The notes below the pieces were generated by a model. It searched no databases. It had not been told where the DNA came from and saw only the letters and a list, made by a program, of their open reading frames with translations. Source: Candidatus Omnitrophota bacterium (lineage in GTDB: Bacteria; Omnitrophota; Gorgyraeia; B26-G9; JBDRCZ01). Taken from it: a stretch of DNA of 64,000 bases. The DNA lies in NCBI GenBank assembly GCA_043821285.1, contig JBDRCZ010000017.1, positions 15,947 to 79,946 of the forward strand, read 5' to 3'. The translations under genes were made by a program, and so were the position numbers. This document shows positions 1 through 64,000 of the stretch, piece by piece (positions within the stretch are counted from its first letter, which is position 1; the number at the start of each line of letters is the position of its first letter).

Positions 1-1
1 G

Positions 2-982
2 GATACCCTGAGGATACTTTCAAAAATACTTGCTCATTCACCCGTTCCCGTTGGAACCGTACCGATATACCAGTCCGCGGTAGCGATGAAACAAAAGAAA
101 AAAAAGATTATCGATATGACGGCAGAGGATATGATCGCAGCGGTAGAAACCCATGCCAAAATGGGTGTGGATTTTATGACCATTCATTGCGGTGTCATTC
201 AGGAAACAGTAGCGCGGCTTAAGGCGGAAGGCCGGATTTTAGATATTGTTAGCCGCGGCGGGTCATTTCTCCTGGAATGGATGGTCCATAACAAAAAGGA
301 AAATCCTTTCTACCGGTATTTTGATAAAATATTGCAGATTGCCAGCAGATATGACATGGTTTTAAGCTTAGGTGATGGATTAAGACCAGGGGCAATTATT
401 GATTCTACGGATCGGGCACAAATCCAGGAATTAATCATCTTGGGAGAACAGGCAAAAAAGGCGCAGGAACGCGGAATACAGGTAATTATTGAAGGTCCCG
501 GACACCTCCCGCTTTCTGATATTGAAGCGAACGTTTTGTTGGCAAAAAAGATTTGCCATGATGCACCTTTTTATGTTTTAGGACCGTTGGTTACGGATGT
601 TGCTTTAGGATACGATCATATCTGCGGAGCAATTGGGGGAGCAATTGCCGCAATGCACGGGGCAGATTTTTTATGTTACGTAACCCCATCCGAACACCTG
701 CATTTGCCAGATGCCGATGATGTAAAAGAGGGGGTAATTGCTTCACGGATTGCGGCGCATGCAGCAGATATTGCCAAGAATGTCCCTGGCGCCAAAGACT
801 GGGATTTAAAAATATCTTTAGCCCGCAGAAAGCGGGACTGGAAAACGCAGATAAAACTATCCCTTGACAAACAACGTGCAAAGAAATACCATAATAAGTC
901 TTCAGCCAGCCATACGGATGTATGTACGATGTGCGGGGAATATTGTTCGATAAAAATAGCCGAAAAGAATTTGCGGGGATAA
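2..982 (+). CDS. thiC: phosphomethylpyrimidine synthase ThiC, C-terminal part (5' end off window)
   Basis: Frame is open from base 2 (DTLRILSKILAHSPVPVGTVPIYQSAVA...) and joins the listed ORF. ThiC-like blocks VPVGTVPIYQ and IIEGPGH, and a C-terminal Cys cluster CTMCGEYCS. Confidence 0.85.
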   Translation, partial: DTLRILSKILAHSPVPVGTVPIYQSAVAMKQKKKKIIDMTAEDMIAAVETHAKMGVDFMTIHCGVIQETVARLKAEGRILDIVSRGGSFLLEWMVHNKKENPFYRYFDKILQIASRYDMVLSLGDGLRPGAIIDSTDRAQIQELIILGEQAKKAQERGIQVIIEGPGHLPLSDIEANVLLAKKICHDAPFYVLGPLVTDVALGYDHICGAIGGAIAAMHGADFLCYVTPSEHLHLPDADDVKEGVIASRIAAHAADIAKNVPGAKDWDLKISLARRKRDWKTQIKLSLDKQRAKKYHNKSSASHTDVCTMCGEYCSIKIAEKNLRG

Positions 983-1047
983 TTCAGGGGCAGAATGCAA
1001 GCTTCCCAAGCTTGACGTCGCGGGTTCGAATCCCGTTCCCCGCTCCA
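973..1047 (+). tRNA. tRNA-Gly (anticodon CCC)
   Basis: Hand-folded cloverleaf: acceptor GCGGGGA/TCCCCGC, D arm ATTC-AGGGGCA-GAAT, anticodon arm CAAGC-TTCCCAA-GCTTG, variable loop ACGTC, T arm GCGGG-TTCGAAT-CCCGT, discriminator T, encoded CCA. The first 10 nt overlap the thiC stop. Confidence 0.85.
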
Positions 1048-1121
1048 GTAAAGATAGTGTACAATGAACTATTTATAGTTTACAGCAGGAGAACCAGAAA
1101 AAATGGTTTTTAGGGAAAAAG

Positions 1122-1343
1122 ATGCCAATATATGAATTTGAATGTTTTAACTGTCATAAAGAATTTGAGCAGTTTTTTCATTCGGCAAATCAAGAGTTGA
1201 GCATACAGTGTTCTCATTGTAATTCAAGAAAAATTAAACGAATTTTTTCAATTTTTGGATTTAAATCAAAAGATAAAAGCTCTGGTAGTAATAGTTCAGG
1301 ATGCACGTCATGTACCACTGGTAATTGTAGTAGCTGTCAATAA
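1122..1343 (+). CDS. FmdB-family zinc-ribbon protein
   Basis: N-terminus MPIYEFECxNC plus a second CSHC pair (two CxxC knuckles); Ser/Cys-rich tail. Confidence 0.7.
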   Translation: MPIYEFECFNCHKEFEQFFHSANQELSIQCSHCNSRKIKRIFSIFGFKSKDKSSGSNSSGCTSCTTGNCSSCQ

Positions 1344-1408
1344 ATTATTGCCTTCAGCACTAATTTATTGACTACCTTTTCTTTTTCAAAGAAAAGAAAA
1401 AATAAAGT

Positions 1409-1562
1409 AACGGATTAACACTGATTAAACACAGACCTCGCCTATGCAGAGCTTCGGCGGGTATTTTGGGTAGTATTACTGTTAAGCAGGGGTCCATTAA
1501 AAATCCGTGCAACATCTGTGGCTAAAAAATATATGAAATTCACGCATTATTCAGAATAATCT
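1409..1562. repeat. CAC[ATG]GAT word array pair plus shared 30-nt block
   Basis: AACGGATTAACACTGATTAAACACAGAC (1409-1436) faces AAAATCCGTGCAACATCTGTGGC (1499-1523). AAATTCACGCATTATTCAGAATAATCT (1534-1562) matches 16468-16498. Confidence 0.65.
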
Positions 1563-1593
1563 CCTATAAAATTGTGGAAATCTGTGTATAAAT

Positions 1594-3228
1594 ATGTTTA
1601 GCGAGCCAGTTATAAAAGAAAAATTTTTCGGGCGCAAGCTGCTTCTGGACTTATTGAAAAAACGAATTGAGGCTTTTAAAAATGACTATCGCCAGAATGT
1701 TGCGCTGCTTGGACCGGAATTAATTGGTAAAACTTCCCTGGTATTAGAATTACTTAATCAACATAACGACAAGACGATTATTCCGGTTTATGTAGAGGTT
1801 AAATCAGAACCCCTGCAGTTTTTTGTGCAAAAATTCATTGGTGTCTTTTTAAACCGCTTTATCACCACGGTTGAACATCAATCTCCCGAAGATCTAAATT
1901 TGCTGATTAAAAAATGCCGCCAGCATGCCAGCAAAACTTATCTTGGAATTAAAGATGTTTTTTCCCATTTAGAAAATAATAATAATAATGAAGCCTTTGT
2001 TCGGTTACTGCAATTGCCGGTAATATTTTATGCCGAGACAAATAAACGCTGCCTGATTGCAATAGATGAGTTTCAGAATTTGGAAACTTTAAAAATCAAT
2101 AATCCATTTAAGGTCTTAAGTAATGCAATTATGATGCAAAAGACAACGATGTATATCATTACCAGCTCCTGGGAGGCAAAGGCCAGGCAAATATTGTCCG
2201 AAAAGCTTAGTCTGTTATTTGGAAATTTTGAAACCCTGCATATCACTTCATTTGATATGCCGACCAGTAAGTTTTTTTTGGATAAAAAACTTATGGATAT
2301 CGAAATGCAGGACCTGTGCAAGAAATTTTTATATAATTTAACCATGGGGAAACCATTTTATTTAGATTTGATTGTCGAACGTTTAAAACGCCTTTTTGCC
2401 GCAGATAAAACAAAAAAAATGACCAGAGAATTAATTATCGATGCATTAAATGATCTCTTGTTTGACCCGCGTGGCATATTACATCAGTACTTTGAACATC
2501 ATATCGGAACGTTTTTACAGAATCGTACGTACTGCACATTTTCTTTAATTTTAAATGCGCTTGCCGATGGACAAAAAAGGACAGCCGGTATTTCAAAATA
2601 TACCAATCGGCCGGTAAAAGACATCACACAACATCTCTCGCAATTGATCAATATGGAAATTGTTCAACGTAGCGGAAGCTTTAACCGCTTGCATGATCCG
2701 ATGTTGAAATTATGGCTGAAATATGTATATAAAACACGGCAACAGAATTATTCGACTAATCCACAGATGCTTTCTACCGCATTCAATATGGCGATTGATG
2801 ATAATTTTACCGCTTTTTGTGATACGGACCGTAAAAATTTAGGGGAAATTCTCTTGACACTTTTTGAATCTTTTGGCAATGAAATTGTAGAAATTGGCAA
2901 AAAAAGATTCAAATTGTCAAAATTTAAAAAAGTTGAATTAAAAAATCAATCGGGGTTCTGCTATATTATTGCTACTCCAGCCTCATCACAAAAACAATGG
3001 ATCTGCCTCTTGGAAAATAAACTGATTACGGAACAGGATATTATCGATTTTAGTCAATATCTGCGTAATGCTAAACTGCGCCCAATACGCAAGATTATTG
3101 TTACAATTCGCACGTTGGATGTTAATGCAAAACTGAAAGCATTAGAAGATAAGTTTATAATCTGGGAAATTGAAACTTTGAATTCGCTTTTGGATTTATA
3201 CAGCCGATGCGGCGTTGTTAGGTGGTAA
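1594..3228 (+). CDS. AAA-type ATP-binding protein (archaeal-ATPase-like, C-terminal extension)
   Basis: Walker A-like GPELIGKTS and Walker B-like CLIAIDEFQ in a 544-aa ORF. The family call is tentative. Confidence 0.55.
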   Translation: MFSEPVIKEKFFGRKLLLDLLKKRIEAFKNDYRQNVALLGPELIGKTSLVLELLNQHNDKTIIPVYVEVKSEPLQFFVQKFIGVFLNRFITTVEHQSPEDLNLLIKKCRQHASKTYLGIKDVFSHLENNNNNEAFVRLLQLPVIFYAETNKRCLIAIDEFQNLETLKINNPFKVLSNAIMMQKTTMYIITSSWEAKARQILSEKLSLLFGNFETLHITSFDMPTSKFFLDKKLMDIEMQDLCKKFLYNLTMGKPFYLDLIVERLKRLFAADKTKKMTRELIIDALNDLLFDPRGILHQYFEHHIGTFLQNRTYCTFSLILNALADGQKRTAGISKYTNRPVKDITQHLSQLINMEIVQRSGSFNRLHDPMLKLWLKYVYKTRQQNYSTNPQMLSTAFNMAIDDNFTAFCDTDRKNLGEILLTLFESFGNEIVEIGKKRFKLSKFKKVELKNQSGFCYIIATPASSQKQWICLLENKLITEQDIIDFSQYLRNAKLRPIRKIIVTIRTLDVNAKLKALEDKFIIWEIETLNSLLDLYSRCGVVRW

Positions 3229-3229
3229 A

Positions 3230-3718
3230 ATGAAAATTGGTATTTTATCGGATACACACATACATCTGCCAAAAGATAAAATCCCGGCAGCTTTAATTGA
3301 TGGACTAAAAAACGTTGATTTAATTTTGCATGCGGGTGATATATTGGATTTGGCGGTGATTAGAAAATTAGAAAAAATTGCCCAGGTTAAAGCAGTACAG
3401 GGAAATATGGATACCCCAGTGCTTAAAGAGATATTGCCGGAGAGAGAATTAATACGCGCGGAACAGATTAAAATCGGGTTAATCCACGGCTGGGGGCCGC
3501 CGGTCGGCCTATTAGATCGGGTAAAAGAGCTGTTTTATACAATGAAGGTGGATGTAGTTATATTTGGACATTCACATACCCCGATGATAAAAAAAATAGA
3601 TGGAGTTTTGTTTATAAACCCGGGCAGCCCGACAGATAAAATTTTTGCCCCTTACAATTCATATGTTGTTTTAGAGGTCAAAGGGAATAAAGCAGAAGCG
3701 CAGATTGTTAAGATATAA
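3230..3718 (+). CDS. YfcE/MJ0936-family metallophosphoesterase
   Basis: Motifs ILSDTH, HAGD, GNMD, GHSHTP. ATG 3230 is preceded by AGGTGG and starts 1 nt after the upstream stop (the track ORF begins at 3215). Confidence 0.8.
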   Translation: MKIGILSDTHIHLPKDKIPAALIDGLKNVDLILHAGDILDLAVIRKLEKIAQVKAVQGNMDTPVLKEILPERELIRAEQIKIGLIHGWGPPVGLLDRVKELFYTMKVDVVIFGHSHTPMIKKIDGVLFINPGSPTDKIFAPYNSYVVLEVKGNKAEAQIVKI

Positions 3719-3832
3719 CAACAATTAACAGTTTACGGTTTACAGTGAGATCGTGATGCGTAACTGTTGGCCAGGCAGAAATAAGTTATAACTTATAGGT
3801 AGTGTCAAAAATAAAATGAAAAACCGGAAAGC

Positions 3833-3904
3833 AACCACAGATTACGCAGATAGTTATAAAGATTTTAAGAGGGGAGAAAATCTGTGGTGAATGGATCAGT
3901 GGTG
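3833..3904. repeat. CCACAGAT-type word array, inverted pair
   Basis: Forward words AACCACAGATTACGCAGAT (3833-3851) face reverse words AAAATCTGTGGTGAATGGATCAGTGGTG (3877-3904). Confidence 0.6.
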
Positions 3905-4103
3905 AAAGAAAGAGAAAAAGATTTTCCATATTCAAGGAGATAATATACAAGATAATTGGTGCGGCAATGGAAGTCCACAAGTAGTTAGGATGTGGAATTC
4001 TTGAAGCAGTAGATGAAGAAGGAGTAAGTAGAGAATTTAGAAGAAAATGATTATTATTTAACATAGGTAGAGTTTCTTTAGAATATAAGAGAGTAATAAG
4101 GTA
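3904..4103 (+). pseudogene. GxxExxY-family (PD-(D/E)XK-like) gene remnant
   Basis: Translation ...FKEIIYKIIGAAMEVHK*LGCGILEAVDEEGVSREFRRK*LLFNIGRVSLEYKRVIR* follows the N-terminal pattern of GxxExxY proteins (xIIGAAxEVHxxLGxGxLExVY-like). It has two in-frame stops and is truncated. Confidence 0.5.
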
Positions 4104-4117
4104 GAAAATACACTTAT

Positions 4118-4196
4118 AACCACAGATTAAATCACCACAGATTTATACAAATAATTTAAAAGAATAAAATCATTTTAATCTGTGAAATCTGTGGTT
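4118..4196. repeat. CCACAGAT-type word array, inverted pair
   Basis: AACCACAGATTAAATCACCACAGATT (4118-4143) faces AATCTGTGAAATCTGTGGTT (4177-4196). Confidence 0.65.
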
Positions 4197-4257
4197 GCTT
4201 TAAAAGATATACGAAAGATTTTTGACAGAACCAACTTATAAACAAGGGGTAGTCGTA

Positions 4258-5079
4258 ATGAATATAAATGGTAACATCCCGGTATTTTTGGTTCAGGGTG
4301 AGACTCTCCCTGAAGTTTGGGAGCGCGCGGTTATTAAAATCTGGGAAAATGGGGTTGATATTAAAACAGAATATGATAAAAAAGACGATCCGCCAAGTAA
4401 AGATGCAACAATGACAATGGTTGTCAATCAACCTTTTTCCGAGCCAAGAATTCACCGTGCGTTTCCCGCAGGGCTGGAGGACCTTGAAATTTACAAGCAA
4501 GAGGTCGTCTATGGCGTTCATGACCATTGGATAAATCCAGAAGAAGGTAAATGGACATATACCTACCATAAACGTTTATTTGAATATGAAATCGAGCAGG
4601 AAATAATCAGACAAATAGATTATATTATTAAAAAATTATCACAAAACGGCTATTCCCGCCGTGCACAAGCAATAACATGGAATCCAAAACTTGACCCGCA
4701 GACTGATGATCCTCCGTGTCTGCAGAGAATTTGGTGCCGGCTTATGACCAATAGCGATGGAAAAAAGGTATTGAACATGAACACCCATTGGCGAAGCCGA
4801 GATGCGTATAAAGCAGCATTTATGAATATTTTTGCCTTGACGGAACTGCAGAAGCTGATTGCCGATAGAATATCCGAAATATTAAAATTCGAAGTTATTG
4901 TTGGCCGCTATGTAGATATAAGCGATAGTTTTCATATCTATGGTTCTTATTATCAGGAATTTCAGAAATTTTTAAATCTTGTTAAAAACCGAACATTTGC
5001 CGAGCGCACCTGGACGACGGAATTTGCCCAGAGTTTTTTTGACGAAGCTGACAAAAAACTACATGATCGTGCGGTGTAG
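4258..5079 (+). CDS. thyA: thymidylate synthase (ThyA) family protein, divergent/archaeal-like
   Basis: Collinear with ThyA core blocks: SRRAQAITWNP, PPCLQRIW (catalytic Cys context), HWRSRDAYKAAFMNI, DSFHIYGS. ATG 4258 is preceded by AAGGGG; the track start TTG 4222 is possible. Confidence 0.7.
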   Translation: MNINGNIPVFLVQGETLPEVWERAVIKIWENGVDIKTEYDKKDDPPSKDATMTMVVNQPFSEPRIHRAFPAGLEDLEIYKQEVVYGVHDHWINPEEGKWTYTYHKRLFEYEIEQEIIRQIDYIIKKLSQNGYSRRAQAITWNPKLDPQTDDPPCLQRIWCRLMTNSDGKKVLNMNTHWRSRDAYKAAFMNIFALTELQKLIADRISEILKFEVIVGRYVDISDSFHIYGSYYQEFQKFLNLVKNRTFAERTWTTEFAQSFFDEADKKLHDRAV

Positions 5080-5112
5080 AACATCAAAAATAATAAAAAA
5101 GAAAAAGATAAT

Positions 5113-5201
5113 GCCACAGATTTTCACTGATTGAACACGGATAAAAAACAAAAGACAAATATTAAATAAAAATCCGTGTTTCATTCGTGTGAATCCGTGG
5201 C
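5113..5201. repeat. CAC[ATG]GAT word array, imperfect 30-nt palindrome arms
   Basis: GCCACAGATTTTCACTGATTGAACACGGAT (5113-5142) versus ATCCGTGTTTCATTCGTGTGAATCCGTGGC (5172-5201). 22 of 30 positions are complementary by hand count; words are phased 10-11 nt. Confidence 0.7.
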
Positions 5202-5313
5202 TAAAAAAATAGTTAAACTACGCGTAACACAAATTAACACGAACAGCAAAGGCTTTATTCTTAAAAGGGTAGGTAATTTTTGACAGAACTTGCTGTCACA
5301 GCGGAGAAGATAC

Positions 5314-5796
5314 GTGGATAGGCTTTGGGCACCATGGCGGATAGCTTATGTTAACAAAAGGGTAAAGAGAAAATGCATATTTTGTATAGAAGCTAAAAAG
5401 ATAAATCTTAGAAAAAACTATATTGTTGAAACAGGCAGGTACAGTTTTGTGATTTTGAATATTTTTCCCTATAACAATGGACATTTGATGATTGTACCAT
5501 ACCGGCACTTGCCTGACGTCTCTATACTGAGAACTGAAGAGTGGAATGAAATGTTAAAATTTATTAAAATATATAAATCTTATCTCTCAAAAATACTTAA
5601 TCCCGACGGCTATAATCTGGGTATAAACATTGGACGCGCGGCTGGGGCCGGTTTTGCCAACCATGTGCATTTACATATTGTTCCGCGCTGGATCGGGGAT
5701 AGTAATTTTATGCCCGCGATAACAAAGACTAAGATAATCTCTCAGTCACTCGATGAATTGTATAAGCAGTTAAAAAAATGGCAGAAAAAGAAGTAA
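5314..5796 (+). CDS. HIT-family (histidine triad) nucleotide hydrolase/transferase
   Basis: Histidine triad [10 protein letters not shown] and an N-terminal LWAPWR block. GTG 5314 is preceded by GGAGA; a longer ORF from TTG 5290 is possible. Confidence 0.75.
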
Positions 5797-7322
5797 TATT
5801 AATTCTTGATTTTGGCTCTCAATATACCCAGTTAATTGCCAGACGCGTGCGGGAACTGGATGTTTATTCAGAGGTCTTACCGGCAAATGCCGCATTTAAT
5901 CTTATAAAAAAACATAATCCTTGCGGGATAATCCTCTCTGGCGGACCGGCTAGTGTTTATAAAGATTGTGCGCCAGAGTGCCATAAGGAGATCCTGCACT
6001 TAGGAATTCCGATTTTAGGCATCTGTTATGGCATGCAGTTAATCGTAAAATTTTTTGGCGGGCAAGTAATATCAGGACATAAACGGGAATATGGGCCAGC
6101 CAAACTCAAAATTATAGATAAAACGGATTTGTTTTATAAAATTGATACAACAATAAGCTGCTGGATGAGTCATGGTGACCGGGTCAATACTTTACCGGAT
6201 GATTTTAAGGCGCTTGCTTACACGGATAATTCTCGATATGCAGCAATTGCTAATAAAAGGCTTAATATTTACGGCGTACAGTTTCATCCGGAGGTTGTCC
6301 ATACCCCCTGTGGAAAAAAAATTATTCATAATTTTTTATATAAAATCTGCAGCTGTCAAGGTGCATGGTCAGTAACATCTTTTATTAAGGAAAAAATAAA
6401 AGAAATTAAATCAACCGTAAAAAACTCAAAAGTTATCCTGGGATTAAGCGGCGGAGTCGATTCCGCGGTTGCGGCAGTATTAATCCATCAGGCGATTGGC
6501 CGACAGTTAACCTGCATCTTTGTCGATAATGGACTGTTAAGACTTGGCGAGCTGAAAAAGGTTAAGGAAACATTTACCAGAAATTTTAATATAAATTTGC
6601 ATTGTCTGGATGCCCGCAGGCAGTTTTTGAAGAAACTTGCCGGGATTACTGATCCGGAACAAAAACGGAAAATAATTGGTAAGCTGTTTATCCGCGTATT
6701 TGAACAGGAAGCAAGAAAAACCGGCAACATCGAATACCTTGCCCAGGGCACGTTATATCCGGATGTCATCGAGAGCCGTTCCGTGTTTGGCGGACCGACC
6801 GCTAAAATAAAATCCCATCATAATGTCGGCGGGCTTCCGGAAAAGATGCATTTAAAATTGCTGGAACCGTTTAAATTTTTGTTTAAAGACGAAGTACGGC
6901 AAGTCGGTAAAAAAATGGGACTGGCTGCGGAAATTATCTCCCGTCAGCCGTTCCCCGGTCCGGGGCTAGCCGTTAGAATTATTGGTGCGGTAACTGAAAA
7001 TAGACTCGATATTTTGCGAAAGGCAGACCGGTGTGTGCTCGAAGAGATAAAAGCCAGTGGCCTTTATCAGCAGATATGGCAGGCATTTGCCGTGCTCTTA
7101 CCAATAAAAACAGTCGGGGTAATGGGCGATGAACGTACATATGAGAATGTTATTGCATTAAGGGCCGTTACCAGTTTAGATGGGATGACCGCAGACTGGG
7201 CAAGATTACCGTATAATGTCCTGGAAAAGATTTCCAATCGTATTATCAATGAAGTTAAAGGTGTTAACCGGGTAGTATACGACATTAGCACAAAACCACC
7301 GGCAACGATTGAGTGGGAATAA
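5778..7322 (+). CDS. guaA: GMP synthase (glutamine-hydrolysing)
   Basis: GATase block [18 protein letters not shown]...CYGMQ, ATP-PPase SGGVDS, conserved C-terminus ...PPATIEWE. Overlaps the HIT gene by 19 nt. Confidence 0.95.
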
Positions 7323-7331
7323 GTAATAAAA

Positions 7332-7361
7332 AGTATTGCGTATCGAGCATTGCGTATTGCG
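7332..7361. repeat. heptad array TATTGCG/TATCGAG/CATTGCG/TATTGCG
   Basis: Four consecutive 7-mers, the reverse complement of the array at 7479-7522. Confidence 0.7.
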
Positions 7362-7478
7362 TTTCTTTAAGATAAGAATTTTAATTTTTTTGCTTTTACT
7401 GTTAGCTGCTTGCCCCCAGGATAGGGGTAAACTGAACAGCATGCTCTGTACCCTTTGCTTTATGCTTTGCGTTTTATT

Positions 7479-7522
7479 CGCAATACTCAATACTCAATAC
7501 TCAATACTTAATACGCGATACG
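7479..7522. repeat. heptad tandem array CGCAATA-(CTCAATA)x3-CTTAATA-CGCGATA
   Basis: Six consecutive 7-mers read directly from the sequence. The array ends 6 nt before the dnaE ATG. Confidence 0.8.
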
Positions 7523-7528
7523 AAAAAA

Positions 7529-10500
7529 ATGAAGCATTCCGATTTTGTGCACTTACATGTGCATACACAATATAGTCTTTTAGATGGGGCCTGTATGATC
7601 GATAATTTGGTCGATCAGGCTTATCAGCTGAAAATGCCGGCCTTAGCCATGACCGACCATGGTAACATGTTTGGCACAATTGAGTTCTATCAAGCCGCAA
7701 TGAATAAAGGGGTAAAACCAATAATTGGATGTGAGGTATATATTGCACCGGAAAGCCGTTTAAAAAAAACATCCAAGGCCGGGCGGGATACCGCATATCA
7801 TTTATTACTCTTAGCTAAAGATGAACAGGGATACAAGAATTTAATGAAGCTTGTATCAATTGGTTATCTTGAAGGATTTTATTATAAACCGAGAATAGAT
7901 AAAGAAATCCTGGGAAAATATGCCAAAGGTTTGATTGGTCTGAGCAGCTGCCTTAAAGGAGAAATTCCGGTGTTGATTGCCTCCGGATTAATTGAACAGG
8001 CAAAAAAAACAACCGCAGAATTTATTGATATTTTTGGTAAAGACGATTTTTATTTAGAGCTGCAGGATTCCGGCATCACTCAGCAAAGAACGGTTAACCG
8101 GCACTTACTCGAATTTGCCAGACAATTTGAAATTTTACCCGTTGCTACAAACGATGTGCATTATTTACTTAAAGAGCATGCGCAGGCACATGAAATATTG
8201 TTATGTATCCAGACACAAACAACATTAGCTGATCCCGGTCATATGCGTTTTCAAACCGAAGAGTTTTATCTTAAAAATCCTCAAGAAATGCATAGTTTAT
8301 TTTCGGATGTCCCGCAAGCGCTGAGAAATACCTTGGCGATAACAGAAAAATGCAATTTAGAACTGGATTTTAGCAAAGTTTATTTGCCGAAATATAAGGT
8401 TCCCGACGGAAAAAAACCAGAGATTTATTTATCGGAGTTATGCCACCACAATTTAAAAACACGCTATCCGGAGCCTACGGAGATTATCTGTAACCGCCTA
8501 ATGCATGAATTAAAAGTAATCAAAGATTTAGGTTATGCCAGCTATTTTCTTATTGTTTGGGATTTTATAAATTTTGCAAAACAAAAATCTATCCCTGTCG
8601 GGCCGGGCCGGGGGTCGGCCGCCGGAAGTATCGTTAGCTATCTCTTAGGGATCACGGATATTGATCCTTTAAAATATGACCTATTATTTGAGAGATTTTT
8701 AAATCCCGAAAGAATCAGTTTACCAGATATTGATATTGATTTTTGTTACGAAAGACGGGAAGAGGTTATTAAATACGTTACCGAGGTGTATGGAAAGGAA
8801 AATGTTGCGCAGATAATTACTTTTGGCACGATGGCCGCTAAAGGGGTAATCCGTGATGTTGCCCGGGTTATGGGACTACCCTACGTAGATGCCGACCGTA
8901 TTGCTAAACTTGTTCCTTATGATATCAATATTACCTTGCAGGATGCAATTAATAATGTTTCTGAACTAACAAATTTATATAAAACAGACCCAACCATAAG
9001 ACAACTTTTGGATACATCTTTATCACTTGAAGGGCTTACGCGTCATGCCTCAACGCATGCGGCGGGGGTGGTGATTAGCAGTGATCGTTTGACCGAGCAC
9101 GTGCCATTGTTTAAGCCTAATGACGCGGGCCAAATTTCCACAGGATATCCCATGGGGGCACTTGAAAAAATAGGCCTTTTAAAAATGGATTTTTTGGGGC
9201 TTAAAACTTTAACCGTTATTGATCAAACACTCAAAATTTTAAAACGTACCGGTAATCTTGAGTTAATAATAGAACATATCCCCCCGGATGATAAAAAGAC
9301 ATATCAGATGCTCTCTGAGGGGAATTCCACCGGAGTATTTCAGCTTGAGAGTTCCGGGATGAGGGAAATATTACGGAAGTTAAGGCCAGAAATGTTTGAG
9401 GATTTAATTGCCATATTAGCGTTATATCGGCCGGGACCTTTAGGCAGCGGAATGGTTGATGATTTTATAAAACGTAAACATAATAAGACAAAAATAAAAT
9501 ATGATCACAAACTGCTGGAACCTATTTTAAAAGATACATATGGGATTATTATTTATCAGGAACAGGTGATGCGGATCGTAAATATTTTAGCCGGGTTTAC
9601 CCTCTCGCAGGCAGATACCATCCGCCGGGCAATGAGCAAGAAAATACCGGAGGTTATCGATCAGCTTCGTAATTCTTTTATCGAGGGTGCAGTAAAAAGA
9701 AATATTAATAAACGGATTGCAGAAAAGATATTTAATTTGATTGAATATTTTGCCGGTTATGGTTTTAATAAAAGTCATTCTGCCGCTTATGCGCAAATAT
9801 CATATTATACGGCCTATTTAAAGGCAAATTACCCGGTTGAATTTATGGCCGCATTGCTGACCAGTGAAAAAGATAATACCGATAAGATTGCTTTGTATAT
9901 TGATGAATTGAAAAGAATGAATATAAAAATCTTGCCGCCTGATATAAACGAAAGTTTTGGTAAATTTACCGTAGTTGGCGGCGCAATAAGATTTGGACTT
10001 TCCGCGGTAAAAAATGTTGGCATCGTTGCGGTCGATGCAATCGTGCGTTCGCGTATTGAGAAAGGTGCGTTTACATCACTTTATGATTTTTCTGAGCGAG
10101 TTGATTTGAGAACGGTTAACCGAAAAGTTATTGAGAGTCTGATAAAATGCGGCGCTTTTGATAGCTTTAAAAAATCAAGGGCATGTCTAATAACATCTAT
10201 CGATAATGCACTGGAAGTGGCGACTTCCATGCAGAAAGATAAACAAAATGGACAATTGACCTTTATCGATAACTTCGGGTATAGTTTATTTAATAAAAAA
10301 GAGAATGACAATATCGAGGTTAAGGAATGGCCGCAAGGTCAGCTGCTTTCGTTCGAAAAGGAGATGCTCGGATTATATATCACCGGACATCCCTTAGCAC
10401 AATATGCCAAGATCTTAAGCAAATTTAATCATTGTTCTTTAAAAAATATTGCCGAATTCAATAATAATGACGTTATGCTTGGCGGTTTAATTGTAAAAGT

Positions 10501-10969
10501 TAAGTTTACGGTGACAAAAAGAAAACAGGAAAAAATGGCAGTAATTAAACTGGAAAATCTTGACGGAGCTATCGAAGTAGTGATTTTTCCGGAAACGTTT
10601 AAAAAGGTACAAAATAATGTTCGTGCAGACGCAATAGTATTTGTTAAAGGTAACGTAAACGTTCAGGAGGGATTACGTCCGAAAATCATTGCCCGTGATT
10701 TAATTCCGCTGGAAGATGTATCTTCTTCTCTTACTCAGTCAATAAGTTTACAGGTCGACCGGATAAACCATGAGGAATGTTTAATAAAAATAAAAAACAT
10801 TGTTAGAAATCATCCGGGAAAAGTACCCCTTTATTTAAATTTCAACAGTAGTGTACGCACCCCAACACAAATACTTACGGGAATGAAAGTTAAACCGACG
10901 GAAAAGCTGCTCAATGAGTTAGAAGACCTCATCGGAGCAGATAATATAAAATTCGAGCTCTCTCAATAA
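7529..10969 (+). CDS. dnaE: DNA polymerase III alpha subunit
   Basis: PHP domain FVHLHVHTQYSLLDGA, polymerase core GPGRGSAAGS and LPDIDIDF, 1146 aa. Confidence 0.95.
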   Translation: MKHSDFVHLHVHTQYSLLDGACMIDNLVDQAYQLKMPALAMTDHGNMFGTIEFYQAAMNKGVKPIIGCEVYIAPESRLKKTSKAGRDTAYHLLLLAKDEQGYKNLMKLVSIGYLEGFYYKPRIDKEILGKYAKGLIGLSSCLKGEIPVLIASGLIEQAKKTTAEFIDIFGKDDFYLELQDSGITQQRTVNRHLLEFARQFEILPVATNDVHYLLKEHAQAHEILLCIQTQTTLADPGHMRFQTEEFYLKNPQEMHSLFSDVPQALRNTLAITEKCNLELDFSKVYLPKYKVPDGKKPEIYLSELCHHNLKTRYPEPTEIICNRLMHELKVIKDLGYASYFLIVWDFINFAKQKSIPVGPGRGSAAGSIVSYLLGITDIDPLKYDLLFERFLNPERISLPDIDIDFCYERREEVIKYVTEVYGKENVAQIITFGTMAAKGVIRDVARVMGLPYVDADRIAKLVPYDINITLQDAINNVSELTNLYKTDPTIRQLLDTSLSLEGLTRHASTHAAGVVISSDRLTEHVPLFKPNDAGQISTGYPMGALEKIGLLKMDFLGLKTLTVIDQTLKILKRTGNLELIIEHIPPDDKKTYQMLSEGNSTGVFQLESSGMREILRKLRPEMFEDLIAILALYRPGPLGSGMVDDFIKRKHNKTKIKYDHKLLEPILKDTYGIIIYQEQVMRIVNILAGFTLSQADTIRRAMSKKIPEVIDQLRNSFIEGAVKRNINKRIAEKIFNLIEYFAGYGFNKSHSAAYAQISYYTAYLKANYPVEFMAALLTSEKDNTDKIALYIDELKRMNIKILPPDINESFGKFTVVGGAIRFGLSAVKNVGIVAVDAIVRSRIEKGAFTSLYDFSERVDLRTVNRKVIESLIKCGAFDSFKKSRACLITSIDNALEVATSMQKDKQNGQLTFIDNFGYSLFNKKENDNIEVKEWPQGQLLSFEKEMLGLYITGHPLAQYAKILSKFNHCSLKNIAEFNNNDVMLGGLIVKVKFTVTKRKQEKMAVIKLENLDGAIEVVIFPETFKKVQNNVRADAIVFVKGNVNVQEGLRPKIIARDLIPLEDVSSSLTQSISLQVDRINHEECLIKIKNIVRNHPGKVPLYLNFNSSVRTPTQILTGMKVKPTEKLLNELEDLIGADNIKFELSQ

Positions 10970-10996
10970 AAAATTTCTTTTACGAGAAATTTTTTA
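10970..10996 (+). terminator. putative intrinsic terminator after dnaE
   Basis: AAAATTTCT-TTTACG-AGAAATTTT followed by Ts. The stem is entirely A/T, so it is weak. Confidence 0.4.
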
Positions 10997-11082
10997 TGTA
11001 TTTTTTACTAAAACCTGTGTTCAAAAGGGCTTGACCAAGTTAGTAAAATCTGCGATCATCCTGTGTTATTGTGTTATTTAGT

Positions 11083-11111
11083 TTGACAAATTAACAGTAA
11101 TAACTTATTAT
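11083..11111 (+). promoter_or_regulatory. sigma70-like promoter upstream of the pilT leader
   Basis: TTGACA (11083-11088), 17-nt spacer, TATTAT (11106-11111). Confidence 0.5.
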
Positions 11112-11270
11112 AGTTATTGCTGAAAAACCCCAGCAATGACTTGATTACAGTGATATTCGTCCTTTACCTTTGCTGAAAGGTCATTGCTTGAACTAATGCC
11201 AAGTTACATCAAGGGAAAAAGCTGCAGCACTTAGAGAAAGCTTGAAAACCGTAGGTTCTAATATCACAAG

Positions 11271-11319
11271 CTGGACGAGTCAAAAGCAAGCATGATAAAG
11301 AATAATTTGACTCGTCCAG
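11271..11319 (+). promoter_or_regulatory. 14-bp perfect hairpin abutting the pilT start
   Basis: CTGGACGAGTCAAA (11271-11284) pairs with TTTGACTCGTCCAG (11306-11319), with a 21-nt loop. It ends 1 nt before TTG 11321. Confidence 0.6.
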
Positions 11320-11320
11320 T

Positions 11321-12718
11321 TTGAAAAAAACTACGATTATGAGAATTGAAAGTAGAAAATCTACGCGGCTCCGTACGCGCTTACGAATTAAATATCAGAT
11401 TGTTGCCAGTGACGACAGTTTATCAGGTCCAGTATATACAACTAACCGTGATATAAGCGCAAGCGGGATGCTGTTTGAAAGCCCGCGATTAATACCAATT
11501 GATACAGAACTTTACATAACTTTTAATATCCCGGGAATTGATCATCCCTCCCATGTTAAAGGAAGAGTTATCCGCATTGAAGAAAAAGAATTGGGTAAAT
11601 GGTTTTTAATTGGGGTAATTTTTACGGAAATAACGGATGATAATAAAAATGAGATAATCCGCCGCATCGAATTAATGGATATAATGCGGTTATTGCAGGT
11701 TACACATCAACGGCATGCCTCAGATTTACATTTAACTTATAATCGGCCGCCAATCTTGAGAATACATGGAAATTTAAAATTACTGGAGATGGAACCATTA
11801 GATTGTGATGATTTAAAAAACATGATCTATAGTATAATGACAGATGATCATATAGACAGATTTGAAAAACTTAAAGAATTAGATTTTGCATTTTCCCCTA
11901 ATCCGGAACTGCGTTTTCGCGTTAATGTACATCAGCAGCGCGGTAATATTGAAGCAGCTTTTAGAGCGATTATGCCAGAAATACGCTCGATCAGAGAATT
12001 AGGACTGCCATCGGTAGTTGAAAATTTAGCCAGAAAAAAGAAGGGAATTATTGTAATTGCCGGAGCAACCGGAACGGGAAAAACAACAACCTTAGCATCA
12101 ATGGTTGACTTAATTAACAAAGAAAGAGAAACAGTAATAATTTGCCTGGAAGACCCGATTGAATATGTGCATACTAATATTAATAGCATTGTTAAGCAAA
12201 GAGAAATCGGAACCGATACCCTGTCTTTTGCCGGCGCCCTAAAACAAGCGCTACGGCAGGACCCTGATGTGATTATGATTGGAGAGATGTTAGATGCCTC
12301 AACGGTTCGTACCGCAATAACCGCCGCAGAAACCGGGCATTTGGTAATTACTTCTTTGCATGCACCGGATACGGTACAGGCAATTGATCGATTAATTAAT
12401 ATCTTTCCGCCGCAGCAGAAACATCAATTCAGTTTTCAACTCTCTAATTGCCTCGAAGGAATTATTACCCAACTTTTACTCCCGCGTCGGGACAGGGAAG
12501 GCCGGGTGGTAGCAACCGAGGTTATGACGATTACAGATGCTGTGCGCAATCTAATCCGCGATTGTAATACCGTACAAATTCCTTCTGTTATCCAAACCGG
12601 GGCAAAATATATGATGCATACAATGGCCGAATCCATAAAAAGATTGTATGAAAATGGGTTGATTACCAAACGTGTGGCAATTGACCATTGTCCTGAACTT
12701 GAAGAAATTTTATCTTGA
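11321..12718 (+). CDS. pilT: PilZ domain fused to PilT-type type IV pilus retraction ATPase
   Basis: N-terminal PilZ motifs RKSTR and DISASG. PilT core ASDLHLTYNRPPILRIHG, Walker A GATGTGKTTT. ATG 11339 is an alternative start. Confidence 0.85.
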   Translation: MKKTTIMRIESRKSTRLRTRLRIKYQIVASDDSLSGPVYTTNRDISASGMLFESPRLIPIDTELYITFNIPGIDHPSHVKGRVIRIEEKELGKWFLIGVIFTEITDDNKNEIIRRIELMDIMRLLQVTHQRHASDLHLTYNRPPILRIHGNLKLLEMEPLDCDDLKNMIYSIMTDDHIDRFEKLKELDFAFSPNPELRFRVNVHQQRGNIEAAFRAIMPEIRSIRELGLPSVVENLARKKKGIIVIAGATGTGKTTTLASMVDLINKERETVIICLEDPIEYVHTNINSIVKQREIGTDTLSFAGALKQALRQDPDVIMIGEMLDASTVRTAITAAETGHLVITSLHAPDTVQAIDRLINIFPPQQKHQFSFQLSNCLEGIITQLLLPRRDREGRVVATEVMTITDAVRNLIRDCNTVQIPSVIQTGAKYMMHTMAESIKRLYENGLITKRVAIDHCPELEEILS

Positions 12719-12773
12719 CATATATAATTTTATTATGATATATTAATATAACAACTAATAAAATCAAAAGTTT

Positions 12774-13262
12774 ATGATAAGTAAAGCGCTAGAAAATAAA
12801 ATCCAGGCAGTAGAAGAATATTTGGAATTGTGGCTGCGTTTTCACGACTTGTATAAAGAAGTTACACAAACGCAGGTAGTTAACCCCACTAAAGAAAAAG
12901 AATTTATGGATTTAAAAAGCTTGCTAACCCGTAAATATCAGGGACTGTTGGATACTTTAAATATACAATTAACTACGGAAGACCGCACTTTTGATGTTGT
13001 ATCACAACTCCTTTCTTTAAAAGATGTTATAAATATTTCCGAACTGCAAATGCAGAAAATTGAAACAGAATGGCATAATTCATATATTTCCTTAAATAAG
13101 ATGCTCGGGTCATTAGAAAATAGAAAAACAGAACTTGCCAATATAAGCCATGTAAAAGTAATTATTAACAAAATATTTTCTGGCCCATTGGTTTCGTTAT
13201 TATCGGTAATTATTGCCATTATTATCTTTTACTTGATTTATACAAAATTTTTTAATTACTAA
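12774..13262 (+). CDS. hypothetical protein with C-terminal transmembrane helix
   Basis: 162-aa ORF with hydrophobic tail PLVSLLSVIIAIIIFYLIY. No recognisable family. Confidence 0.4.
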   Translation: MISKALENKIQAVEEYLELWLRFHDLYKEVTQTQVVNPTKEKEFMDLKSLLTRKYQGLLDTLNIQLTTEDRTFDVVSQLLSLKDVINISELQMQKIETEWHNSYISLNKMLGSLENRKTELANISHVKVIINKIFSGPLVSLLSVIIAIIIFYLIYTKFFNY

Positions 13263-13382
13263 TGGAGAACCACGAGTATAACCCGTGATTTATCCATATT
13301 CAAAAAATGTTTCGCATTTTTGGGTTAGCTTAACCAATAATTATACAGTAGCAAAAAATACAAGAAAGGAGGCGGGTAATCT

Positions 13383-13655
13383 ATGACAAAAAAAGATATT
13401 GTGATAAAAATCTCGAATGAAACAAAAATAAAACAGCTGGAAGTAAAAAGGGTTGTGCAGAAAATACTTGATGTGATTATTGAAAGTTTAGTAAACGGGC
13501 AAACAGTTGAACTGCGAAATTTTGGCGTTTTTAAGGTAAAGTCCCGCAGAGGACGCACGGGCAGAAATCCGCGTACTGGTGAAGTAGTACCGGTTCCGCC
13601 AAAAAAGATTGCGGTGTTCAAACCCGGGCTGGAAATGAAAAAACAGGTAAAATAA
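13383..13655 (+). CDS. HU/IHF-family DNA-binding protein
   Basis: Blocks VELRNFGVF and GRNPRTGEVVPVPPKKIAVFKPG; RBS AAAGGAGG upstream. Confidence 0.85.
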   Translation: MTKKDIVIKISNETKIKQLEVKRVVQKILDVIIESLVNGQTVELRNFGVFKVKSRRGRTGRNPRTGEVVPVPPKKIAVFKPGLEMKKQVK

Positions 13656-13770
13656 ATACGCGATATCGAATTACTATTTATTTATCAATAGGTTAAGATA
13701 AAAGATATTCGTAAAATATAAGAACCCCAATGCATTAATTGGTATGGCAATGGGGTATTTTTCTAATTAA

Positions 13771-15063
13771 ATGAAGGAAATTAAGCGGTTAAAAGGTATC
13801 AATGATATATTGCCAGGGGAGGCCGTTGCCTGGCAGTTTATAGAAGATAATGCCCGTACTATTTTTGAGCATTATGGATATGAACAAATCCGCCTGCCGC
13901 TCATTGAATATTTGGATTTATTTACCCGCAGTATTGGCGAAACTGCAGATATTGTCCAGAAGGAAATGTATCGCTTTACAGATCGTGCCGGTAGAGTTAT
14001 TGCCCTGCGGCCGGAAGCAACTGCGGGTGTAGTCCGGGCATATATAGAAAATGATCTAAAACGGGAAGGATTAAAAAAATTATACTATAGCGGAGCAATG
14101 TTTCGCGGAGAAAATCCTCAAGCCGGCAGATATCGTCAGTTTCATCAAATCGGGGTAGAGGCAATTGGGTCATCTAGTCCATATCTTGACTGTGAAATTA
14201 TTGTCATGCTGGATAACTTTTTGCAAAAAAATACCCTGACAAATTATGAAATCATTTTGAATAATGTTGGCTGTTTACAAGATCGAGAGAAATTTTCAAA
14301 GCATTTAAAACAGATTCTTAATCCACAAATTGATCTTCTTTGCATAGATTGTAGAGTCCGTCTTACAAAAAATCCCTTGCGAATTTTCGATTGTAAAAAT
14401 GCGCCGTGCAAAAAATTGCTGCAAAACCTGCCGAAAATTTCTGAAAATATCTGCCCTGACTGTGCCGCACATTTTACAACTGTTACAAAACTTTTGACAG
14501 ATTTAAATATTCGATATATTATTGACCATAATCTTGTAAGAGGATTAGATTATTATACAAAAACCGTGTTTGAAATTACCCATAAAGAATTAAGCGCACA
14601 AAATGCAATATGTGCCGGAGGACGTTACGATAATCTCATCGCAGAACTTGGCGGGACAGCAACTGGCGCATGCGGCTTTGCCCTTGGGGTTGAAAGATTG
14701 ATTATCGCACTTAAAAATACCGGTTTTGGTAAGTTAACGTACAATTATCCCAAAGTATATATTGCCACCTTAGGTGATCAGACAGTAAATGAAGGATTTA
14801 ATATCTGGCATGCCTTACATCAGGAAACTATTTCTACGACAATAAATTATGAAGGAAAATCATTAAAAGCTAAATTACGGCTGGCAAATAAACAAAATGC
14901 ATTATTGGTAATTATTCTTGGGGAAAATGAAATGTCCGCGGGAACCGTCATGGTAAAAGATATGCATACTAAATCACAAGATGTTGTTGCACGGGAAAAT
15001 CTTGTTTCTTATATAAAGGATCGTCTGAATATCCCCCCAATTTGCCGCAGTACTGGTGGATAA
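13771..15063 (+). CDS. hisS: histidine--tRNA ligase
   Basis: Class II aaRS blocks MYRFTDRAGRVIALRPEATAGVVRAY, RQFHQIGVE, GGRYDNL. Confidence 0.95.
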   Translation: MKEIKRLKGINDILPGEAVAWQFIEDNARTIFEHYGYEQIRLPLIEYLDLFTRSIGETADIVQKEMYRFTDRAGRVIALRPEATAGVVRAYIENDLKREGLKKLYYSGAMFRGENPQAGRYRQFHQIGVEAIGSSSPYLDCEIIVMLDNFLQKNTLTNYEIILNNVGCLQDREKFSKHLKQILNPQIDLLCIDCRVRLTKNPLRIFDCKNAPCKKLLQNLPKISENICPDCAAHFTTVTKLLTDLNIRYIIDHNLVRGLDYYTKTVFEITHKELSAQNAICAGGRYDNLIAELGGTATGACGFALGVERLIIALKNTGFGKLTYNYPKVYIATLGDQTVNEGFNIWHALHQETISTTINYEGKSLKAKLRLANKQNALLVIILGENEMSAGTVMVKDMHTKSQDVVARENLVSYIKDRLNIPPICRSTGG

Positions 15064-15111
15064 GACCGGGGATAAATTCTCTTCGCCAAAAAGCATAGCC
15101 GGTTATTAAAA

Positions 15112-16263
15112 ATGTTAAGTATCGATAAAATTTATAATATAGAAGAGTTGACGTTAGCGCCCTATGCGATGAAATCGAAAGACAGTCGCGGCCGGGGACA
15201 TAAGGAAAAAGAGCATGCCTACCGGAGTATTTATCAACGGGACCGAGACAGAATTGTCTATTCTACGGCATTTCGACGTTTACAGTATAAAACCCAGGTT
15301 TTTGTTAATTATGAAGGGGATCATTACCGTACACGCTTAACCCATACATTGGAAGTTGCTCAAATTGCAAGATCAATTGCCCGGGCACTACAATTAAACC
15401 AGGATTTAACCGAGGCGATTGCCATGGCACACGATATCGGGCACACGCCGTTTGGTCATGCTGGTGAAGCAGAGCTTCACGAATTAATGAAAGATCATCG
15501 CGGGTTTGAACACAACCGGCAAGGATTAAGAATCGTCGATCTGCTGGAAAAAAAATATCCAAACTTTACGGGACTAAACCTTACATGGGAAGTGCGTGAG
15601 GGGATAATAAAACACCAGACATTATATGACCGGCCGGAAGCAAAAGAATTTGAACCAAACAAGTTTCCTACACTCGAAACGCAAGTGGTCAATTGTGCAG
15701 ACGAAATTGCATATGACAATCATGATTTGGATGATGGGCTGCGCAGTGGTTTGATTTCGATTGCGGAGCTTAAAGATATCAGTCTCTATAAAGACATGTC
15801 AATGCAAATGAAGAATAACGATTTTGATGGTTCTTCGGATATATACCGGCATCAATTGGTACGTAATTTAATAGATTTTCAAATAAATAATCTCCTAATT
15901 TATTCTGAAAAAATATTAAAAGAACTAAAAATAAAATCTGTTTTAGATGTACGAAATGCAAAAAAAACATTAATTACTTTTACTCCGAATATGCTAAGTA
16001 AAAGAAAATATTTACAATCTTTTCTCATGGAAAAACTTTATAAAAATTATAAAGTAATGCGCATGTCTGATAAAGCGCGGCGTTTTATAAATCAGTTGTT
16101 TAAGGTGTATCTTGCAAAACCAAAACAACTCCCGCCAACTGTTCAGCAATGGATTAAGGCAGAATCAAAATACAGAGCAATATGTGACTATATTGCCGGA
16201 ATGACTGACCGTTATGCCCTTGATGAATACAAAAAGCTTTTTACCCCTTACGAGCGTGTCTGA
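15112..16263 (+). CDS. dgt: dGTPase-like HD-domain triphosphohydrolase
   Basis: YQRDRDRIVYSTAFRRLQYKTQVF, RLTHTLEVAQIAR, AHDIGHTPFGH. Confidence 0.85.
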   Translation: MLSIDKIYNIEELTLAPYAMKSKDSRGRGHKEKEHAYRSIYQRDRDRIVYSTAFRRLQYKTQVFVNYEGDHYRTRLTHTLEVAQIARSIARALQLNQDLTEAIAMAHDIGHTPFGHAGEAELHELMKDHRGFEHNRQGLRIVDLLEKKYPNFTGLNLTWEVREGIIKHQTLYDRPEAKEFEPNKFPTLETQVVNCADEIAYDNHDLDDGLRSGLISIAELKDISLYKDMSMQMKNNDFDGSSDIYRHQLVRNLIDFQINNLLIYSEKILKELKIKSVLDVRNAKKTLITFTPNMLSKRKYLQSFLMEKLYKNYKVMRMSDKARRFINQLFKVYLAKPKQLPPTVQQWIKAESKYRAICDYIAGMTDRYALDEYKKLFTPYERV

Positions 16264-16421
16264 TACACAGATGATCAGGAATAATGCGTGAAAACACTAT
16301 TTTTAATAGCCTTTTCAGACGACAACTGTGTAAAAGTTTTTAGCAAAAGTGTAGAATTTATCGAAACTTGATTTTTTGCATGCTCTTAAATGCAAAGGCT
16401 GATGAAACAGGGAAAGATAAA

Positions 16422-16498
16422 GCCACGGATTAACACTGATTGCACTCGGATAAAAAAAGACGAGGCCTAAATATTAAATTCACGTATTATTCAGGATA
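16422..16498. repeat. CAC[GT]GAT word array plus shared 30-nt block
   Basis: GCCACGGATTAACACTGATTGCACTCGGAT (16422-16451). The block AAATTCACGTATTATTCAGGATAATCT recurs at 1534-1562 with 2 mismatches. Confidence 0.65.
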
Positions 16499-16525
16499 AT
16501 CTGTGTTTTAAGTGGTTTAAAGGGC

Positions 16526-16554
16526 TTGACAAAATATATTGCAAGTGTTAATAT
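16526..16554 (+). promoter_or_regulatory. sigma70-like promoter of the PilZ/HD-GYP operon
   Basis: TTGACA (16526-16531), 17-nt spacer, TAATAT (16549-16554). Confidence 0.6.
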
Positions 16555-16738
16555 TAAAATATGAAGTATAAGTTGTAATTAAAGATTTAAAAAGTGTGTT
16601 GTATTCAAAAAAGGGGGATAAATTTCCCGTAAAAGGAACAGGGCGGATCATCAAAGAAGTGCGCGTGATATCCGCCTAACAAACTGGCGGATTAAATTCC
16701 CCGCCAAAAGACATGGCGGGTCATTTAAAGGAGGGGGA

Positions 16739-17125
16739 ATGAAAAAGGGAGGACCAATTGCAGAAAAACGGAAGTTTAACCGTATTATCACCGCGGATGT
16801 TGCTGTAAGCTATAAGCTGTATAATACACAAACACTTCCCATGTATCAAGAAATGATCGAAGAAGATGCAAGAAATATAAGTTTAGGTGGTATTGCATTT
16901 AAAACCCATGCGTTACTGCCTGTTGATACACCAATTGGTTTAACTATTCGTTTTGGAAAAACAGCTCCAATAAAAACTTTTGGCCGTGTTGCATGGATAA
17001 GTCAATCAGAAGGATTATCTCAATATAATGTGGGAATTCGTTTTTCCTGGTGGGTGTCAAATGAAGATCGGAAAATCCTGAACAACTATATTGACAAACA
17101 ATTGCCACCAGGAAGTTCAAACTAA
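16739..17125 (+). CDS. PilZ domain protein
   Basis: RKFNR and NISLGG motifs. The stop overlaps the next start (TAATG). Confidence 0.7.
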   Translation: MKKGGPIAEKRKFNRIITADVAVSYKLYNTQTLPMYQEMIEEDARNISLGGIAFKTHALLPVDTPIGLTIRFGKTAPIKTFGRVAWISQSEGLSQYNVGIRFSWWVSNEDRKILNNYIDKQLPPGSSN

Positions 17126-18621
17126 TGAGAAATAAATATCAGGAAGAATTATTTAATAAAATCTTTGAATTAAGTGAATGGAAAAAGACACAGCAGCTTA
17201 TTACAACCTATCTTGGTAAAGAAGGAAGATGGTGGTTCATTCCCAAGATTAGCAGAAAAACCCTATATTTGCTTAAAAATACGGTCTGTGTTCGCCAGCG
17301 GATTGCGAGTTGTATCACCAGATGGCTGCGATACCTGCAAACTGCAAAACGTAAACATACCCCGGTAATATTCACTTGTAACAATAGATATGTTTACTGT
17401 TTCCCCTTATGCCGCGGAGATAAATTATATGGCTACGTGGGCACTTGTAATGTCCGAGCAAAGATTTCAGACAATCTTCTCGAGTTTTTTGATCTACTTA
17501 TAAAAACAATCATTGAAAATGCACAAAAAGAGTTGGAACTTTCAAAGTTGTACGAAACAATTCGTCCGCGGGCAATTGCCCTTTCAACGATACATACGGT
17601 AAATCGTATTATCAGCGCAAATCTTGACCTGGATAATTTATTACCGCGTATTGCTAGATTAACTCTGCAGGTTATTAAGGCACAACGTTGTTCGATAATG
17701 TTACTGGATTCAGATAAAGATCAATTACGTCCGATGGCCGTTATTGATCTAAAACAAAAAATAGTAGATCTAAACAAAAAAGTTTTTTTAAAGAAGGGAT
17801 TGCCGGCAAAGGTTGTTCGAACGGGTAGGGCGATATTTAAAAATCAATATATATCAATTCCCATGGTCAGTGACGAAAAAATCATTGGGGTGATAACTGT
17901 TTCTAACAACATTAATAAAAAATCATTTAATTTGTTTGACTTTGAAATACTTTCAACCCTCACCGAACAAGCAGTTATTGCGATAAAAAATGCCAAACTT
18001 CATACGAAACAAAAAGAGATAACCTATGGCAGTATTAAAGCGCTGGCATCAGTTTTAGATATTGGCATGAATGATCGTTCAACTTCACCCGCGATTTTTA
18101 TAAATGTTACTATAGCAATCGCCCGGGAGCTAAGAATGCCAGAATCGGAAATGAAAATTTTGTATTTTGCATCTATGCTGCATCATGCCGGAAAAACAAG
18201 TATCCCGGAAAAAATAATCAAAAAAAGATCGCCGCTTACGGGGAAGGAACTGAACATTATAAAAAAACATCCTATTGTTGGCGCACAGATTATCCAGCCG
18301 TTAGACGACTTAGAGCCAGTGATCCCGATTATTTTACACCACCATGAACGCTATGACGGTACCGGATACCCGCAGGGATTAAAACAGAATGAAATCCCAT
18401 TTGGTGCAAGAATAATGTCGATTGCAGATTCTTTTGAAGCAATGATTTCAAAACGTCCATATCGTAAACCCATGACGGTTAAGCAGGCAATGTTGGAAAT
18501 CACCAGACATAGCGGAACACAGTTTGATCCGCAAGTGGTCGATGCATTTTGCCATGTTATTAAAAGAACCAATTACAAAAAAATATTATACAACGAGAAG
18601 TATTTTCAGAATTTTCTATAA
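17125..18621 (+). CDS. GAF domain + HD-GYP domain protein (HD dyad reads HH)
   Basis: C-terminal HHHERYDGTGYPQGL and FDPQVV blocks. The usual LHDIGK position reads LHHAGK (codons CAT CAT). The central region is GAF-like. Confidence 0.8.
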   Translation: MRNKYQEELFNKIFELSEWKKTQQLITTYLGKEGRWWFIPKISRKTLYLLKNTVCVRQRIASCITRWLRYLQTAKRKHTPVIFTCNNRYVYCFPLCRGDKLYGYVGTCNVRAKISDNLLEFFDLLIKTIIENAQKELELSKLYETIRPRAIALSTIHTVNRIISANLDLDNLLPRIARLTLQVIKAQRCSIMLLDSDKDQLRPMAVIDLKQKIVDLNKKVFLKKGLPAKVVRTGRAIFKNQYISIPMVSDEKIIGVITVSNNINKKSFNLFDFEILSTLTEQAVIAIKNAKLHTKQKEITYGSIKALASVLDIGMNDRSTSPAIFINVTIAIARELRMPESEMKILYFASMLHHAGKTSIPEKIIKKRSPLTGKELNIIKKHPIVGAQIIQPLDDLEPVIPIILHHHERYDGTGYPQGLKQNEIPFGARIMSIADSFEAMISKRPYRKPMTVKQAMLEITRHSGTQFDPQVVDAFCHVIKRTNYKKILYNEKYFQNFL

Positions 18622-18910
18622 GGACTTGTACGCCAATTATATCAATCGGCAAAAAAAATTTTTGGTGCTACCAGCTTGACATAATACCCTGCAGTTTTGC
18701 TGAGTGATAGTTAAGCTGAAGGAAATTTTTTATATCTATTTTAATGTTTTATTAAAAGCCTTATTATGATATACTAATAATCCGGGCATAAAAAGGGTAA
18801 TTAAATTGAGTGAGAATTAGAAAAACTTATTCCCAGATGCTTTCTAATGAAAGCAAAACCGTGGAACAAAATTCCCGCGAAAAGGCATTGTGGGAATTTA
18901 GGAGATTAAG

Positions 18911-19534
18911 ATGCATTTTTGGAAAAATGAAATCCAGCCTGATTTGTTTAAAAATGTAGATTCCTCAAAAAAACAGGGACTACGTAATTTTATTTTTAGC
19001 AAAAAAATGGAGTTGACAATACAATATGATTCTATTGTTGTTTTAGTTATCAGTTTTTTAATGATTAATATTGTTGTATATACGTTAGGCGTAGAACGCG
19101 GCAAGAGAATGTCAGGTATTCCTGATTACATTGCTGATTTAAAACATATTGTAGAAAATAAAAAAGATAAAAAAAATATTAATTGCAATCCAACAACGGA
19201 GCAAAAGGAAGATGCTATAAATATAAAAACAACACAACCAGTAGAAAAGAAGAAAATAAAAACAATGCCGGCTGATTCGATTACGGTTAAACAATCCGAT
19301 ACCTGCTACTCAATACAGGTTGCAACATATTTGTCGGATAACTATGCGCGGACAGAAGAATTAAATTGGCGGAAAAACGGGCATAAAACGTTTATTATTA
19401 AAAAGGGGAAATATTACGTGCTTTGTATTGGTGATTTTATAAGTAAAAATGTTGCATCGAACGAGCTTAAAAATTTTAAAAAACGCTTCAAAGATTGTTT
19501 TATCAGAACGATAGCAAAAGAAGATGAAGTTTGA
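18911..19534 (+). CDS. SPOR-domain membrane protein
   Basis: TM helix IVVLVISFLMINIVVYTL and a C-terminal SPOR-like YSIQVATY...YYVLCIGDF segment. Confidence 0.6.
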   Translation: MHFWKNEIQPDLFKNVDSSKKQGLRNFIFSKKMELTIQYDSIVVLVISFLMINIVVYTLGVERGKRMSGIPDYIADLKHIVENKKDKKNINCNPTTEQKEDAINIKTTQPVEKKKIKTMPADSITVKQSDTCYSIQVATYLSDNYARTEELNWRKNGHKTFIIKKGKYYVLCIGDFISKNVASNELKNFKKRFKDCFIRTIAKEDEV

Positions 19535-19778
19535 TTAAAAGCATGCAGCATTGACCCTGCCGAGAGTATGGAAGGCGTATCCTTTTAAGTACAGTTGTGT
19601 CGCAAATAACAGTCTGGAAAATACATTGCATATTATGTGTTTAGCCGTGTTAGGAATTATTTTCATAGGTAATACTAATTAGGGTCTGATCGATAAAATT
19701 TATGTTTGTTGTAAAAGTTTCTGTATGCTCCGTTATTTTTTGGTTTTAGCACGTCTATGTTAGGAGGTGTAAACAGTT

Positions 19779-20033
19779 ATGTCTATTCATACGAGTTTAT
19801 CGGCAAAAAAAGGCAGTAAGCACCGTAGTGTGCTGAAAAGATATGAGCGGATTCAATGTTTAAAAAAGAAAGAAAAATGGACAGAAGAAACTTCGGCATA
19901 TAATCTGCCAAAGATTAAAAATATTAAGGTAAAGATAAAGAAGACAAAGACCGCGGCAGCAAAAACAGAAACACCGGCAGCTACTGCCTCTACGAAAGAA
20001 GGCAGCGGGGCAAAAGCAGCAGGCAAAAAATAG
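19779..20033 (+). CDS. small basic protein (Lys-rich, 84 aa)
   Basis: MSIHTSLSAKKGSKHRSVLKRYERI... resembles the 'small basic protein' family seen in PVC-type bacteria. Recalled from memory, not searched. Confidence 0.5.
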   Translation: MSIHTSLSAKKGSKHRSVLKRYERIQCLKKKEKWTEETSAYNLPKIKNIKVKIKKTKTAAAKTETPAATASTKEGSGAKAAGKK

Positions 20034-20041
20034 CGGTTAAA

Positions 20042-20992
20042 ATGAAAAACAGTAAATCTTTAATTTTGGCATTAATATTTATTTTTCTTGATCCGGCGCA
20101 CCTGGTTGCCGCATCGGATAAATTTGCCGGTATGGTTTGTGCTGACCGGGTTAATGTCCGTGCCGGGCCAAGTACTAATTTTGAGCCGCTGTTTCAATTA
20201 GAGAAATCAGCAATTGTTAAGGTGCTGGGAGAAAATTCCGATTGGTACCGGATTGTCCTTCCAGAAGAGGCATCATGTTTTATTAGCGCTAAATATTTGG
20301 AAAAAATAGATAATAATTATTTTAGAATTACCGGTAAAAATGTGAATGTCCGAGGTGGCCCGAGCACAAACTATAATGTTCTTTGTCAGGTAAATACCGG
20401 TGATACAATTTTTGTTAGAGAAATTAAAGACGATTGGGCAAAAATTTATCCGCCGCAGGACTCAGCGGGATGGATACATAAAGACTATGTAAAGTATTAT
20501 ACTACGCTTGCCAGATATGCAATCGAAGAGCAGAAAGAGCAGGAAACTGTTCAACTGTTTGCTGCCGCTGAAGAAGAATATTGCAAAATGCAGAAAAAGA
20601 CAATGCTTGATGCAGATTTTTCCAGTCTGCTTATCAAATACAAACAGATTTTAGATAAATATAACCCTACGGCAGAACAATCAAGGCTTATCCAACAGAG
20701 AATAGACGAGCTTTGTAATAAAGCAAAAGAGATTGCCTTGCTTAAAAATGATTTATATACCCGTCATACGCCATTGGCGGTCGGGAAAATACAGGATTTA
20801 GGGTGGTATATTAAACGGCCAGGAACGCATAAATTAATTGATCATAATAAAAATACATTATATTATTTAAAAGGCGACCGGAAACTTTTAAATCAATATG
20901 CCAATGAATATGTAAAAATATGGGGCACATTAGAACAAGAAAGACGTTATAAACATTCAATAATTATTGTTGAAAAGATCGAACCAATGTAG
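20042..20992 (+). CDS. secreted protein with two bacterial SH3 domains
   Basis: Signal-like N-terminus. Two SH3b-like repeats (RVNVRAGPSTNFE...DWYRI and NVNVRGGPSTNYN...DWAKI). Confidence 0.6.
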   Translation: MKNSKSLILALIFIFLDPAHLVAASDKFAGMVCADRVNVRAGPSTNFEPLFQLEKSAIVKVLGENSDWYRIVLPEEASCFISAKYLEKIDNNYFRITGKNVNVRGGPSTNYNVLCQVNTGDTIFVREIKDDWAKIYPPQDSAGWIHKDYVKYYTTLARYAIEEQKEQETVQLFAAAEEEYCKMQKKTMLDADFSSLLIKYKQILDKYNPTAEQSRLIQQRIDELCNKAKEIALLKNDLYTRHTPLAVGKIQDLGWYIKRPGTHKLIDHNKNTLYYLKGDRKLLNQYANEYVKIWGTLEQERRYKHSIIIVEKIEPM

Positions 20993-20996
20993 CAAA

Positions 20997-21569
20997 ATGA
21001 ATAGTATTGCCAGATATATTACCACATTACCGGCCTTTTTAACCGCGGTTGTAATACACGAATATGCCCATGGCTGGATTGCTTATAAATTAGGCGATAA
21101 TACGGCAAAAGACAGCGGAAGACTGACCTTAAATCCACTAAGCCATATTGATCCGATCGGGACAGTAGTATTACCACTATTTTTAATACTAACACGTTCA
21201 CCGATTGTGTTTGGCTGGGCAAAACCTGTCCCAGTTAATATTTATAATTTAAGAAACCCAAAACGTGACATGATTTGGGTGGGATTAGCTGGACCGCTGG
21301 CTAATTTTTTAGGCGTATTTATTTTTTACAACTTTTTCCGCTTACAGATATTTCCTGAATTTAGTGCTGCGGCATATTTTTTAGAGACAGCTGTAGTGAT
21401 TAATTTAATTTTGGGGATTTTCAATCTTATCCCTATGCCTCCTTTGGATGGTTCAAAAATAGTAATTGGACTGTTGCCAAGGAGACTGGCTTATAATTAT
21501 AGCCGTATCGAACCATATGGAGTTGTTATCTTAATCCTGCTTTTGTTATTATTACAATCAATATTTTAG
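20997..21569 (+). CDS. M50/site-2-protease-family membrane metalloprotease
   Basis: HExxH as VIHEYAHGW, multiple hydrophobic helices. ATG 20997 chosen (the track ORF starts at 20967). Confidence 0.75.
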   Translation: MNSIARYITTLPAFLTAVVIHEYAHGWIAYKLGDNTAKDSGRLTLNPLSHIDPIGTVVLPLFLILTRSPIVFGWAKPVPVNIYNLRNPKRDMIWVGLAGPLANFLGVFIFYNFFRLQIFPEFSAAAYFLETAVVINLILGIFNLIPMPPLDGSKIVIGLLPRRLAYNYSRIEPYGVVILILLLLLLQSIF

Positions 21570-21672
21570 CTTGTGGAAACGAAATAGCATTTGACATTTT
21601 CGTGCTTTAAAAACCGCGTGAACATACCTTGTTATTTTTGATTATAATCTGTCCAAACATGGAGAGATAGCC

Positions 21673-22758
21673 GTGATTAGGGTTAAATTAAATAGCCGTA
21701 GTTATAATATTGTTGTTGAATCGGATAATTTAAAAAAATTTGCAAAAATTGCAAAAAGATTAAGCCTGGGACCGGATGCAGTCATTATAACTAATAATCA
21801 GATAAGACAGTATTATGGACAAAGACTTACAAAAGTATTAATGTTAGAAAAATTTAATACATTTTTTATAACAGTTTTGGATTCGGAAAAAAGTAAATCT
21901 TTGGACATATACAAAAGTGTTATTTCAAAAATTACCCGTTTAGATAAAAAACGAAAACTTTTTCTTATCGCATTTGGCGGAGGGGTAATTGGGGATCTTA
22001 CCGGGTTCATTGCCGCAACGTATAAACGTGGTATTCCATATTTACAACTTCCGTCAACCTTACTTGCCCAGGTTGACTCGGCAATTGGCGGTAAAACGGG
22101 CATTGATTTACCTGCAGGTAAAAATTTAGTCGGGGCAATTTACCAGCCACGCGTGGTATTTTCTGATATTTCACTGCTTAAGACCCTGCCACGAAGACAA
22201 ATTATCAGCGGGATGGCCGAGGTTATCAAATACGCAGTTATTTTTGACCGGAATTTATTTATTTTTTTGGATAAGAACGCAAAGGAAATCCTGAACCTTA
22301 AGCCAGATAAAATCTTATATATAGTTAAAAGATGCAGCCAGCTAAAGGCAGAAGTTGTATCGAGAGATGAATTTGAGAAAAAGGGCTATCGTACTCTGCT
22401 CAATCTGGGACACACCATCGGCCATGCAATTGAGGCGGCAGGTAGTTATTCCTCATCTTACAGCCATGGTGAGGCAATTGCGGTGGGTCTAATCTGCGCC
22501 GCAGAAATTTCACACGCATTGGGAATTATGGAAAAGGGAGAGCTTAACCGTATTGAGGAGTTAATCTTAAAATATAATCTACCAAATAAAATTAAACATT
22601 GTAGCATAAAAGCAATTATGCGTGCGCAGATGCATGATAAGAAATACATACACCGGAAAAACAGATTAGTACTACCGGCTAAAATCGGCCATACCATCGT
22701 CGTAGAAGACATTTCCGAGAAGCTGATTAAGAAAATTATTCAGCAACACAGAGTTTAA
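21673..22758 (+). CDS. aroB: 3-dehydroquinate synthase
   Basis: GGGVIGDLTGFIAATYKRGI, GGKTGIDL, LNLGHTIGHAIE blocks. Confidence 0.9.
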   Translation: MIRVKLNSRSYNIVVESDNLKKFAKIAKRLSLGPDAVIITNNQIRQYYGQRLTKVLMLEKFNTFFITVLDSEKSKSLDIYKSVISKITRLDKKRKLFLIAFGGGVIGDLTGFIAATYKRGIPYLQLPSTLLAQVDSAIGGKTGIDLPAGKNLVGAIYQPRVVFSDISLLKTLPRRQIISGMAEVIKYAVIFDRNLFIFLDKNAKEILNLKPDKILYIVKRCSQLKAEVVSRDEFEKKGYRTLLNLGHTIGHAIEAAGSYSSSYSHGEAIAVGLICAAEISHALGIMEKGELNRIEELILKYNLPNKIKHCSIKAIMRAQMHDKKYIHRKNRLVLPAKIGHTIVVEDISEKLIKKIIQQHRV

Positions 22759-22759
22759 G

Positions 22760-23155
22760 ATGATTAGTTTTGAAGTTTCAACTCGATCACGTATAGAATT
22801 TATAGATATCACTGCAAAGATCAATCAAATTATCCAAAAAAATAGCATCAGTGAAGGGATATGTGTGATATTTGTACCACATACAACCGCCGCAATAACA
22901 ATTAATGAAAAAGCCGACCCGGCGGTAGTAAAAGATATAATCAAATATTTAAATAAAACCATTCCTAAAGATGGCGATTATCGTCACATAGAGAGCAACT
23001 CTGACGCACATATAAAATCAACACTTATCGGCAACAGTCAATCCATCGCTATTCATAATTCAAATCTCGCCTTAGGTACCTGGCAGGGGATATATTTTTG
23101 CGAATTTGATGGGCCACGTCGAAGAAAGGTTTGGGTCGAGACTGTTTCTGTTTAA
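22760..23155 (+). CDS. yjbQ: YjbQ/UPF0047 family protein
   Basis: VPHTTAAITINE and DAHIKSTLIG blocks. Confidence 0.8.
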   Translation: MISFEVSTRSRIEFIDITAKINQIIQKNSISEGICVIFVPHTTAAITINEKADPAVVKDIIKYLNKTIPKDGDYRHIESNSDAHIKSTLIGNSQSIAIHNSNLALGTWQGIYFCEFDGPRRRKVWVETVSV

Positions 23156-23390
23156 AAAATTGTACCATAATTTCCTGAGGTAATTGATCAGTATTGTAAT
23201 GTGGCAATTAAAGACGGAGCATAGATATCCACCACTAAGATTGACGAATTAAATTCGTATAAATAATTTACGCCGCTTTTTACTCCGTAAATTATACACT
23301 CAATGAAGCTACCCTGCAGCAAGAGACGTGGTATCTTCATACACGGAAAATGCAAGCATTTTTCGGTCATCCGGCCTAGAGGCGATGCAA

Positions 23391-23439
23391 GCGAAATTGT
23401 CTTCGCCCCGCCACGGCGGCGGATCTTCGACAATTTCGC
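23391..23439. repeat. 11-bp perfect inverted repeat enclosing a GC-rich nested hairpin
   Basis: GCGAAATTGTC (23391-23401) pairs with GACAATTTCGC (23429-23439). The interior contains CCCGCC-AC-GGCGG and the word GGCGGATCTTCGA. Confidence 0.6.
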
Positions 23440-23505
23440 AAAAAACAAAAACCTTTTACCCTGTACAAGCTACAGGTAATACTCAAGTTTAAGGAGGTGA
23501 AAAAG

Positions 23506-23976
23506 ATGTCGCTTGCAATTAAGGAATTTGAATCATGTTATGGATTGGCGGTGAGAAAATTAATCCTGAAAATTTTATTATCGGAATTTCCAGAAACAAT
23601 GGTAGCCTATCCAAGTACAGATCTGGAAGATATTACTGGTAATTATGGCGGCAAACGGGAAAGATTTTTTATTGCATTAGATGAGGAAAAAGTAGTCGGA
23701 ACAATTGCCGTCAAAGAAGATGATAAAAAAAATGCACTACTCCGGCGTATTTATGTACATCCTAATTATCGGAACAAAGGCTACGGCAAAATGCTGCTTA
23801 AGACCGCCATAGATTTTGCTAAAAGCCAAGGTTATCGCCGAATCGTTTTTCGTTCCACAGATAAAATGTCACTTGCTAATTTACTTTGTAAAAAAAACGG
23901 TTTTAATGAAGTATCTCAGGTAGGTTTTGGGGGAATAAAAATCGTGGAATTTGCCCATATTTTTAAGAACAAATAA
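23506..23976 (+). CDS. GNAT-family N-acetyltransferase
   Basis: RRIYVHPNYRNKGYGKMLL acetyl-CoA-binding block. AAGGAGG lies 8 nt upstream of ATG 23506. Confidence 0.8.
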   Translation: MSLAIKEFESCYGLAVRKLILKILLSEFPETMVAYPSTDLEDITGNYGGKRERFFIALDEEKVVGTIAVKEDDKKNALLRRIYVHPNYRNKGYGKMLLKTAIDFAKSQGYRRIVFRSTDKMSLANLLCKKNGFNEVSQVGFGGIKIVEFAHIFKNK

Positions 23977-24064
23977 TTACGATATAACTGGCCTGACCAA
24001 AAATCCCCAGTTTTCCCGTACAAACCAACGTAATCAAATTAACAGGTTATGCACAGGAGATATA

Positions 24065-24107
24065 TAACTGCTATAACTTATTTAAAATAAACAAGTTATA
24101 GCAGTTA
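24065..24107. repeat. 15-bp perfect hairpin
   Basis: TAACTGCTATAACTT (24065-24079) pairs with AAGTTATAGCAGTTA (24093-24107). Confidence 0.6.
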
Positions 24108-24200
24108 ATCGCTAATATTGTAGTTAACATAAGATACATTATAGGAAGTTAAGGATGGGCCAAGCAAGGCTGGGTTTGCTTGGGTATTTCGGAGTTTTGA

Positions 24201-25373
24201 ATGAAAAAATATTTAAAAACCTGGTCAAAATCACTGCCAGAACTCCTATTTTCCATAATATTCTTGGCCGGCATCATATTTCGGCTCTTAATGCTGCTAA
24301 AGTATAAAAATGTCCCACTGACATTTGATGCTAAAGGATATTATGACATGGCAGTTAACATGACCAATTTCTATGCAGCAAGCTTTCGGGAGCCTTTTTA
24401 CATTTTAATTGTTAAAATGTTTGTTAAGTTAACCGGATTAGGTGAGTTTGCTGTGCGCATTCAATCTTTTACCTTTTCTGTTTTTAGTATACTAATATTG
24501 TATTTATTAGGGCTAAGATTATTTAACCGTTTTGTCGGTATATGTTCTGCTGTATTCCTGTCCTTAAACCCCTTTTTAATTTACAATTGTACCCGCGGCC
24601 TGCGTACAGAAATTACAATTTTTCTATTACTTATTTTTACCTTTATTGCATTTCCCCTGAACTTTTTGTGCAATAACGCAAAATTAATAATTCTGACATT
24701 TATTGCGGCCGCCTTATCCCTTATAAAAATTTATTATTTACCAATTATGATTTTGCTTATATTTTATATATTTTTTAAAGAAAAATGTCCCGCTTGGTTT
24801 TTAAAAACAATGATTGCATTTATTGTCGTAATTTTATTAGTTATGCCGTTTCTTATCAGCAATAAAAATACATATAATGACATGTTCTGCATTTCTAATA
24901 TGAATGCTGTTTTTTGGCGTAATCAGGAATTTGCTGGTAAACCCGGGTTCCCCACTATTGCAGAAGTCAAAAAAAATCCTTACATTGGGCCAAAAATAAC
25001 TACATTTGATTATTTATTTAAACTGCACAGCATTAGGGAAGTTATTATGCGGTTTATACAAGGGTATTATTTTTGCATCTTTAAATATATTTATCAAACA
25101 ATGTGGATTTTTAGCCCGCTGGTTTATTTTGGTATGATCGGCATAATTGCTATGCTTTTTACCGACAAAAGATTATTTGTTTTATTAATGCTCATTGTAA
25201 TTTTGCCGAATGTATTTATATTACCAATCAATACGATTGGATATATCAGAGTCGACCGTCGTTTTGCAATGGTCATGTACCCATTTTTTTCCATATGTAT
25301 CAGCTATGGGATTTATTTTGTGTTTACAAAAATAAAGAATTTTAGGGATAGCAATGCTAAATTAAAAGCCTAA
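24201..25373 (+). CDS. polytopic membrane glycosyltransferase (GT39/ArnT-like)
   Basis: 390-aa ORF with many hydrophobic helices and layout like PMT/ArnT-type enzymes. The family call is tentative. Confidence 0.5.
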   Translation: MKKYLKTWSKSLPELLFSIIFLAGIIFRLLMLLKYKNVPLTFDAKGYYDMAVNMTNFYAASFREPFYILIVKMFVKLTGLGEFAVRIQSFTFSVFSILILYLLGLRLFNRFVGICSAVFLSLNPFLIYNCTRGLRTEITIFLLLIFTFIAFPLNFLCNNAKLIILTFIAAALSLIKIYYLPIMILLIFYIFFKEKCPAWFLKTMIAFIVVILLVMPFLISNKNTYNDMFCISNMNAVFWRNQEFAGKPGFPTIAEVKKNPYIGPKITTFDYLFKLHSIREVIMRFIQGYYFCIFKYIYQTMWIFSPLVYFGMIGIIAMLFTDKRLFVLLMLIVILPNVFILPINTIGYIRVDRRFAMVMYPFFSICISYGIYFVFTKIKNFRDSNAKLKA

Positions 25374-25575
25374 ATTTTCATCGCTTTGAGGATTAAACTT
25401 GATTATTCCCTGTAGTTTGGCTATATGGTGATCTATTGGATGGAAAGTTTGAAAACCGTAGGTTTTCAAATGGATAAAAAATTTCCGTTGCTGCATTGCC
25501 TCATCAGCTTGGCAAAAGACCCTGTAATCTTGCTACAGGGATGGTCAAGCTAATGGAAATTTTTTATTAACCGAT

Positions 25576-26667
25576 TTATTTAGATTTTGTCATTTGGATT
25601 TTGGAATTAGTTTGTGGATTTTCCTGCGTTTCATTAATTGCCCTTATTGGATATGGTATAATTATGCCTTCTTTGGCATAGCGCGCGTGCAGCGCCTTGA
25701 TAAATTCATGTTTTATCAGGTAATTATCGACAAATTCCTTTGCCCGCAGGATGACGGTAAAATCAATACTATAGGCATTAAACGTGTGATAGCGGATAAA
25801 CGGCTTAAAATCAGCAACTCCGCCGGTAACCGTTTTCATAATTTTCTCCCCGACTTCAATCGTAACCCGCTCCACCTGTGTTAGGTCGGAGTCATAATGC
25901 ACGCCTACCTGTACAAGCACCGCCAAGTCAGTTGACGGATAATAATAATTGAGCACTTTGGAGTTGACCAAGACCTTATTCGGGATAACCACAATATTAT
26001 TTGGCAGCATTTTCACCCAGGTAGACCTCCACCCGATCTTTTCAACATACCCCTCTTCCCCTGAGTCAAGCTTAATAAACTGCCCTTTTTGTATTGGCTT
26101 ATCAATAACAATTTGTACCCCCGAGAAAAAATTTTCCAGTGTTGGCTGAAGCGCCAATGCCACGGCTAAAGAACCAATACCTAAAGAAGCAATCAGCGGT
26201 GTAATCGATATACCAAAACTATCCATTAATATAAGAATACCAATAACAATGACAATTGCGCGGACAACTCCCTGGGTAATACTCCCGGAGGTTTTTAATA
26301 TTTCTACTTTTTCAGAATATAGCTGAATTAAGTTTTTAAGTAATTTATCTAAAAAAATAATTACCGCGACAATGGTTGTTGCCTTAAACGCAACAAAGAT
26401 ATATTTTGTAAGTTCGGCGTCTTTTGCCAGTGGGGAGAACTGTTGCAACACCAGTCCCCCGCTAACATAGATAAATAGTGTCAAGGGAAATTGTAATGCG
26501 GCAATAAAGATATCATCAAGCTGGGTATGCGTTCGTTGGGCAAAGCGTTGAATACGGTTGAATACAATCCGGCGGACAATAAAAAGTCCACTTACCCAGA
26601 CAAAATAGATTACTGGTGCATATATCCATGCCGGCACGGAAATTCCAAATAATACTAAGTTTTTCAT
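25576..26667 (-). CDS. MscS-family mechanosensitive channel
   Basis: FSGVQIVIDKPIQKGQFIKL...GYVEKIGWRSTWVKMLPNNIVVIPN block after N-terminal TM helices. Confidence 0.85.
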   Translation of the reverse strand: MKNLVLFGISVPAWIYAPVIYFVWVSGLFIVRRIVFNRIQRFAQRTHTQLDDIFIAALQFPLTLFIYVSGGLVLQQFSPLAKDAELTKYIFVAFKATTIVAVIIFLDKLLKNLIQLYSEKVEILKTSGSITQGVVRAIVIVIGILILMDSFGISITPLIASLGIGSLAVALALQPTLENFFSGVQIVIDKPIQKGQFIKLDSGEEGYVEKIGWRSTWVKMLPNNIVVIPNKVLVNSKVLNYYYPSTDLAVLVQVGVHYDSDLTQVERVTIEVGEKIMKTVTGGVADFKPFIRYHTFNAYSIDFTVILRAKEFVDNYLIKHEFIKALHARYAKEGIIIPYPIRAINETQENPQTNSKIQMTKSK

Positions 26668-26700
26668 TTTTTTAGAATAATATATTTGCTGACGCGGTTT

Positions 26701-26970
26701 TCATGGACAATGGGTCAGGTCGGGTTCTAGTTTTAACGCTAATTCCTCGATCTTAGGAAGAATTGCATTCAAATATCCTGCTATTTCTGAGTGTTCAGCC
26801 CGGGTTATCATGATCAAGAGATTTTCCCGTGGGATAGGATTAATATTTTTAGTGTCATACGGGGGGATCAGCGGCTGAACATGGTCTATACTAAAAAAAA
26901 CACCCTGCGCCTGGGCTACCAGAGGTATAAAAACAAATACAAACAGTAATACAAGGGATATCTTTTTCAT
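26701..26970 (-). CDS. small secreted hypothetical protein
   Basis: Signal-like MKKISLVLLFVFVFIPLVAQA; RBS AGGAGGGG upstream. Confidence 0.35.
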   Translation of the reverse strand: MKKISLVLLFVFVFIPLVAQAQGVFFSIDHVQPLIPPYDTKNINPIPRENLLIMITRAEHSEIAGYLNAILPKIEELALKLEPDLTHCP

Positions 26971-27147
26971 TTTCCCCTCCTATTATTTTTTGGGGTTCTG
27001 TCAAAACTTACCTAAACTTTTAATAAGCAATGCAGATTACAAACGACTAATTATATTATATACTTATTTTCAATGGAAAGTCAAGAAAATAATGCCCTAC
27101 GTGACTTAGGAATATCAAATGTTTAATGACAAATCTCAAATGAATTT

Positions 27148-27954
27148 TTAAATAACTTCAAAGCTAAGCCCCCAGCATAGCTGGGGGCTTAGCTTTGAAG
27201 TTATTTTTTTCTTTTCCTTATCAGATATGCTATTTTCTTCAGTTATAAGTTTCAAAATTAACTGAGAGGGCTTAACGGATTGTTTTAATTTTCTTAGATC
27301 CGGCAAGTCACGTACCTTTTTATTTGTATCTACATATTTATTTTTTATTTTCATGGCAAACGCTTCATCTCCCAGAATACAGCCTTTTAACGTCAGTTTT
27401 TGCAAAGGGAATTTTTCTTTTAACATTCCTGCTGCAACAAACTGCCGATATGATTTTTTGCTCTCAAAAGAAGCCATTATGGTTTTTGTTTCCATGTAGT
27501 TAGGCAATATTTTTGAACCAACATAGTAATGATAACTGCACCAGGGATATTCATAAGGTGTATTAGATAATCCGGCAGCGACGGCGTTAAGATGTATGTA
27601 GCGTGACAGTTCATTAAGGTATGCATCTTTATCAACAACAATTGCTTTATATCTGCCTTGAAAGAGGTGTCCTACCCTCTTTTGTGCTTTATTATAATAT
27701 GTGGTGTAGCTTGAATTTATATACTGCATGCACCGGCTTAAATTAGCATATGGAGTTTCCATAAGCAAGTGATAATGATTAGGCATTAAACAATAGGCAT
27801 GAATTATAAAGCTAAAACGCAGGTATGCATTTTTAATATAAAATAAAAACTTATCTTTATCATAATCAGTAGTAAATATTTCATTTTTATCATTTCCTCT
27901 GGCACTGATATGATAAAAGGCTCCTGGATATTCAATTCTTAATGGTCTAGCCAT
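27148..27954 (-). CDS. IS200/RAYT-like Y1 (HUH) transposase family protein
   Basis: YHISARGN, HUH motif PNHYHLLMETP, and GHLFQGRYKAIVVD with the catalytic Tyr context. The last ~18 codons are encoded by the hairpin at 27151-27205. Confidence 0.75.
   Translation of the reverse strand: MARPLRIEYPGAFYHISARGNDKNEIFTTDYDKDKFLFYIKNAYLRFSFIIHAYCLMPNHYHLLMETPYANLSRCMQYINSSYTTYYNKAQKRVGHLFQGRYKAIVVDKDAYLNELSRYIHLNAVAAGLSNTPYEYPWCSYHYYVGSKILPNYMETKTIMASFESKKSYRQFVAAGMLKEKFPLQKLTLKGCILGDEAFAMKIKNKYVDTNKKVRDLPDLRKLKQSVKPSQLILKLITEENSISDKEKKKITSKLSPQLCWGLSFEVI
27151..27205. repeat. 26-bp perfect hairpin (3-nt loop)
   Basis: AATAACTTCAAAGCTAAGCCCCCAGC-ATA-GCTGGGGGCTTAGCTTTGAAGTTATT, followed by a T-run on the plus strand. 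Confidence 0.85.
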
Positions 27955-28035
27955 AACCTCTCTTTCTGATGATAATAACCTTCGTATATATTATAGGCGT
28001 TATAGTCAATTTTGGCAAATGGCGAGGTCTGACCC

Positions 28036-28449
28036 CTACTTATTTTTATTTACTACTGATACCAGCTTTTTATTATCATGGGAGTCAATAATTATCATAC
28101 AGGTGTTAGAGTTTGTACATTTACAGGTTGTACCGTATATGTAATTAATATTAATTCCCGCGGCCTTTATTTTTCCGGCCATTTGTGCGGCTTGTCCGGG
28201 TTTATCTTCCAACTGTATTAAGACTACCTCCTGTTCGCTGATCGCATAATCTTTGGCTTTTAATGCGGACGCTGCTTTTCTGTTATCAGAAGTAATTAAG
28301 TAAAAATGTGCTTTATCTTGCATTGCGTAGGCACAGATTGCGGATATATTTGCACCAGCTGCGGATATTGCCAGACTTACCTCTTGCAGTATGCCAACCT
28401 TATTTTCCGTAATTACCGTTAGTTGTTTTATAATTTCTGCCTTAGCCAT
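28036..28449 (-). CDS. ACT-domain protein
   Basis: Two ACT-like halves (LTVITENKVGILQEVSLAISAAGANI; VVLIQLEDKPGQAAQMAGKIKAAGINI). Confidence 0.65.
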   Translation of the reverse strand: MAKAEIIKQLTVITENKVGILQEVSLAISAAGANISAICAYAMQDKAHFYLITSDNRKAASALKAKDYAISEQEVVLIQLEDKPGQAAQMAGKIKAAGININYIYGTTCKCTNSNTCMIIIDSHDNKKLVSVVNKNK

Positions 28450-28633
28450 ATCTCTCCCCCCTTATTTTTTGCTCCGCAAAAAATAGAGCAATTGAAAATA
28501 GATAATGGAACATAGAGAAATTTTCTATTGTGGTCTATTGTTCAATTTTCTATTTTCAAAACCCTTTTCATGACCTGCCACAATATTATCAGATCTTCGA
28601 CTTGTTAATCAGAAAATGCAACGCATTTTCTAT

Positions 28634-28930
28634 CTATTGTTTAGTACTACTATATAAGTCATCATACCTAAGCTTAAAATCCGCGTTAAGATTTCTAAAT
28701 TCTAAGATAATTGCTCTTAGAGGAATTCTTGCTAAATTACTATACGCAGAGAAGCTATCGGATAATTTTCTCAGTATGGTCCGTTCATCGCCTTTATAGC
28801 TAAGCACGTTACCTTGCTCATTCACTTGAAGCCCCTGAATTTTTAAAACAGCATTGAACGTTTTTTCTTCTCCCAGTAAACGCAGTTCTCTTTGTATCAC
28901 CGCCGTAAAAAATGCCTTATAGTCAGTCAT
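28634..28930 (-). CDS. hypothetical protein
   Basis: 98-aa ORF co-oriented and closely spaced with the H-NOX-like gene. No recognisable motif. Confidence 0.3.
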   Translation of the reverse strand: MTDYKAFFTAVIQRELRLLGEEKTFNAVLKIQGLQVNEQGNVLSYKGDERTILRKLSDSFSAYSNLARIPLRAIILEFRNLNADFKLRYDDLYSSTKQ

Positions 28931-28968
28931 TATCCTAACCCTTTTTTTATTTTTCCGGTACTAAATAA

Positions 28969-29508
28969 TTATTTATTAAACTTGATTATGACCTTACAAT
29001 AATCGTCGCCTTTTTTTATACATAAAGGTTCTTCAATCGTTCCTTCTTCCTGATAAGCGTCAAGGGTGAACTGGACAAGGGATTTTAAAAAAACACAAAG
29101 TTTATTTGGCGAGTTATACATATAGGTTAGCTCATTCTCTGTTTCTTTTAAAATTGTAAGTTTTGCGGTTGGTGTGCCGGCTAACGTTGGCAGTTCAATA
29201 TGATGCCCGGGAACACGGCGCAGCGCCTCTTTAGCACTCCCGGCATCTTCAAAATATCCGGGAAAAGTATTGCTGATCACTTGTCCGGCAAATTTGCCAA
29301 ATTTATCTTCAACTACTTCCGGTGCTTCGCTAAAACATGCCGCGGCTTCTCGATAAAGTTTTTGAAACTCTACTTCCGGATATATTCTTTCATCCTGATA
29401 TTTATCAGTTATCCCTATTTTTTTCATCAGGTCGTTTTTTTTATCCGGTCCCTTTTCTTTTTCCACAAAGGCAAGCAATATATTATTGACTATTCCCATC
29501 ATCAGCAA
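28969..29508 (-). CDS. H-NOX (heme NO/O2-binding, HNOB)-like domain protein
   Basis: Collinear with the HNOB pattern: MGIVNNxLLxFV..., FGKFAGQ, a His-containing segment RRVPGHHIEL, YxSxR-like YNSPN (R not conserved), and C-terminal GDDYCKVIIKF. Confidence 0.5.
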   Translation of the reverse strand: MLMMGIVNNILLAFVEKEKGPDKKNDLMKKIGITDKYQDERIYPEVEFQKLYREAAACFSEAPEVVEDKFGKFAGQVISNTFPGYFEDAGSAKEALRRVPGHHIELPTLAGTPTAKLTILKETENELTYMYNSPNKLCVFLKSLVQFTLDAYQEEGTIEEPLCIKKGDDYCKVIIKFNK

Positions 29509-29628
29509 TCCCCCCTTTGTACATGGTTTATTAGATTTTAACAGGATTAGAGGTGATTGTCAAGGATATATCGTGAAAAAGTAAGAAAAATCGTATTGTG
29601 TATTGAGTATTGTGGTTAAGAAATCTAT

Positions 29629-29794
29629 CCACGAATGGTACAAAAAGCAGCGTTAATGACGAATGACGAAATCAGAACATTAAAATAAAAAACTCAAAAA
29701 AAGAAAATTAAATTTTAGCCACGAAATACACGAATCGCACGAAAAAAGAAAAGAGAATAAAAAGAAAAATATTTAACCACGAAGATCACGAAGT
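29629..29794. repeat. CCACGAA/CACGAA word arrays
   Basis: CCACGAA (29629), GACGAATGACGAA (29658-29670), GCCACGAAATACACGAATCGCACGAA (29718-29743), AACCACGAAGATCACGAAG (29776-29794). Phasing is 9 nt. Confidence 0.65.
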
Positions 29795-29832
29795 TTTTTT
29801 GTGAGAATAATTTTTTGTCATAAGACAAAAAA

Positions 29833-32820
29833 TTATATTGCTTGCTCTATAAATGTCAGGTTTTGGAATTGCGGTTTTGGAATTGCTGTTGTACTAGGGG
29901 GAAAATTAGGAAGTGGTGGATATCCAAAAAATTCTCTGGCAGTTGGATTTTGAATAGATTCAAAAGTAATCATACTTGGTGTCCCTCTATAAGTAGCTAT
30001 TTCTCCATTTAATTTTATTGTATTTTCATTATAATCATATGTAACAATTACCTGCAGTCTCTTACCTCTCTCTCCGCTTCTTGTGAGAACTAAGACGACA
30101 TTTAGTTCTGTAATTCTGCTTTGCATGGTATAAACTTGTATGCTTCCAATACTTTCAGGTATTTTAAGCTCTTTACTCCCAATTTTTTTACTCTCACTTA
30201 TAACTTCTTCTTCAATAATCTCTAAGCCTTCTGGCGCGTGAATTTCTCGTATCGCTTTCATCACTTCTTGCTTTAAATCTGGTGACAAATTTTGTACTAC
30301 TTCACTATTTTCTATAAATCTTATTTCCCTTGGATCAGTCCTCCGGCGTTCTTTGCCTTTTTTATCATCAAGTTCAAGAAATAGATATCCCCCGGTCGCG
30401 GAATTCCACGAAATCCTTGTTTGACCTTTATCATTGGCAGAAAAATTAATAGTAACATAGTTATTCGGACTGATTGTTAATATTGTTCCTTCACCAAATG
30501 ACGCGTGTTTCACCGTATCCCCTGCCCGCAATAGTGTTCCGTCAGGCAAAATAAGAGTAGGTCGAGCTAAGTTATTAATTACACTTCGTAACGCTATTTG
30601 TAGGTTTCCCTGGGAATTATTTTCAATATCAGGATAATTTTCAAAAAAGTCGTTTTGTGCCTTTTGTATTGCATTATAATGGCCTAATACTGAACAAATA
30701 GCTCCGTGATAGATGTATTCCTGGCGAATTAATGGATTATCCTGTTCACAAATTTGCCTTGATAACACTAAAGCCGGTTCAGGAAATAATTCGTTAAATT
30801 TCGCCTCACCTAAAATATTAATAATCTCTTGTTTTGTTTCTTCTGCATGTGAATAGAATTCAAGCACATAATCATCTTCTTGATTAAACACAACAGCATC
30901 AGTTACAATAATGCGTAATGGTATCTCACTTCCTGCAGTAGTATGCAAATACTTCCTTATTCTTTGTTCTATTTGTTCTATATCTTGCTTAAGATCATCA
31001 GTTTCATCGCGATACTGCCTATGGGAAAGATTATAGAGCATTTGTTTAAACGCACGGTCACCTTTGCGGATAAAGCCGCCTTCATTGTCTGTCGGATTAT
31101 TTTCTTTTGATCCTTCTCCTAATTCAGGAAGAAGGTGATATTGTTCAATTATTGCGGCTATTTCTTCAGGGTCATTTAGATTTCTGTTCCTAATTTTTTC
31201 ATAAACATCCGAATGCCAATTATCAATAGCATCACCTATAGCCTCATTTGACAACTCGCTACCTTGCGTTCGGGTAACTAAAAACATATACGATAATAAT
31301 GATAGTTTCATAGAATTTGGCAGAGTAGGTTCTTTGAGCATTTCTAATGGGGGTAACATACGGTTTTCTAAAACAGTTTTTACTTGTTCTGGAAAATCCT
31401 TCATAATAATAGGCCACAGCTTTAAAAAATTAACCAATGCTTCTTGATTTATTCTTTCAGGTGGAAACGCCTGGGAGTTTTTTTCAACTATTCTTTCTAT
31501 AAAATACAAAACTGCTCTGAGAGAGAAAATTTCTATGTTTGCATTTTGCGGAATTTCAACAGAAGAATTAACCCGTTCTCCATTAACAAGAATTATTGAT
31601 TTTTCAAAAGATAAGTCGTTTGCCTGGTATGTGGCTGAAATATAAGTAAGTAGTTCTGCTACAGTACTGCCTTTAGCAGGAATTCTAATTAATTCGTCAT
31701 TCCTACTGCCAATAAGTGAAGCAGAGATTCCTATTGTGTAAGGTAAAAGACAAACACTTATCCTTTCTTGATAAATTTGGCGTGTCTGTTTAGTTATAAT
31801 TATAGGTTTGCCAGCATTATCCCTTACTTCTACCCTACCCTCGTGTACGGCATGAAGAAGATTAAGAAAATCATCTGTGCTTTTAATTAAATTTTTATCT
31901 TTAGAAGCTAAATCATTCATAAGGCTAAGGGCATTAAGAAGATTTGCCCTATCATAAAGAGGAATCAAGCCTTCATTAATGCAGCGCTCGAGGTCTTCTG
32001 GTGTTTGAATAAATCTTGTATTAACATGAATCTCAAGTATCTTTTTAAGCGGGGCCCCGAGCGGTTCGTATTTACCAAAGATAAAGTTAAGCCCGCTTAT
32101 ATTATACATAGGAATATTCTTTGATATTCTAACTAAAGCATTACCGTATCCAATAAGACAGATTTTGGTCTCTTCAAAATCTTCTCTAGCGATTAAATCC
32201 TGAACCTGTATTAACCCCCTAAGCACCGCCTCTCTCCGAATATCTTGAATGTGTACTATTTCCTCGCGGATTTGCCGCATCGATCCTATCTTGCGCAAAA
32301 TTTGAGTTAATATTTTGGTATAAATTATAAAATGTAATAATTGGTCATCAGCTTCAACAATACCTTGTTTTTCCATTAAATACTGGATTAAAAATGCCCC
32401 ATGTTCAAACACATACTTGTCTTCATCAGAAACGCTATAAAATCTAACCAACCATTTATTAAGCGAACGCTTAAAAGACGATAAGGTATCAAAGCGTTGT
32501 ATAACATTTTTTGTTGCTAACAGGGCACTAAAGATAAGATTATGGATAATGTGACTAATGCCAGTTCTCTTGTTTTCTTGTAAAAGTTTATCAGCATCGA
32601 CTATTATTTTAGCTTCAGCAGATTCTTTTGCTAAAGTATCCGTTGCTTCGCCAGGATCACTAATATCTTTTGCAAAAATATCGCTATTTATGCTTAAGGG
32701 AGGGGCAAGATGGGTGTGTAGGCCTTTTAAATTGTTGCCGGCGGCCCAGGAGAGGTCGAGGCAGAAAAAAGCGTTAATTAGCATAATAACTGTTAGTTTA
32801 AACCAAATACTGCGTTTCAT
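29833..32820 (-). CDS. giant-family protein G1 (995 aa), function unknown
   Basis: N-terminus MKRSIWFKLTVIMLINAFFCLDLSWAAGNNLKGLHTHLAPPL; C-terminus ...NLTFIEQAI. Internal beta-grasp-like ILVNGERVNSSVEIPQNANIEIF and Tudor/UvrD-C-like AGDTVKHASFGEGTILTI. Confidence 0.8.
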   Translation of the reverse strand: MKRSIWFKLTVIMLINAFFCLDLSWAAGNNLKGLHTHLAPPLSINSDIFAKDISDPGEATDTLAKESAEAKIIVDADKLLQENKRTGISHIIHNLIFSALLATKNVIQRFDTLSSFKRSLNKWLVRFYSVSDEDKYVFEHGAFLIQYLMEKQGIVEADDQLLHFIIYTKILTQILRKIGSMRQIREEIVHIQDIRREAVLRGLIQVQDLIAREDFEETKICLIGYGNALVRISKNIPMYNISGLNFIFGKYEPLGAPLKKILEIHVNTRFIQTPEDLERCINEGLIPLYDRANLLNALSLMNDLASKDKNLIKSTDDFLNLLHAVHEGRVEVRDNAGKPIIITKQTRQIYQERISVCLLPYTIGISASLIGSRNDELIRIPAKGSTVAELLTYISATYQANDLSFEKSIILVNGERVNSSVEIPQNANIEIFSLRAVLYFIERIVEKNSQAFPPERINQEALVNFLKLWPIIMKDFPEQVKTVLENRMLPPLEMLKEPTLPNSMKLSLLSYMFLVTRTQGSELSNEAIGDAIDNWHSDVYEKIRNRNLNDPEEIAAIIEQYHLLPELGEGSKENNPTDNEGGFIRKGDRAFKQMLYNLSHRQYRDETDDLKQDIEQIEQRIRKYLHTTAGSEIPLRIIVTDAVVFNQEDDYVLEFYSHAEETKQEIINILGEAKFNELFPEPALVLSRQICEQDNPLIRQEYIYHGAICSVLGHYNAIQKAQNDFFENYPDIENNSQGNLQIALRSVINNLARPTLILPDGTLLRAGDTVKHASFGEGTILTISPNNYVTINFSANDKGQTRISWNSATGGYLFLELDDKKGKERRRTDPREIRFIENSEVVQNLSPDLKQEVMKAIREIHAPEGLEIIEEEVISESKKIGSKELKIPESIGSIQVYTMQSRITELNVVLVLTRSGERGKRLQVIVTYDYNENTIKLNGEIATYRGTPSMITFESIQNPTAREFFGYPPLPNFPPSTTAIPKPQFQNLTFIEQAI

Positions 32821-33140
32821 ATTACATATATGCTTTCATTCTCGTATTGAGTATCGCGTATTAATGTTTTAAATTCGAAATCCGAATATCTAAATGTTTA
32901 GAATTTGCCATTCGTCATTATAAGTGTTTTATTTTATCTATCTAGTTGATCCTGTCTAATTCGTTCTCGTATTGCGTTTTTTTATTGTCGTCTACTTGTT
33001 TTTATACTCAATACTCGATACACAATACACAATGCGTTGTTTAATCATTTCTCTCCGTGTTCTCTGCGGCTCTGTGTGATAAATTTTAGCTTTTATTTTC
33101 TGTCTTCTGAATTCTGATTTCTGTTTTCTGCTGTTAACTG

Positions 33141-36100
33141 TTAGATTGCTTGCTCTGCTATAAATATATTAGGTACTGTTATTTCTCCGGCACTTGGTAT
33201 ATCTTCAAGTAATGTGTCCGGTGCAAATACATTTTCATTAGCAGGATTGGCTCTTGTGGCTATATCTTTAGCGTTTATAACACGTTGTGAGCGTCTGTCC
33301 TTATGAGCACTAGTGTCATTCGTTTCCTTTTGTAATTTTGCAAGAAGAACCGGATTATCTTTTATTTCACGGTGATTTTTGACGTTGGGAAAAAAACCTG
33401 TTGTCAGTTTTCTTGCGGCGGTTAAATCATCAACAGTTTGAATAATCATTCCTAATTCACCATTTAAATCTTCGCTATGAACAACACCAGCTTCTAATCT
33501 TACCTGCATGCCTAATTCTGAAATCACTTCATTAACTTTGATTTCGATCGCTTTCAAAGTAGCGGCAATTTTTTCCGAAGTAATTATCCCATCATCTTCT
33601 CTATAAGCTCCTGCAAATTGATTATAAACATTGTTATTAATTGATAGAATTACATCATTTCCAACATTGTGGCCAAATACATCATTAATAACCTTAAATC
33701 CAAAATGCAATTGTGCAAATTGTGCATCTCCATTTAAGTCTGTTTCTCTGTAAAACTCTCTGTTGCCGCTTGCTCTTATGAAATCATTTATATTTATGGA
33801 TGTAGAACTAACTATATAATGTGCTGATAGTTTTATCAGTTGTACACGGTTATTTTCTCTTTTTATAACGAGGTAGAACTTATCAGGCCGTTCATGTACA
33901 ATACTGATTGAAACAGCAGATTTGCCGTCTAAAATGTTTTGAATGGTTTTGCCCAACTTATCTCTTTCTATTACCGGGTAAAACTTGTCTAAATCTTCTT
34001 TCGAAATACCCGCATCTATCATTTCCTGACGTATTCTTTCTCCTTCAACTCCTAATTGAAATTTTTTATCGTCAGCTATTTTAATCGGTGATTTTCTCTC
34101 TTCGCGCTCAGGATCTGGGCGTTCGGATAATCCTATTCCTACTAACTTGTTGGCATATTTAGTCCTGCGCTGGGTGTATTCCGCCTCATCTCTAGCAATT
34201 CTTAGTTGTTCCAATAGACTCATTTGGGAAATATTAGGTATATCACTTATTTTTACTGCTCCTACCGGGGCAAAGGGAACATAAACAGGAAAATAAATCT
34301 TACCATTAATATCAATGTCAAGACATTTAAGATTAGCGAGTATCTCGGATAGAACAGTGTTTTCATCCTCTTCTACATCTTTAGTGAACAGTATAAATGT
34401 TTCCTTAGAAGCCTTTTCTTCTTCTGGCGTTAAAAATACTGATTTTGTGACCGTAGTAATGTTTCTTTTTTTATTTTCTCTTAATTTTTCTATCAACGCA
34501 TCTCTGTTACTATCATTTATATTTTTTAGGATTGCAAAAACGTATTTTCCTTCAATCCGTTCTATGACCTTGCGTTGAATTTGTACGAGAAAGTGCTCAA
34601 TAACTTCTTTTGGCAACATAGGTGGTAACAAACCAACAACCTCATCACCACTAACATGATAAACTGTTCTACCTCTTTCTTCAATTTCTTTACGAGCTGC
34701 CTCAATTAATGTGTTAATTGCAAGTATATTCACATTTTCCCAGCCATATACATCATTTCTACCCCTTAGTTCGCTGATGTCAAAGAATATCACCCAAGCA
34801 TTGTCGTCGTGTCTACCTAAAAATACCACTGCTTCTTTTTCCCATTTTTGTGCATTTTCTGGATAGGCTTCATTAAGAAAGTTTCTTACGCGTGTTGTAT
34901 TATCAAATAAAGTGGTTAAATACATTATAAACTCTTGCAGTTCGTTATAGGGTTCGTCAGTATCTTTTCTACTTAAAAGAACATCTATCACCTTAGTAGC
35001 CGCGTCCCTAAATTGCTGATCATTAATATTTTGGTTAATAATTTTTCTCCACTTCTCACCTAAACGCTTTATTTCAGCCTTCAGAAACATTTCTATTGCT
35101 TCCTCATCTTCGCCTTGTTCTTTACACCTATCTACTTCTAATATTACTTTTTCTACATCTGCGCCCAACTCAAAAGCAAAAAATTCCCCATCTCGTTCCT
35201 GACTGGAATTTTCTCTTGGCAAAATGCTTGCCATACCTAAGCTAAATGCTGCGATTAAACCTGCGGTTCCTCCTCCCATCCCTGATTGAAGCATTGATGC
35301 TGCGGAAAATTCTGGTTGAGATGGGAAATAACCAAGTGCTCGCATTAATGTTCCAATAGATGCTGCTAAAAGCACGATGGATATTTTAGGTTTATTTCCA
35401 AACCATGCAACTAACCTCCTAATTAGCGTACCTAACCTGTTCTCATGGGAAGGACTTTTGTTTAATGCCCTCCAACCAGTTGGATGCATAAATGCTACAT
35501 TAGTTGCTTTGCGTCTACGATGAAGAAGTCCGCTTATATTTGCAGGAAATATTATTTTTCTGCTTATCCACTTTTTTACCTCATAAGCAATATATATTAA
35601 TGTTAAAATTATGCCCAAACCAGGTATTACCATACAATCGCTAATAAAATTATTCCACTGTTTAACACGAGCATAACCTTCTCTTACAGTAAAACTATCA
35701 ATAAAAAACTCTTCTCCCATCGGTGGCATGATACCAAACTTAGCAATAAAATCTGCCTGGTTTTTAAATGCTTCTGTTGTTTCTGGATTGATATCAAAAA
35801 AAGGAATAACTAATCGAGCAATGTTAAAAATCAACGTTACTGGGTTATGTTTTATAAGAAATTCCATTGGGTTTTTAGGCAAATTATCGACATGATGACT
35901 TAAACGCACTAATGTAACAGCGTATTCAAAAATTCCTCGCTTAGTAAAGAAATTTAATCCAATATTAGGATTACCCCATGTTCCATTCCATCTTGAACCA
36001 TAGACAATATCAAAATTGCTTTCACGGATAGGTGGATTATTTGTCATAAGAATTTGGTAAGTTTCGGGAGAAACTAATTTTATCAAAAATAGCGCTGGTC

Positions 36101-39100
36101 CAATATGTTCTGCTCCTTCAGTTCCATCTCTTCGCTCAATAAAATCGTCCAACATGCCCGCAGCTTTATATTCATTGTAAAGTTTAATTACGGCTGTATC
36201 GATTTCCTGAGCTCTTTTTCGTGCTGTTGATTCTATAAATGATCCCGTGTTTTCATCAATTTTTGATGCAAGTGGAGAGTTTTGAAATGTTTCAATTAGA
36301 TTATGGAATTCATTTAAAGCTATTTGTAATTCTCCATTATTTTCTTGTAATGATACAGGTTGTGGTAATTCATTAAGTTTTAAACTGTCAGCTGGTGTTG
36401 GCTGTACTAATCCACTTTTTCCAACTGGTTCTAAAGATACAATGTTTAATGGTGCAGCAATTCCGATTGGTGCTAATATGGTCTGTGATCCGATAGCGAG
36501 GATAGTGAGTAAAGGCAATACTACCTTACGTGCAAAAGAGAAGTTAACACTGTGTTTAAAACCCCAGCCAAAAATAGCTAATCCTATCAGTCCTATTGCC
36601 GCAATTACAGCACCTGGCAAACCAAAAAATAACCCTGCAAACCCAATTGCCATAATTAACCCATCGATTGAAAGTGCTGTGGTTCCATTAGGTAACCTAC
36701 GGCTGGAATTATTATCCGGCGCAGTAATCTCTACATTATCTCCATGATTAAACGTCTGTTCTAAGTCTTCTACGCTTCTGGGCAAGCCGTTAACTTTTAA
36801 CACCAACTCCCCAGACTGGAGCATTTTTTGTGTGGTTAGGATGGCTTTGCGATTACGATCATTATAATAAGAAATCTGTGAAGTAATAGTCTTAATAAAT
36901 AAATATGCCAGCAGATCATAGATATTTGTTGCGGGAATCTGTTCTGCTGATATCAGTTCTCTAATACCATCTTGTTGACTATTACTGGCTTCTTTAGTTA
37001 TTGTTAATTGGATTAATGCTTTTTGTTCTTCTTCTTGCAATTTTTGAGTTTGCTGAGTTATTTCATCCTCTAAAAGAGCTAATCCAGCCCTATGCTGCTC
37101 TAAGATATCTTTTTCAGGATCAAATTCCCCTTCAGCACAAATTATTAACCCATTTGGCATAATATAGTAGACTATATTGAGATAGCCATGTGTGCTTTTG
37201 CCGATCATCAGTGAGTTTTTATTATTTAGCCAACCTTCGTACCTTTCCTTATGAAGCATAATTTGTTGGCTATGTGTATAATATCTTAACGTTGCATTAA
37301 TAAAACCTTGCGCATCGGCTTCCTCTTCTTTACGATAAGTAAGTGTTGTTCCATGCCCAATGAAACCATTTTTATAATGTTCAGGTAAGTTCTTCCATTC
37401 TTTGTTCAAACCACTTTCAATCCTTTGATGCAGTGATTTGTTTCCAGGAGCCGGTATGACACGTTCTGGCTCTGATGCTAATATCTCAAAGCTCGTGAAG
37501 GCATAAAAAATATTTTCTCTATCTGTCGCAATACCCATGCGTGTTTGACCCAAATTATCAGTTACTACCTGCCAGGTTGTTAATCCTATTTCTCGAGTAT
37601 ATGCAATTAGCGCCAGTTCGTATATTTCTTCTGTTAATAGTCCATCATTTACCATCCGCACAAAAAGCTTAAGAAATTCGTTGCTGTGATATATAAACCC
37701 GACCAATATTACTAAAGAAATTTTTCTTAATCTTTCTGTTGCGTTCTCTTCCTTTTTGAGTTTACAATAGATTGCTTCTATTGCAGTAACACAATCACTT
37801 TTGTATTCTGAGCCTATTGGATCGTCTTCTAACAAGATATTCCCTAATATCTGAACCGCGTATTCTGTTCCAATATCACCTAAAAGGTTTTTAACAGCCC
37901 TTAGGCGTAAGTAAAGCGGGTTAGTTTTATCATTCAACGCATTTGTCACAAGTTTTTCTGCAGGTTCACCAATTCCTCTTATAATCTCCTCACCAAGCAA
38001 AAGTAAGTTGGTTAAGTTCATATTAATTATATATCTATTTGGTTGTTGAATTAATGTTCTCATTCGCTTAATACAAGATTCAATCACATGTGCTCCCAAT
38101 ATCTCTTTCCTGCCAATTTCAACTAAATAGTCCTTTAAAAGTTCTTTTCTTATGTTAGCAAGCTCATAAGCTGAATGAAAAAATAAAATTATTAAACTAT
38201 CAGTTATTTTATCAACCATTTGTTTAATAATATTGTTTTGGTTTTCTGCTCTGGGATTTATTTTTAATGCATTGGCAATTTCAGTTATAAACTGTCTATC
38301 TCTATCTGATAATTCATCCTGTTGAATTCTATTGTATAAGACGAATAAATATCTTATAAAATAATTGAGTACCTCAATAACAGTTCTAAGAAAATCTAGT
38401 TCAGTTTCGTTAAATACTTCTTTTTTTTCAAATTTTTCCTGTGTCATTTGCTCAAATATTTCTTTTATCAATATAACCACTCGTATTTCATTACGTTCTT
38501 TAAGTATGTTAATAAGTAAACGTCTTATCCTCAGGTCAGAAGATTGAAGCACGTATTCTCTTATGTGGGGAAATGCCCGCTCGACAATATTACCTAACAC
38601 CGAAGAGGCAATTGTAACACGTGTTCCGCGATATATTAATCCCTGTTCACTTAATTCTGTAACAGCAGATTGAAGATTATCTTCTGATTTTTTTGCAATC
38701 TCCGTCAAAATATCAATAATCACATCTTGTTTTTTTTCTCCATGATCAAGCAGGTGCCGGATAGCTTTTACGCCAAACCCTTTAACCAAAATATCTTTAA
38801 TATCAGATGTTATTTCACGATCTTCACTATGAGCTGATAAGGCATCTGTTAAAAGGTCCATTGCCGTTGCAATTGTATCTTCATCTCTATTAGCAAATTC
38901 ACCAAGTTCAGCCATATTATCAGTACGTGAAGCGCGATCTCTATACGTAGCTAACTTATTAATCACATCCTGTATGTAAGCTCTCGTTGTACTATTATAA
39001 CTATTTCTATTGCTAAAATGCTTTGTTGTATCTTCTCCCGGATTGCCCCAATCTTGTAAACTAGAAAAAGGTAACTTTAATCCACCTATTCCGGCAAATG

Positions 39101-39581
39101 TCAGTTTAGGGTTTATGCATTGCCAAAATAAATAAACTACCCCTGTTATCATTAACAATACATAAGGATTATTAAAATAACCATGAGGTATATTAGAAGA
39201 TAAGGAAATAATTATTTGCTTAAGTGGGTATAAGATTGTGCTTAGCGGTATTATATTGCTTATTACCAACACAGAAAATATTGCTAAAGCAGTTATACCG
39301 GCAATATAAGCTAATGTTCTGAATCTGTTTAAAAAGATTGGTGATTCTGTTGTAGGTTGTTTTGTTGTGATGGTAGCTGGGGCATGAGGTGTCATTTTTT
39401 CTCCTGAAATTATGAAAGCATGTTCCGTTACGGAATTAGCTATTTGCAATTCAGGGGCAAGGTGGGTGTGTAGACCTTTTAGATTGCCGCCGGCGGCCCA
39501 GGAAATGTCCAGGCATAAAAAGGCATTGATTAATATTATGGAAATTAGTCTAAAATAAATTTTACGTGTTAAATTATTCAT
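33141..39581 (-). CDS. giant-family protein G2 (2146 aa), multi-pass membrane, two GGDEF-like segments
   Basis: N-terminus MNNLTRKIYFRLISIILINAFLCLDISWAAGGNLKGLHTHLAPEL; C-terminus ...NIFIAEQAI. Several long hydrophobic stretches. Confidence 0.8.
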   Translation of the reverse strand: MNNLTRKIYFRLISIILINAFLCLDISWAAGGNLKGLHTHLAPELQIANSVTEHAFIISGEKMTPHAPATITTKQPTTESPIFLNRFRTLAYIAGITALAIFSVLVISNIIPLSTILYPLKQIIISLSSNIPHGYFNNPYVLLMITGVVYLFWQCINPKLTFAGIGGLKLPFSSLQDWGNPGEDTTKHFSNRNSYNSTTRAYIQDVINKLATYRDRASRTDNMAELGEFANRDEDTIATAMDLLTDALSAHSEDREITSDIKDILVKGFGVKAIRHLLDHGEKKQDVIIDILTEIAKKSEDNLQSAVTELSEQGLIYRGTRVTIASSVLGNIVERAFPHIREYVLQSSDLRIRRLLINILKERNEIRVVILIKEIFEQMTQEKFEKKEVFNETELDFLRTVIEVLNYFIRYLFVLYNRIQQDELSDRDRQFITEIANALKINPRAENQNNIIKQMVDKITDSLIILFFHSAYELANIRKELLKDYLVEIGRKEILGAHVIESCIKRMRTLIQQPNRYIINMNLTNLLLLGEEIIRGIGEPAEKLVTNALNDKTNPLYLRLRAVKNLLGDIGTEYAVQILGNILLEDDPIGSEYKSDCVTAIEAIYCKLKKEENATERLRKISLVILVGFIYHSNEFLKLFVRMVNDGLLTEEIYELALIAYTREIGLTTWQVVTDNLGQTRMGIATDRENIFYAFTSFEILASEPERVIPAPGNKSLHQRIESGLNKEWKNLPEHYKNGFIGHGTTLTYRKEEEADAQGFINATLRYYTHSQQIMLHKERYEGWLNNKNSLMIGKSTHGYLNIVYYIMPNGLIICAEGEFDPEKDILEQHRAGLALLEDEITQQTQKLQEEEQKALIQLTITKEASNSQQDGIRELISAEQIPATNIYDLLAYLFIKTITSQISYYNDRNRKAILTTQKMLQSGELVLKVNGLPRSVEDLEQTFNHGDNVEITAPDNNSSRRLPNGTTALSIDGLIMAIGFAGLFFGLPGAVIAAIGLIGLAIFGWGFKHSVNFSFARKVVLPLLTILAIGSQTILAPIGIAAPLNIVSLEPVGKSGLVQPTPADSLKLNELPQPVSLQENNGELQIALNEFHNLIETFQNSPLASKIDENTGSFIESTARKRAQEIDTAVIKLYNEYKAAGMLDDFIERRDGTEGAEHIGPALFLIKLVSPETYQILMTNNPPIRESNFDIVYGSRWNGTWGNPNIGLNFFTKRGIFEYAVTLVRLSHHVDNLPKNPMEFLIKHNPVTLIFNIARLVIPFFDINPETTEAFKNQADFIAKFGIMPPMGEEFFIDSFTVREGYARVKQWNNFISDCMVIPGLGIILTLIYIAYEVKKWISRKIIFPANISGLLHRRRKATNVAFMHPTGWRALNKSPSHENRLGTLIRRLVAWFGNKPKISIVLLAASIGTLMRALGYFPSQPEFSAASMLQSGMGGGTAGLIAAFSLGMASILPRENSSQERDGEFFAFELGADVEKVILEVDRCKEQGEDEEAIEMFLKAEIKRLGEKWRKIINQNINDQQFRDAATKVIDVLLSRKDTDEPYNELQEFIMYLTTLFDNTTRVRNFLNEAYPENAQKWEKEAVVFLGRHDDNAWVIFFDISELRGRNDVYGWENVNILAINTLIEAARKEIEERGRTVYHVSGDEVVGLLPPMLPKEVIEHFLVQIQRKVIERIEGKYVFAILKNINDSNRDALIEKLRENKKRNITTVTKSVFLTPEEEKASKETFILFTKDVEEDENTVLSEILANLKCLDIDINGKIYFPVYVPFAPVGAVKISDIPNISQMSLLEQLRIARDEAEYTQRRTKYANKLVGIGLSERPDPEREERKSPIKIADDKKFQLGVEGERIRQEMIDAGISKEDLDKFYPVIERDKLGKTIQNILDGKSAVSISIVHERPDKFYLVIKRENNRVQLIKLSAHYIVSSTSININDFIRASGNREFYRETDLNGDAQFAQLHFGFKVINDVFGHNVGNDVILSINNNVYNQFAGAYREDDGIITSEKIAATLKAIEIKVNEVISELGMQVRLEAGVVHSEDLNGELGMIIQTVDDLTAARKLTTGFFPNVKNHREIKDNPVLLAKLQKETNDTSAHKDRRSQRVINAKDIATRANPANENVFAPDTLLEDIPSAGEITVPNIFIAEQAI
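33400..33790 (-). other. GGDEF-like segment 2 of G2 (degenerate)
   Basis: LHFGFKVINDVFGHNVGNDVIL...AYREDDGIITS. The FKxINDxFGHxxGDxxL block is kept, but the signature is degenerate (EDDGI). Confidence 0.5.
34350..34830 (-). other. GGDEF-like (nucleotidyl-cyclase fold) segment 1 of G2
   Basis: VIFFDISELRGRNDVYGW...TVYHVSGDEVVGLLPP parallels DxDxFKxxNDxxGH...RxGGDEFxxxLP. The signature reads SGDEV. Confidence 0.55.
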
Positions 39582-40054
39582 AAGTTAATAGCCTATCAGT
39601 TAATTCCAAATGTTCCGCCTATCAAACCGGCGGACAGGCAAATAATAAAATCCAAATGACAAATGAATCATTTAATATCTCAATCTAAAAATCAAAATGA
39701 TATATTAAAATTCAAATATTTTTCTCTTTGACAGGATTTACAGGATTAACATGATTTTTTATCCAGTTAATCCTGTCTATTTTCTTATTTTCTCTGTGAA
39801 CTTTGTGTTCTCTGTGGTTATAAATTTTTTTATTTTTTTTAATCGTAATACTCAATACATGCTACTCAATACGCATTACTTTTTATAGTGTGCTCTCTGT
39901 GGTTAAAATATTTTTTGTTTTTTTATCTACATAATCATCCGTATTCTACGCTCTCTTTTATATGCACTATTTTCATTACAATCATACATATTGTAACCGC
40001 TAATAATTACAATCTGTTAAATATATTTATAACAATTTTAATATATACAAGTAA

Positions 40055-40082
40055 AGTATACCATATTTTTCTGATTTTTCAA
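40055..40082 (-). promoter_or_regulatory. sigma70-like promoter for G2(-G1)
   Basis: Minus strand reads TTGAAA, 16-nt spacer, TGG-TATACT (extended -10). Near-identical to 59561-59589. About 470 nt upstream of the G2 ATG. Confidence 0.6.
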
Positions 40083-40421
40083 GGATTTTGCTAAAAAAAT
40101 ATAGAAAATAACAGATTAAAAGATTCAGGTGATCACGGTTTTAAAACAGTATCAAGGCATTATTTATAACTTATTTATTTATAATATATTATAAAATAAT
40201 TATCGAATATGCCTACATGTTAATTATTCGTGAAATTCGTGTAATTTGTTGTTTAAAAATAAGCAGTTAAAGTTTTTCTTTGTGTGATAAATTTTATTTT
40301 TTACCGCAGAGAAAATCTAAAAGAAATCTCGTTCACAGATGTATGTAAGTTACATCCACTTTCTATTCTTAGTGCGTTACGTAAACGGTAAACTGCCTGC
40401 CTCCCGTTAGGGAGGTAAACT

Positions 40422-40446
40422 AAAAAATTGCCATAGGCAATTTTTT
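40422..40446 (-). terminator. terminator hairpin after G3
   Basis: Minus strand reads AAAAAATTGCC-TAT-GGCAATTTTTT then AGTTTACC. Overlaps the stop codon by 2 nt. Confidence 0.55.
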
Positions 40447-43400
40447 AAATTGCCCGTTCAATTTCAAACAAATCTGCTATCTCTCTCTTCTCCAGTTTTG
40501 TATCTGATCCATTTATGCCTACCCTATAGCCAGTGTGTCTTTCTTGGGGAGCAACTATTAGAGAATAAAGAGCGTGTAGTAACAGCATATCAGAATCAGA
40601 AATATGAGGGTCTATATTTTTTGCTTCTAATATTGATTCATCATCGCTTATTATTTCTTGTATAATTGTTTTTACTATATCTCTATCTTCAGCTCTGCAT
40701 TTTTCATGAATTGCATTCAGACATTGTTCAAAAAATGGTCTGAGCATCATAAGCTGAACATTATCTTCTTGTGTATATGCATTGGCAACTGCTTTTGTAA
40801 CTGTTTCTAAAACAGTTTGCCGGTAATCTGGTCTTACCGTATAGATATTATCAAAAAAGATAAAAGTCCCGGCTGCGGCTTGTGGCATTATTGTCTTGTT
40901 TAGTATCTCATTAATAACATTTCGAGGAAAATATACTAAAATACTTAATAATTTATCTATTGTAGTATTACTTGGGGTTAAACCTTGCTGCTGGATCAAC
41001 TCTTGATATTTTCTTCCTATGATTCTATGCATAGATTCAAGACTTCTTCTATTTGCATTTATCATTAAATTATTTCCTTTAACTGCTGTAACTAAGTCCG
41101 TTAATTCGCTTCGTATCATTTCTCGTTCTTTCTCAAATACATCCGTATCTTCGTTCCTCTGAGATATAAATAACCCTAAAAATTCAAGTTCTAATGCTTT
41201 TTTAAAGGCATCTTCCGAAGTAAATGCGTTTAATCTAACAGTAATATTTTCTAACAACATTAGCTCAAAGCTGGTACCTTGACGAAAAATATGTTTTAGA
41301 AATTTTTCTGCATTAGTAAATTCGGGTGAAAAGATGATTTCTCCACTGACACCATCTACTGTTTTCTCCATCACTTCATTTATCAAATTACCTACTGAAT
41401 CTAAGTTGTGAAACTCGTTTAATCTATTTTCATCTTGTATAACAGCTCTTAAATAAACCTCCATTCTTAAAAGGTAATCAGCCAAAAAAACACCATCAAT
41501 TGCAAAACGTATATTTTCATTCGTATCTTGAGTTCTTGCAGTCAAGGCTTGATAAAGAAAATCATCTATATCGGTCAACATTCTATAAAAGATTTCCATT
41601 GCTGTTTCCTTATCCTGTTTTAGAGCAAGTTCGAGGACATTATTAACATTTGAAAAATCTCGTGAAATATACTCCTTAATTACATCACATAACGCATTGA
41701 ACAGTGGTTTTTTATCACGACGGTAAATAGCAAAACTTAGCCTAATAAATGCTGCTAATATCTCATGGGAATTAAATCCTGAATTTATTAAATAACTTTG
41801 CTCCTTTTCTATATAGATTGGTATAATTTTAGAAACGTCATATCCCGCAATAACTGTGTAAGCAACTGCAGCAAAAATAAGATTATGTGTTTCTGCATCA
41901 TGTTTAGGAATGTTTATTCGTTGTAAGATTTCTCCTAATACTTCTCCTGCCTCAGTAGTTCTCTCCTCTTTTCCTTCAATCTGCGCTTTTATTTTATTAG
42001 TAAAAAATTCAAAAACAAAATCAGGTTCTGCCTTAAGATACGCTTCTATTGTTTCCCAATCTGCTGCTAATAAATTACGCAGTTTTTGGATTTTATCTTG
42101 AACCACGATTAAGTTATTTCGTAGATTGCTTATTTTTTTCTGATTTTTTCTCGTTTGTTTTTGCTCTTTGTTTATGGTTTGCTGAATAGTTCTTTCATTG
42201 CTTTGGCGACGATTAAGTGCCTGCGTCCTTGTAATAACTCCTTCTAAGAGGATTGTTACTTCAGAGAGTTTTTCTCTACGCGCTTTTACTGCCGGGGGCA
42301 TATCTAAAAGTAGAGGTTCCCTTGTTGTCACTGGAGCCTGCCATGCTGGAAGTTCTTCAGATGCTACTTGCATAGCAGCAGCGCCTTGAAGGACCTGAGG
42401 ATATAATGAATGTTTTTGCATTGGGTCTTCAACTAACATAAGCTCACAACTTTGAGGCGGTTTGAGAGCATTAATTCTATTTTGGATAACTACTCCCAAT
42501 CCCCAAGCCCATTCTGCTTGACTTTTATATAAATCAACTAAGGCTTCAATATCCTCACTTTCGTTTATAATTGCGGTTATTCTCTCTACCAGAGGAGCCC
42601 GGCTGTTTCTGTTAGGATAGGTATTAAGCATTTGATATAATTCAGGTATATTACTTAAATCATTATAACCGAGTAATCTTTTTCTCAGTACCTCTGCTAT
42701 TACCCCCCTTATTTGCTTACATCCGTAGGTATATTTATTTATAGAATTATCTGTAAGTAAACGAAGCAGGTTTTCGATATCTAAGGAAAACACTTGCCTG
42801 ATAATACCGAAAATAATATATATTTCTACTTCAGAGTGAATTTTTTTACTAAGTAAATTAGCTAATGCAGCAAGTGCCTCGCCCCCCCATTTACTAACCA
42901 TCTCCTGAGCAATAGCTTGAGCTTGTGTTTTGTCATTATTTTCTGCTTGCTGACGTTTAAATCTATCGGAAATTGCGGTTAATCGTTCAATGCCATCTTC
43001 AATCGAAGAAACAGTTAGGTGTATTTCTGATATTTTTCCTTGAGAAGCAATACTATTACTTAATTGTGCGGCTGCTGCTTGCTTTGTTTTCTGGGGTAAC
43101 CTTGGATTTCGTGACCACTCTGAAAGCAAGCGATCATTTACTTCTGCTAATCTTTTTGCAGTGCTTAACGCCTTAATTCTATACCAAAGATAATTATTCC
43201 AGTATTCATCGTCCCATTCTTGGCTTAGATACACATCAACTAAGGCAACAATATCTTGATTATTTTTTATTATATGTTTCATCCTTCTTCTTGCCAGATC
43301 TTTAATGTCTTCGTTCGGACATAATGTTTCATTATTAATAACATAATATAATGCAGAAATACTTGTTACGTTTCGAGGAATGCTAACAGTTTTTATGATA

Positions 43401-46400
43401 ATTATGCTTTTAATCATACCTCTGGTAACTTCAGCTCCTTTAGTTTCTTGCTGATTCATCGCAGTATATAAATAAAATATTTCTGTAACAGACATTGAGT
43501 TAAGACAATTACCAAGTGCCGACATAGTTATTTCTATTGCTTCTTCATTAAGAAGATTCGTATCAATTTGCTCAGCAAATTGTTTAATAATTTCTAAAAA
43601 CTCATCTTTATCCTTTGTGTTATACATTTCTGTTATAATATTTTTAACTTCTTGAGGAGCGGATGCAATAAAGGCTTGTATTTCTTCGGGTGTCTGATAA
43701 TAATCAGCCAACTCTTTCTCCAGCTTTTCTATTTGTGACGCAATTGTCGTATCTAGTTCTGGTTTATTAATTCGCAGCCACTCTATTATTCTTTTTCTTA
43801 CTGTCCGATCTTGGATGCCAATCAATAATCCTAGTACATGCACTACCTCGTTTTCTAAACACATGTATTGTGACAAGATGTCGTTAAGTTCCGTATTCGC
43901 TGCATTGCTAAAGAATAGGTATATAGTACCAGCAATATGTTTTTGTATGCCCGTAAGTCTAAGGATTTTTTCACTCAAAATATTTCTTATGCTCGAACCC
44001 CAGCTTCTTTCTAAATATAATTCTACTGCTGTCTTTAAATTATCACATTCATTAACCAGTTCTCTTATTCTCATCCTTAGCAGTGCCCGGGTTCCTTCAT
44101 GGTACTCTCTATCATTGAGCAAATCTTGCAGTGGTTCGATACTAGCAATGCCTTGATATTCAGCAAGGCGCTGTTTGATCGCTTCTATTAATTGACTACT
44201 ATTGTCCCCATGATTTAACCTACGCAATAGTTCCTCTAAGGTGAGAGTTTTTATGGGGTCAAAATCTGCTAGTAGTTCTGCAAAAGTTACTTGATTATCA
44301 GAAGGCGCTGCAACTTCTCTTGTCGGGGGGGCATCCCTGTTGGTGTCGGCTCTTTGATTAGCGTTTCGCCATGCTGCTCTTAAGGCACGTGTATCTGACT
44401 GTGATGGTGGCTCTGGAAAATGTACCACCTGAGCTGCATTCGACGGAGCTGTTGTTCGTACAAACCTATCTGGAGGGGATAGTGATAGATCGAAAGCAGC
44501 TGCTAGTTTTTCTAATGAGTTTAGAGTCAAAGGGTTATTGTTTCCTGATGGAGGAACTGTATCTTTTGGTAAAGCAACTTCTGCTGTGTCAGTCCCTTCC
44601 TTTTCTGGTTGTCGCAAGTCACCTGATTGTAATGGTACGGTGTATGCTTGAGGGTTATTTTCTTTTTCCCTTTCCCTTTTCCTTTTCTTTCTTGCAATAG
44701 GAGGACTATCTGCTCTATATTGTTTACGTGCTTTCCTTTTCATTAATACAACTTTATCTTCTTCTTCATCATCATCATATTGGTCACTATCATCTATTGC
44801 ATTTATTAACTCCTCTATTATGAGCATTAAAGCAATCCGTATATTTTCTTCTGATAATTCACCCGAACCCTCTTGCATCAATTGCTCAATTTCTTCCTCT
44901 GACAAAGTTAAATCGTTTATAACACCAATGAGCTGTTCAATGATTTGACCATTCTCGTGTGCGCTTTCAATTATATTATCTATAGCATCTTTTAACGCTT
45001 CATGATATGTATCTTCATCAAGTAGTAAATAAGTTTTTACTAAAAAACTAAGATCTATTTCTAAAGCACTATTTCTCGTTGATCTTACGCCGGTACTACC
45101 AAGCAAGCATAGTAAACTAAATCCCCAAGCCAACCCCTTCCAAATAAAAAATGCCAGTGCATCTGGTCTTGCGGCAACAAAGTGTACTACTGGATATAAT
45201 AATCCTTCATGTCGTGCAAGAGAATTTATGATTGTAAATTCGATGTAGTCGATAATAATGAGCATAGCTGATTTAGCACCAGTAACCGCCTTTTTAACTA
45301 ATTCCCAAACATTTGGTATAAATTGTATCTGCGGTTGTATATATAAAGGAAAGGTCATTATTAAGGAAAGACCTAATATAGCGTGTATTGGTAAATGCCC
45401 TAAGTTTACACTAACCGGGATGCCCGTGATATTACTGATTACCTCTAATATAAAAGGTGCAATCAATAATAAAAAGAGGCCATTTATTAATGGATGGGAA
45501 TTCAGGGTAACACTCTTACCAGCATTACTTTCTTGATAAAATTCTCTTACCGCTCTATTTGTTTTTATTAAAGCACGTAAATCAATAATGATATTTCCAT
45601 TTCTATCTTTACGAAGGTCATGTTTATTTTCCTTGTCAGATAAAAATATCTTATCATCTTCTTTCACAATTTTATATTCCACGTTACCAATCCAAATAAT
45701 ATCATTTTCCCTGAAAGTTACTTCTTTCCTTAAAATATCAATGATTAATTCCTTGCTGTTTGCTTCGTTACGCAGAAGAATAGTATTACCAGCTATTGCA
45801 TATTTTGTATTATCTATCATTCTGTCTTGATGCCACCATGCTATTCTGAGTTTGTAACCATCACCCTTTCCCTCAGTTTTTATTTTTTTTAGACCATCTG
45901 TTGGGAAAAATTCTAACCGTTCTCGTAAACGCTGGATTTTAGTATTGTATTGTCTTATATCTAAAATTCGCTTGTTATGAATGTTCTGAATTACAGCTAA
46001 TAACTCGTTGTCCTTAATACTTGCTAATAATGCGCCATAAAAGGCCAGACCTAAGCTATCTACTCTTAAAACTATTCTTTCTATTTCTGTGTGTTTGTTT
46101 TTGTTAAATAGAGTTGTTAAATAATTAGCCAATATCAGTACAAATTCCCCGCCCCACCACTTTATAACCTCAACCAATTGACCAAGAGACTGCGGTGTAA
46201 TATTTTGATGTTCATTCAGGAGATTTTCAATAATTTGTAATACTGCAGAAACTGAATATACACCAAATTGTTCGGCCAAAGCTTTGATTATTGCCAATCT
46301 TTGCGTTTCATCAAAATTATTAAGATTAGCTTCTTTTTCTTTCATCATCTTAATATAATTTTCGGCTGAATCCCAATCTTGAGTAGACTTATTAGTATCC

Positions 46401-47536
46401 CAATACTGTACTGGTTTGCGATACACTGCTTTTGCTGCTACTAATATATTTTTTTCTTTCTCTGTAAGTGCGGTGTCATCATTTGTCCATATCCTAATCA
46501 TTCCGTGTCTTGGTGCTGTTATATAAAATGAAATTTTTGACGCAAGAAACTCTTCCCATTCTTCTGGAGAAGGCACAGTTGATAAATCAGCACGTAAACG
46601 TATAAAACGGTTATAGTTTTTATTTTCGTTATTAATTATGTCTGCCGGAAGCAGCCGCCGGCCAACATGAATTTCTATATTAGAGTTTTCTGGTATTGGT
46701 TGGGTATAACGGCTTCGATCAGGGGTTGAAACATTCCAGTAGTTTTGTGTTGATATACCAAATCTCAAAGATTCGTTATCTATTTTTATGCTCTCGGGAG
46801 CAAAAAACATCATCATAATTGCATGCGCAGGTAAACGTATTGCATCAATCCAGTAGTGAATTCCTTTACGATAACTATACTCAAGGATAATTTTAATACC
46901 ACGTTCAAACAGAACTTTTAATCCGGGTAAAAAGGCAATATTATTAAATACGCTGTTGGTATTTAATCTAAAGACTTCCATATCCCTGGGGACAGTAAGC
47001 ACTATTCGCGGAGACGCACCTTTAATATCTATTTTTCCATAAGTAGTAATTTCACTTTGCAAATCACGCGCCAACCCAAGCAAACTTAGAAAGTCAATTT
47101 CTTTTAGAACCGGGGGTATTCTTTCAACCGTCTCATCATCTGGACAAGGTATTTCTGGAATTTCCCTAATATTTAATTGATTGTTTTTTTTAGAAATTAC
47201 ATAAGAACGTTGTTTACCAGCTGCGCCTGTTGTTACAAACAATACTATCGAACCATCATTCGCAAATCTTTTCTCGCATGCATCAAACTCAAACTTATCT
47301 TTAATATAACTTACGCCAACATGTCCTTCTGCCCAAGTATATGCATCACTTATTTTTTTGTAAAGCATAATATTTTCTGCAAATAGAGGGTCATTTACTT
47401 CCAAAGGCGGGGCAAGATGGGTATGTAGACCTTTTAGATTGCCGCCGGCGGCCCATGAGATGTCTAAGCATAGAAAGGCATTGATTAATATTATGGAAAT
47501 TAGTCTAAAACAAATTGTACGTGTTAAATTATTCAT
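40445..47536 (-). CDS. giant-family protein G3 (2363 aa), function unknown
   Basis: N-terminus MNNLTRTICFRLISIILINAFLCLDISWAAGGNLKGLHTHLAPPL; C-terminus ...DLFEIERAI. Contains a TM cluster and an acidic then basic/Pro-rich low-complexity segment. The C-terminal ~500 aa are paralogous to G6. Confidence 0.8.
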   Translation of the reverse strand: MNNLTRTICFRLISIILINAFLCLDISWAAGGNLKGLHTHLAPPLEVNDPLFAENIMLYKKISDAYTWAEGHVGVSYIKDKFEFDACEKRFANDGSIVLFVTTGAAGKQRSYVISKKNNQLNIREIPEIPCPDDETVERIPPVLKEIDFLSLLGLARDLQSEITTYGKIDIKGASPRIVLTVPRDMEVFRLNTNSVFNNIAFLPGLKVLFERGIKIILEYSYRKGIHYWIDAIRLPAHAIMMMFFAPESIKIDNESLRFGISTQNYWNVSTPDRSRYTQPIPENSNIEIHVGRRLLPADIINNENKNYNRFIRLRADLSTVPSPEEWEEFLASKISFYITAPRHGMIRIWTNDDTALTEKEKNILVAAKAVYRKPVQYWDTNKSTQDWDSAENYIKMMKEKEANLNNFDETQRLAIIKALAEQFGVYSVSAVLQIIENLLNEHQNITPQSLGQLVEVIKWWGGEFVLILANYLTTLFNKNKHTEIERIVLRVDSLGLAFYGALLASIKDNELLAVIQNIHNKRILDIRQYNTKIQRLRERLEFFPTDGLKKIKTEGKGDGYKLRIAWWHQDRMIDNTKYAIAGNTILLRNEANSKELIIDILRKEVTFRENDIIWIGNVEYKIVKEDDKIFLSDKENKHDLRKDRNGNIIIDLRALIKTNRAVREFYQESNAGKSVTLNSHPLINGLFLLLIAPFILEVISNITGIPVSVNLGHLPIHAILGLSLIMTFPLYIQPQIQFIPNVWELVKKAVTGAKSAMLIIIDYIEFTIINSLARHEGLLYPVVHFVAARPDALAFFIWKGLAWGFSLLCLLGSTGVRSTRNSALEIDLSFLVKTYLLLDEDTYHEALKDAIDNIIESAHENGQIIEQLIGVINDLTLSEEEIEQLMQEGSGELSEENIRIALMLIIEELINAIDDSDQYDDDEEEDKVVLMKRKARKQYRADSPPIARKKRKREREKENNPQAYTVPLQSGDLRQPEKEGTDTAEVALPKDTVPPSGNNNPLTLNSLEKLAAAFDLSLSPPDRFVRTTAPSNAAQVVHFPEPPSQSDTRALRAAWRNANQRADTNRDAPPTREVAAPSDNQVTFAELLADFDPIKTLTLEELLRRLNHGDNSSQLIEAIKQRLAEYQGIASIEPLQDLLNDREYHEGTRALLRMRIRELVNECDNLKTAVELYLERSWGSSIRNILSEKILRLTGIQKHIAGTIYLFFSNAANTELNDILSQYMCLENEVVHVLGLLIGIQDRTVRKRIIEWLRINKPELDTTIASQIEKLEKELADYYQTPEEIQAFIASAPQEVKNIITEMYNTKDKDEFLEIIKQFAEQIDTNLLNEEAIEITMSALGNCLNSMSVTEIFYLYTAMNQQETKGAEVTRGMIKSIIIIKTVSIPRNVTSISALYYVINNETLCPNEDIKDLARRRMKHIIKNNQDIVALVDVYLSQEWDDEYWNNYLWYRIKALSTAKRLAEVNDRLLSEWSRNPRLPQKTKQAAAAQLSNSIASQGKISEIHLTVSSIEDGIERLTAISDRFKRQQAENNDKTQAQAIAQEMVSKWGGEALAALANLLSKKIHSEVEIYIIFGIIRQVFSLDIENLLRLLTDNSINKYTYGCKQIRGVIAEVLRKRLLGYNDLSNIPELYQMLNTYPNRNSRAPLVERITAIINESEDIEALVDLYKSQAEWAWGLGVVIQNRINALKPPQSCELMLVEDPMQKHSLYPQVLQGAAAMQVASEELPAWQAPVTTREPLLLDMPPAVKARREKLSEVTILLEGVITRTQALNRRQSNERTIQQTINKEQKQTRKNQKKISNLRNNLIVVQDKIQKLRNLLAADWETIEAYLKAEPDFVFEFFTNKIKAQIEGKEERTTEAGEVLGEILQRINIPKHDAETHNLIFAAVAYTVIAGYDVSKIIPIYIEKEQSYLINSGFNSHEILAAFIRLSFAIYRRDKKPLFNALCDVIKEYISRDFSNVNNVLELALKQDKETAMEIFYRMLTDIDDFLYQALTARTQDTNENIRFAIDGVFLADYLLRMEVYLRAVIQDENRLNEFHNLDSVGNLINEVMEKTVDGVSGEIIFSPEFTNAEKFLKHIFRQGTSFELMLLENITVRLNAFTSEDAFKKALELEFLGLFISQRNEDTDVFEKEREMIRSELTDLVTAVKGNNLMINANRRSLESMHRIIGRKYQELIQQQGLTPSNTTIDKLLSILVYFPRNVINEILNKTIMPQAAAGTFIFFDNIYTVRPDYRQTVLETVTKAVANAYTQEDNVQLMMLRPFFEQCLNAIHEKCRAEDRDIVKTIIQEIISDDESILEAKNIDPHISDSDMLLLHALYSLIVAPQERHTGYRVGINGSDTKLEKREIADLFEIERAI

Positions 47537-47854
47537 ATGTTAATACCCTGTTAGTTAATTCCAAATGTTCTAATTCAAGATTTAAAAATTCCAAGATTCC
47601 AGATTCTAAAATTATAAAATTCCCCGCTACAAGGTCGAAGATCCGCCATCGTATTAGTGAAGAACGCTGGCGAACAGGCAAATTCTCTAACCTTCGGCAA
47701 GTAAAACGTTTTGAATCGTTAAATCTTAAAATATTCAAATTTTGGAATTGTTTGTTTTATTCTTCTGTCTTCTATTCTCTACCTTCTGTTTTCTGCTTTC
47801 AATCAGCTGTATCAGTAAACGGTAAACTGCCTGCCTTCCATTAGGGAGGTAAAC

Positions 47855-47879
47855 TAAAAAATTGCCGCAGCAATTTTTT
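47855..47879 (-). terminator. terminator hairpin after G4
   Basis: Minus strand reads AAAAAATTGC-TGCG-GCAATTTTTT then AGTTTACC. Confidence 0.55.
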
Positions 47880-50800
47880 AGATTGCTTGTTCTACTGCCA
47901 ACATTTCATTCCACTCTAACTCTGTAAGTGCAGGGGGTTGTTTAGGCATTGTTGTCAATTGTCCTGGGTTATTATCATGAGGATCCAGTCTTTGCTGCTC
48001 TACAATCTTTATTGCTGCTTCAATAATCGCTGCAGTGTCCATCTTATGTGCACGGTATAATATCTCGTGACTTCTTGCGGATTGTCCCCAACCTTGGATT
48101 CCTAACGAAGTTACAGTTGAACCAGTTGTAAGCAGAGATGAAGTTACTACCTTACTTACTGCTCCGCTTAATATTTTTGGAGAAGCGTCTTGAACAGTAA
48201 TTATTGGCACTCCCCGTTCAAGAAGAGGTGGTAAAGCTTCATCGATTAAATCCAATCTGGTCAAATTTATTACTTTTGCGGTAATATCTTGACTTTCCAA
48301 TTGTTCGCTCGCGGCAATTGCAAATTCCACCATTGCTCCGGCAGCAATAATAATAATATCGCTATTTTGTCCGTTTTCTCTTGGATCTTTAATTACATAA
48401 GCACCTTGTTCTGGACTGGGATTTTCTCCTCTATTTAAAACTGGAACATTTTGACGGGTAAGCTGAAGATAAGAAGGTCCTTTACCATCTAATGCCCTGT
48501 GCATAGCAAAATCTACTGCTTCTTCAGCCTCACGGGCATCTGCAGGTATAAAACCAGTCATTTTTTGCAAAAAAGAAATATAGCGAATAACGCCAGCAAC
48601 GATTACTGACTGATGAGTAGAACCGTCTGGCCCAACGCCTAAGCCGGCATGACTTAACGCAACAATTACCGGTAGTTTTGCCCGGGCAATCACAATTATT
48701 TGACTAATCATTCGGTTAGCAAAACAATCAAAGGTTGCGATAACTGGTATCTTACCATATAATGCTAATCCAGCAGCAATTCCTGCCATTGCTTGTTCTC
48801 TTACTCCGGATGGAACGTATCTTCCATTGGTGTTATGACGAGAAAAAATGCCAAAGTCCCTAGCAAACCAATTCAGTCTTGTAGAACTGGCAATGTCCGC
48901 GCAGAAAGCAATAATCTTTTCGACGCGTTTTCCCCAGTCAAGCATCCTGTTACCAAAACCATCACGTGTAGCAAAATTCCTATTTGCTTGGTATCTAATT
49001 TCTGCCGGTGTTTGTAGCATTGTCATTTGAACCGGCTCTGGCTCTTGTGTTTGTTTAATGTTGCTATAAATAAGCAGATTGAATTCCCCAATCTTATAAG
49101 GAACCATTCCATTCAATGCTTCCATAATTGTTGTGGCCATGATGTGTTCATCAAAACCCCGGGTAATAATTAAAACAGGTTTTCCTGTATTATCCTTGTT
49201 TAGCTGTTCAAAGGTTTGACCTAAGATTTCAGCCTGTTCTTGATTATTATTAGCATTGAGCTCAATCACTCTCCAACCATAAGCTTGCCAAATATTAACT
49301 AATTCCGTGTTTGTCTCTGAAGCTTGAAGGACTAAGCAGAGATTATCTATGCCATTGTGTGCGGCGAATCTAGCTGTTTCTGCAAACTGACCTTCTCTTT
49401 CTTCTTTTTCCGTGGCTAAAGCAATAACTCTGCCAGATGCTGTATCCATTTTAGCTCCAAAAGCTATACCTGCGGCCAGAGAAAGACGCATACCCGCAGG
49501 GAATATTTCTTGAGGACTAAAATCTATTTTCATAAGCCCGTCCGTGGGTTTTTCTTTTCCATCAACTAATTCTTTTGCTACTTCTATTATATTTTCAATA
49601 TCCTTGTCACTCATGGACCAAACAACGGAACCTGCGGTTTTAGAAGATGAAGTTACAGTCCTGCTTACCGCATCACCTAAACATACTGGCAATCCATCAT
49701 AAATTGTAAGAATACGGCTTCCTGGCTCAATATACTCTAAGAGCTCACTTCCTGCACCTAATGAGTCTAATTGCGTAACATTTATGATCTTAGTCATCGT
49801 ACCTTGTGATTCTAACTCATTACTGACTTTTATGGTTTGATGAAGACTTTTACCTGAAGAAATAAGAATAACCCTCTTTTTTGCCGTGTCCCACCCTTCA
49901 GATTGACTTATAACATAGGCACCTTGCTCTGGCTGGGGATTTTCTCCTCTATCTATAACCGGAAGATCTGCAGAACTTAAACGAATATAAGAAGCAGTGT
50001 ACTCATCTGGGATATTAAGTGATGTAGGGGCTTTATTTGTTATTTTAGCCAATAATAATGCATTTTTTATTGCCATATCAGTCAACTCATTAGTTTCATT
50101 AGGATCCCCTGGTTCTAACGCAATTACATTATGCATCAGGTCCATAACTCCTGGGGTAAAACTTAACTCTTCAGATTCAGCCGCTAAAATAAACGGTACC
50201 CTTGCCTGAGCATTTATCCTTAATTGGTCTAACATTTTCATCGCATCATTTTCCGGCAGAAAGACAATCGGCAGCATACCCGAATAACCAAACCCAGCAG
50301 CAAAACTGGCTAAGTGCTGTTCTCTATCCTCAACTAAGAAACATCGCTCGATGAGTTTATTTCTTATATCTTCATCAGTAATCTGTGCAATAAATTCATC
50401 AATAAATCTTTGTTTAGAATCGGAATTATTAAAAATAAATACTATCCGTTCATCTTTTTCTGCCCACTGGAGTAGTCTATTTTTAAATGCAACAGATGGA
50501 GAGACTTCCTCATCCTGTGCATAGTTGGTTCTATCTGGTATTGTTGTCGTGTCTGTTTTTTGTAGAGTACTCTCTTTTGATAAATTGTTTTCTTCTTGTT
50601 CTGTCATTTGGTTATCTGAAATAAATCTATCTACATCTGTTGAAAATCCATAAAAATTCATTTGTTGACTAATATTTTCAATTGTGTTTTCTATTTGGGG
50701 GATAGCTTCAGATAGTTCTTTATCATTTAATGCTCTACCGTGAAACGCGGTTGGATCATCTTCCATAAAATCTACGCCTTTACCTTTTTTTGTCTTGGCA

Positions 50801-53553
50801 ATAATTGCTGTTGGCTTGTTTTTAATGTTTCTTGCTTCTTCACAAGCCGCGATAATTTCTAATGGTTCATGGCCATTAATTTCAATAACATGCCAGCCAC
50901 AACCTCTCCACGAACCTGCGACATCCGCACTATCTACTTCTTTAGTCAAGCTATCAATTTGTGCGCCATTAGCATTTACAAATAAGGTAAGATTATCTAA
51001 CCCTAATTCCGCAATATGCCTGGCAGCCTCTGCATATTGTCCTTCCTGTTCTTCCCCATCACCGGCAATAGCAAAGACGTTGGAGTCACGTCCATGCATT
51101 TTAGCTAGAAGCGCCATACCCGCGGCATTGGAGAGTCCCATACCTAAGGAACCGGTCAAGGCTTCTATACCACGAGTACAAATCCAGTCAGTATGTCCAG
51201 GAAGTCCACTGTTTAACTCTCTTAAATGGGATAATTGCTCTTTTGAAATATAGCCAAGTTTAGCTAAAATAGAATAAACTGCTGGCGCTATATGCCCTTC
51301 AGAAATAACTAACCGGTCACGGTCTGGCCAGCGCGGGTCATTTGGTGTATGATTCATAATCCGCGTTCCATCGGAATATCGTCCAAGATATAAAGTGACC
51401 AGTATCTCAGCCGCAGAGAGCGAACCTCCTGGATGTCCTGAACCAGCTATATTAATCATCTCCAGAATATCATTACGGCACATTTCTGCGATTTTCTTTA
51501 ACATCAAGCTTTGGCGCTGCTGTTCTATATAGTCTTTTCGCCAAAAAGCACCAATTATCAAAACACCAACAAGAAATATAGTATATGCGATCAATAAATG
51601 TATTGGAGATTGAAACAGTGTCATTATTGGTATTGAAATGGTTTCAAAACGATGGCTAAATGTTTTTAGTAGTTCGACAAAAGCTAATAAAATCGCACCA
51701 ATTGTGCCCAATAAGGCATAGGGGTTGAATTGTCGAAGGGTTAAATCTTGAGGAAATATATCTGAATTGTGGGGTGAAACATTAGAATCATCCCCTTTCC
51801 TTTTTAAATATTCTATTGCTCCATTAACCACCAAAAGAGCCCTAAAATATGCCTCTAAATAATCTTCTGCTGTTGTAAGAATAATTTTTTGATCATCTAA
51901 TCCAGAACGTGCTATCGGGTGACCTAAAATGTTTTCGTTTTCAGCCATTCTTTGTGAAGCAATCTTCCGCATATGTGTCCAGTTATGAAGTTGATTTACG
52001 CCTTTCAGCGGTAATAAGAGAGGGTTTCTTATACCCTGTGAGGTATAAAATTTTTCAACATCCTCGTCTTTGAGACCTGTCTGCTCTGGCACAAAATGAG
52101 GAGTATCACTAGGATATGCAGCCTCTGCCAAAAAAACATTTGCTGTTATTCTCCCCGAAGAATAATGTTCTGTTACACATTTTAGGTAAAAAACCAATGT
52201 TCCATTTAAAGCAGAGTCAATAAAGCATACTTGCGATGTATTATTATCAATAATTCCTTCATCAATTAACTGCTCATAAGTTTGTTTTGCTTGTTCAGCA
52301 AAAACCGTGTTTGTTTTTAATGTTTCTTCAAAGGATTGTCTTAATTGTGGATAGAAATTTTCCGGATCTCCTTGTTCTGTAGTATTGCGGCGAACTTTTC
52401 GCAATGTGTCTTCAATAATCTTAAAATTGTCGCGTTTTCTTTTTTCCGGAGTAGGATGATCATCTCCTATATAACCTAACATTTTTCGATCAAGATAAAA
52501 TACAAAAGAATTATCAGGGGGAGCCCCTTTTGTCAAAAGACTCAAATAATACTCGGACTCATAGTAAATTGCTCCATCACGTGCTAAATAAACTCTTCGT
52601 CCTTCAGCAGGTAATTGTTCTAATAAATAAGGGATGATTTTAGCTGTGCCTATTAACCACATAAAAGAATCTTTTTTTTGTCTTGAAGTCAAAAAATGGC
52701 AAAGGCTTCTTAGCTTTATATTCAAACTTCCAGTAAATAAGCCTTGATTTCTTACACCTTGTTCTGTCATTACCAATAACTCTTGCTCTCTTCTTCGTAA
52801 TTCTTCTGCTATTTCTACGTTACTTCTCCATCTCAATTGGTCTGGTTTAAGAACTTGATAATGCGTGCGTACCTCATGCCCTTCGATCGGGCTTAAAAAA
52901 TGTATCGGAAATGTTGGACTTATTTCTGGTACATTAATAGAGGTTAACATCATTTCTAAATCCATGGCTATACCTTCTTCGCCGAGTGGATGTCTTAATA
53001 CTGATAATGCGCGCTCTTTAACTTTATCATTGGGGTCTTCCAATATTATTTTTTTCAAAAATTCAACAACCTTTGTTTTAGCTGTCTCACTTTTGTTCCC
53101 AACAATTCCCAAGAGCCGTATTAAATTACTGCGTGGATTGTCTAACACAACACCACCACGATAAAGAAGATCATCAGGGTCAATAATGGTTGGATCATCC
53201 CAAGCAGCGATTAAGGCATTTATCAGTATAATAGCATCGAGACTTAATAATTTTGGAGCTTCATTTCGTCTCCAAATATTAAACTGCGAAAAAGTTAATC
53301 TTAAAACTTGCGTTAGTTCTTCCCTTTTTATCTCTATAGGGTACTTATTTACTGATTGTGTAGATATACCAAGTGTATTTTGTTCAAAAGGCTCTGTAAG
53401 TGAAGACTTACTTATCTCTAAAGGAGGCGAGAGGTGGGTGGACAAATTTTTCAAATTACTATTTGCCGCCCATGAAATGTCAAGACATAAAAAAGAGTTG
53501 ATTAATATAAAGGCTGTTAGTTTGAATAAAATGTCCCGTTTTATTTTTTTCAT
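47878..53553 (-). CDS. giant-family protein G4 (1891 aa) with two tandem split-type transketolase units
   Basis: N-terminus MKKIKRDILFKLTAFILINSFLCLDISWAANSNLKNLSTHLSPPL; C-terminus ...EMLAVEQAI. TM cluster at aa 612-671, transketolase-like sequence from aa ~685 to ~1850. Confidence 0.85.
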   Translation of the reverse strand: MKKIKRDILFKLTAFILINSFLCLDISWAANSNLKNLSTHLSPPLEISKSSLTEPFEQNTLGISTQSVNKYPIEIKREELTQVLRLTFSQFNIWRRNEAPKLLSLDAIILINALIAAWDDPTIIDPDDLLYRGGVVLDNPRSNLIRLLGIVGNKSETAKTKVVEFLKKIILEDPNDKVKERALSVLRHPLGEEGIAMDLEMMLTSINVPEISPTFPIHFLSPIEGHEVRTHYQVLKPDQLRWRSNVEIAEELRRREQELLVMTEQGVRNQGLFTGSLNIKLRSLCHFLTSRQKKDSFMWLIGTAKIIPYLLEQLPAEGRRVYLARDGAIYYESEYYLSLLTKGAPPDNSFVFYLDRKMLGYIGDDHPTPEKRKRDNFKIIEDTLRKVRRNTTEQGDPENFYPQLRQSFEETLKTNTVFAEQAKQTYEQLIDEGIIDNNTSQVCFIDSALNGTLVFYLKCVTEHYSSGRITANVFLAEAAYPSDTPHFVPEQTGLKDEDVEKFYTSQGIRNPLLLPLKGVNQLHNWTHMRKIASQRMAENENILGHPIARSGLDDQKIILTTAEDYLEAYFRALLVVNGAIEYLKRKGDDSNVSPHNSDIFPQDLTLRQFNPYALLGTIGAILLAFVELLKTFSHRFETISIPIMTLFQSPIHLLIAYTIFLVGVLIIGAFWRKDYIEQQRQSLMLKKIAEMCRNDILEMINIAGSGHPGGSLSAAEILVTLYLGRYSDGTRIMNHTPNDPRWPDRDRLVISEGHIAPAVYSILAKLGYISKEQLSHLRELNSGLPGHTDWICTRGIEALTGSLGMGLSNAAGMALLAKMHGRDSNVFAIAGDGEEQEGQYAEAARHIAELGLDNLTLFVNANGAQIDSLTKEVDSADVAGSWRGCGWHVIEINGHEPLEIIAACEEARNIKNKPTAIIAKTKKGKGVDFMEDDPTAFHGRALNDKELSEAIPQIENTIENISQQMNFYGFSTDVDRFISDNQMTEQEENNLSKESTLQKTDTTTIPDRTNYAQDEEVSPSVAFKNRLLQWAEKDERIVFIFNNSDSKQRFIDEFIAQITDEDIRNKLIERCFLVEDREQHLASFAAGFGYSGMLPIVFLPENDAMKMLDQLRINAQARVPFILAAESEELSFTPGVMDLMHNVIALEPGDPNETNELTDMAIKNALLLAKITNKAPTSLNIPDEYTASYIRLSSADLPVIDRGENPQPEQGAYVISQSEGWDTAKKRVILISSGKSLHQTIKVSNELESQGTMTKIINVTQLDSLGAGSELLEYIEPGSRILTIYDGLPVCLGDAVSRTVTSSSKTAGSVVWSMSDKDIENIIEVAKELVDGKEKPTDGLMKIDFSPQEIFPAGMRLSLAAGIAFGAKMDTASGRVIALATEKEEREGQFAETARFAAHNGIDNLCLVLQASETNTELVNIWQAYGWRVIELNANNNQEQAEILGQTFEQLNKDNTGKPVLIITRGFDEHIMATTIMEALNGMVPYKIGEFNLLIYSNIKQTQEPEPVQMTMLQTPAEIRYQANRNFATRDGFGNRMLDWGKRVEKIIAFCADIASSTRLNWFARDFGIFSRHNTNGRYVPSGVREQAMAGIAAGLALYGKIPVIATFDCFANRMISQIIVIARAKLPVIVALSHAGLGVGPDGSTHQSVIVAGVIRYISFLQKMTGFIPADAREAEEAVDFAMHRALDGKGPSYLQLTRQNVPVLNRGENPSPEQGAYVIKDPRENGQNSDIIIIAAGAMVEFAIAASEQLESQDITAKVINLTRLDLIDEALPPLLERGVPIITVQDASPKILSGAVSKVVTSSLLTTGSTVTSLGIQGWGQSARSHEILYRAHKMDTAAIIEAAIKIVEQQRLDPHDNNPGQLTTMPKQPPALTELEWNEMLAVEQAI
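48004..49521 (-). other. G4 transketolase unit 2: truncated/degenerate PP part, intact Pyr + C-terminal domains
   Basis: The PP remnant has TEKEEREGQ where GDGExxEGQ is expected. The Pyr domain has ATRDGFG, VREQAMAGIAAGLA, GPDGSTHQ. The C-terminal domain has IIIIAAGAMV...AKVINLTRLD. Confidence 0.75.
49564..50511 (-). other. G4 transketolase unit 1, Pyr + C-terminal domains, degenerate
   Basis: Collinear with the unit 2 Pyr domain (shared DRGENPQPEQGAYVI / NRGENPSPEQGAYVI), but the GxDGxTHQ position reads ESEELSFTPGV. Confidence 0.6.
50719..51501 (-). other. G4 transketolase unit 1, TPP (PP) domain, motifs intact
   Basis: SGHPGGSLSAAEILVTLY, DRDRLVISEGH, GSLGMGLSNAAGMA, GDGEEQEGQYAEAARHIAELGLDNLTLFVNANG. 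Confidence 0.8.
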
Positions 53554-53751
53554 GATTTGTAGATATGTTTATCCATTCCAGATTTTAAAATTCCCCGCCA
53601 TAATGCGTTGACAGGCAGATTCAAAATTTAAATATTTTCTTTGAAACAAGTGTCACATGATTAATCTGATTTTTTATCCTTCTTTATCCTATTAATCCTG
53701 TCTATTTTTTCTGCTTTTTTGTCTTCCAAATTCTGACTTCTGTTTTCTATC

Positions 53752-55232
53752 ACAGTACTTTGTTAAAAATCAGGTCTTTTCAAAAAAATCATTTACGTAA
53801 GTCGTGAAAACTCATAACTTATGTAATTTCAATACTTTACGTTAATTTTTTCCTTGACAATATCCACAACTCCTGCTATGGTATATAGTTGTAATCAAAC
53901 CACCGTAACACACAACAGGAGGTGGATATGGGTATTTTTAATCTCACTATTTCGGTAATCAATAATTTCTTATTTCGTTTTAAACCTGCCTTCTCAAAAA
54001 AACAATTTATCGTTTTCTCCTTCCTGATCTATGCTTTGTTTAAAGACTACAAGAGAAATTCCCTTTATGCCCTCGCCTCTAAAACTCCAATCAACTATCA
54101 GGCTTGTCAGTACTTCTTATCTGAAGGAAAATGGAGTATCGATGATCTTAATAATATAAGGTTAAAAATTATTGAACATCAAAGAACTACTTCTGCTACT
54201 TCCTCCGGCGTCTTAGTTATTGATGATACTTCTCCTAAGCCTTTTGCTAAAGCTACCGCCGGTGCTAAACGTCAACACTGTGGTGTCTTAAATCGTGAAG
54301 AAATCTGTAATGTTGCTGTATTCTCTGCCTTCGCCTCCAAAACTAAACGCTTCCCGATAAACCTTAAATCTTATCTCCCCGCTGAAAAATTCTTATTTGG
54401 CAAAGAGGATGTAGATTTTAAAAGTAAGCTCGATCTTGCCCAAATATTAGTCGATGATGCCTTAGAAAGAAAAATTAAATTCTCTTCCCTCGTCATAGAT
54501 GCATGGTATGCTCAGTCTTCACAATTCCTTGAGTTTGTTCACTGCCAGAGAAAACTGCCCTTCATTGGTGAATTAAAGTCCAATCGTAACATCTTCTTTT
54601 ACCATCCGCTAAAGCGGAAACACTGCTGGATCCAGCAGGATGAGCTGGTGAAACTCATCAAAAAACATTATCCGCATAAGTGTAGGTTTTTTACCTCCAC
54701 GAGCAAAGATGGTAAGAAGAAGTCTTGGGTCTTCTACACCTTCAAGGGACTGCTGAAAGATTGTTCTGTTCCCTTAAGCATAGTGGTGATCTTTGGTAAG
54801 TGGGATAATCAGGATGATAAGAATGTTCATATCCTTATCTCCAATCAGACCCGCCTGGCTACTAAGACCATCATTTCCACCTACCTGCTTCGTTGGGGAA
54901 TAGAGCTTATCTTCAGGGAGCTCAAGGATGTCTTCTCCTTTGACCAATACCAGGTTAGACATACCAAACAGATCGAACGTTACTAGACACTATGCCTTAT
55001 TGCATGGAGCCTGTTATATTGGGTCAAACAAAATGCCTATCTTACCAAAATCCTTGAGCATAAACCTGCTACCTTCTATGACTACAAACAGGCCATTGAC
55101 TCCTTACTCCTTTATGATGCTCATCAGTCTCTTTCAAAGAACAGTCATCTTGCTCAGAAATATTTTAAAATTAAATCGGATAATTTTAAACAGCAAATCG
55201 CTCGCGTTGCCTGATTTTTAACAAAGTCCTGT
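53752..55232 (+). mobile_element. IS4/IS701-like insertion sequence (1481 bp)
   Basis: 23-bp terminal inverted repeats ACAGTACTTTGTTAAAAATCAGG (53752-53774) and reverse-complement ACAGGACTTTGTTAAAAATCAGG (55210-55232), 1 mismatch. Direct 6-bp flanks TCTATC (53746-53751 and 55233-55238). Confidence 0.8.
53922..55214 (+). pseudogene. DDE transposase (IS4/IS701-like) interrupted by an in-frame TAG
   Basis: VLVIDDTS, LVIDAWY, YLLRWGIELIFRELK blocks. TAG at 54984-54986, after which the same frame continues 75 codons (TLCLIAWSLLYWVKQN...QQIARVA) to TGA 55212-55214. Confidence 0.65.
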
Positions 55233-55287
55233 TCTATCATTTAAAACATATAGTAGACAGCAAACTGTACACTGTAAACGGTAAACT

Positions 55288-55312
55288 AAAAATTGCCGAT
55301 GGCAATTTTTTT
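55288..55312 (-). terminator. terminator hairpin after G5
   Basis: Minus strand reads AAAAAAATTGCC-ATC-GGCAATTTTT then AGTTTACCGTTTAC. Confidence 0.55.
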
Positions 55313-58300
55313 AGATTGCCTGTTCCACGGCCAAAACCGTATTCAATCCTACTCCTTCAAGTAGCGGAAGTAAAGACATCAATTTCTGCATAGGCTTTTC
55401 ACCCTGCTGTCTGCAACCATCTGGAGTGTCTTTTCTTTCTCCATCTTCCATGAAACTCTGAGAAGCTAAATATCTCATTAGTTCTCCTGTTTGATTAGGA
55501 TTGGTTACTCTTACTATCGTAATATTTTCAACTTTAAGAACTAATCGATCATTACCTCCACTCCAAAATTCATCACCAATATATATGTCAGCTGCTGCAT
55601 CTATTACAGCCGCGGCTTTATCTTCTAAGTTTTCAGTATGTTCTTCTACAAAATCTCCCATTTTTTCATCATAGATGAATTTATGATACCCCGGTTCAGA
55701 GGATATGGTATAAAGAACAAGATTTTTTAATAAACCCTGCTTATCTTTCGGGATAGCAAATAATACCTGGCCTTTTACATTAAATATGTTTCCGCCAGTA
55801 ATTATTCTTAGCTTATATCCAACCTCAAGTAAGTTAAGGAATGCATCCAGATTATCTTCTCCGATTATTCCCCAGTAAGGAACAAGTGTGCCATCCATAT
55901 CTATTCCTATAACCTGAATTTCTTCTAACGGTACATGGCCATTTATAATATCATGGACATTTAATGGAGTATTTTGGGTTGTATCTACTGGGGATAGCGT
56001 GCCAAGTGTTTGTTTTGGGACAAAACTGTTTTCTTGCTCACGCTTTGCTATAAATTTACGGTGTGCAAGGACAATAAAGGTAGAAAGTGCAAGACCTTTA
56101 CCCTGCAATTCTTCTACTGTTTCACGGTTATCTTTAAGCTGCGGATCTAAATATGCCGCCAATAATTGCATAAGCAAAGGTTCATTAAGTAATAAATCTA
56201 CTCCCACGTTAACTTCTTGATAAAGTTTTTTTGCCTTTACATAGTCTGAAAAAAGTTCTCCTAATAACGAGGATTCATTGGTTAATTCCGCATACAAATT
56301 ATCGAATATTTCTTCTACAGATATTAATATATCATTGTACATTTCATCAGAAAGATGGCTTCTTAAAAATTCTTCTTGTTCTTGTACTTTCCACGGAGGT
56401 AGATATTTACTTCTCAAACCGTATTGATTTAAACATTGCTCTAACTTATAAAAGATTATTTGTTCAAGAACACTCTCATTATCAACTTTACTGATCAAAT
56501 TTTCTGGCAAGCGGTTTTTAATAAGATTTTTAAGCAGTGTACCAGTCGCCGATGTACTCAATCCGGTTCCATCAGCAAGTGAGTTTGGTGTCCATTCAAA
56601 AGGCAGCCATTCTGACACAACTATTCCGTGAAGATACTCTCTTCCAAAAGATATTCTTCCTCTTGTTCCTAAACCAAAAGTGTGAAGTTGAATGCCAAAT
56701 TGTTCGTTAAGCTTAGCATTTGTAACAGTGGAAGAGTCAGAATTTTTAAGAAGAGCAGCGAAATGTGCTTCAACCTCTGCTAATGAATCAAGCAAACACC
56801 TTGCTTTATGAAGAGTTACACCAGTTTCAACAATATCATCAATTATAAGAACGTTGCGGTGTTCTCTGAGATACTCGACGACCTTTGTATCATTTAGAAA
56901 TAACCGCAGGTCTTCAGGAGAATCTAAAGAGTATACATCTCTTTCAAAACCCAAACGCACCCTTTCAGCTTCTGTCAATAATGACCAAATTATTGTTGTT
57001 AAATTTAACTTTTGAGTAATAATCCAACTTTGGAATTCAGGTATTTCCTTATTAAATAAGTTATTCGCTTTTAACTGAGTAAGCAAAATTTCCAATGCTT
57101 TGGCAATTGGATCAGCTCCTTTTGAGGGAAAGATAACTAAATTTATATCGTGTTGGATTAAATATTTAACAATAGGAAGAAGTATAGGAGCAAATTGCAA
57201 AACTTGTATGTCTGTTCCTAAAGAATCTATGTCTCCAATTTCTTCACCTAATGCAGCTTCGACCGCCTGCCGAAGCTTTCCAGTATATCTGGAGCGATAA
57301 GGACTACGCAGATATCCTTCAATCGTTGGCAAGTTTTTTGCGATCTCCTTTTCAAGCTCTTCTTCAGCCCTCAAAAACATCTGATGCCCTGTTTCTGTCC
57401 TGAATAAAGTTTCACCCAGAAAATTGCCGTCATCTTTGCCTGATTTTTCATAAAGTCTATACTCTTCTTCAAGGCGCTCTTTATTAGTTTTAAATCTGGC
57501 TCGGATCTGTTCAGGTGTTATTTCTATTCCCGCAGCTTCTAAATCAGCAATAATCCCTTGATAAGTACACATAAATAATCTGTCTGCCTCACGCCATACT
57601 GTTATTAATCTATAAAAAGAAGAAGCATTAGCAAAAGGCCCTTCAAAATTAAACAAAAACTGTCCTTTTTCATATAAAGAAGTATCAACACCCATATTTC
57701 TAAGCTCTACTAAGGCCTGTTCAATAGAAGGATTATCATGAGCTTTTACCACACCACAGATTAAATTTACATTTACATCAGTTGCACTTAAAATACCGGT
57801 TGAAATTAATTGTTGGATTAATTCCCTAATCATTTCGGGGGCTTTTTTCATATGCGCAAGCCTAAACGCGATTGTGTTCTGCGCTAATTCTTTTGCCTTT
57901 AACGAATTTCTCTGTTCAATTTTCTTGCGTATTTGAATAATTCTTGCCCGTGAGCCTTCTAACTTGGCGTACCCAATATCATGTAATAAGGCTAATATTG
58001 CTGCGTTTTTAAATTCTTCATAGGTAAAATCTTCTCCTAATCCAATCTGCACCGCGTTCTCTAAGACTTGAGTATGATGATTTACAGGGTTGCCATTTGC
58101 TCCAGCTTTAAAATGAGGTAAGGCGCTCCAAAAAAGTGTGAAGAGAATATTTTGAATTTCTTGTTTTTGCTGGTCTGTAAATGTGCGGTCTTTTTCAATG
58201 CGGCTTAGTGCATTTTCCAAATTCTGAACTGCTAAACTTTTCTTACACTGAACAAGATAGTAGCCATTCTTTTCTTCAATTACTGCTTCTAATCCATTGT

Positions 58301-59036
58301 CTGTAAGAAATTGTTCAAATTCTGCTTTATTAGAAAAACTAAATCGACCACGTCCAGCGTTTATTGGTTCGGCAATCAATATTTCACCTTCTGAACTAAC
58401 TGCCCGAATATACTCCTTTAATAACTGATCACGTTCTTCACGATTACTAAACATGGTAAAGAACCGAATGCTGACCACTTTAGAAAAACTTCCGTCTTTA
58501 AACCGCATGTCCAAGGCACTGGCTTTTACCAAATCAACATTTTTGCTATCTTGCTTTCTATTTTGAGCAATGTTAAGTAAAATTTCATTGGTATCTAACC
58601 CTGTTATATGTTTGCAAAATTGAGAAATATAAAAAGTGAAATGTCCGGAACCACAACCTATTTCTAAAACTTCATCATCATTATCAATATTAGCTTCAAG
58701 CCAGTCTTTAGGGAAGTCTACAAGATAAGATGCAAGCGTACGATCATAAAAATAGGAAAAATATATCTTTTTGAGCCAATCAACGAGTCTTTCAGTCCAA
58801 GACCTGTGAGGAGAAATATCTCGTGTATCGTTAGGCAGCTTTAGCTGAGTTATATTTATTGTTTCTGCAACGTGTTCTTTAAGAATAGAATTATTTATTT
58901 GCAAAGGCGGAGCAAGGTGGGTGGACAAATTTTTTAAATTACCATTAGCAGCCCAGGAAATATCTAAGCATAAAAAGGCGTTAATTAATATAATCGCTGT
59001 TAGTTTGAATAATATATTTTTTTTAATGTTCAACAT
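55311..59036 (-). CDS. giant-family protein G5 (1241 aa): methyltransferase-HD-PRTase-HAD fusion
   Basis: N-terminus MLNIKKNILFKLTAIILINAFLCLDISWAANGNLKNLSTHLAPPL; C-terminus ...NTVLAVEQAI. GGAGA lies 8 nt upstream of the ATG. Confidence 0.85.
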   Translation of the reverse strand: MLNIKKNILFKLTAIILINAFLCLDISWAANGNLKNLSTHLAPPLQINNSILKEHVAETINITQLKLPNDTRDISPHRSWTERLVDWLKKIYFSYFYDRTLASYLVDFPKDWLEANIDNDDEVLEIGCGSGHFTFYISQFCKHITGLDTNEILLNIAQNRKQDSKNVDLVKASALDMRFKDGSFSKVVSIRFFTMFSNREERDQLLKEYIRAVSSEGEILIAEPINAGRGRFSFSNKAEFEQFLTDNGLEAVIEEKNGYYLVQCKKSLAVQNLENALSRIEKDRTFTDQQKQEIQNILFTLFWSALPHFKAGANGNPVNHHTQVLENAVQIGLGEDFTYEEFKNAAILALLHDIGYAKLEGSRARIIQIRKKIEQRNSLKAKELAQNTIAFRLAHMKKAPEMIRELIQQLISTGILSATDVNVNLICGVVKAHDNPSIEQALVELRNMGVDTSLYEKGQFLFNFEGPFANASSFYRLITVWREADRLFMCTYQGIIADLEAAGIEITPEQIRARFKTNKERLEEEYRLYEKSGKDDGNFLGETLFRTETGHQMFLRAEEELEKEIAKNLPTIEGYLRSPYRSRYTGKLRQAVEAALGEEIGDIDSLGTDIQVLQFAPILLPIVKYLIQHDINLVIFPSKGADPIAKALEILLTQLKANNLFNKEIPEFQSWIITQKLNLTTIIWSLLTEAERVRLGFERDVYSLDSPEDLRLFLNDTKVVEYLREHRNVLIIDDIVETGVTLHKARCLLDSLAEVEAHFAALLKNSDSSTVTNAKLNEQFGIQLHTFGLGTRGRISFGREYLHGIVVSEWLPFEWTPNSLADGTGLSTSATGTLLKNLIKNRLPENLISKVDNESVLEQIIFYKLEQCLNQYGLRSKYLPPWKVQEQEEFLRSHLSDEMYNDILISVEEIFDNLYAELTNESSLLGELFSDYVKAKKLYQEVNVGVDLLLNEPLLMQLLAAYLDPQLKDNRETVEELQGKGLALSTFIVLAHRKFIAKREQENSFVPKQTLGTLSPVDTTQNTPLNVHDIINGHVPLEEIQVIGIDMDGTLVPYWGIIGEDNLDAFLNLLEVGYKLRIITGGNIFNVKGQVLFAIPKDKQGLLKNLVLYTISSEPGYHKFIYDEKMGDFVEEHTENLEDKAAAVIDAAADIYIGDEFWSGGNDRLVLKVENITIVRVTNPNQTGELMRYLASQSFMEDGERKDTPDGCRQQGEKPMQKLMSLLPLLEGVGLNTVLAVEQAI
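55482..55919 (-). other. G5 HAD-superfamily phosphatase-like segment
   Basis: Motif I VIGIDMDGTL and motif IV-like IYIGDEFWSGGND. Confidence 0.6.
56637..57239 (-). other. G5 phosphoribosyltransferase-like segment
   Basis: PRPP-binding-type motif NVLIIDDIVETGVTL preceded by LVIFPSKGADPIA. Confidence 0.65.
57717..58094 (-). other. G5 HD-domain segment
   Basis: HHTQVLENAVQIG...AAILALLHDIGY. Confidence 0.6.
58242..58754 (-). other. G5 class I SAM-dependent methyltransferase segment
   Basis: VLEIGCGSGHFTFYIS (motif I), ITGLDTN, ALDMRFKDGSFSKVVS. Confidence 0.75.
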
Positions 59037-59560
59037 AATAAATATCTCCAGTTATTTAATTTTAAATGTCCCGCCTATCAAACCGGCGACAGGCAAATGA
59101 ATCATTAAATAATTCAATCTTTAAAATTTATTTATGTAATTTGTGTGATTTGTTGTTAATAAAATAAGTACTTGAAATCTTTCTTTGTGTGCTCCGTGTC
59201 TCTGTGTGACAAATCTAATATTTTTGTTTCGCTTGTCCGCCGTGCTCTGTTTGGCGGGTCATTCTGGTTTCGTTATTCGTTATTAAATTATCCTGTCTAT
59301 CATCCACAATGATTGGCGGATCTTCAATTTTTTATATTTTCTCTGTGAACTTTGCGAGCTCTGTGGTGATAAATTTTTTATTTTTTTTTACCGCGATACT
59401 CAATACTCATTGCTTTTTATAGTGTGCGCTCTGTGATGATAATTTTTGTTTTGTTTTTTTAGCCACAATGCTCAATACACAATACCCGATACTTAATCAT
59501 ATTACTTTTCATAATGCCTTGTTATAAATAAATTTATAACATCTTTTAAATAGTTTTATA

Positions 59561-59589
59561 AGTATACCATATAATTACGCAATTTTCAA
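59561..59589 (-). promoter_or_regulatory. sigma70-like promoter for G5(-G4-G3)
   Basis: Minus strand reads TTGAAA, 17-nt spacer, TGG-TATACT. About 520 nt upstream of the G5 ATG. The flanks match the G2 promoter region. Confidence 0.6.
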
Positions 59590-59935
59590 GGGTTTGGGGA
59601 AATTTTTTTTGATTTTGTGATTTCTATGCTTATTGTTTTAACTATTTGGTATTAAAAAAGATATGGCATAGAAAATTAACAACAGCATTATTTAGGCAAG
59701 AATTGATTATATTTTTATTAAAGAAATAAATTGTAAGAGAAAATAATTATTACGATTAGATTTTATTGATTCTAAAATTTTAAATAAATTTTAACTTTAT
59801 TTTTCACCACAGAAAACACTGAGCCCACAAAGAAAAACTTGATACAAATCATACAAATATTTACATGCATAGCCTTCTTCCGTATAATCTGATTCTGCCT
59901 GCCTCCGGTAGGACGGTAAACAGTAAACGGTTAAC

Positions 59936-59960
59936 AAAAAGTTGCCATAGGCAACTTTTT
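59936..59960 (-). terminator. terminator hairpin after G6
   Basis: Minus strand reads AAAAAGTTGCC-TAT-GGCAACTTTTT then GTTAACCGTTTACTGTTTACC. Confidence 0.55.
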
Positions 59961-62900
59961 AAATTGCCTGTTCTATAGCATACACCATATCTAATTCAAA
60001 CAAGTTAATCTCTGGCGCATCATCCGGTTGAGATACAATCATTAGAGCAGTGCTTGGTTTTATAGGAGGATTATTTTGATCTAACTCATCTGGGTCATTG
60101 CGGAAAGACCCATATTCATCTTCGCTCCAGGGATAACAATATATTGAAGTTCCCCCATCCTTTTTTTTCTCAAGAAGACCGTATTCTGATAATCGATTAA
60201 GAACTGTCCTTACCCTGTCTGTGCCCATATATCTATAATTGCGGAATTCATCTCTCAATACCTCAGCAACCTCTGATGCTTTAAACTCCCTACCGTTAGC
60301 AAAATTCGCCCAGACTGTACGAAGTATAACTTTTTCATTACCGGGCTGATTGTTCTCCTGTAGTGTAATATTGTCCCAGTAAGATAAATATGATTGGTCA
60401 AATTCCTCTTTTGACAAATCCCGCAATTCCCGTTTATGTTCTTGGTCAATTGCTGCCATCTCACGATATACAATGCATTTGTTTAAGTGTGCGAGTGACA
60501 GCAATAACGGCACATTTTTTATCTGCCCCTTGTTTATTCTTTGCGTTTCTGATATTCTTAAAATCTGTTTATAATATTCTATTGTTTTGTCATAACACGA
60601 TAGTGCTTTTATATATTCTTCTTTATCATTTTGCTCAAAACCATTTTCCGCATATTCAGCGCCTTCTTCAGCATACCATGCAGCTGCTTCTGTAAAAATA
60701 TCTACTGCACCAGCAAAATATTTTTCCTTAATATATTTACTAGCTAACGCTTTATAAACATTAGCGGACATTGGCATACTGCTATCTGGATAAAATTGTT
60801 TTCCTGTTGACTGGTTACTAGTTCTCGTGTGTGATGGTATTATCATTCTTGCAGGTGTGCTACTTTGGGGAGAAACTCCATTATATGTTGTATCAAAACC
60901 CCTAGTATATGCGAATTGCCATTTTTGTGGTATGATATTTCGTAATACCTCCGCGATAAAGGCAGGTGGGGTTAAAATCCAATTTGCTACCTTGATTAAG
61001 GCTTCAGAATATCTTTTACCTTCTAATTTATCCTCCATCCATTTTAGTACTGTAGCGCGCTGCCAGAAGCCAAGATATTCTCCAAAGAAATAGAAAAATA
61101 CTACTGCTGCCCATCCTCCCACACCCGCCAGGTCAAAAGGTATAATTAAACGGCCCGCACCTCTATTTCTGAGTCTATCTTGTATAACAAAATGCGGCAG
61201 TGGGACATTAAACCTTAATATCTGCCTTTCTCTACTTAATATTAAATCAGCATTGCCTAAATTTGCTTTACCGATAACTTCATCTATAATACTCCTCACA
61301 ATCACTTTTTCTCGATTATTACACCCGCGGTAAATCGCTCTAAAATATTCTCTTAGTAGAGAACGGATCATTATAAGCTGAACATTGTCTTGTCTTATGT
61401 ATACTTCAGCAGCTGAACGTACTGCTATTTCAAGTGCTTCTTGTTTGTGCGCTGGCAATATTCTGTATGTCTGATTAGCCACTGTGCCCCTATCTTGTGT
61501 GACATAAGGGGCTATCACTTTAAAAAGTACATGCCGTGCATCTGCTTGAGAAAGATATACTAATCCTTTTAATGTGTCATCCATGACCGCTTTAGTTAAC
61601 GGGTGTTGTCCTGGATTTTGAATAGAACTGTAAATTCTAGCGATAATTTCTATATTAATTCTCTCTATAGGTGTAGAATCTATTTTAAATTCATAGCTTC
61701 CTACATCGTCTTTTCTAACGGTCTGCACAATTTCATTTACTTTTTGAATAATCTCTTGTCTTTCATCTTTTAAAAGGCCTATATCTTCTCTTGATAAAAA
61801 GCTTGCTAAAAACTCCAGTTCTAATGCTTGCTGAAGAGCATTTTCTGGAGAAAAATTATTAATCCCTTGTTTAAGAGCATCCATCATGGAAACTTCTAAG
61901 TTTATACCAGGGCGATAAGTGTGTAAAAAAAACCTTTTGATATTGATAAATTCTGGCAAAAGAATAACCTCTTTAGTGTCTAAATTTATAGTCTCATTTA
62001 TAGTTTCTTCTAATATAGAGCTAAACGGGCGAAGAAGTACTAATCTTTCATAAAGAGTCTCATCTGAATGAAAAAATGTTAAATAGATCACAAGTCTTAA
62101 ATAATAATCCGCCAGAAAAACACCATCTACAGTAAACTCTATGTTACCATCTTTATCTCTACGGCTTACAGTTAAACATTTGTACAAAAAATTATCTATC
62201 TCTGTAAGCATCCGATATAAGATTTCCATCGCGGTTTCTGTATTCTGTTCTAAGGCAAGCTCAAGAACATTAGTGACATTTGAGAAATCTTGCAAAACAA
62301 CATATTCTTTAAGAACACCCCATAGACTATCAAACAACTCATGGTCTTCACGATGATAAGCAAATGCAGCCAGGCCAACAAATGACGCTAAGTTTGCTTT
62401 TAAATTTAAACCGGTATTTATCAAATAGCTTATTTCCTTTTCTATATAAATGAGTATAATTTTAGAAACATCACCTCCGGCAATAAAGGTATAAACAATC
62501 ACTGCAAAAAGGGCGTCGTGTAATTCCTCATCTTCCGGAGATATATTTAATCGTTGAAGTATTTCAGCCAACACTGCTATTACCATATCAATTTCTTCGA
62601 TATTATCTTGTATATGCACGCGCATTTTATTAATAAAAAATACCAAAACATGGCGAAGTTCATTTTTTAGATGACTGTCCAATTTTTCCCAGTCTCCTTC
62701 TTCCGTTTCTGTTAAACTTTGTATTTCAGCTTGGACACGGTCTAATTCTTCATTCAACGAGTTTATTCTTTCTGTATTTGAAGGGGCCGGACTTCTCTGT
62801 CTCTGTCTTTGTCTCTGCCGCCTTGAGCTTCTTGGTTCTGACCTACGCTGTAAGTTTTGTATTTCCCGGGTAATCTCTTGCTCTCGCCCTTTCAGCGCCG

Positions 62901-64000
62901 TTAGTTCTTTTCTGCTGGCAATAATATGCTCTAATAAATTGCTTATATCTGTTTGTAATCGGTCATCTGCTGGTCTAACGACCGATGGTTGCTTATCTTC
63001 AGCAGTTGGTTGTTCTGTAGGAATTAATGCTATTGATACTTTTATCGGGTCATCAAACGGCCAATCAATACTTTGGCTTAGCATTCTCTGAAACTCCACA
63101 AATAATTCTTTACTGTTTTTTTGCCCATTAACCTGCTCTGCAAAAATTTCAAACATATCTTCTCTGGTAAGACTACCTTCAATTAACGGTCTAATATCGG
63201 CTGTAGATTCTACAAGAATCATACTAACCGAGCGCAGTGAATTTTCGATTGTATCAGCCTTAATAACCCTATCTTCTTTATCTTGCAAATATTCTCTGAT
63301 TAAATATTGCAGTGCTTCTCGGTTAACACTAAGGGTTGAGCTGGCAAAATACATTACTATCTCTAAATAGTACATCCGCATCTCTTGCTTTCTTGCCCCG
63401 GCAATTTTTTTGATAATTTCTTCAAAATAATCTTTATCCTCCTCAAGTTTATCTTGCCAGAGATTTGCTAACTGGTAAAGAGCCGTCCTTCTTGTATTTT
63501 CATCTCTACTTTCTCTTAGTTTTCTGATAAGCTGTGCTTCGCGCTGTGTAGCAAGATTTTGATAGATTTCATCTATTTCAAACAATATCTCCAATTTTTC
63601 TCTTAATTTTATTCTTTCATTACCCAAACGGCCATCATCCGTGCCTTGGAGAACTAAATTCCCTAATATCTCAATGGCACATCTCTTGCGCATCTTATTA
63701 AGCGGTGTGAAGTTATTAAAGGATGCTTCTATTAATACTAAACCCATTCTTTCTAAAGAAGCGCCTTGAGCAAAAAGGGTTCTAAAATATAGACCGATAT
63801 TATAGTGGTCCGGCGGCAGTTCTGTAAACATCTCTATTTCAGAACGGTCAACAATCTCTTGAAACAATATTTCGATTAAGATAGTTAGCAATCTGTAACG
63901 TCTATTTTCAACCCCAGTAAGATAGAGTACTAAACTATTAGTAAACTCCGCTAGACCAATTATTACTTCTTCTGGTAATTCGGCTGTTTTCAGTTCGGGT
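59959..64000 (-). CDS. giant-family protein G6 (>=1346 aa, N-terminus off window)
   Basis: The reading frame stays open from 63891 to the window edge (...PELKTAELPEEVIIGLAEFTNSLVLYLTGVENRRYR-LLTILIE...). C-terminus ...DMVYAIEQAI. The middle is paralogous to G3. A TM stretch and a winged-helix-like segment lie near the C-terminus. Confidence 0.8.
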   Translation of the reverse strand, partial: PELKTAELPEEVIIGLAEFTNSLVLYLTGVENRRYRLLTILIEILFQEIVDRSEIEMFTELPPDHYNIGLYFRTLFAQGASLERMGLVLIEASFNNFTPLNKMRKRCAIEILGNLVLQGTDDGRLGNERIKLREKLEILFEIDEIYQNLATQREAQLIRKLRESRDENTRRTALYQLANLWQDKLEEDKDYFEEIIKKIAGARKQEMRMYYLEIVMYFASSTLSVNREALQYLIREYLQDKEDRVIKADTIENSLRSVSMILVESTADIRPLIEGSLTREDMFEIFAEQVNGQKNSKELFVEFQRMLSQSIDWPFDDPIKVSIALIPTEQPTAEDKQPSVVRPADDRLQTDISNLLEHIIASRKELTALKGREQEITREIQNLQRRSEPRSSRRQRQRQRQRSPAPSNTERINSLNEELDRVQAEIQSLTETEEGDWEKLDSHLKNELRHVLVFFINKMRVHIQDNIEEIDMVIAVLAEILQRLNISPEDEELHDALFAVIVYTFIAGGDVSKIILIYIEKEISYLINTGLNLKANLASFVGLAAFAYHREDHELFDSLWGVLKEYVVLQDFSNVTNVLELALEQNTETAMEILYRMLTEIDNFLYKCLTVSRRDKDGNIEFTVDGVFLADYYLRLVIYLTFFHSDETLYERLVLLRPFSSILEETINETINLDTKEVILLPEFINIKRFFLHTYRPGINLEVSMMDALKQGINNFSPENALQQALELEFLASFLSREDIGLLKDERQEIIQKVNEIVQTVRKDDVGSYEFKIDSTPIERINIEIIARIYSSIQNPGQHPLTKAVMDDTLKGLVYLSQADARHVLFKVIAPYVTQDRGTVANQTYRILPAHKQEALEIAVRSAAEVYIRQDNVQLIMIRSLLREYFRAIYRGCNNREKVIVRSIIDEVIGKANLGNADLILSRERQILRFNVPLPHFVIQDRLRNRGAGRLIIPFDLAGVGGWAAVVFFYFFGEYLGFWQRATVLKWMEDKLEGKRYSEALIKVANWILTPPAFIAEVLRNIIPQKWQFAYTRGFDTTYNGVSPQSSTPARMIIPSHTRTSNQSTGKQFYPDSSMPMSANVYKALASKYIKEKYFAGAVDIFTEAAAWYAEEGAEYAENGFEQNDKEEYIKALSCYDKTIEYYKQILRISETQRINKGQIKNVPLLLSLAHLNKCIVYREMAAIDQEHKRELRDLSKEEFDQSYLSYWDNITLQENNQPGNEKVILRTVWANFANGREFKASEVAEVLRDEFRNYRYMGTDRVRTVLNRLSEYGLLEKKKDGGTSIYCYPWSEDEYGSFRNDPDELDQNNPPIKPSTALMIVSQPDDAPEINLFELDMVYAIEQAI

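What the first reader, a model, noticed from the sequence alone, without database searches (positions are those of the whole stretch)
1409..5201. Dispersed intergenic hairpin elements built from helically phased CCAC[AG][AG]A words, often starting TTTTTAGCCAC
At least six spacers (1409-1523, 3833-3904, 4118-4196, 5113-5201, 16422-16498, 29629-29794) consist of 2-3 copies of CACAGAT, CACGGAT, CACTGAT or CACGAA spaced 9-11 nt apart. They usually occur as forward and reverse arrays facing each other across an A-rich 30-60 nt loop, for example GCCACAGATTTTCACTGATTGAACACGGAT ... ATCCGTGTTTCATTCGTGTGAATCCGTGGC.

Four arrays begin with a T-run followed by AGCCAC (reverse complement of 1513-1530, reverse complement of 5192-5210, 29713-29724, 59454-59468). 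The G-gene leaders use the related word CCACAGAG.

A one-helical-turn phase suggests cooperative binding of a protein on one DNA face, or alternatively a long imperfect RNA hairpin. I cannot assign these to a known REP, MITE or regulator site.
Basis: seen in the sequence. Interest (0 to 1): 0.65.

Follow-up and report, generated by a model that had tools for sequence, protein, structure and literature searches.

The report
Mobile hairpin repeats with phased words
These intergenic hairpins are real copies of a small palindromic repeat, built from 7-base words spaced one DNA turn apart; it recurs almost unchanged in many bacterial phyla and some archaea, and elsewhere brackets a tiny nuclease gene, so it looks like an undescribed kind of miniature mobile element.

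Summary
CACNGAT words are 6.6 times denser in spacers than in genes. They sit 9-11 nt apart far more often than chance allows, and they form facing arrays at 1409-1523, 3833-3904, 4118-4196, 5113-5201 and 16422-16505.

These arrays are not local operators or RNA motifs. The 21-mer GCCACRGATTNNCACTGATTG from two window copies occurs in more than 102 loci from over 12 bacterial phyla and from Methanosarcinales. About two hits are expected by chance.

Complete copies have two roughly 30-nt inverted ends. Each end carries three CAC-N-GAT words on a 10-nt period and starts TTA|GCCAC. The interior runs from 0 to about 490 nt and often holds other word-hairpins nested inside.

In 16 of 16 independent loci, the small GxxExxY nuclease gene (PF13366, Cas4-like core) is bracketed by such arrays. 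Window 3928-4053 is a decayed copy of this gene, lying between two hairpins.

The elements are absent from 79 of 80 related loci that carry the same neighbouring gene. They show near-random mismatch types across the stem, no U-tail and no Rfam match.

Best reading: gene-less miniatures of a nuclease-carrying palindromic mobile element. The mechanism is inferred. No empty site was found, and the viral copies carry no nuclease gene.

The parts
1410..1522 (.). Family copy A. The left arm is ACGGAT-TAA-CACTGAT-TAAA-CACAGA (1410-1436). The right arm is ATCCGTG-CAAC-ATCTGTGGC (1503-1522), followed by TAAAAAA. An unrelated G+C-rich hairpin (about 1437-1497) occupies the loop.
   Evidence: Sequence. 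An arm profile built from other phyla hits 1410-1435 (E = 1.6e-5) and 1502-1526 on the minus strand (E = 0.008). blastn matches the 16417-16450 arm at 82%.
1531..1590 (+). Partial second right arm, TTCACGCATTATTCAGAATAATCT, plus TTGTGGAAATCTGTG. It is homologous to the right part of copy E.
   Evidence: 1531-1562 matches 16471-16502 at 90.6%.
3833..3904 (.). Hairpin B (CCACAGAT subfamily), just upstream of the nuclease gene relic. The left arm is AACCACAGAT-TAC-GCAGAT. The right arm is ATCTGTGGTG..ATCAGTGGTG.
   Evidence: It is an inverted homologue of 4119-4201 (68.7%, E = 1e-5). The minus-strand RNA fold has z = -2.9.
3928..4053 (+). Decayed N-terminal fragment of a GxxExxY (PF13366) nuclease gene with two in-frame stops. 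The open frame is traceable over 3907-4101.
   Evidence: tblastn with four GxxExxY proteins gives E = 0.002-0.016 at 40-47% identity. The translation reads ..IIYKIIGAAMEVHK*LGCGILEAVDEE...
4118..4196 (.). Hairpin C, just downstream of the relic. The left arm is AACCACAGAT-TAAATCA-CCACAGAT. The right arm is ATCTGTG-AA-ATCTGTGGTT.
   Evidence: Fold z = -4.95 and -4.79 as RNA and -3.58 as DNA. The arm profile hits 4175-4194 on the minus strand (E = 0.03).
5113..5201 (.). Family copy D, the best preserved. It has 30-nt arms with three words each and a 29-nt A-rich loop. It is flanked by AAT|GCCAC and GTGGC|TAAAAAAA.
   Evidence: I3. Fold z = -7.4 and -6.7 as RNA and -4.3 as DNA. Arm profile E = 1.9e-9 for the left arm and 1.4e-7 for the right. 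It matches the 21-mer used.
16266..16297 (+). Outer inverted partner (CACAGATGATCAGGAATAATGCGTGAA) of the degenerate right arm at 16479-16505. It encloses copy E.
   Evidence: 16265-16302 against 16469-16506, inverted, 79%.
16422..16505 (.). Family copy E. The left arm GCCACGGATTAACACTGATTGCACTCGGAT is intact and the right arm is degenerate. It is homologous to copy D over its whole length, loop included.
   Evidence: blastn 71.9% over 96 nt, E = 3.6e-11. Arm profile E = 9.6e-9. It folds weakly (z = -2.3 and -1.6).
29629..29794 (+). Solo forward arrays of the related word CACGAA on a 9-10 nt period, with no facing arm. One starts TTTTAGCCAC (29713-29745).
   Evidence: CACGAA is 8.2 times enriched in spacers. 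The same CACGAA arrays lie next to CACNGAT elements in KSB1, Herpetosiphon and Methanosarcinales loci.
7331..7509 (.). A hairpin from a different word family between guaA and dnaE. The arms are ATTGCGT/ATTGAGT and CAATACT repeated (7331-7361 and 7479-7509), 117 nt apart.
   Evidence: I1: 31-nt arms, 87% complementary.
59350..59480 (.). Solo arrays in a giant-gene leader. CTCTGTG(G) is CCACAGAG on the minus strand. TTTTTTTAGCCAC is followed by CAATAC-type words on the plus strand.
   Evidence: An equivalent stack lies at 39790-39905.

Best explanation
**What it is.** The spacers hold gene-less miniature copies, some decayed or partial, of a small palindromic mobile element that is spread across prokaryotes.

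**Anatomy.**
- Each end is a roughly 30-bp inverted repeat.
- It starts at a shared terminus, T-run + A | GCCAC.
- It carries three 7-bp words, CAC-N-GAT, on a 10-bp period, so the words lie on one face of the helix.
- The full-length form carries one gene between the ends: a roughly 120-aa PD-(D/E)XK nuclease of the GxxExxY family. Window 3833-4196 is a decayed example.

**Shown here.**
- The window copies belong to the family, which occurs across phyla.
- The ends have this architecture and phasing.
- Elements of different word types are nested inside one another.
- The arrays gain or lose words in 10-nt units.
- The nuclease gene and the word type are inherited together.
- The elements are not conserved next to the same gene in related genomes.

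**Inferred.**
- The phased words are tandem binding sites for a protein, most likely the nuclease itself or a multimer of it.
- The element moves at the DNA level, probably through a strand-specific hairpin or cruciform intermediate.
- It lands in A+T-rich spacers and in the loops of earlier hairpins.
- The copies have no required function for the flanking genes.
For: **Distribution**
- An exact 21-mer from copies D and E is found in more than 102 loci. By my arithmetic on 596 Gb, about 2 are expected. The hits come from KSB1, Calditrichota, Omnitrophota, Planctomycetota, Acidobacteriota, Nitrospirota, Ignavibacteria, Bacteroidota, Chloroflexota, Pseudomonadota, Desulfobacterota and Deferribacteres. 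Two Methanosarcinales MAGs share only the 55-nt element.
- One MAG holds at least 20 copies on different contigs.

**Architecture**
- In 51 complete copies both ends have the same outward-in consensus and TTA|..|TAA flanks. Total length runs from 59 to 550 nt.
- Word spacing is 10 or 11 nt in 163 of 170 cases.
- An arm profile built only from other genomes recovers the window arms at E = 2e-9 to 0.03.

**Link to the nuclease gene**
- GxxExxY genes sit exactly between the arms in L057, L084 and L199.
- All 16 independent GxxExxY loci examined, six of them from cultured isolates, have phased word arrays in their flanks.
- Nuclease proteins that share a word class are 51% identical, against 36% between classes.
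- The only two GxxExxY genes in 1.3 Mb of fetched loci lie inside such arms.
- The window has a GxxExxY relic between hairpins B and C.

**Dynamics**
- Composites are nested like Russian dolls.
- A 10-nt indel equal to one word unit separates two 99%-identical Deferrisoma sequences.

**Against a conserved local function**
- Only 1 of 80 related loci carrying the same neighbouring gene has a word cluster.
- In viral contigs the arms point one way in 8 of 13 multi-copy loci, whatever the gene direction.
Against: - No empty-site versus filled-site pair was found, so mobility and any target duplication are inferred. The TTA/TAA flanks may simply be part of the palindrome.
- 183 arms in 1.07 Mb of viral contigs have no GxxExxY gene nearby, and only 27% have a facing arm. 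The arrays therefore exist and persist without the nuclease in cis, and possibly without hairpins.
- The nuclease is a bare 120-aa core, and no transposase or homing activity is known for it.
- The link between protein clade and word class is affected by how the loci were sampled. Simple co-inheritance would explain it equally well.
- The window itself has only a pseudogene.
- Three of the five window hairpins fold weakly.
- Uniform strand orientation could also reflect a function in phage genomes that I did not identify.
Confidence: 0.55

Rival explanations
1. A structured RNA element. The spacer transcript folds into a long imperfect hairpin that is processed (for example by RNase III), stabilises the mRNA, or controls translation of the enclosed or downstream gene.
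For: - Two window copies fold far better than shuffles as RNA (z = -5 to -7).
- All the window hairpins lie between co-directional genes.
- In some loci the nuclease start codon lies 2-3 nt after the third word.
- There is a mild excess of top-strand G-U over bottom-strand G-U, 67 against 37.
Against: - 61% of stem mismatches are transversions, close to the random expectation.
- The N position does not covary.
- Sequence rather than structure is conserved across phyla.
- Element polarity agrees with the flanking gene in only 42 of 68 calls. In viral contigs it can be sense or antisense.
- There is no Rfam match, even at E = 5.
- The stem is preceded by a T-run and followed by an A-run, the reverse of a terminator.
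- The G-U excess comes largely from one consensus difference shared by related copies.
Confidence: 0.12
2. REP/REPIN-type repeats moved in trans by the RAYT-like Y1 transposase encoded at 27148-27954, which acts on single-stranded hairpins.
For: - A RAYT-like gene is present (NF047646, 75.7 bits against a cut-off of 80).
- The elements are intergenic imperfect palindromes made of two inverted arms.
- The strand-uniform orientation seen in viral contigs is what single-strand transposition produces. That expectation rests on established knowledge of IS200/IS605.
Against: - No CACNGAT words flank the RAYT-like gene.
- The ends start GCCAC, not the GTAG head typical of REPs. The GTAG feature is from my own knowledge.
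- The same sequence occurs in over 12 phyla and in archaea, whereas REPs are lineage-specific partners of their own RAYT.
- The gene found between the arms is a PD-(D/E)XK nuclease, not a Y1 transposase.
Confidence: 0.08
3. Binding arrays for a host or phage DNA-binding protein with a cellular role, such as a nucleoid, replication or packaging factor or a transcription regulator. The nuclease genes merely tend to settle in such regions.
For: - The words are phased by one helical turn and conserved as sequence.
- Many solo, same-strand arrays occur in viral contigs without hairpins or nuclease genes.
- Stacks of solo arrays lie in the leaders of the giant genes.
Against: - The arrays are not conserved next to the same gene in related genomes.
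- No candidate protein is shared by bacteria, archaea and phages.
- The arrays sit next to functionally unrelated genes.
- The nested, decaying and truncated copies look like the debris of parasitic DNA.
Confidence: 0.12
4. Ordinary intrinsic terminators or chance low-complexity sequence in an A+T-rich genome.
For: The hairpins lie downstream of genes, in a genome with 36% G+C.
Against: - The terminator scan finds nothing at the elements.
- The stems are followed by A-runs.
- Enrichment and phasing far exceed the Markov controls.
- Exact matches occur across phyla.
Confidence: 0.02

Closest known systems
REP / REPIN elements with RAYT transposases (PMC3116915)
   Same: Both are short intergenic imperfect palindromes built from two inverted units. 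Both occur in many copies per genome, are presumably parasitic, and may use a single-strand hairpin intermediate.
   Different: - The ends carry three phased words rather than one palindromic unit.
- The head is GCCAC.
- The loop varies from 0 to about 490 nt and accepts nested elements.
- The same sequence recurs across phyla and domains.
- The associated gene is a PD-(D/E)XK nuclease rather than a Y1 transposase.
- The elements do not flank the RAYT-like gene in this window.
MITEs derived from insertion sequences
   Same: Both have terminal inverted repeats, small size, no coding capacity, A+T-rich flanks (possibly TA), and many gene-less copies for each gene-carrying copy.
   Different: - No DDE or other known transposase shares these ends.
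- The only cargo is a 120-aa nuclease core.
- A target duplication has not been shown.
- The ends are arrays of repeated words that gain or lose 10-nt units.
Cyanobacterial STRR heptamer repeats and small dispersed repeats (Elhai 2008, which I could not read here), and the TAACTGA heptamer repeats of Beggiatoaceae, Cyanobacteria and Bacteroidetes (PMC4679880)
   Same: All are short words repeated in spacers, found in several phyla with suspected horizontal spread and an unknown mechanism. From my memory of Elhai 2008, the small dispersed repeats also nest inside one another.
   Different: Those are head-to-tail heptamers or 21-27 nt units. Here a 7-nt word plus a 3-nt linker gives a 10-nt period, the arrays face each other as hairpins, and they are tied to a specific nuclease gene. 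The CAATACT array at 7484-7505 does resemble an STRR.
Integron gene cassettes with attC sites
   Same: In both, a small promoter-less gene is joined to an imperfect palindrome that tolerates unpaired bases. Both show strand-specific behaviour and sequence-diverse palindrome classes.
   Different: There is no integrase or attI nearby and no R/L box consensus. The hairpins occur on both sides of the gene or enclose it, and most copies carry no gene.
Free-standing homing endonuclease genes
   Same: Both involve a single small nuclease gene inserted between conserved housekeeping genes (pyrB-pyrF, fabD-fabG), with wide horizontal spread (PMC3424549 notes mixed bacterial and archaeal clades for PF13366).
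   Different: Homing endonuclease genes are not bracketed by phased-word inverted repeats and do not leave abundant gene-less palindromes. No cleavage activity is known for GxxExxY proteins.

Membership tests
REP/REPIN-RAYT | Inverted REP copies flank the RAYT gene itself | tested here: not met
   The flanks of 27148-27954 contain no CACNGAT arrays. Only an unrelated perfect 27-nt palindrome lies at 27150-27206.
REP/REPIN-RAYT | A single 20-40 nt imperfect palindrome with a conserved GTAG-type head (feature taken from my own knowledge) | tested here: not met
   The ends start (TTA)GCCAC and consist of three phased words.
REP/REPIN-RAYT | The sequence is specific to a lineage and its own RAYT | tested here: not met
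   The same 21-mer occurs in over 12 phyla and in Methanosarcinales.
MITE | Terminal inverted repeats bounding a short non-coding, multi-copy unit | tested here: met
   51 complete copies of 59-550 nt share the end consensus. One MAG holds at least 20 copies.
MITE | Target-site duplication | tested here: inconclusive
   The flanks are TTA| and |TAA (36-40 of 51). This fits a TA duplication or an extension of the palindrome. No empty site was available.
MITE | A parent insertion sequence with the same ends that encodes a transposase | tested here: not met
   The only gene found between such ends is the GxxExxY nuclease. Longer intervals between arms hold ordinary genes. The 150 nt upstream of the window's DDE_5 transposase carry no such words.
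Intrinsic terminator | A G+C-rich stem directly followed by a U-run | tested here: not met
   There are no terminator-like sites at the elements. The stems are followed by A-runs and preceded by T-runs.
Integron attC | A neighbouring integron integrase and R/L core sites | tested here: not met
   No recombinase appears among the 30 window proteins scanned. The ends are GCCAC/GTGGC.
Any Rfam RNA family | A covariance-model match | tested here: not met
   Only the tRNA reaches its gathering score. Nothing relevant appears at E <= 5 in 1350-5300.
GxxExxY / PF13366 (for the relic at 3928-4053) | A match to the family over the nuclease core, including the D..ExK motif | tested here: inconclusive
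   Only residues 7-65 or so are recognisable (tblastn E = 0.002), there are two stops, and the catalytic half is missing. It is a relic, not a gene.
Cross-phylum CACNGAT hairpin family (defined here) | The TTA|GCCAC terminus plus three CAC-N-GAT words at a 10-nt period on both arms | tested here: met
   Copies at 5113-5201, 16422-16452 and 1410-1522 score E = 2e-9 to 8e-3 against a profile built from other genomes. 3833-3904 and 4118-4196 are a looser subfamily (E = 0.03 to 1).

The most novel reading that the evidence does not exclude
This would be a class of minimal selfish elements not described so far, shared by bacteria, archaea and possibly their viruses. Its only gene is a roughly 120-aa Cas4-like PD-(D/E)XK nuclease. 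Its ends are hairpin-forming arrays of phased 7-bp words that the nuclease recognises. The element spreads strand-specifically into spacers and into the loops of other hairpins. If so, it could also account for the nested spacer repeats of many uncultured lineages, and perhaps for the gene-bearing intervening sequences found in hairpin loops of rRNA genes.
Probability: 0.3. Interest if true: 0.85.

Novelty: new variant of a known kind. Interest (0 to 1): 0.7.

Why it matters
A 30-nt non-coding sequence that stays recognisable from Omnitrophota-like bacteria to Methanosarcinales is unusual. It implies either a conserved recognising protein or frequent transfer between lineages.

The finding also gives the large, uncharacterised GxxExxY nuclease family (thousands of members, up to dozens per genome) a concrete, testable substrate: DNA carrying three phased CACNGAT words in a hairpin.

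If the nuclease moves or homes into these hairpins, this would be among the smallest autonomous mobile elements known. It would also be a practical marker for horizontal transfer.

There is a practical benefit for annotation too. The arrays generate spurious low-complexity ORFs and explain many spacer repeats in metagenome-assembled genomes.

Tried and rejected
- **Source genome.** Exact look-up of the thyX-like protein failed twice. One further call had a frame error.
- **Close relatives for an empty-site comparison.** The best metagenome relatives are only 62-72% identical, so no empty site could be recovered. Ten contigs carrying one identical nuclease gene had identical flanks.
- **Target duplication from nested copies.** The boundaries of an 81-nt extra segment were ambiguous.
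- **Plasmid search.** blastn with the element found nothing at E <= 0.01.
- **Viral search.** A scan of viral contigs for relatives of the nuclease found only 2 loci. The exact 21-mer found none.
- **Other cargo.** The four arm pairs 1.7-2.5 kb apart enclose ordinary genes, not cargo.
- **Literature.** Searches for GxxExxY, PDDEXK_3, the sequences themselves, intervening-sequence proteins, STRR and MITE+PDDEXK found no description of this element. Elhai 2008 is not held.
- **Solved structures.** A sequence search with the nuclease profile found nothing.
- **Defence and phage libraries.** They give only weak similarity to the Cas4 core.
- **Rejected readings.** Terminator, CRISPR (the repeats are not regularly spaced direct repeats) and attC were considered and rejected. 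So was a CsrA-type GGA site, because many words read AGA or TGA.

Full report
**1. The observation**

The window is chromosomal and has 36% G+C. It carries housekeeping genes (thiC, tRNA-Gly, guaA, dnaE, hisS, aroB) on the plus strand up to about 25 kb, and then mostly large minus-strand ORFs.

Counting both strands, CACNGAT occurs 21 times in 8.8 kb of spacer and 20 times in 55 kb of coding sequence. That is 6.6 times denser (p = 1.3e-8), and a first-order Markov model of the spacers expects 2.1. Five same-strand neighbours lie 9-11 nt apart, against none expected. CCACAGA and CACAGAG are 20 and 34 times enriched in spacers.

The facing arrays are real: 5113-5142 pairs with 5172-5201 through 30-nt arms that are 77% complementary. 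Only two of the five fold strongly. 5105-5212 has z = -7.4 and 4110-4205 has z = -5.0 as RNA, and they score -4.3 and -3.6 as DNA. The other three are weak.

Three corrections apply. 29629-29794 has forward CACGAA arrays only. Two of the window spacings are 15 nt. The right arm at 16479-16505 is degenerate.

**2. The copies are related to one another**

These are not independent word arrays.
- 5105-5212 and 16414-16505 align over their whole length, loop included (72%, E = 4e-11).
- 1400-1600 has the same left arm, an inserted G+C-rich hairpin, its own right arm, and then a stretch that is 91% identical to 16471-16502.
- 3828-3903 and 4119-4201 are inverted homologues.

Other spacers hold hairpins or solo arrays built from other words:
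- CAATACT/ATTGCGT at 7331-7509;
- CACGAA at 29629-29794;
- CTCTGTG, CAATACT and ACAGGAT in the leaders of the giant genes.

Several of these start with the same T-run + AGCCAC or AACCAC terminus.

**3. The family is spread across prokaryotes**

From the collection size I expect about two by chance.

The records come from KSB1, Calditrichota, Omnitrophota, Brocadiia, Pirellulales, Phycisphaerae, Acidobacteriota, Nitrospirota, Ignavibacteria, Bacteroidota, Anaerolineae, a cultured Herpetosiphon, Gallionellaceae, Desulfobacterales and Deferribacteres. Two Methanosarcinales MAGs also carry it. Those two archaeal loci share nothing but the 55-nt element.

A profile built only from these foreign copies recovers the window arms at E = 2e-9 to 0.03.

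In contrast, 80 metagenome loci carry a relative (62-72% identical) of the gene next to hairpins C and D. They total 630 kb and contain a single word cluster. The elements are therefore not a conserved feature of these genes. They are an expansion in some lineages.

**4. Anatomy**

Fifty-one complete copies are 59-550 nt long. Read from the outside in, both ends have the same consensus: TTTTA | GCCAC[G/A]GAT - T[T/C]A - CAC[T/G]GAT - (T)GA(A) - CAC[G/A]GAT. The flanks are T-rich on the left and A-rich on the right.

Word spacing is 10 nt in 138 and 11 nt in 25 of 170 cases. The 11-nt spacings are concentrated in one arm, which gives the element a polarity.

The central base of each word is free and does not covary across the stem. 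Watson-Crick pairing at that position is seen in 33/51, 18/45 and 20/29 cases, against 25, 18 and 17 expected if the arms were independent.

Over the whole arms, 81% of positions pair. Of the 266 mismatches, 162 are transversions, close to the random two thirds.

The stems are preceded by T-runs and followed by A-runs, and no terminator-like site coincides with them. Rfam has no match.

Element polarity agrees with the neighbouring gene in 42 of 68 calls, which is a weak bias.

**5. Nesting and dynamics**

In one MAG, at least 20 copies lie on different contigs. Many of them are composites: the CACGGAT arms enclose CAGTTTA arms, which enclose GGCAGAAT arms. The whole composite can itself sit inside an outer hairpin. 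The window copy at 1410-1522, with its inserted inner hairpin, and the outer repeat around 16422-16505 show the same habit.

Two 99%-identical Deferrisoma sequences differ by a 10-nt indel that is exactly one word plus its linker.

**6. The nuclease gene**

In a Desulfobacterales locus, the arms enclose exactly one gene, a 121-aa GxxExxY protein (TIGR04256, PF13366). A second locus has the gene in the opposite orientation.

I then sampled GxxExxY genes without regard to their flanks: from metagenomes, a viral contig, Deferrisoma camini, and plasmids or secondary replicons of eight cultured bacteria. All 16 independent loci have phased word arrays in the flanks. The arrays appear either as one hairpin enclosing the gene or as a hairpin on each side.

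Ten loci use C[A/G]C-N-GAT words. Bernardetia, Bacteroides finegoldii and one Gemmatirosa copy use C[A/G]CAGAG. The others use GGACTGAAGAA, CGCGAA[A/G], CAAATC or TAATCC.

Proteins that share a word class are 51% identical, against 36% otherwise (permutation p < 0.0002). The caveat is that most class-A proteins were found by homology to one query. At the least, gene and arms are inherited as one unit across phyla.

The window fits this pattern. 3928-4053 is an N-terminal GxxExxY fragment with two stops, and it lies between hairpins B and C.

**7. A complication from viral contigs**

The looser pattern of three phased words occurs in more than 120 stretches of IMG/VR, giving 183 arms. None of that 1.07 Mb encodes a GxxExxY protein, and only 27% of the arms have a facing partner.

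Within a locus the arms usually point one way: all arms share one strand in 8 of 13 loci with three or more. This holds across changes in gene direction (L227, L246). Relative to the genes the arms can be antisense (L248, L265, L263, L289) or sense (L229).

This argues against a role in the transcript. It fits a DNA-strand-specific process, as in elements that move through single-stranded hairpins. It also shows that the arrays persist without the nuclease in cis.

I cannot tell how many of these contigs are true viruses.

**8. Interpretation**

The best-supported reading is that the window's hairpins are gene-less miniatures, partly decayed, of a palindromic mobile element whose full form carries a GxxExxY nuclease.

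Shown here:
- family membership and cross-phylum distribution;
- the architecture and phasing of the ends;
- nesting;
- unit-wise array change;
- the link to the nuclease gene;
- lack of conservation next to the same gene in related genomes.

Inferred:
- that the words are binding sites, most likely for the nuclease;
- that movement is at the DNA level and strand-specific;
- that the loops of existing hairpins are preferred targets.

I put 0.55 on this package. I put roughly 0.3 on the stronger claim that the nuclease itself recognises the words and drives spread.

Rivals:
- an RNA hairpin (0.12);
- REP-like repeats served by the RAYT-like gene (0.08), which fails three defining tests;
- arrays for a cellular or phage DNA-binding protein (0.12);
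- terminators or chance (0.02).

**9. Comparison with what is known**

The element behaves like MITEs and REPINs and shares nesting and word repetition with cyanobacterial STRR and small dispersed repeats. It is also reminiscent of the cross-phylum TAACTGA repeats (PMC4679880).

It is not a member of any of these.
- It does not flank the RAYT-like gene.
- It lacks a REP head.
- It is not lineage-specific.
- It has no parent insertion sequence with a known transposase.
- It has no integrase.
- It has no Rfam family.

I found no description of it in the searchable literature, although that library is incomplete.

I classify it as a new variant of a known kind, the small palindromic mobile repeats, and score interest at 0.7.

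Noticed in passing
window 27148-27954 (-) and 27150-27206: A 268-aa Y1 transposase just below the RAYT cut-off (NF047646, 75.7 bits against 80). A perfect 27-nt palindrome with a 3-nt loop overlaps its last codons. No CACNGAT words lie nearby.
   Followed up: partly
window 29833-63891 (-), with spacers 32821-33140, 39582-40444, 47537-47877, 53554-53921 and 59037-59958: Six very large minus-strand ORFs (995-2363 aa) have upstream spacers that are related stacks of solo word arrays (CTCTGTG, CAATACT, TTCTGT, an ACAGGAT hairpin at 39730-39777). The spacers also hold CCGCC..GGCGG hairpins. Three of these ORFs also share a 3' hairpin, aaaaattgcc-ata-ggcaatttttt, seen at 40414-40454, about 47860-47880 and 59940-59960.
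   Followed up: partly
window 7331-7361 / 7479-7509: A hairpin from another word family lies between guaA and dnaE. Its right arm includes a true 7-nt tandem, CAATACT x3, which resembles the cyanobacterial STRR repeats.
   Followed up: partly
window 16640-16725 and 23391-23439: A GGCGGAT / GGCGGGTCAT motif is repeated in front of the PilZ gene. It recurs in a 22-nt inverted repeat before the GNAT acetyltransferase gene.
   Followed up: no
window 53922-54986 (+): A DDE_5-family transposase gene lies between two giant ORFs. Its ends were not defined.
   Followed up: no
L196/L197 (Deferrisoma camini and a metagenome scaffold), columns 227-236 of alignment A2: A 10-nt indel equal to one word unit (CACAGATGGA) is one of only two length differences in about 1.7 kb of 99%-identical sequence (the other is a single T in a T-run). 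The nuclease gene's stop codon lies inside the TTTTAG|CCAC terminus of the next hairpin.
   Followed up: yes
L229, L223 and L246 (viral contigs): Solo CACNGAT arrays are followed by arrays of other words (ACGAATGG, GGGTAATTAT, GAACGAGGAAC) before a Shine-Dalgarno sequence and start codon. This is the same stacked-leader layout as in the window's giant-gene spacers.
   Followed up: partly
L144, L157, L113 and L114 against window 4258-7322: In relatives, guaA directly precedes the thyX-like gene (13-nt spacer in L144). In the window the order is thyX-like gene, hairpin D, HIT gene, guaA.
   Followed up: no
window 973-1047: tRNA-Gly(CCC) overlaps the last bases of the thiC ORF call (86-982).
   Followed up: no

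Follow-up and report, generated by a model that had tools for sequence, protein, structure and literature searches.

Two arrays of the heptad TATTGMG, facing each other as reverse complements, occupy the junction between guaA and dnaE in an Omnitrophota metagenome-assembled genome (MAG). Their arrangement raises the question of what kind of repeat they are, how they came to separate the two genes, and whether they act on the genes that they separate. We addressed this question in the window, by which we mean the whole 64-kb stretch of DNA that was analyzed, in related Omnitrophota and in other genomes carrying the same unit.

Layout of the guaA-dnaE junction

The upstream gene, guaA (5778-7322, plus strand), encodes a GMP synthase with Pfam GATase and GMP_synt_C domains, and its product is 100% identical to a protein of an NCBI Omnitrophota MAG. 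The downstream gene, dnaE (7529-10969, plus strand), encodes DNA polymerase III alpha with Pfam PHP, DNA_pol3_alpha and related domains. Eleven nucleotides past the guaA stop codon, the left (5') arm begins with four units in the G/T-rich form, TATTGCG TATCGAG CATTGCG TATTGCG (7334-7361, plus strand). After a core of 117 nt (7362-7478, plus strand) it is answered by the right (3') arm, six units in the A/C-rich form, CGCAATA (CTCAATA)x3 CTTAATA CGCGATA (7479-7520, plus strand). Both arms lie exactly where an earlier description made from the letters of the DNA (hereafter the sequence-only reading) had placed them, around a core which it put at about 115 nt, and Tandem Repeats Finder called period 7 at 7333-7362 and 7481-7514, in agreement with in-phase parsing of the units. 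The right arm contains few G and zero start codons and ends 8 nt before the dnaE ATG (7529); the distance of 6 nt given previously holds if the partial unit CG is counted. The same reading saw no obvious Shine-Dalgarno sequence ahead of dnaE, and none is recognizable (anti-SD duplex energy +0.1 kcal/mol). Since roughly every second gene of the window likewise lacks one, its absence is not unusual here and can be ruled out as a special trait of dnaE.

The core, which is looped out in folds, gave no significant repeat by blastn against the 64-kb window and is unique there except for a diverged copy (7405-7433) of a dispersed module, CTGCCTGCCTCCC-GTTA-GGGAGG-TAAACT, read by eye. It may carry the dnaE promoter; a scan of the sense strand of the spacer for terminators and promoters returned no site. 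Rfam covariance models matched only one tRNA in the whole window at the gathering threshold and nothing in 7250-7600 at E <= 1, and a known RNA family was ruled out on these grounds.

The gene order ATPase, Metallophos, HIT, GuaA, DnaE, PilZ/T2SSE, HU and HisRS is found whole in two related Omnitrophota species, which were sampled on three contigs. Their guaA-dnaE spacers measure 1 and 7 nt, against 206 nt in the window, and period-7 arrays are absent from both. Because the relatives have such short spacers and zero period-7 arrays, the 206-nt spacer is a lineage-specific insertion or expansion. It is well supported that about 195 nt, consisting of a G/T-rich array, a unique core and a complementary A/C-rich array, were added to the junction in this Omnitrophota lineage. 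The GuaA cluster has a single member, with the next match 67% identical. In another Omnitrophota MAG, (CGCAATA)3 was found inside the 5' end of two signal-peptide open reading frames.

Heptad arrays in the window and in other genomes

A two-unit pattern allowing up to 2 mismatches matched the window 20 times against 2.17 expected, a count reached in 0 of 100 shuffles. True arrays in the window were all intergenic. Single units occurred at 1.49 per kb in non-coding and 0.48 per kb in coding DNA; they are thus about three times denser outside genes, rather than equally frequent within them, which the sequence-only reading had named as the result that would tell against it. The period itself is also confined to non-coding DNA: 4-mer matches at lag 7 amounted to 23.5 per 1000 in non-coding against 5.2 in coding sequence of the window, and period-7 arrays numbered five, all intergenic, with none of periods 4, 5, 8, 10 or 11. 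Further heptad units (TTCTGNN, GTAAACN and AATGACG) are present in other spacers of the window. Similarly, among the matches listed for 120 related loci, 223 arrays had period 7, while periods 5, 6 and 8 gave 14 to 21.

Five of the window's spacers share the TATTGMG unit. Three units, C-form on the sense strand (29594-29614, minus strand), precede the start of an HNOB gene by 85 nt and a promoter-like TTGACA-17-TAAAAT (11/12 matches, 29563 to 29535) by about 31 nt. A second inverted pair has as its 5' arm four G-form units (33007-33034, minus strand), 106 nt past the stop of a 2146-aa gene, and as its 3' arm two to three C-form units (32845-32865, minus strand), 24 nt before the ATG of a 995-aa giant gene; a promoter-like site lies between the two arms. 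The remaining arrays are found in long leaders of giant genes and are G-form on the sense strand. One of them, about 263 nt upstream of the ATG of the 2146-aa gene, comprises about five units (39844-39878, minus strand), with two good pairs (39844-39857 and 39865-39878) flanking one degenerate unit. Two more, of two to three (59392-59405, minus strand) and four units (59464-59491, minus strand), occupy the leader of a 1241-aa gene. The array at 39844-39878 is paralogous to that at 59392-59405 and about 15 nt (about two units) longer; as both lie in a paralogous leader block, they are not independent.

The further sites that the sequence-only reading had listed at about 29590, 32848/33002, 39846, 59392 and 59466 are therefore real, with boundaries slightly adjusted. 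Its statement that arrays occur in every spacer of the giant genes was too broad: they are present in only 4/7 giant-gene-adjacent spacers, and no TATTGMG array was found in the spacers at 47537-47877, 53554-53921 and 54987-55310. Overall, its observations on the arrays were partly confirmed. At dnaE and the 995-aa gene, 8 to 24 nt separate the array from the start codon; the arrays of the two long giant-gene leaders have the opposite (G) form and precede the start by 260 to 455 nt. Counted over the window, 4/9 arrays are away from start codons, and three of these four have the G-form, the 'wrong' one relative to the distant downstream gene. Because the arrays sit at different positions relative to genes, the single shared role proposed for dnaE and the giant-gene leaders cannot be shown.

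Beyond the window, TATTGMG arrays were found in at least 120 other genomes from several phyla, in which genes were called by simple ORF rules. They include the isolates Aequorivita nionensis (NZ_CP130281.1, a complete chromosome), Calothrix NIES-4105 and Pontiella sulfatireligans F21; in other MAGs, arrays are often located at contig ends. A marked orientation bias was observed. Among the matches listed, 30/52 C-form but only 4/37 G-form arrays lay within 30 nt before a start codon (p = 6e-6), and 34/49 G-form but only 12/60 C-form arrays lay within 30 nt after a stop codon (p = 2e-7). At loci of at most 45% GC, again among the matches listed, the CKCAATA form faced a nearby start 27:1, with 17:6 after stops, and the distance from (CKCAATA)n to the ATG in 27 low-GC loci of other phyla, mostly without a Shine-Dalgarno sequence, had a median of 12 nt (range -3 to 27). 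Close inverted pairs among these matches ran from G-form to C-form in 13 cases and in the reverse order in 0 (p = 2e-4), with loops in the inverted pairs of other genomes as short as 6 to 12 nt. The usual layout elsewhere is a stop codon, 0 to 15 nt, the 5' arm, a loop, the 3' arm, 10 to 50 nt and the next start. Likewise, 29 expanded spacers have a G/T-rich 5' half and an A/C-rich 3' half that is poor in start-codon triplets.

Similar structures are present inside operons. In the S10 ribosomal-protein operon of a Chloroflexia bacterium, eight intercistronic spacers each contain one inverted pair of heptads, and the pairs belong to four unit families, with TTCAAAA among the units. Junctions between sdhA and sdhB in Flavobacteriia are either compact (30 nt or less, n = 38) or expanded (50 nt or more, n = 27). 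The 26 distinct expanded spacers that were folded had a median z of -2.4, about nine of them with z above -1, and many of the 26 form lineage-specific heptad hairpins. At this junction (CTCAATA)3 is identical at 21/21 positions in three genera, with a constant number of units and a varying loop. From lineage to lineage, hairpins at one and the same gene junction are made of quite dissimilar heptads. Such unlike heptads at one junction, and even within one operon, argue that what counts is structure or composition and not one particular sequence.

Folding and competing explanations

The arms pair in minimum-energy and centroid folds of both spacers with inverted pairs (guaA-dnaE, and 32845-32865 with 33007-33034), and outside this genome two arms of one unit family are found facing each other at a rate far above chance. 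The long-hairpin potential suggested by the sequence-only reading is supported in this respect, and its interpretation as a whole partly so. The guaA-dnaE spacer folds with z = -2.6 on the sense and -5.9 on the antisense strand (whole fold -51.7 vs -63.7 kcal/mol; arm duplex -25.5 vs -34.0 kcal/mol), the antisense stem being the stronger one. Across loci, G-U asymmetry revealed no advantage of the sense strand (12 vs 14 in the sdh set, p = 0.35), and so does not speak for selection on an RNA stem; the symmetry of the arms would follow equally well if the palindromes had arisen at the level of DNA.

We favor, at roughly an even chance of being right, an account that combines insertion of a heptad simple-sequence repeat with a cis-acting, register-tolerant RNA stem, which would give dnaE a G-poor leader and need no dedicated sequence-specific factor. 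The cis-acting RNA part of it we infer. The arms would zip into a long imperfect stem with the insert looped out, so that 11 nt would separate the guaA stop from the foot of the stem and 8 nt the stem from the dnaE start; the stem might keep or tune the translational coupling of the ancestrally abutting guaA and dnaE. The G-poor, start-codon-free A/C-rich arm would serve as a leader for a gene without a Shine-Dalgarno sequence. Because both arms are tandem 7-mers, more than one pairing register would be open to the stem, and replication slippage could lengthen or shorten it 7 nt at a time with its complementarity retained. The arrays in the giant-gene and HNOB spacers would be further copies of the family placed elsewhere, not necessarily with the same effect. 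A wider proposal, which we put forward tentatively and consider rather unlikely, is that inverted heptad arrays constitute a general cross-phylum element of operon junctions, not yet described as such, that works as a coupling 'zipper'. A DNA-level palindrome-making process would repeatedly insert palindromes of 7-nt units between a stop and the next start, and one chirality would survive, with the G/T-rich arm first and the A/C-rich arm at the start. The multi-register stem would then loop out the insert and preserve or tune coupling between cistrons, with guaA-dnaE, the S10 operon of a Chloroflexia bacterium and sdhA-sdhB of Flavobacteriia as examples.

Several other explanations have to be weighed against a cis-acting stem. 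The arrays might be a functionless repeat that propagates itself by slippage with template switching or through an unknown enzyme, their orientation reflecting the removal of harmful insertions, for example of arrays that would bring G-rich sequence or a TTG, GTG or ATG triplet in front of a start; we regard both parts of this account as possible though doubtful. Close relatives with compact junctions apparently do well, G-U asymmetry toward the sense RNA is lacking, and a start-codon-poor 3' half is what purifying selection alone would leave. The unit is also no commoner than shuffled heptads in viral contigs, which this comparison covers and where TATTGMG is not special (13 stretches vs 27 and 16 for two shuffled heptads). 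Such a repeat would nevertheless have to account for the identity of (CTCAATA)3 at sdhA-sdhB of three genera next to a variable loop, for hairpins at eight junctions of one essential ribosomal-protein operon, and for stems that regularly begin no more than about 15 nt from the stop and reach to just short of the ribosome-binding region. A binding platform for a sequence-specific factor, either a DNA regulator of the iteron or SARP kind or an RNA binder (S1, Csp, CsrA), would fit a unit that five spacers of the window share with at least 120 genomes of several phyla. RNA-binding proteins have been suggested for the analogous TAACTGA repeat (MacGregor 2015, PMC4679880), and deletion of TTTTGAA/TTCAAAA heptamer repeats in Nostoc alters reporter output according to a preprint (bioRxiv 10.1101/2022.06.06.494920). 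We nonetheless hold it improbable, with unrelated units at the same junction across lineages and even within one operon, no candidate protein gene linked, and heterogeneous positions relative to genes within the window. Its iteron-like variant, raised by the sequence-only reading, found no support, given the unlike heptads at the same junction, an orientation that tracks the start codon and the lack of a replication gene nearby.

A contingency locus, in which slippage alters the number of units and switches the downstream gene by phase variation, after the pattern of the heptanucleotide repeats ahead of the HMW adhesin genes of Haemophilus influenzae, is brought to mind by arrays in the leaders of giant, possibly surface-exposed, proteins, by paralogous leaders differing by about two units and by the (CGCAATA)3 within 5' ends of signal-peptide open reading frames in the other Omnitrophota MAG. 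We find it quite improbable, since dnaE is an unlikely on/off target, unit number is the same across three genera at sdhA-sdhB, and slippage should be rare in arrays as short (2 to 6 units) and imperfect as these. A MITE with the heptad arrays as terminal inverted repeats would agree with a module that is an insertion relative to related genomes and is bounded by inverted repeats. Yet the cores of the two pairs are dissimilar (the spacers align in the arms only) and neither recurs in the 64-kb window, the flanks ...ATAAAAAG and CGAAAAAAATG share A-runs only and form no clear target-site duplication, the arms are unequal (4 vs 6 units), and elsewhere the loop shrinks to 6 to 12 nt. With unrelated, unique cores in the window and no target-site duplication, this very unlikely candidate was rejected. 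Much the same low probability attaches to a transcription terminator or insulator, including a terminator of antisense transcripts from dnaE, despite the very stable antisense fold (-63.7 kcal/mol, z = -5.9) followed by a U-rich run, CUUUUUAUUACUU. Neither strand has a terminator-like site in 7200-7650, nor was one found in 32700-33250; the sense-strand stem is followed by an A-run rather than a U-run and encloses a 117-nt loop, and equivalent hairpins lie between cistrons of the ribosomal-protein and sdh operons, where read-through is required. Finally, the frequent location of arrays at contig ends in other MAGs, which indicates that arrays disturb assembly, could hint at an assembly artefact. 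This is hardly credible for imperfect arrays embedded in unique sequence in the interior of a 64-kb window of a larger contig (85,997 bp for the longest contig of the GuaA cluster), with others present in the isolates named above, one of them a complete chromosome.

Relation to described repeats

Heptanucleotide repeats between genes are known from cyanobacteria, large sulfur bacteria and Bacteroidetes and have no established function. The guaA-dnaE case adds the phylum Omnitrophota, the unit TATTGMG and an inverted-pair architecture with testable rules, namely that the pair fills a junction that is gap-free in relatives and turns its A/C-rich arm toward the start. As compact and expanded sdhA-sdhB junctions both exist in cultivable Flavobacteriia, the effect on mRNA processing and protein ratio is directly measurable there. 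If inverted heptad arrays were indeed a general junction element, such natural pairs of compact and expanded junctions would offer an approach to the function of heptanucleotide repeats; even if the stems have no effect, they document a widespread route by which intergenic DNA grows inside operons.

The assignment of the arrays to heptanucleotide simple-sequence repeats of the STRR/LSSR kind is well supported: they consist of 7-nt units arranged head to tail in intergenic DNA, period 7 is over-represented, and several unit families coexist. In addition, as for TAACTGA-type repeats, the C-form faces the start at dnaE (8 nt) and the 995-aa gene (24 nt), with the arrays in the two long giant-gene leaders as exceptions. 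The unit, TATTGMG/CKCAATA, is not identical to those of the named families STRR1-3, TAACTGA and TTCAAAA. A literature search for it in any rotation as a bacterial repeat returned unrelated matches only, and one for heptad hairpins returned only the TAACTGA paper (PMC4679880).

Among more distant systems, REP, BIME and REPIN elements resemble the arrays in being genome-specific, hairpin-forming families of intergenic and intercistronic DNA. REPs are single imperfect palindromes of 20 to 40 nt with a GTAG or CGTC tag, mobilized by RAYT transposases. REPs and BIMEs are intergenic or intercistronic and co-transcribed, and can affect mRNA stability or the translation of neighboring genes. The accounts cited here treat these elements as extragenic palindromes (PMC3116915, PMC3733652). 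Unlike them, the arms of our arrays are tandem 7-mers without either tag; a RAYT gene was not seen within the 64-kb window. Iterons are adjacent to a rep gene or origin and have a length of about 17 to 22 bp, and SARP heptads have an 11-nt spacing and are found at the -35 region. Heptameric direct repeats are described as the binding sites of SARP regulators in the source cited (PMC5930380). The arrays share with both kinds of site the multiple short direct repeats able to align several protein protomers, but their unit of 7 nt, inverted arrangement and flanks of guaA and dnaE mean that neither defining property applies. For hmw1A and hmw2A of Haemophilus influenzae, upstream heptanucleotide repeats are reported to act via 5'-UTR RNA structure and RNase III (as given in PMC8262952, PMC12721329). 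These too are 7-nt tandem repeats found in the leader of a gene for a very large surface protein, but they are long, homogeneous and hypervariable between isolates, in contrast to the short, imperfect arrays described here.

Closer are the STRR and long simple-sequence repeats of 7 nt in cyanobacteria (Mrazek 2007, as summarized in PMC4679880), which likewise form heptad arrays enriched between genes and close to start codons or promoters, with more than one unit family in a genome; the TTCAAAA unit is common to Nostoc and the Chloroflexia operon hairpins. As far as found, the reports on these repeats present direct arrays only, without a layout of stop, arm, loop, arm and start and without a fixed chirality. 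The closest described case is that of the TAACTGA repeats of marine Beggiatoaceae, cyanobacteria and some Bacteroidetes, whose function is unknown and for which a translational role was proposed (MacGregor 2015, PMC4679880). Both are built as short tandem sets of 2 to 6 units of 7 nt, with related variants interspersed, are almost all intergenic and patchy across phyla, occur before essential genes including ribosomal-protein operons, and turn one orientation toward a start a few nucleotides downstream, usually without a ribosome-binding site. They differ in unit (TATTGMG/CKCAATA here) and in host, as Omnitrophota is not among the phyla reported for TAACTGA. The Beggiatoa genome has 169 direct TAACTGA sets and one inverted repeat only (PMC4679880), whereas in the arrays described here the inverted pair that brackets a spacer is the defining feature and recurs in many phyla.

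Heptad arrays of the window

The spacer between guaA (5778-7322) and dnaE (7529-10969; both identified with Pfam) carries, exactly as the sequence-only reading had described, a left arm TATTGCG TATCGAG CATTGCG TATTGCG at 7334-7361 and a right arm CGCAATA (CTCAATA)x3 CTTAATA CGCGATA at 7479-7520, separated by a core of 117 nt. The left arm, built of G/T-rich units (TATTGMG on the sense strand, G-form), begins 11 nt past the guaA stop codon. The right arm, built of the A/C-rich reverse complement (CKCAATA, C-form), had been placed 6 nt before the dnaE ATG at 7529; it is indeed close, but the measured gap is 8 nt (CGCGATA cgaaaaaa ATG). A recognisable Shine-Dalgarno sequence is absent at dnaE, as had been noted, and is absent too at about half of the genes of the window.

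Searching for two adjacent units with at most two mismatches returned 20 matches in the window against 2.17 expected, a number reached by none of 100 shuffles. When units were parsed in phase, further intergenic arrays of at least two units were found at 29594-29614, 32845-32858, 33007-33034, 39844-39857, 39865-39878, 59392-59405 and 59464-59491, although those at 39844-39878 and 59392-59405 are not independent because both fall within a paralogous leader block. Two-unit matches within genes were few, degenerate and at chance level under the same parsing, and single units were about three times denser in non-coding than in coding DNA of the window, contrary to what equal frequency in coding DNA would give. 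The claim of arrays in every spacer of the giant genes (very large ORFs of the minus strand) was too strong, as the spacers 47537-47877, 53554-53921 and 54987-55310 contain no such array.

The periodicity extends beyond this unit. Four-mers recur at a lag of 7 nt with 23.5 matches per 1000 positions in non-coding DNA versus 5.2 in coding DNA, the neighbouring lags 5, 6, 8, 10 and 11 giving 8 to 12 in non-coding DNA, and the signal is echoed at lags 14 and 21. A neutral array finder detected five period-7 arrays in the window, all non-coding, and none of period 4, 5, 8, 10 or 11. Other heptad families include TTCTGNN (33098-33130 and elsewhere), GTAAACN (55264-55286, also beside 3' ends of giant genes) and AATGACG. 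The repeats of the window carry the signature of heptanucleotide simple-sequence repeats (STRR or LSSR), and the arrays are part of a non-coding period-7 repeat system in which TATTGMG is one family among several.

A second inverted pair occupies the spacer 32821-33140 between minus-strand genes, with the sense order stop codon, G-form (33034-33007), about 141 nt, C-form (32865-32845), 24 nt and ATG. Similarity between the two spacers is limited to the arms and neither core has another copy within the window, which excludes a MITE with a conserved body, at least in these 64 kb. The arms base-pair in both minimum-energy and centroid RNA folds of the whole spacers, supporting the proposed hairpin as a potential structure. 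The guaA-dnaE spacer folds at -51.7 kcal/mol (z = -2.6) in sense and at -63.7 kcal/mol (z = -5.9) in antisense, variant units being mismatched (C-A) in sense but paired as G-U in antisense. Its sense strand showed no promoter-like or terminator-like site in our scan; a promoter-like site is located between the arms of the second spacer. Rfam returned no family match to the element. The element qualified neither as an iteron, a MITE or an intrinsic terminator nor as a member of an Rfam family; the suggested iteron-like binding platform is not supported.

In the inflated spacers 4120-4196 and 5113-5201, the inverted arrays consist of a unit 9 to 11 nt long (CCACAGATT.../...AATCTGTGG and CACGGAT/ATCCGTG) and have the opposite chirality, the A/C-rich arm coming first.

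Distribution and placement rules across genomes

The GuaA protein of the window matches a protein of an NCBI 'Candidatus Omnitrophota' MAG with 100% identity; the next relative is only 67% identical, and the protein cluster has one member. We compared the junction in two related Omnitrophota species (three contigs), where the gene order ATPase, Metallophos, (ThyA), HIT, GuaA, DnaE, PilZ/T2SSE, 161-aa protein, HU, HisRS is kept. Their guaA-dnaE gap is 1 nt (GGGAATAAtATG) or 7 nt, versus 206 nt in the window, and period-7 arrays are absent from these loci, so that the window spacer represents a derived insertion or expansion of an ancestrally tight junction. Other junctions of this gene block are inflated too, that after dnaE measuring 351 nt versus 18 to 22 nt. 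Overall, the arrays are a real, lineage-specific addition to a tight junction.

A scan for (TATTGMG)x3 in one genome per GTDB species yielded at least 120 loci. Tallied by record titles, the matches listed comprise about 44 Bacteroidota, about 30 Chloroflexota, 9 Planctomycetota, 6 Ignavibacteria, 5 Kiritimatiellota, and 4 each of Omnitrophota, cyanobacteria and Rhodothermota/Balneolota, with only 3 Proteobacteria and no Firmicutes. They include isolate genomes, one a complete chromosome, and the arrays are thus not the assembly artefacts that they might have been. Heptads generally abound at these loci, which hold 223 period-7 arrays, compared with 14 to 21 arrays for each of the periods 5, 6 and 8; other units make up about 108 of the period-7 arrays. 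Control heptads were scanned in viral contigs (the GTDB-species scan covered TATTGMG alone), where TATTGMG formed 13 stretches versus 27 and 16 for two shuffled heptads; being no commoner than shuffled units there, it is informative in its arrangement and not in its raw count.

Two of the Omnitrophota loci deserve mention. One (L088, 2517-2600) shows that another Omnitrophota MAG has this pair architecture too, with (TATTGAG)x4 right after a probable stop codon, a 16-nt loop and degenerate CGCAATA units. In the other (L120, from MAG020), two paralogous ORFs contain (CGCAATA)3 or (CGAAATA)2CGCAATA within their 5' ends (5135-5155 and 6712-6732); the ORFs start MKKSRNT(K/Q)YAI... followed by a hydrophobic signal-like segment. 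These 21-nt arrays keep the reading frame, so gain or loss of one unit would shift it, making the paralogues candidate phase-variable genes.

Across phyla, the placement of the arrays obeys rules of orientation and of chirality. Start and stop positions were taken from simple ORF calls, which are more reliable at or below 45% GC. Among the matches listed, 30/52 C-form but 4/37 G-form arrays lie within 30 nt before a start codon (p = 6e-6), while 34/49 G-form and 12/60 C-form arrays lie within 30 nt after a stop codon (p = 2e-7); at loci of at most 45% GC the C-form:G-form ratio before starts is 27:1 and the G-form:C-form ratio after stops 17:6. The typical start-side layout is (CKCAATA)n, a mostly A-rich stretch (median 12 nt, range -3 to 27) and ATG, as in 'CGCAATACGCAATA ctaaaaaa ATG' at L068, which resembles the dnaE start. 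Close inverted pairs among the matches listed run G-form then C-form in 13/13 cases and the reverse in 0/13 (binomial p = 2e-4), the 5' arm typically starting 0 to 15 nt past the stop codon and the 3' arm ending 10 to 50 nt before the start. The guaA-dnaE pair (11 nt, 8 nt) obeys both rules.

The same architecture is built from other units. The S10 ribosomal-protein operon of Chloroflexia bacterium SMAG_U3384 (L113, 1-8000; Pfam) has one inverted heptad pair in each of eight intercistronic spacers, drawn from four families (AATTTTG, GATTTTA, CGTATTG and CAGTGGT), always with the G/T-rich arm first and with the Shine-Dalgarno sequence after the 3' arm. These arrays are internal to a polycistronic mRNA whose genes are essential, and cannot be obligatory terminators. 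At sdhA-sdhB of Flavobacteriaceae, Aquimarina, Joostella and Mesoflavibacter have (CTCAATA)3 in common, identical at 21/21 positions, with a variable loop and a degenerate G-form arm after the stop codon. A metagenome scan using SdhB yielded 68 readable sdhA-sdhB junctions, 38 compact (at most 30 nt, many 1 to 16 nt) and 27 expanded (at least 50 nt); both forms occur among the Flavobacteriia loci L027, L037, L112 and L180-L259. Of 26 distinct expanded spacers folded, many gave strong hairpins of lineage-specific heptads (for example TTGATGG/CAACAAC, CAGGTAA/TTACCTG, CTGAGTC/GACTCAA, AGTCAAA/GACTTTC), with a median z of -2.4 and about nine above -1; sense RNA was not better folded than antisense (12 vs 14, p = 0.35). 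In 29 expanded spacers, the two of the window among them, G and T are enriched in the 5' half and A and C in the 3' half, and start-codon triplets per 100 nt number 2.1 in the 3' half versus 5.5 in the 5' half (each p < 0.005).

A cis-acting model and the giant-gene leaders

Because the rules refer to the translation start and hold for unrelated units, we infer an effect on the mRNA through composition and structure and not a sequence-specific binding site. We favour a cis-acting model in three parts. The A/C-rich arm would provide a G-poor leader free of start codons and lacking a Shine-Dalgarno sequence; pairing of the arms would loop out the insert and bring stop and start codons together again, a closeness that may preserve or tune the coupling typical of abutting genes; and tandem units would let the stem tolerate register shifts and 7-nt slippage. 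The main rival, which we regard as possible but rather unlikely, is a DNA-level process that makes and homogenises palindromes, with purifying selection removing harmful orientations. Such a process would yield the same picture as selection for an RNA stem, and the absence of a G-U asymmetry favouring the sense stem and the stronger antisense stem at guaA-dnaE speak against any claim of such selection.

The arrays of the HNOB gene (29594-29614) and of the two long giant-gene leaders misfit the leader part of the cis-acting model and are best regarded as additional family members. The former is followed, about 31 nt downstream, by a strong promoter-like site; the latter are G-form and precede the ATG by 260 to 455 nt. 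A promoter-like TTGAAA-16-TATACT with a TG in front (extended -10) is conserved on the minus strand in both long leaders, which are paralogous and belong to the 2146-aa and 1241-aa genes (40082->40055 and ~59590-59560). Judged by its position, the 5' UTRs would be about 465 to 520 nt long; the G-form heptads would be contained in them, probably downstream of this promoter-like site.

Several other features mark this region. The minus strand at 29833-63891 encodes six very large ORFs of 995 to 2363 aa. Three were scanned with Pfam: no match to the 995-aa or 2146-aa product passed the curated cut-off, and the 1241-aa product has a methyltransferase domain. An exact 10-mer, TAGACAGGAT, recurs on the minus strand of four giant-gene leaders (32949-32958, 39770-39779, 53695-53704, 59290-59299), 138 to 263 nt upstream of the ATGs; in 3/4 leaders, G-form arrays precede it by 48 to 93 nt. 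The 10-mer may serve these genes as a common regulatory or promoter element. A conserved minus-strand hairpin, GCCTGTC(C)GCCGGTTTGATAGGCGG, precedes giant-gene start codons by about 35 nt (39615-39639, 59071-59094). At the stop codons of four giant genes (40422-40446, 47856-47880, 55289-55313, 59937-59961), an A-run, TTGCC-loop-GGCAA and T-run form a hairpin whose shape suggests a bidirectional terminator, a simple scan making no call. The module CTGCCTGCCTCCC-GTTA-GGGAGG-TAAACT, flanked by GTAAACN heptads and always on the plus strand, occurs at 40394-40421, 47827-47855 and 59895-59921, with a diverged copy inside the guaA-dnaE core (7405-7433). Near 25.4 kb, the switch of gene orientation from plus to minus coincides with a peak of cumulative GC skew, either a candidate replication terminus or the mere boundary of convergent gene blocks.

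Comparison with known repeat systems

Our literature search, of incomplete coverage and hence no proof of novelty, found no description of the TATTGMG unit or of heptad hairpins at operon junctions. REP/BIME elements are co-transcribed intergenic palindromes that work similarly to the heptad pairs but differ in their defining features. The guaA-dnaE element is a genuine feature, belonging to a class of repeats already known and with a function that we infer. The closest described system, the TAACTGA repeats of unknown function (PMC4679880), shares a 7-nt unit in intergenic sets of 2 to 6, 'forward' sets ending a few nucleotides before starts that have no ribosome-binding site, presence in ribosomal-protein operons and a patchy distribution across phyla. 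It differs in its unit and in a host phylum other than Omnitrophota, and 169 sets in its genome are direct, against a single inverted repeat (PMC4679880), whereas the window element is an inverted pair. In Nostoc, reporter output changed on deletion of TTTTGAA/TTCAAAA heptamer repeats located close to start codons and promoters (bioRxiv 10.1101/2022.06.06.494920). We found the same unit in the Chloroflexia hairpins. With a conserved junction that has gained an insert, rules that cross phyla and junctions that exist naturally in both a compact and an expanded form, the old question of what such repeats do becomes experimentally approachable.

Follow-up and report, generated by a model that had tools for sequence, protein, structure and literature searches.

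The window analysed here, i.e., the whole stretch of 64,000 nucleotides from a Candidatus Omnitrophota bacterium, harbors an open reading frame that encodes an N-terminal PilZ domain followed, with no linker, by a complete PilT ATPase. The genes and protein features of this locus were the following:

11339..12718, plus strand: PilZ-PilT coding sequence, 459 aa from ATG 11339; the alternative start TTG 11321 would give 465 aa
11354..11668, plus strand: PilZ domain (aa 6-110), assigned by Pfam PF07238, motif conservation and the beta-barrel of the AF2 model
11354-11368, plus strand: RxxxR motif, RKSTR, R6 to R10
11450-11467, plus strand: DxSxxG motif, DISASG, D38 to G43
11675..12715, plus strand: PilT retraction ATPase (aa 113-459), assigned by profile, PDB alignment and Foldseek
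12774..13262, plus strand: conserved 162-aa ORF with a C-terminal hydrophobic helix, found downstream of PilZ-PilT in syntenic relatives
16739-17125, plus strand: stand-alone PilZ protein, 4-6 kb downstream of the fusion
17125-18621, plus strand: GAF + HD-GYP-type protein directly after the stand-alone PilZ, a further c-di-GMP signalling gene

All the sequence features named in the initial annotation were found at the positions that it gives. It had proposed that a PilZ domain was fused to the N-terminus of a complete PilT, and this was borne out by both profiles, which scored above their curated cut-offs. PF07238 was matched with 49.8 bits (E=4.6e-13; gathering cut-off 22.5) over profile positions 3-100 of 102, and TIGR01420 (PilT/PilU) with 414.1 bits against a curated cut-off of 319.1, covering aa 115-452 and model positions 2-339 of 343, with the Pfam T2SSE domain spanning aa 115-397. 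The PilT motifs were intact, including the Walker A (GATGTGKT), the Walker B region (DPDVIMIGE, ending at E316), the His box (TGHLVITSLHA), and AVRNLIRD for the PilT-type AIRNLIRE. The best PDB sequence matches were to PilT (309 bits), with PilU scoring lower (224 bits), and the PilZ part alone found no significant match among PDB sequences. Residue 113 of the fusion aligned with residue 1 of Pseudomonas aeruginosa PilT, and the PilT portion begins with M-D-I, PilT's own N-terminus. The AF2 monomer model (pLDDT 86.5, pTM 0.69) presented a beta-barrel at aa 16-98, a helix at 103-112, a two-residue break and a helix at 115-124, and Foldseek aligned it to Geobacter PilT4 with a TM-score of 0.82-0.92 (normalised to target length) and 45% identity. 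The closest homologues comprise 460 aa, in line with a start at ATG 11339.

The PilZ motif residues also held in the profile alignment, RKSTR and DISASG being both present and conserved across the family, and the spacing of RxxxR and D/NxSxxG is that of c-di-GMP-type PilZ domains, in which the second motif follows about 20-30 residues later. In an alignment of 35 close relatives, R6, R10, and G43 were invariant and S40 was at least 90% conserved, alongside the invariant G247, K248, E316, H334, A401, I406, and R407 of the PilT part; among 32 divergent representatives (29-58% identity), R6, R10, S40, and G43 were all at least 90% conserved. In both alignments, conservation of the two PilZ motifs matched that of the Walker A lysine. 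This conservation bears on the possibility that the PilZ domain binds no c-di-GMP and serves only as an adaptor or scaffold, in the manner of the PilZ of Pseudomonas and Xanthomonas acting on PilB. PilZ proteins of this non-binding type are known to cooperate with pilus ATPases (PMC8389850, 10.1101/2020.02.11.943704); however, the known non-binders lack the motifs that are maintained here, and we regard a non-binding role as unlikely.

The survey for PilZ-PilT fusions suggested by the initial annotation yielded a family of at least ~31 full-length clusters at 50% identity spanning the PilZ/PilT junction, from metagenome-assembled genomes (MAGs) labelled Omnitrophota, Zixibacteria, and Planctomycetales, the copy from the Planctomycetales-labelled MAG carrying RQYVR and DLSPNG. 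A pattern scan of genome contigs with the family alignment, in which the patterns were taken from the PilT core, retrieved mostly ordinary PilT, with L007 being a fusion and L002 and L003 plain PilT. PilT genes without PilZ also occur in Omnitrophota MAGs, and so the fusion may be a specialised paralogue. No description of PilZ-PilT fusions was found in the literature search. As judged from these alignments and profiles, PilZ-PilT is a conserved, hitherto undescribed family of PilT with a built-in PilZ domain.

In six of the eight relative loci examined, the fusion is placed between dnaE and a 161-aa ORF, HU, and hisS, a constant setting of housekeeping genes in Omnitrophota. This 161-aa ORF is at the equivalent place in L081, L083, L085, L191, and L192, and its counterpart in the window (12774..13262) matched no Pfam or NCBIfam family. 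The pair formed by the stand-alone PilZ and GAF-HD-GYP genes is also present in L083. No pilus genes adjoin PilZ-PilT in the window.

Upstream of the coding sequence, the spacer between dnaE and the start codon has 369 nt in the window, versus 18, 25, 32, 42, 57, and 74 nt in six syntenic relatives. The following features were found in this region:

11083..11111, plus strand: sigma-70-like promoter TTGACA-17-TATTAT, 11/12 matches, joint best in the region
11112..11229, plus strand: 5' part of the extra leader, lineage-specific, including an 11-bp hairpin at 11112-11141
11230..11327, plus strand: type B repeat core, 97 nt, comprising the 22-mer box and HP3; found with covariance model R1
11236..11257, plus strand: 22-mer box GAAAGCTTGAAAACCGTAGGTT, a small hairpin with two mismatches in the window copy
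11267..11323, plus strand: long hairpin HP3 with an 18-bp stem, a 21-nt loop and one G-U pair; its 3' arm includes TTG 11321-11323

The promoter had been pointed out by the initial annotation and is indeed present, and promoter-like matches of such quality are common here (nine found, 8.0 expected). Immediately before the start, L081 has TTGACA-17-TATGAT and L082 has TTGACA-17-TAACAT, these being the two closest relatives, and direct reading of the window and L081 promoters revealed 20 of 29 identical positions, including ATAACTTAT before the -10. The element at 11083..11111 is probably PilZ-PilT's own promoter. In L082, the -10 hexamer lies only 14 nt from the ATG, and in the window 15 nt separate the hairpin from the ATG.

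A perfect 14-bp hairpin had been described at 11271-11319, formed by CTGGACGAGTCAAA (11271-11284) and, at 11306-11319, the same sequence in exact reverse complement; it was recovered as the core of a longer stem of 18 bp, in which 11267-11284 pairs with 11306-11323. The predicted energy of HP3 is -27.7 kcal/mol (z = -6.6), and none of 200 shuffles was as stable. Folding of the whole leader (11112-11360) gave z = -4.8, and the leader without the long hairpin (11112-11266) was not unusual (z = -1.35). Small ORFs in the leader were considered as well and rejected, the only ones being unsupported minus-strand ORFs of 20-26 aa.

A strong promoter match followed by a stable stem would also fit a separate small RNA of ~200 nt that starts at 11083 and ends at the hairpin, with PilZ-PilT transcribed from elsewhere or by read-through, and the hairpin had been suggested to terminate a short upstream RNA. 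However, the tail after HP3 is UUUGAAAAAAA, read as UUUG followed by A7, which has no U-tract, so that the hairpin is not a canonical intrinsic terminator; the terminator scan does not list the site, and copies of the repeat family presented below end in GGTTGGG, likewise not U-rich. Moreover, no other promoter was found between the hairpin and ATG 11339. Altogether, a small RNA of this kind is very improbable.

The leader had further been regarded as a device that could control initiation. Of the two start codons, TTG 11321 lies within the 3' arm of the stem, and ATG 11339 is located 15 nt beyond it. A cis-regulatory device evolved for PilZ-PilT, such as a riboswitch, a thermometer, or a translational occluder, could account for a very stable hairpin that adjoins the start region and includes an alternative start codon, and several copies of the type B repeat abut gene starts elsewhere. 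Against this, the ATG and the A-rich stretch upstream of it are outside the stem, the remaining leader is not unusually structured, and the covariance model R1 found no module in any of nine homologous PilZ-PilT loci, six syntenic ones having the short spacers given above, whereas type B copies adjoin unrelated genes in metagenomes. The Rfam comparison proposed by the initial annotation did not match any family, c-di-GMP-I and c-di-GMP-II included: on 10900-11450, nothing up to E=10 rose above chance level, and neither the leader nor the repeat was assigned a family when the leader, the entire window, and eight repeat loci were compared. In L129, a c-di-GMP-I riboswitch scored 74.7 bits with the same method. 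A dedicated control device is therefore a decidedly unlikely reading of the leader.

The type B intergenic repeat was delimited with R1, built from 11 metagenome copies with the window excluded, which matched 11230-11327 at full model length (57.9 bits, E=1.4e-11). In the family, both partners had changed in 13 of the 19 pairs of the long-hairpin stem, and pairing was retained in 94.6% of cells, values that 0 of 500 shuffles reached. A second copy of the 22-mer was found in the window at 25443-25464 (0 expected by chance), and the 22-mer had 105 exact matches in metagenome contigs, in very different contexts. In 42 of these 105 loci, against 13 expected, no more than 150 nt lay between the box and the end of the contig; such enrichment is typical of repeats. 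Furthermore, in one sample series, repeat units of 224-288 nt with 93-97% identity occurred in different flanks. A metagenome scan for the exact 14+14 hairpin arms gave no match, and searches of 11061-11236 against the 105 repeat loci (blastn, nhmmer) found no homologue. By-eye inspection of one type B unit (Ga0255058) revealed no convincing promoter within it. The type B repeat was not found described in Rfam 15 or in the literature searched, including a search with the 22-mer string.

We read the leader as one copy of an element that is repetitive and probably mobile, and it is to be asked whether such a module would be a functional RNA spread by duplication, for instance one that stabilises mRNAs or is bound by a global regulator, and not a selfish or decaying mobile element. 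The repeat stem includes G-U pairs, which correspond to A-C on the opposite strand, so that the structure is strand-specific; the 22-mer is identical at 105 loci; and in seven of the 19 type B copies no more than 50 nt separate the end from the start of a gene in the same orientation, which could mean that the module functions in 5' UTRs. Nevertheless, the identity of the 22-mer was selected by the exact-match search itself, there are copies that lack a neighbouring gene downstream, the R1 alignment marks two non-standard pairs in the degraded box hairpin of the window copy, and the contig-end enrichment is that of repeats in general, so a functional RNA is an improbable explanation. Short structured multi-copy units located in 5' UTRs, such as the pneumococcal BOX and the neisserial Correia elements, can alter the expression of the next gene; the type B repeat is of a similar modular kind, with no sequence relation to them.

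The box also connects the leader with IS200-type sequences. In at least 22 loci, it was found between the left-end hairpin and the gene of an IS200 Y1 transposase (tnpA), inside complete elements of 590-625 bp. These IS200 copies carry CCCYGNGG...CCNCRGGG hairpins at both ends, from which the leader hairpins differ; the long hairpin resembles neither the left-end nor the right-end one, so that the link consists of the shared box. The 5' parts differ between lineages, and no inverted terminal repeats were seen in the leader module. Like the non-autonomous IS200-type derivatives known as PATEs and REP-like repeats, the module is multi-copy and hairpin-rich; of the features that define PATEs, it presents shared internal sequence and multiple copies, but not like end hairpins. 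The type A element was not seen in samples rich in type B. Since the box is shared with the IS200 left end, we take the leader element for a probable relative of IS200-type elements, either non-autonomous or chimeric.

In the reading that fits best, the leader is an insertion that separates the promoter from the start codon, with the right end of the element at ~11323-11327 and its left end somewhere between 10970 and 11112. An exact look-up of the window protein returned no record, which leaves no same-species relative for an empty-site comparison; no empty-site allele of the same lineage was found, the closest relative being 74% identical in protein. With the element inserted, the transcript would probably begin with a long and structured 5' UTR whose very stable hairpin ends 15 nt short of the ATG; as a side effect, this may influence translation or the stability of the mRNA. 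We consider it likely that two separate things meet at this locus: a PilT with its own c-di-GMP receptor and a structured repeat inserted into the leader in this lineage.

Control of type IV pili by c-di-GMP is known to proceed via the extension ATPases (MshE/PilB) and accessory proteins. Canonical PilZ domains, as found in YcgR-type brakes and BcsA fusions, switch a molecular machine upon c-di-GMP binding. As in BcsA, the PilZ of PilZ-PilT is fused to the enzyme that it would control, although the targets differ (the flagellar motor for YcgR and cellulose synthase for BcsA). In extension ATPases of the MshE/PilB type, the N-terminal MshEN domain (T2SSE_N) binds c-di-GMP and the messenger acts on the motor (PMC4624772, PMC5013675, PMC7096442). 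Like these enzymes, PilZ-PilT would be a secretion-type hexameric type IV pilus ATPase with an N-terminal c-di-GMP receptor domain; however, the former combine an extension motor with the MshEN fold, whereas the fusion would combine the retraction ATPase PilT with a PilZ beta-barrel. A PilZ-fold protein also contacts the pilus motor ATPase in the Xanthomonas PilZ-FimX-PilB system and in the case of Pseudomonas PilZ (PA2960) (PMC8389850), but there it is a separate protein without c-di-GMP motifs that acts on PilB, whereas here it is in cis, has both motifs, and would act on PilT.

A direct gating of retraction by c-di-GMP, as proposed by the initial annotation, is plausible. In the predicted structure, the C-terminal helix of PilZ would join the first helix of PilT directly, without a flexible linker. 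Within PilZ, the messenger would sit between the arm with RxxxR and the strand with DxSxxG, and the resulting rearrangement could be transmitted via the short helix-helix junction to the PilT N-terminal domain. The hexamer would then change its conformation or the way it engages the pilus platform, and retraction would be switched within one polypeptide. By analogy with YcgR, which brakes the flagellar motor, our guess is that high c-di-GMP would inhibit retraction. That PilZ-PilT is a self-contained c-di-GMP-gated retraction motor, and the first case of direct action on a retraction ATPase, is a proposal to which we would give even chances.

For sequence interpretation, the locus holds a caution, since a striking hairpin at a start codon proved to mark a repeat family that had not been described and that shares a box with IS200; for the annotation of Omnitrophota genomes, this type B family is a minor finding in its own right. 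Should the proposal on the motor be true, the opposite half of the pilus cycle, and not just extension, could be a direct target of c-di-GMP, and the fusion would constitute a simple one-protein system in which ligand binding by PilZ is relayed to a hexameric motor. To our knowledge, no routine genetics is available for Omnitrophota. Under the same proposal, c-di-GMP would switch pilus retraction by way of a single protein in Omnitrophota, Zixibacteria, and lineages related to them. These are ultra-small bacteria that mostly live attached or as predators, and we infer that such a switch could be the step that controls attachment to host cells.

The leader of the PilZ-PilT gene (11339-12718, +) had been proposed in the initial annotation to be a control device, and all the elements it named are present at their positions in the DNA. 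The promoter-like TTGACA-17-TATTAT at 11083-11111 matches the consensus at 11 of 12 positions, and such matches in this AT-rich stretch are no rarer than chance (9 observed against 8.0 expected). Transcription starting near 11118 would give an mRNA with a 5′ UTR of ~220 nt. The two arms of 14 nt (11271-11284 and 11306-11319) are perfectly reverse-complementary and belong to a full stem of 18 bp (11267-11284 with 11306-11323), which includes one G-U pair, closes a 21-nt loop and has an energy of -27.7 kcal/mol (z = -6.6). It is because of this hairpin that the leader at 11112-11360 folds with z = -4.8, since 11112-11266 alone reaches only -1.35.

It was also suggested that the hairpin could occlude initiation. 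This would hold for the alternative start TTG 11321, which is buried in the 3′ arm, but not for ATG 11339, which lies 15 nt downstream and, together with its A-rich upstream stretch, outside the stem, although the minimum-free-energy fold puts part of this segment in a weak 4-bp local hairpin. A start at ATG 11339 agrees with the length of the two closest homologues (460 aa), and a similar A-rich sequence devoid of Shine-Dalgarno motif precedes many gene starts in the window. The other role suggested, termination of a short upstream RNA, is disfavored, since a UUUG tail followed by A7 and a 21-nt loop do not make a canonical terminator, and the module was not recognized as an intrinsic terminator in the membership test. 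Likewise, it was not recognized as a riboswitch, and no Rfam family covers it.

The comparison with homologous loci gave the leader a different reading. Between the dnaE stop and the start of PilZ-PilT, the spacer measures 369 nt in the window and 74 (L081), 57 (L082), 18 (L083), 42 (L085), 32 (L191) and 25 nt (L192) in six syntenic relatives. The short spacers of the two closest ones hold TTGACA-17-TATGAT (L081) and TTGACA-17-TAACAT (L082), and the former shares 20 of 29 positions with the window promoter, which thus looks native. Moreover, the -10 hexamer lies 14 nt from the ATG in L082 and the hairpin 15 nt from it in the window, which is consistent with ~212 nt (11112-11323) having been inserted between the -10 hexamer and the ATG; the left boundary of this insertion is not fixed, because the window spacer has another ~100 extra nt on the upstream side of the promoter. 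That extra upstream spacer includes a terminator-like, AT-only stem of ~14 bp (AAAAAATTTCT...AGAAATTTTTT, 10966-11000) directly after the dnaE stop.

Just upstream of the long hairpin there is a 22-mer box (11236-11257) with a second copy at 25443-25464, where chance alone would predict no recurrence. Exact matching against metagenome contigs located GAAAGYTTGAAAACCGTAGGTT in 105 loci and gave no match to the hairpin arms. The box lies within 150 nt of the locus end in 42 of the 105, against 13 expected, which is the behavior of an assembly-breaking repeat. It was observed in three contexts:

Type A, complete IS200-type element of 590-625 bp: left-end hairpin, box, Y1 transposase gene (142-150 aa, Pfam Y1_Tnp) and a similar right-end hairpin.
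Type B, intergenic repeat: box, then TTTGACAA, then a long hairpin (e.g., CAACCTGGCCGAGCCAGAAC...GTTCTGGCTCGGCCAGGTTG), the unit ending right after GGTTGGG.
Type C, short unit with no gene: box between two IS200-type end hairpins.

A 29-nt block, AGG-GAAAGTTTGAAAACCGTAGGTT-TTCA, recurs unchanged in IS200 left ends, short hairpin units and type B repeats of these loci (L086-L190), with otherwise unrelated flanks, and no mention of it was found in Rfam or the literature searched. The second window copy differs from that in the leader: the convergent intergenic region 25390-25545 holds a degraded left end of IS200 type (AAACTTGATTATTCCCTGTAG..., of which 19 nt are identical to the L119 left end), the box, which here has a perfect 10-bp hairpin, and a hairpin resembling a right end (CCCTGTA-atcttgc-TACAGGG). 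The whole looks like an IS200 remnant that lacks the transposase.

Within one sample series, type B forms a non-coding unit of 224-288 nt with 93-97% identity and differing flanks. The window leader (ACAAGCTGGACGAGTCAAAAG...TTTGACTCGTCCAGTTTG) is visibly homologous to it. The type B 5′ parts vary between groups, and that of the window matched none of them (blastn/nhmmer, 105 repeat loci). A covariance model trained on the cores of 11 type B copies, with the window left out, matched 11230-11327 over its full length (57.9 bits, E = 1.4e-11) and the box alone at 25437-25476. Across 28 hits, in an alignment fitted to the model, 94.6% of cells pair, and in 13 of the 19 long-stem pairs both partners have changed; neither shuffling nor sliding the register came near these values. 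The G-U pairs point to the given strand, as RNA or single-stranded DNA. The leader module therefore belongs to a repeat family defined in this analysis, and two mismatches in its box hairpin suggest decay. It did not qualify as a classical IS200 derivative, as its hairpins are unlike the transposon ends. Among the metagenome loci, L129 carries a c-di-GMP-I riboswitch (1406-1495, -; 74.7 bits) ~700 nt from a type B repeat on the same contig, and L097 a near-threshold LOOT RNA match (2393-2490, -; 43.8 against 46.4 bits) cut off by the contig end.

The covariance model found no match in nine homologous PilZ-PilT loci, leaving the regulatory proposal unsupported. Of 19 type B copies, seven have a co-oriented start codon within 50 nt of their end and the others do not, so that the arrangement would be tolerated before genes rather than specific to PilZ-PilT; it may affect expression.

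On the other hand, the fusion itself was upheld. PilZ is joined to the N-terminus of PilT in a protein of 459 aa, which every sequence-level membership test placed in both families:

aa 6-110, PilZ domain (Pfam, E = 4.6e-13, above the gathering score).
aa 115-397, T2SSE (Pfam).
aa 115-452, PilT/PilU TIGR01420 (NCBIfam, 414 bits, cut-off 319).

Residues 111-457 align with PilT chains in the PDB (Geobacter, Aquifex, Pseudomonas), and residue 1 of P. aeruginosa PilT aligns to aa 113, indicating that the PilT part starts with its own M-D-I. The proposed PilZ motif residues held in an alignment of 35 family members, in which RxxxR (R6, R10) and G43 are invariant, S40 is at least 90% conserved, position D38 reads as D or N, and the ATPase motifs are intact; among 32 representatives with only 29-58% identity to the window protein, conservation of R6, R10, S40 and G43 remains at 90% or more. 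The AlphaFold2 model (pLDDT 86.5, pTM 0.69) shows a beta-barrel (aa 16-98), a helix (103-112) and, after a two-residue break, the first PilT helix (115-124), by which the junction is predicted to be short and not flexible.

A word-indexed search recovered ~60 clusters (90% identity) in which both domains occur; they share 55-74% identity with the window protein and bear the names Omnitrophota/Omnitrophica, PVC group or 'bacterium'. When aa 1-140 served as the query, an exhaustive search returned 262 proteins at E ≤ 0.001; among the 150 listed, at least ~31 full-length sequences (448-506 aa), each representing a 50%-identity cluster, match through the junction, with Omnitrophota and candidate division Zixibacteria among their source names. 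A MAG labelled Planctomycetales encodes a copy of 461 aa in which the motifs read RQYVR and DLSPNG. Plain PilT genes (348-349 aa) occur in other Omnitrophota MAGs. Many 700-790-aa proteins source-named PilT (among P0048-P0120, matches to the protein; labelled Myxococcota, Lentisphaerota, Armatimonadetes, Oligoflexia and others) align with the PilT part and, from their length, look like doubled or extended PilT.

The gene order dnaE, PilZ-PilT, 161-aa ORF, HU, hisS and dGTPase-like gene is common to the six relatives, L082 showing only the first two; two more distant members lie outside the dnaE-hisS order, and no pilus genes adjoin PilZ-PilT. In the window, a promoter-like TTGACA-18-TATATT with TG extension (12715-12744) overlaps the PilT stop codon, and a 162-aa ORF (12774-13262), which matches no family and has a hydrophobic helix at its C-terminus, corresponds to the gene next after PilZ-PilT in syntenic relatives. 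Farther downstream, a run of very long ORFs (29833-63891, -; 995, 2146, 2363, 1891, 1241 and 1310 aa), in which the 2146-aa and 2363-aa ORFs have near-identical 30-nt upstream sequences (ATTTGGAATTAACT...), is a typical feature of giant-gene loci in Omnitrophota.

At 16739-18621, genes for a stand-alone PilZ and for a GAF-HD-GYP protein lie side by side, indicating that c-di-GMP signalling is present; the GAF-HD-GYP-type protein is likely a c-di-GMP phosphodiesterase. The pair also occurs in L083. No solved structure of the fusion was found by PDB sequence and structure comparison, nor a published description in the literature searched. Judging from its sequence, PilZ-PilT would work like MshEN-bearing extension ATPases and like fused PilZ enzymes, and is set apart by the pairing of a canonical PilZ domain with the retraction motor.

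Follow-up and report, generated by a model that had tools for sequence, protein, structure and literature searches.

The 64-kb window, by which we mean the whole stretch of DNA analysed here, contains an open reading frame on the minus strand at 27148-27954 that encodes a Y1/HUH protein of 268 aa. An earlier note on this DNA had described a Y1 transposase gene here; the frame is present as described, and the match of its product to Pfam Y1_Tnp ('Transposase IS200 like') exceeds the family cutoff (E = 2e-14). The description of the gene as single-copy also holds within the 64-kb window, where tblastn detected no further copy. The gene lies between an ACT-domain gene (28036-28449, minus strand) on its 5' side and a gene at 26701-26970 on its 3' side, and its last codons run through a perfect hairpin. 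Genes of the type to which we assign it, and the units that they form, have been named TIRYT and TIRtron, respectively, and the units are bounded by terminal inverted repeats (TIRs) with the common motif GGGGWSAS, that is GGGG[AT][CG]A[CG] (Di Nocera, De Gregorio & Rocco 2013, PMC3733652). The features of the locus are as follows.

28013-28036, minus strand: left TIR of the TIRtron, GGGGTCAGACCTCGCCATTTGCCA, with GTA before it at 28037-28039; it contains GGGGWSAS, and the same sequence occurs at five full-length homologues, inverted at their 3' ends.
27990-28018, minus strand: predicted promoter-like site of the Y1 gene, TTGCCA-17-TATAAT, with 11 of 12 consensus positions and the -35 box inside the left TIR.
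27148-27954, minus strand: very probable 3'-truncated TIRYT gene (class 2, subclass 2.1 TnpA_REP-like Y1/HUH nuclease), 268 codons plus stop, assigned by Pfam, NCBIfam and homologues.
27538-27939, minus strand: Y1/HUH catalytic core, residues 6-139 (H60-Y-H62, Tyr119, Asn123, Pro124Ala), delimited by NCBIfam and Pfam spans, conservation counts, the AF2 model and the 4er8 fold.
27199-27309, minus strand: retained N-terminal part of a DnaA-domain-IV-like region, residues ~216-252, placed by the family profile against DnaA domain IV, the end of the tblastn match and the alignment.
27151-27198, minus strand: non-homologous C-terminal tail S253-I268 (SKLSPQLCWGLSFEVI), wholly hairpin-coded, with no counterpart in 119 homologues.
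27150-27206, no strand assigned: perfect hairpin with 27-bp arms, a 3-nt loop and a GC-rich 14-bp core between complementary A/T-rich flanks; terminator-like on both strands and unique in the window.

Among the Y1 enzymes, the window protein is closer to RAYTs than to IS200 transposases, and it belongs to the TIRYT family, subclass 2.1. Its top NCBIfam match is REP_Tyr_transpos, although at 75.7 bits this is below the cutoff of 80, and the NCBIfam IS200 models gave no match. Proteins of this kind form the subclass 2.1 TnpA_REP class, which has the class-2 signature Y---NP (Quentin et al. 2018, PMC6006769). In the window protein the signature reads Y119-I-H-L-N123-A124, with the Tyr and the Asn kept. 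The HUH residues H60-Y61-H62 and Tyr119 occupy columns that are invariant across all 119 homologues compared. Position 124, in contrast, is Pro in 119/119 homologues and Ala in the window protein, and Pro124Ala is unique among the 120 sequences. The catalytic contexts had been described as intact, which is correct for the HUH motif and Tyr119 but not for the Pro of Y---NP. Across the first 250 residues, conserved columns deviate at 3 of 73 positions in the window protein compared to a family mean of 2.1, and this count over 119 homologues revealed no general decay of the N-terminal 250 residues. The AF2 model has a mean pLDDT of 85.6 and exceeds 90 over the catalytic core (residues 6-139). Judged from the alignment and the model, the catalytic core of the window copy looks intact apart from Pro124Ala.

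In a fold comparison with solved structures, the AF2 model was closest to E. coli TnpA_REP with a REP hairpin (4er8; E = 3e-7, TM 0.74), whereas the ISDra2, IS608 and IS200 transposase structures gave E values of ~1e-4 to 1e-3, ~1000-fold worse than the RAYT structure. Neither phmmer nor the family profile gave a direct sequence match to the solved RAYT and IS200 structures, so that the link is by fold comparison only. The preference for RAYT over IS200 implied in the earlier note is borne out by the best NCBIfam match, by the best fold and by a motif that is Y---N and not Y---Q. A search of the protein collection with the window protein returned 7884 matches. The nearest other protein, the full-length P0002 (313 aa), is 60% identical over 252 residues (E = 7e-95), and identity to full-length members with a C-terminal Bac_DnaA_C-like helix-turn-helix (HTH) is 46-60%. 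The median length of the 119 homologues is 314 aa, compared to 268 aa for the window protein. On these comparisons of sequence, the window gene can be called a truncated TIRYT with high confidence.

A TIRYT is a RAYT-like class-2 Y1/HUH single-strand DNA nuclease with a C-terminal DnaA-domain-IV-like HTH, and a TIRtron is a compact unit of ~1.05 kb in which a single TIRYT gene lies between ~24-bp inverted repeats. To our knowledge, the mechanism of action of TIRYTs has never been tested experimentally and the elements are still uncharacterised. Full-length members are ~313 aa long and end in the DnaA-domain-IV-like HTH. The family profile matches DnaA domain IV (2hcb, 1l8q) at E = 2.3e-5 over a span that includes the break point of the window gene and continues beyond it; individual relatives give only sub-threshold Bac_DnaA_C matches. 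Proteins with a Bac_DnaA_C-like C-terminus constitute subgroup 2.1.2, and for subclass 2.1 genes REP-like structures nearby are not reported and the gene copy number per genome is low (PMC6006769). The earlier note had associated the gene with REP elements; its family (TIRYT, subclass 2.1) is associated with TIRs instead (PMC3733652, PMC6006769).

Pairs of ~24-bp terminal inverted repeats (GGGGTCAGACCT..ACATTTGACA) were confirmed at five independent full-length loci (L001, L005, L006, L007 and L013), each with a different genomic context. At these five loci the left repeat, GGGGTCAGACCT..ACATT(T)GACA, is positioned upstream of the ATG with a spacing of 27 to 64 nt and has a TTGACA -35 box inside it, and the inverse repeat overlaps the stop codon. 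The left and right repeats co-vary within an element, as in L005 with GGTCAAACC and GGTTTGACC. The right repeat encodes the C-terminus of the protein, which reads ..SNV(stop), ..NVEV(stop) or, in another frame, ..SRSDP, and endings of these kinds are found in at least 51 of 119 relatives. These details of the repeats (~24 bp, the -35 box in the left copy, the coding right copy and the co-variation) are modest additions to the published descriptions. They apply to the Omnitrophota-, Planctomycetota- and Nitrospirota-rich branch of the TIRYT family and provide the DnaA-IV-like HTH with a concrete candidate site in double-stranded DNA; the broken copy in the window contributes nothing on the TIRYT mechanism.

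The L001 element gives a view of a full-length TIRtron in its setting. It occupies 5931-6950 within a glycerol-3-phosphate-dehydrogenase-like operon (DAO / Pyr_redox_2 / [TIRYT] / DUF1667), exactly between two neighbouring genes of this glpA-like operon, 25 nt past one gene and 10 nt ahead of the next and without a terminator. The three genes of a glpA-like operon are normally contiguous, and the position of the TIRtron between adjoining genes thus indicates a past insertion. The same arrangement was seen in L002-L004, which makes four assemblies from different samples.

In the window, the left repeat carries the GGGGWSAS motif as GGGGTCAG and precedes the ATG with the usual spacing, and the 13-nt motif of this repeat occurs nowhere else in the window when up to two mismatches are allowed. 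The TTGACA in the TIR of the homologue loci is at the same place as TTGCCA in the window. The ACT-domain gene ends in a TAG (28038-28036) that overlaps the first base of the left repeat, and the junction between this stop and the repeat reads GTAG/GGGG at 28036-28039. Given this overlap, insertion of the TIRtron may have reshaped the last codons of the ACT gene. An empty or intact orthologous site was searched for via homologues of the ACT gene and none was found; the nearest homologue of the ACT-domain gene anywhere is only 33% identical, which suggests that the lineage is too poorly sampled. The inner half of the TIR was also considered as a DnaA box and rejected as evidence, CATTTGACA agreeing with TTWTNCACA at 6 of 9 positions (by eye).

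The 3' side of the gene departs from the family abruptly. In alignments the window protein tracks its relatives as far as ..DKEKKK(IT) and then diverges, at the point where relatives continue as VYxLRKYTGxTLxEI....SxSAVSxxxxR...; across the 119 homologues, VYxLRKYTG...SAVS...R stands where the window protein has its hairpin-coded tail. The base of the hairpin, at residue ~250-252, is where homology to the family ceases, and tblastn of full-length relatives against the window ends at 27199-27202, which corresponds to residue 252 and lies a few bases into the upstream hairpin arm. Given the 60% identity, the break point can be placed to ~3 codons at best. The final block of the tail, residues 261-268, has a pLDDT of 44 in the AF2 model. 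The frame had been suspected of being extended into a structural element, and this is supported, the 16-19 codons that the hairpin contributes being non-homologous to the family.

The gene is not just extended, however. The family alignment stops before the HTH and the family profile matches DnaA domain IV past the break, so that the window gene has lost the HTH. Some 62 codons encoding this DnaA-IV-like domain are missing, and with them the right terminal repeat. Pfam detected no HTH (Bac_DnaA_C, HTH_23 or HTH_28-like) in the window protein, the three frames downstream of the hairpin contain no C-terminal remnant, and tblastn of the window with 11 C-termini gave only noise at E values up to 100. 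No right TIR was found anywhere in the 64-kb window with up to two mismatches, which makes the locus a remnant by descent and not a complete TIRtron. Compared to the TIRYT/TIRtron (PMC3733652; equivalent to TnpA_REP subclass 2.1.2, PMC6006769), the window copy is alike in its Y1/HUH core, the Tyr and Asn of its Y---N(P) motif, its left repeat with GGGGWSAS and its single occurrence in the window, and differs in that it has no right repeat and no HTH, has Ala in place of Pro and ends in an unrelated hairpin. As two defining TIRYT features, the repeat pair and the HTH, are missing, the most fitting label for the locus is truncated TIRtron remnant. Shortened members are rare, with one other among 119. 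This is P0080 (261 aa, JGI), a family member in which the break falls at the same domain boundary, directly ahead of the HTH, and is followed by an unrelated tail rich in Pro and Ser. Such elements may decay repeatedly by losing the DnaA-IV-like domain.

The hairpin that takes the place of the lost end consists of two 27-nt arms, 27150-27176 and 27180-27206, that are 100% complementary. The earlier note had reported a perfect 26-bp hairpin encoding the final ~18 codons within a palindrome at 27151-27205; the hairpin is real and perfect and the frame does run through it, but the arms are 27 bp long, the palindrome spans 27150-27206 and 19 codons (K250 to I268) lie inside, with the TAA stop (27150-27148) straddling the last base. 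Folded as RNA, the hairpin has an energy of -50.4 kcal/mol (z = -10.5), and none of 200 shuffles was as stable. A scan with consensus patterns found the hairpin to be terminator-like on both strands. On the gene strand, AAAAATTC directly follows the stem; the U-rich stretch belongs to the stem and is followed by A5, and a gene-strand U-tract becomes available only on opening of the outer 13 bp of the stem (GCUUUGAAGUUAUUU). The opposite strand has a clean T-run, which simply complements Lys-rich coding sequence. Across the junction the G+C content shows no break (29-40%), and the next gene, downstream of the hairpin, has its own promoter-like TTGACT-18-TATAAT at 27084-27055.

Other gene ends in the window have smaller perfect palindromes of the form A-tract/stem/T-tract with 3-4-nt loops, which overlap stop codons. 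An example is 40414-40454 (AAAAAATTGCC-ATA-GGCAATTTTTT), which also has paralogous copies. The folding energies of the other gene-end hairpins in the window are about -1 to -23 kcal/mol, compared to -48 to -50 kcal/mol here. The hairpin is like bidirectional Rho-independent terminators in combining a GC-rich stem with complementary A-/T-rich tracts into one long perfect palindrome and in lying at the end of one gene and before another that has its own promoter-like site. It is unlike them in the unusual length of its stem (27 bp, -50 kcal/mol), in its overlap with 19 codons and in its weak U-tract on the gene strand.

We found no second copy of the hairpin arm in the 64-kb window with up to three mismatches, and none in shuffles of the window. 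The hairpin-specific sequence was not found in JGI metagenome contigs (20-nt arm; 28-nt core) or in viral contigs, and 26971-27260 had no match among plasmids in distant-mode blastn. Rfam gave no family at the gathering score and only far-sub-threshold generic hairpins (miRNA precursors, sRNA terminators). The 10-bp core, AGCCCCCAGC/GCTGGGGGCT, with a 3-nt loop was recovered by a scan allowing any loop in 37 stretches (L014-L050) of representative genomes from unrelated taxa, none of them Omnitrophota, in a collection without the source genome. These stretches occur essentially once per genome, differ in their outer arms and in many cases lie between A-runs and T-runs. A core present once per genome in unrelated taxa with such flanks suggests a generic, convergent terminator-type stem. 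We also considered the core as a degenerate TIR and rejected it; GCTGGGGGCTTAGC and GTAGGGGTCAGACC agree at 8 of 14 positions (by eye), and the core does not conform to GGGGWSAS. At the 3' ends of the five full-length TIRtrons no comparable hairpin was found, the best having -13 to -22 kcal/mol compared to -48 kcal/mol here. The hairpin is foreign to the architecture of the TIRYT family and does not count among its candidate substrates.

Collectively, these results favour the reading that the locus is a decayed, immobilised TIRtron remnant fused by deletion to a terminator-like hairpin, a statement to which, taken whole, we assign a probability of about 0.6. For the hairpin taken by itself, an origin as a terminator joined by deletion is mildly favoured. 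In the sequence of events that we envisage, a TIRtron would have inserted just after the ACT-domain gene, as suggested by the left repeat abutting the stop codon of that gene. A later deletion would have taken away the right repeat together with the end that encodes the HTH, and would have joined the gene, within ~3 codons, to the base of a hairpin of the Rho-independent terminator type that was already there. This hairpin may originally have terminated the upstream transcription unit of the ACT gene, in which the TIRtron would have inserted itself. This predicted terminator would now end transcription of the truncated gene ahead of the separately promoted next gene. With one end and the DNA-binding domain gone, the element would no longer be mobilisable. 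The truncated protein is probably inactive or heading for loss; Pro124Ala in Y---NP fits with this and hints at relaxed constraint. That changes at conserved columns are not in excess (3/73 compared to 2.1) suggests either that the truncation is recent or that the shortened protein is still under selection. Two observations count against a simple terminator, namely that the gene-strand U-tract lies in the stem and that the hairpin is far stronger than the other gene-end hairpins of the window. The locus is nothing new in kind and represents the ordinary decay of an element. Annotation should name the gene a truncated TIRYT (RAYT-like) remnant, and neither an IS200 transposase nor a REP-mobilising enzyme, and the final 16 residues of the protein should be treated as read-through into the hairpin.

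Among the alternatives, the one that survives best, though we regard it as rather unlikely, is that the hairpin was itself born of the rearrangement, when a fold-back or template switch at the deletion junction duplicated sequence in inverted orientation; it may still terminate transcription in that case. The 100% identity of the arms over 27 bp suggests a recent origin, and homology to the family may reach 8 nt into the upstream arm (K250-I251-T252 compared to K-L-S in relatives); the outer base pairs would then have been copied from the gene itself. Past ~3 codons, however, the arm (..SKLSPQ) is unlike the family in any frame, which leaves at most a few bases that could have been templated from the gene. 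The presence of other perfect palindromic terminators in the window also speaks against such an origin.

A connection of the hairpin with the enzyme is improbable. It would make the hairpin a REP-like or other mobile palindrome that is recognised and spread by the window Y1 enzyme or by another in the genome. In favour of it, REP hairpins are the substrates that RAYT-class Y1 enzymes bind and cleave, 4er8 gave the best fold match, and the hairpin is unusually long and perfect. The RAYT/REPtron system is represented by E. coli TnpA_REP (YafM, PDB 4er8; Nunvar 2010; Bertels & Rainey 2011). The window protein resembles it in its best structural match, 4er8, and in the Tyr and Asn of its class-2 catalytic signature. 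It differs in that the NCBIfam REP_Tyr_transpos score is below the cutoff (75.7 compared to 80) and in that its TIRYT relatives have a large extra C-terminal region. The window locus, moreover, is without flanking REP pairs, GTAG-tagged palindromes or a dispersed repeat family in the window. REPtrons have flanking pairs, whereas here a single hairpin lies on one side of the gene and a TIR, which is not a stable hairpin, on the other, so that no inverted REP pair is formed. Direct reading of the hairpin against PMC3733652 revealed no GTAG or CGTC tag and no GGGGWSAS. The RAYT/REPtron class has a low gene copy number per genome (PMC6006769), and the same source reports no REP-like structures near subclass 2.1 genes.

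The distribution of the hairpin likewise argues against its being mobile. No other copy of the arm is present in the 64 kb with up to three mismatches, none was recovered in the metagenome or viral scans, and the representative genomes hold unrelated single-copy hairpins that share the core only. The five full-length relatives have no such hairpin. The suggestion in the earlier note that the hairpin might be a RAYT substrate thus finds no counterpart in those relatives and no further copy in the window, metagenome or viral sequences. Two outcomes had been named there as speaking against its view. One, uniqueness of the arm, agrees with the window and the collections scanned, in which no second copy was found; the other, clustering of the protein with IS200 TnpA, is not what was observed.

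It is also quite unlikely that the junction is an artefact of the metagenome-assembled genome (MAG), with two loci mis-joined at the palindrome. In favour of such an artefact, the DNA comes from a Candidatus Omnitrophota MAG, the exact protein occurs in no more than one known contig and no independent assembly of the locus was found. In contrast to a typical palindrome artefact, the sequence outside the 27-bp arms is not inverted-duplicated. The continuous G+C content (29-40%) and the sensible gene-end and promoter-like signals on both flanks also speak against a mis-join.

We consider it very improbable that the truncated Y1 protein, without its HTH, remains active and now takes the adjacent perfect hairpin as its substrate in place of the lost double-stranded terminal repeat. 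If true, the locus would be a snapshot of a TIR-associated enzyme turning hairpin (REP)-associated, and the 57-nt palindrome would be the first member from which a new repeat family arises in this Omnitrophota genome.

In IS200, a perfect palindrome acts as a transcription terminator. The IS200 hairpin is upstream of tnpA, in the left end, and is conserved across copies, whereas the window hairpin is at the 3' end, is conserved in no relative and replaces part of the gene; the proteins share the HUH/Y1 fold, but the window protein is of class 2 and IS200 TnpA of class 1. We reject the reading of the gene as an ordinary IS200/IS605 transposase within a complete insertion sequence, for which the Pfam Y1_Tnp match ('Transposase IS200 like') would speak, as the motif is Y---N and not the class-1 Y---Q, the protein has 268 aa (313 aa in relatives) compared to ~130-150 aa for IS200, no IS200 NCBIfam model matches, the IS200, IS608 and ISDra2 structures fit ~1000-fold worse than RAYT, the ends are inverted repeats and not subterminal hairpins, and there is no tnpB gene and one copy in the window.

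The earlier note had mentioned hairpin-forming arrays elsewhere in the window. These are probably the long AT-rich intergenic regions with short-period motifs (7481-7521, 33000-33137, 39704-39935, 47746-47802, 53619-53756 and 59329-59499, and also 1398-1435, 5104-5141 and 16413-16450). Their motifs, which recur upstream of giant genes, include CAATACT heptamers, TTCTG-type repeats and GGATTAACACTGATTAAACAC. They have no resemblance to the hairpin at 27150-27206, as had been stated. The giant genes are six very large paralogous open reading frames in a row at 29833-63891 on the minus strand (995, 2146, 2363, 1891, 1241 and 1310 aa). Pfam found no domain in the two largest, transketolase domains in the 1891-aa protein and a SAM methyltransferase in the 1241-aa protein. 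Five of the six have a common 5' block of ~175 nt (repeat family D1), and four have a common 3' hairpin that overlaps the stop codon (repeat family D4).
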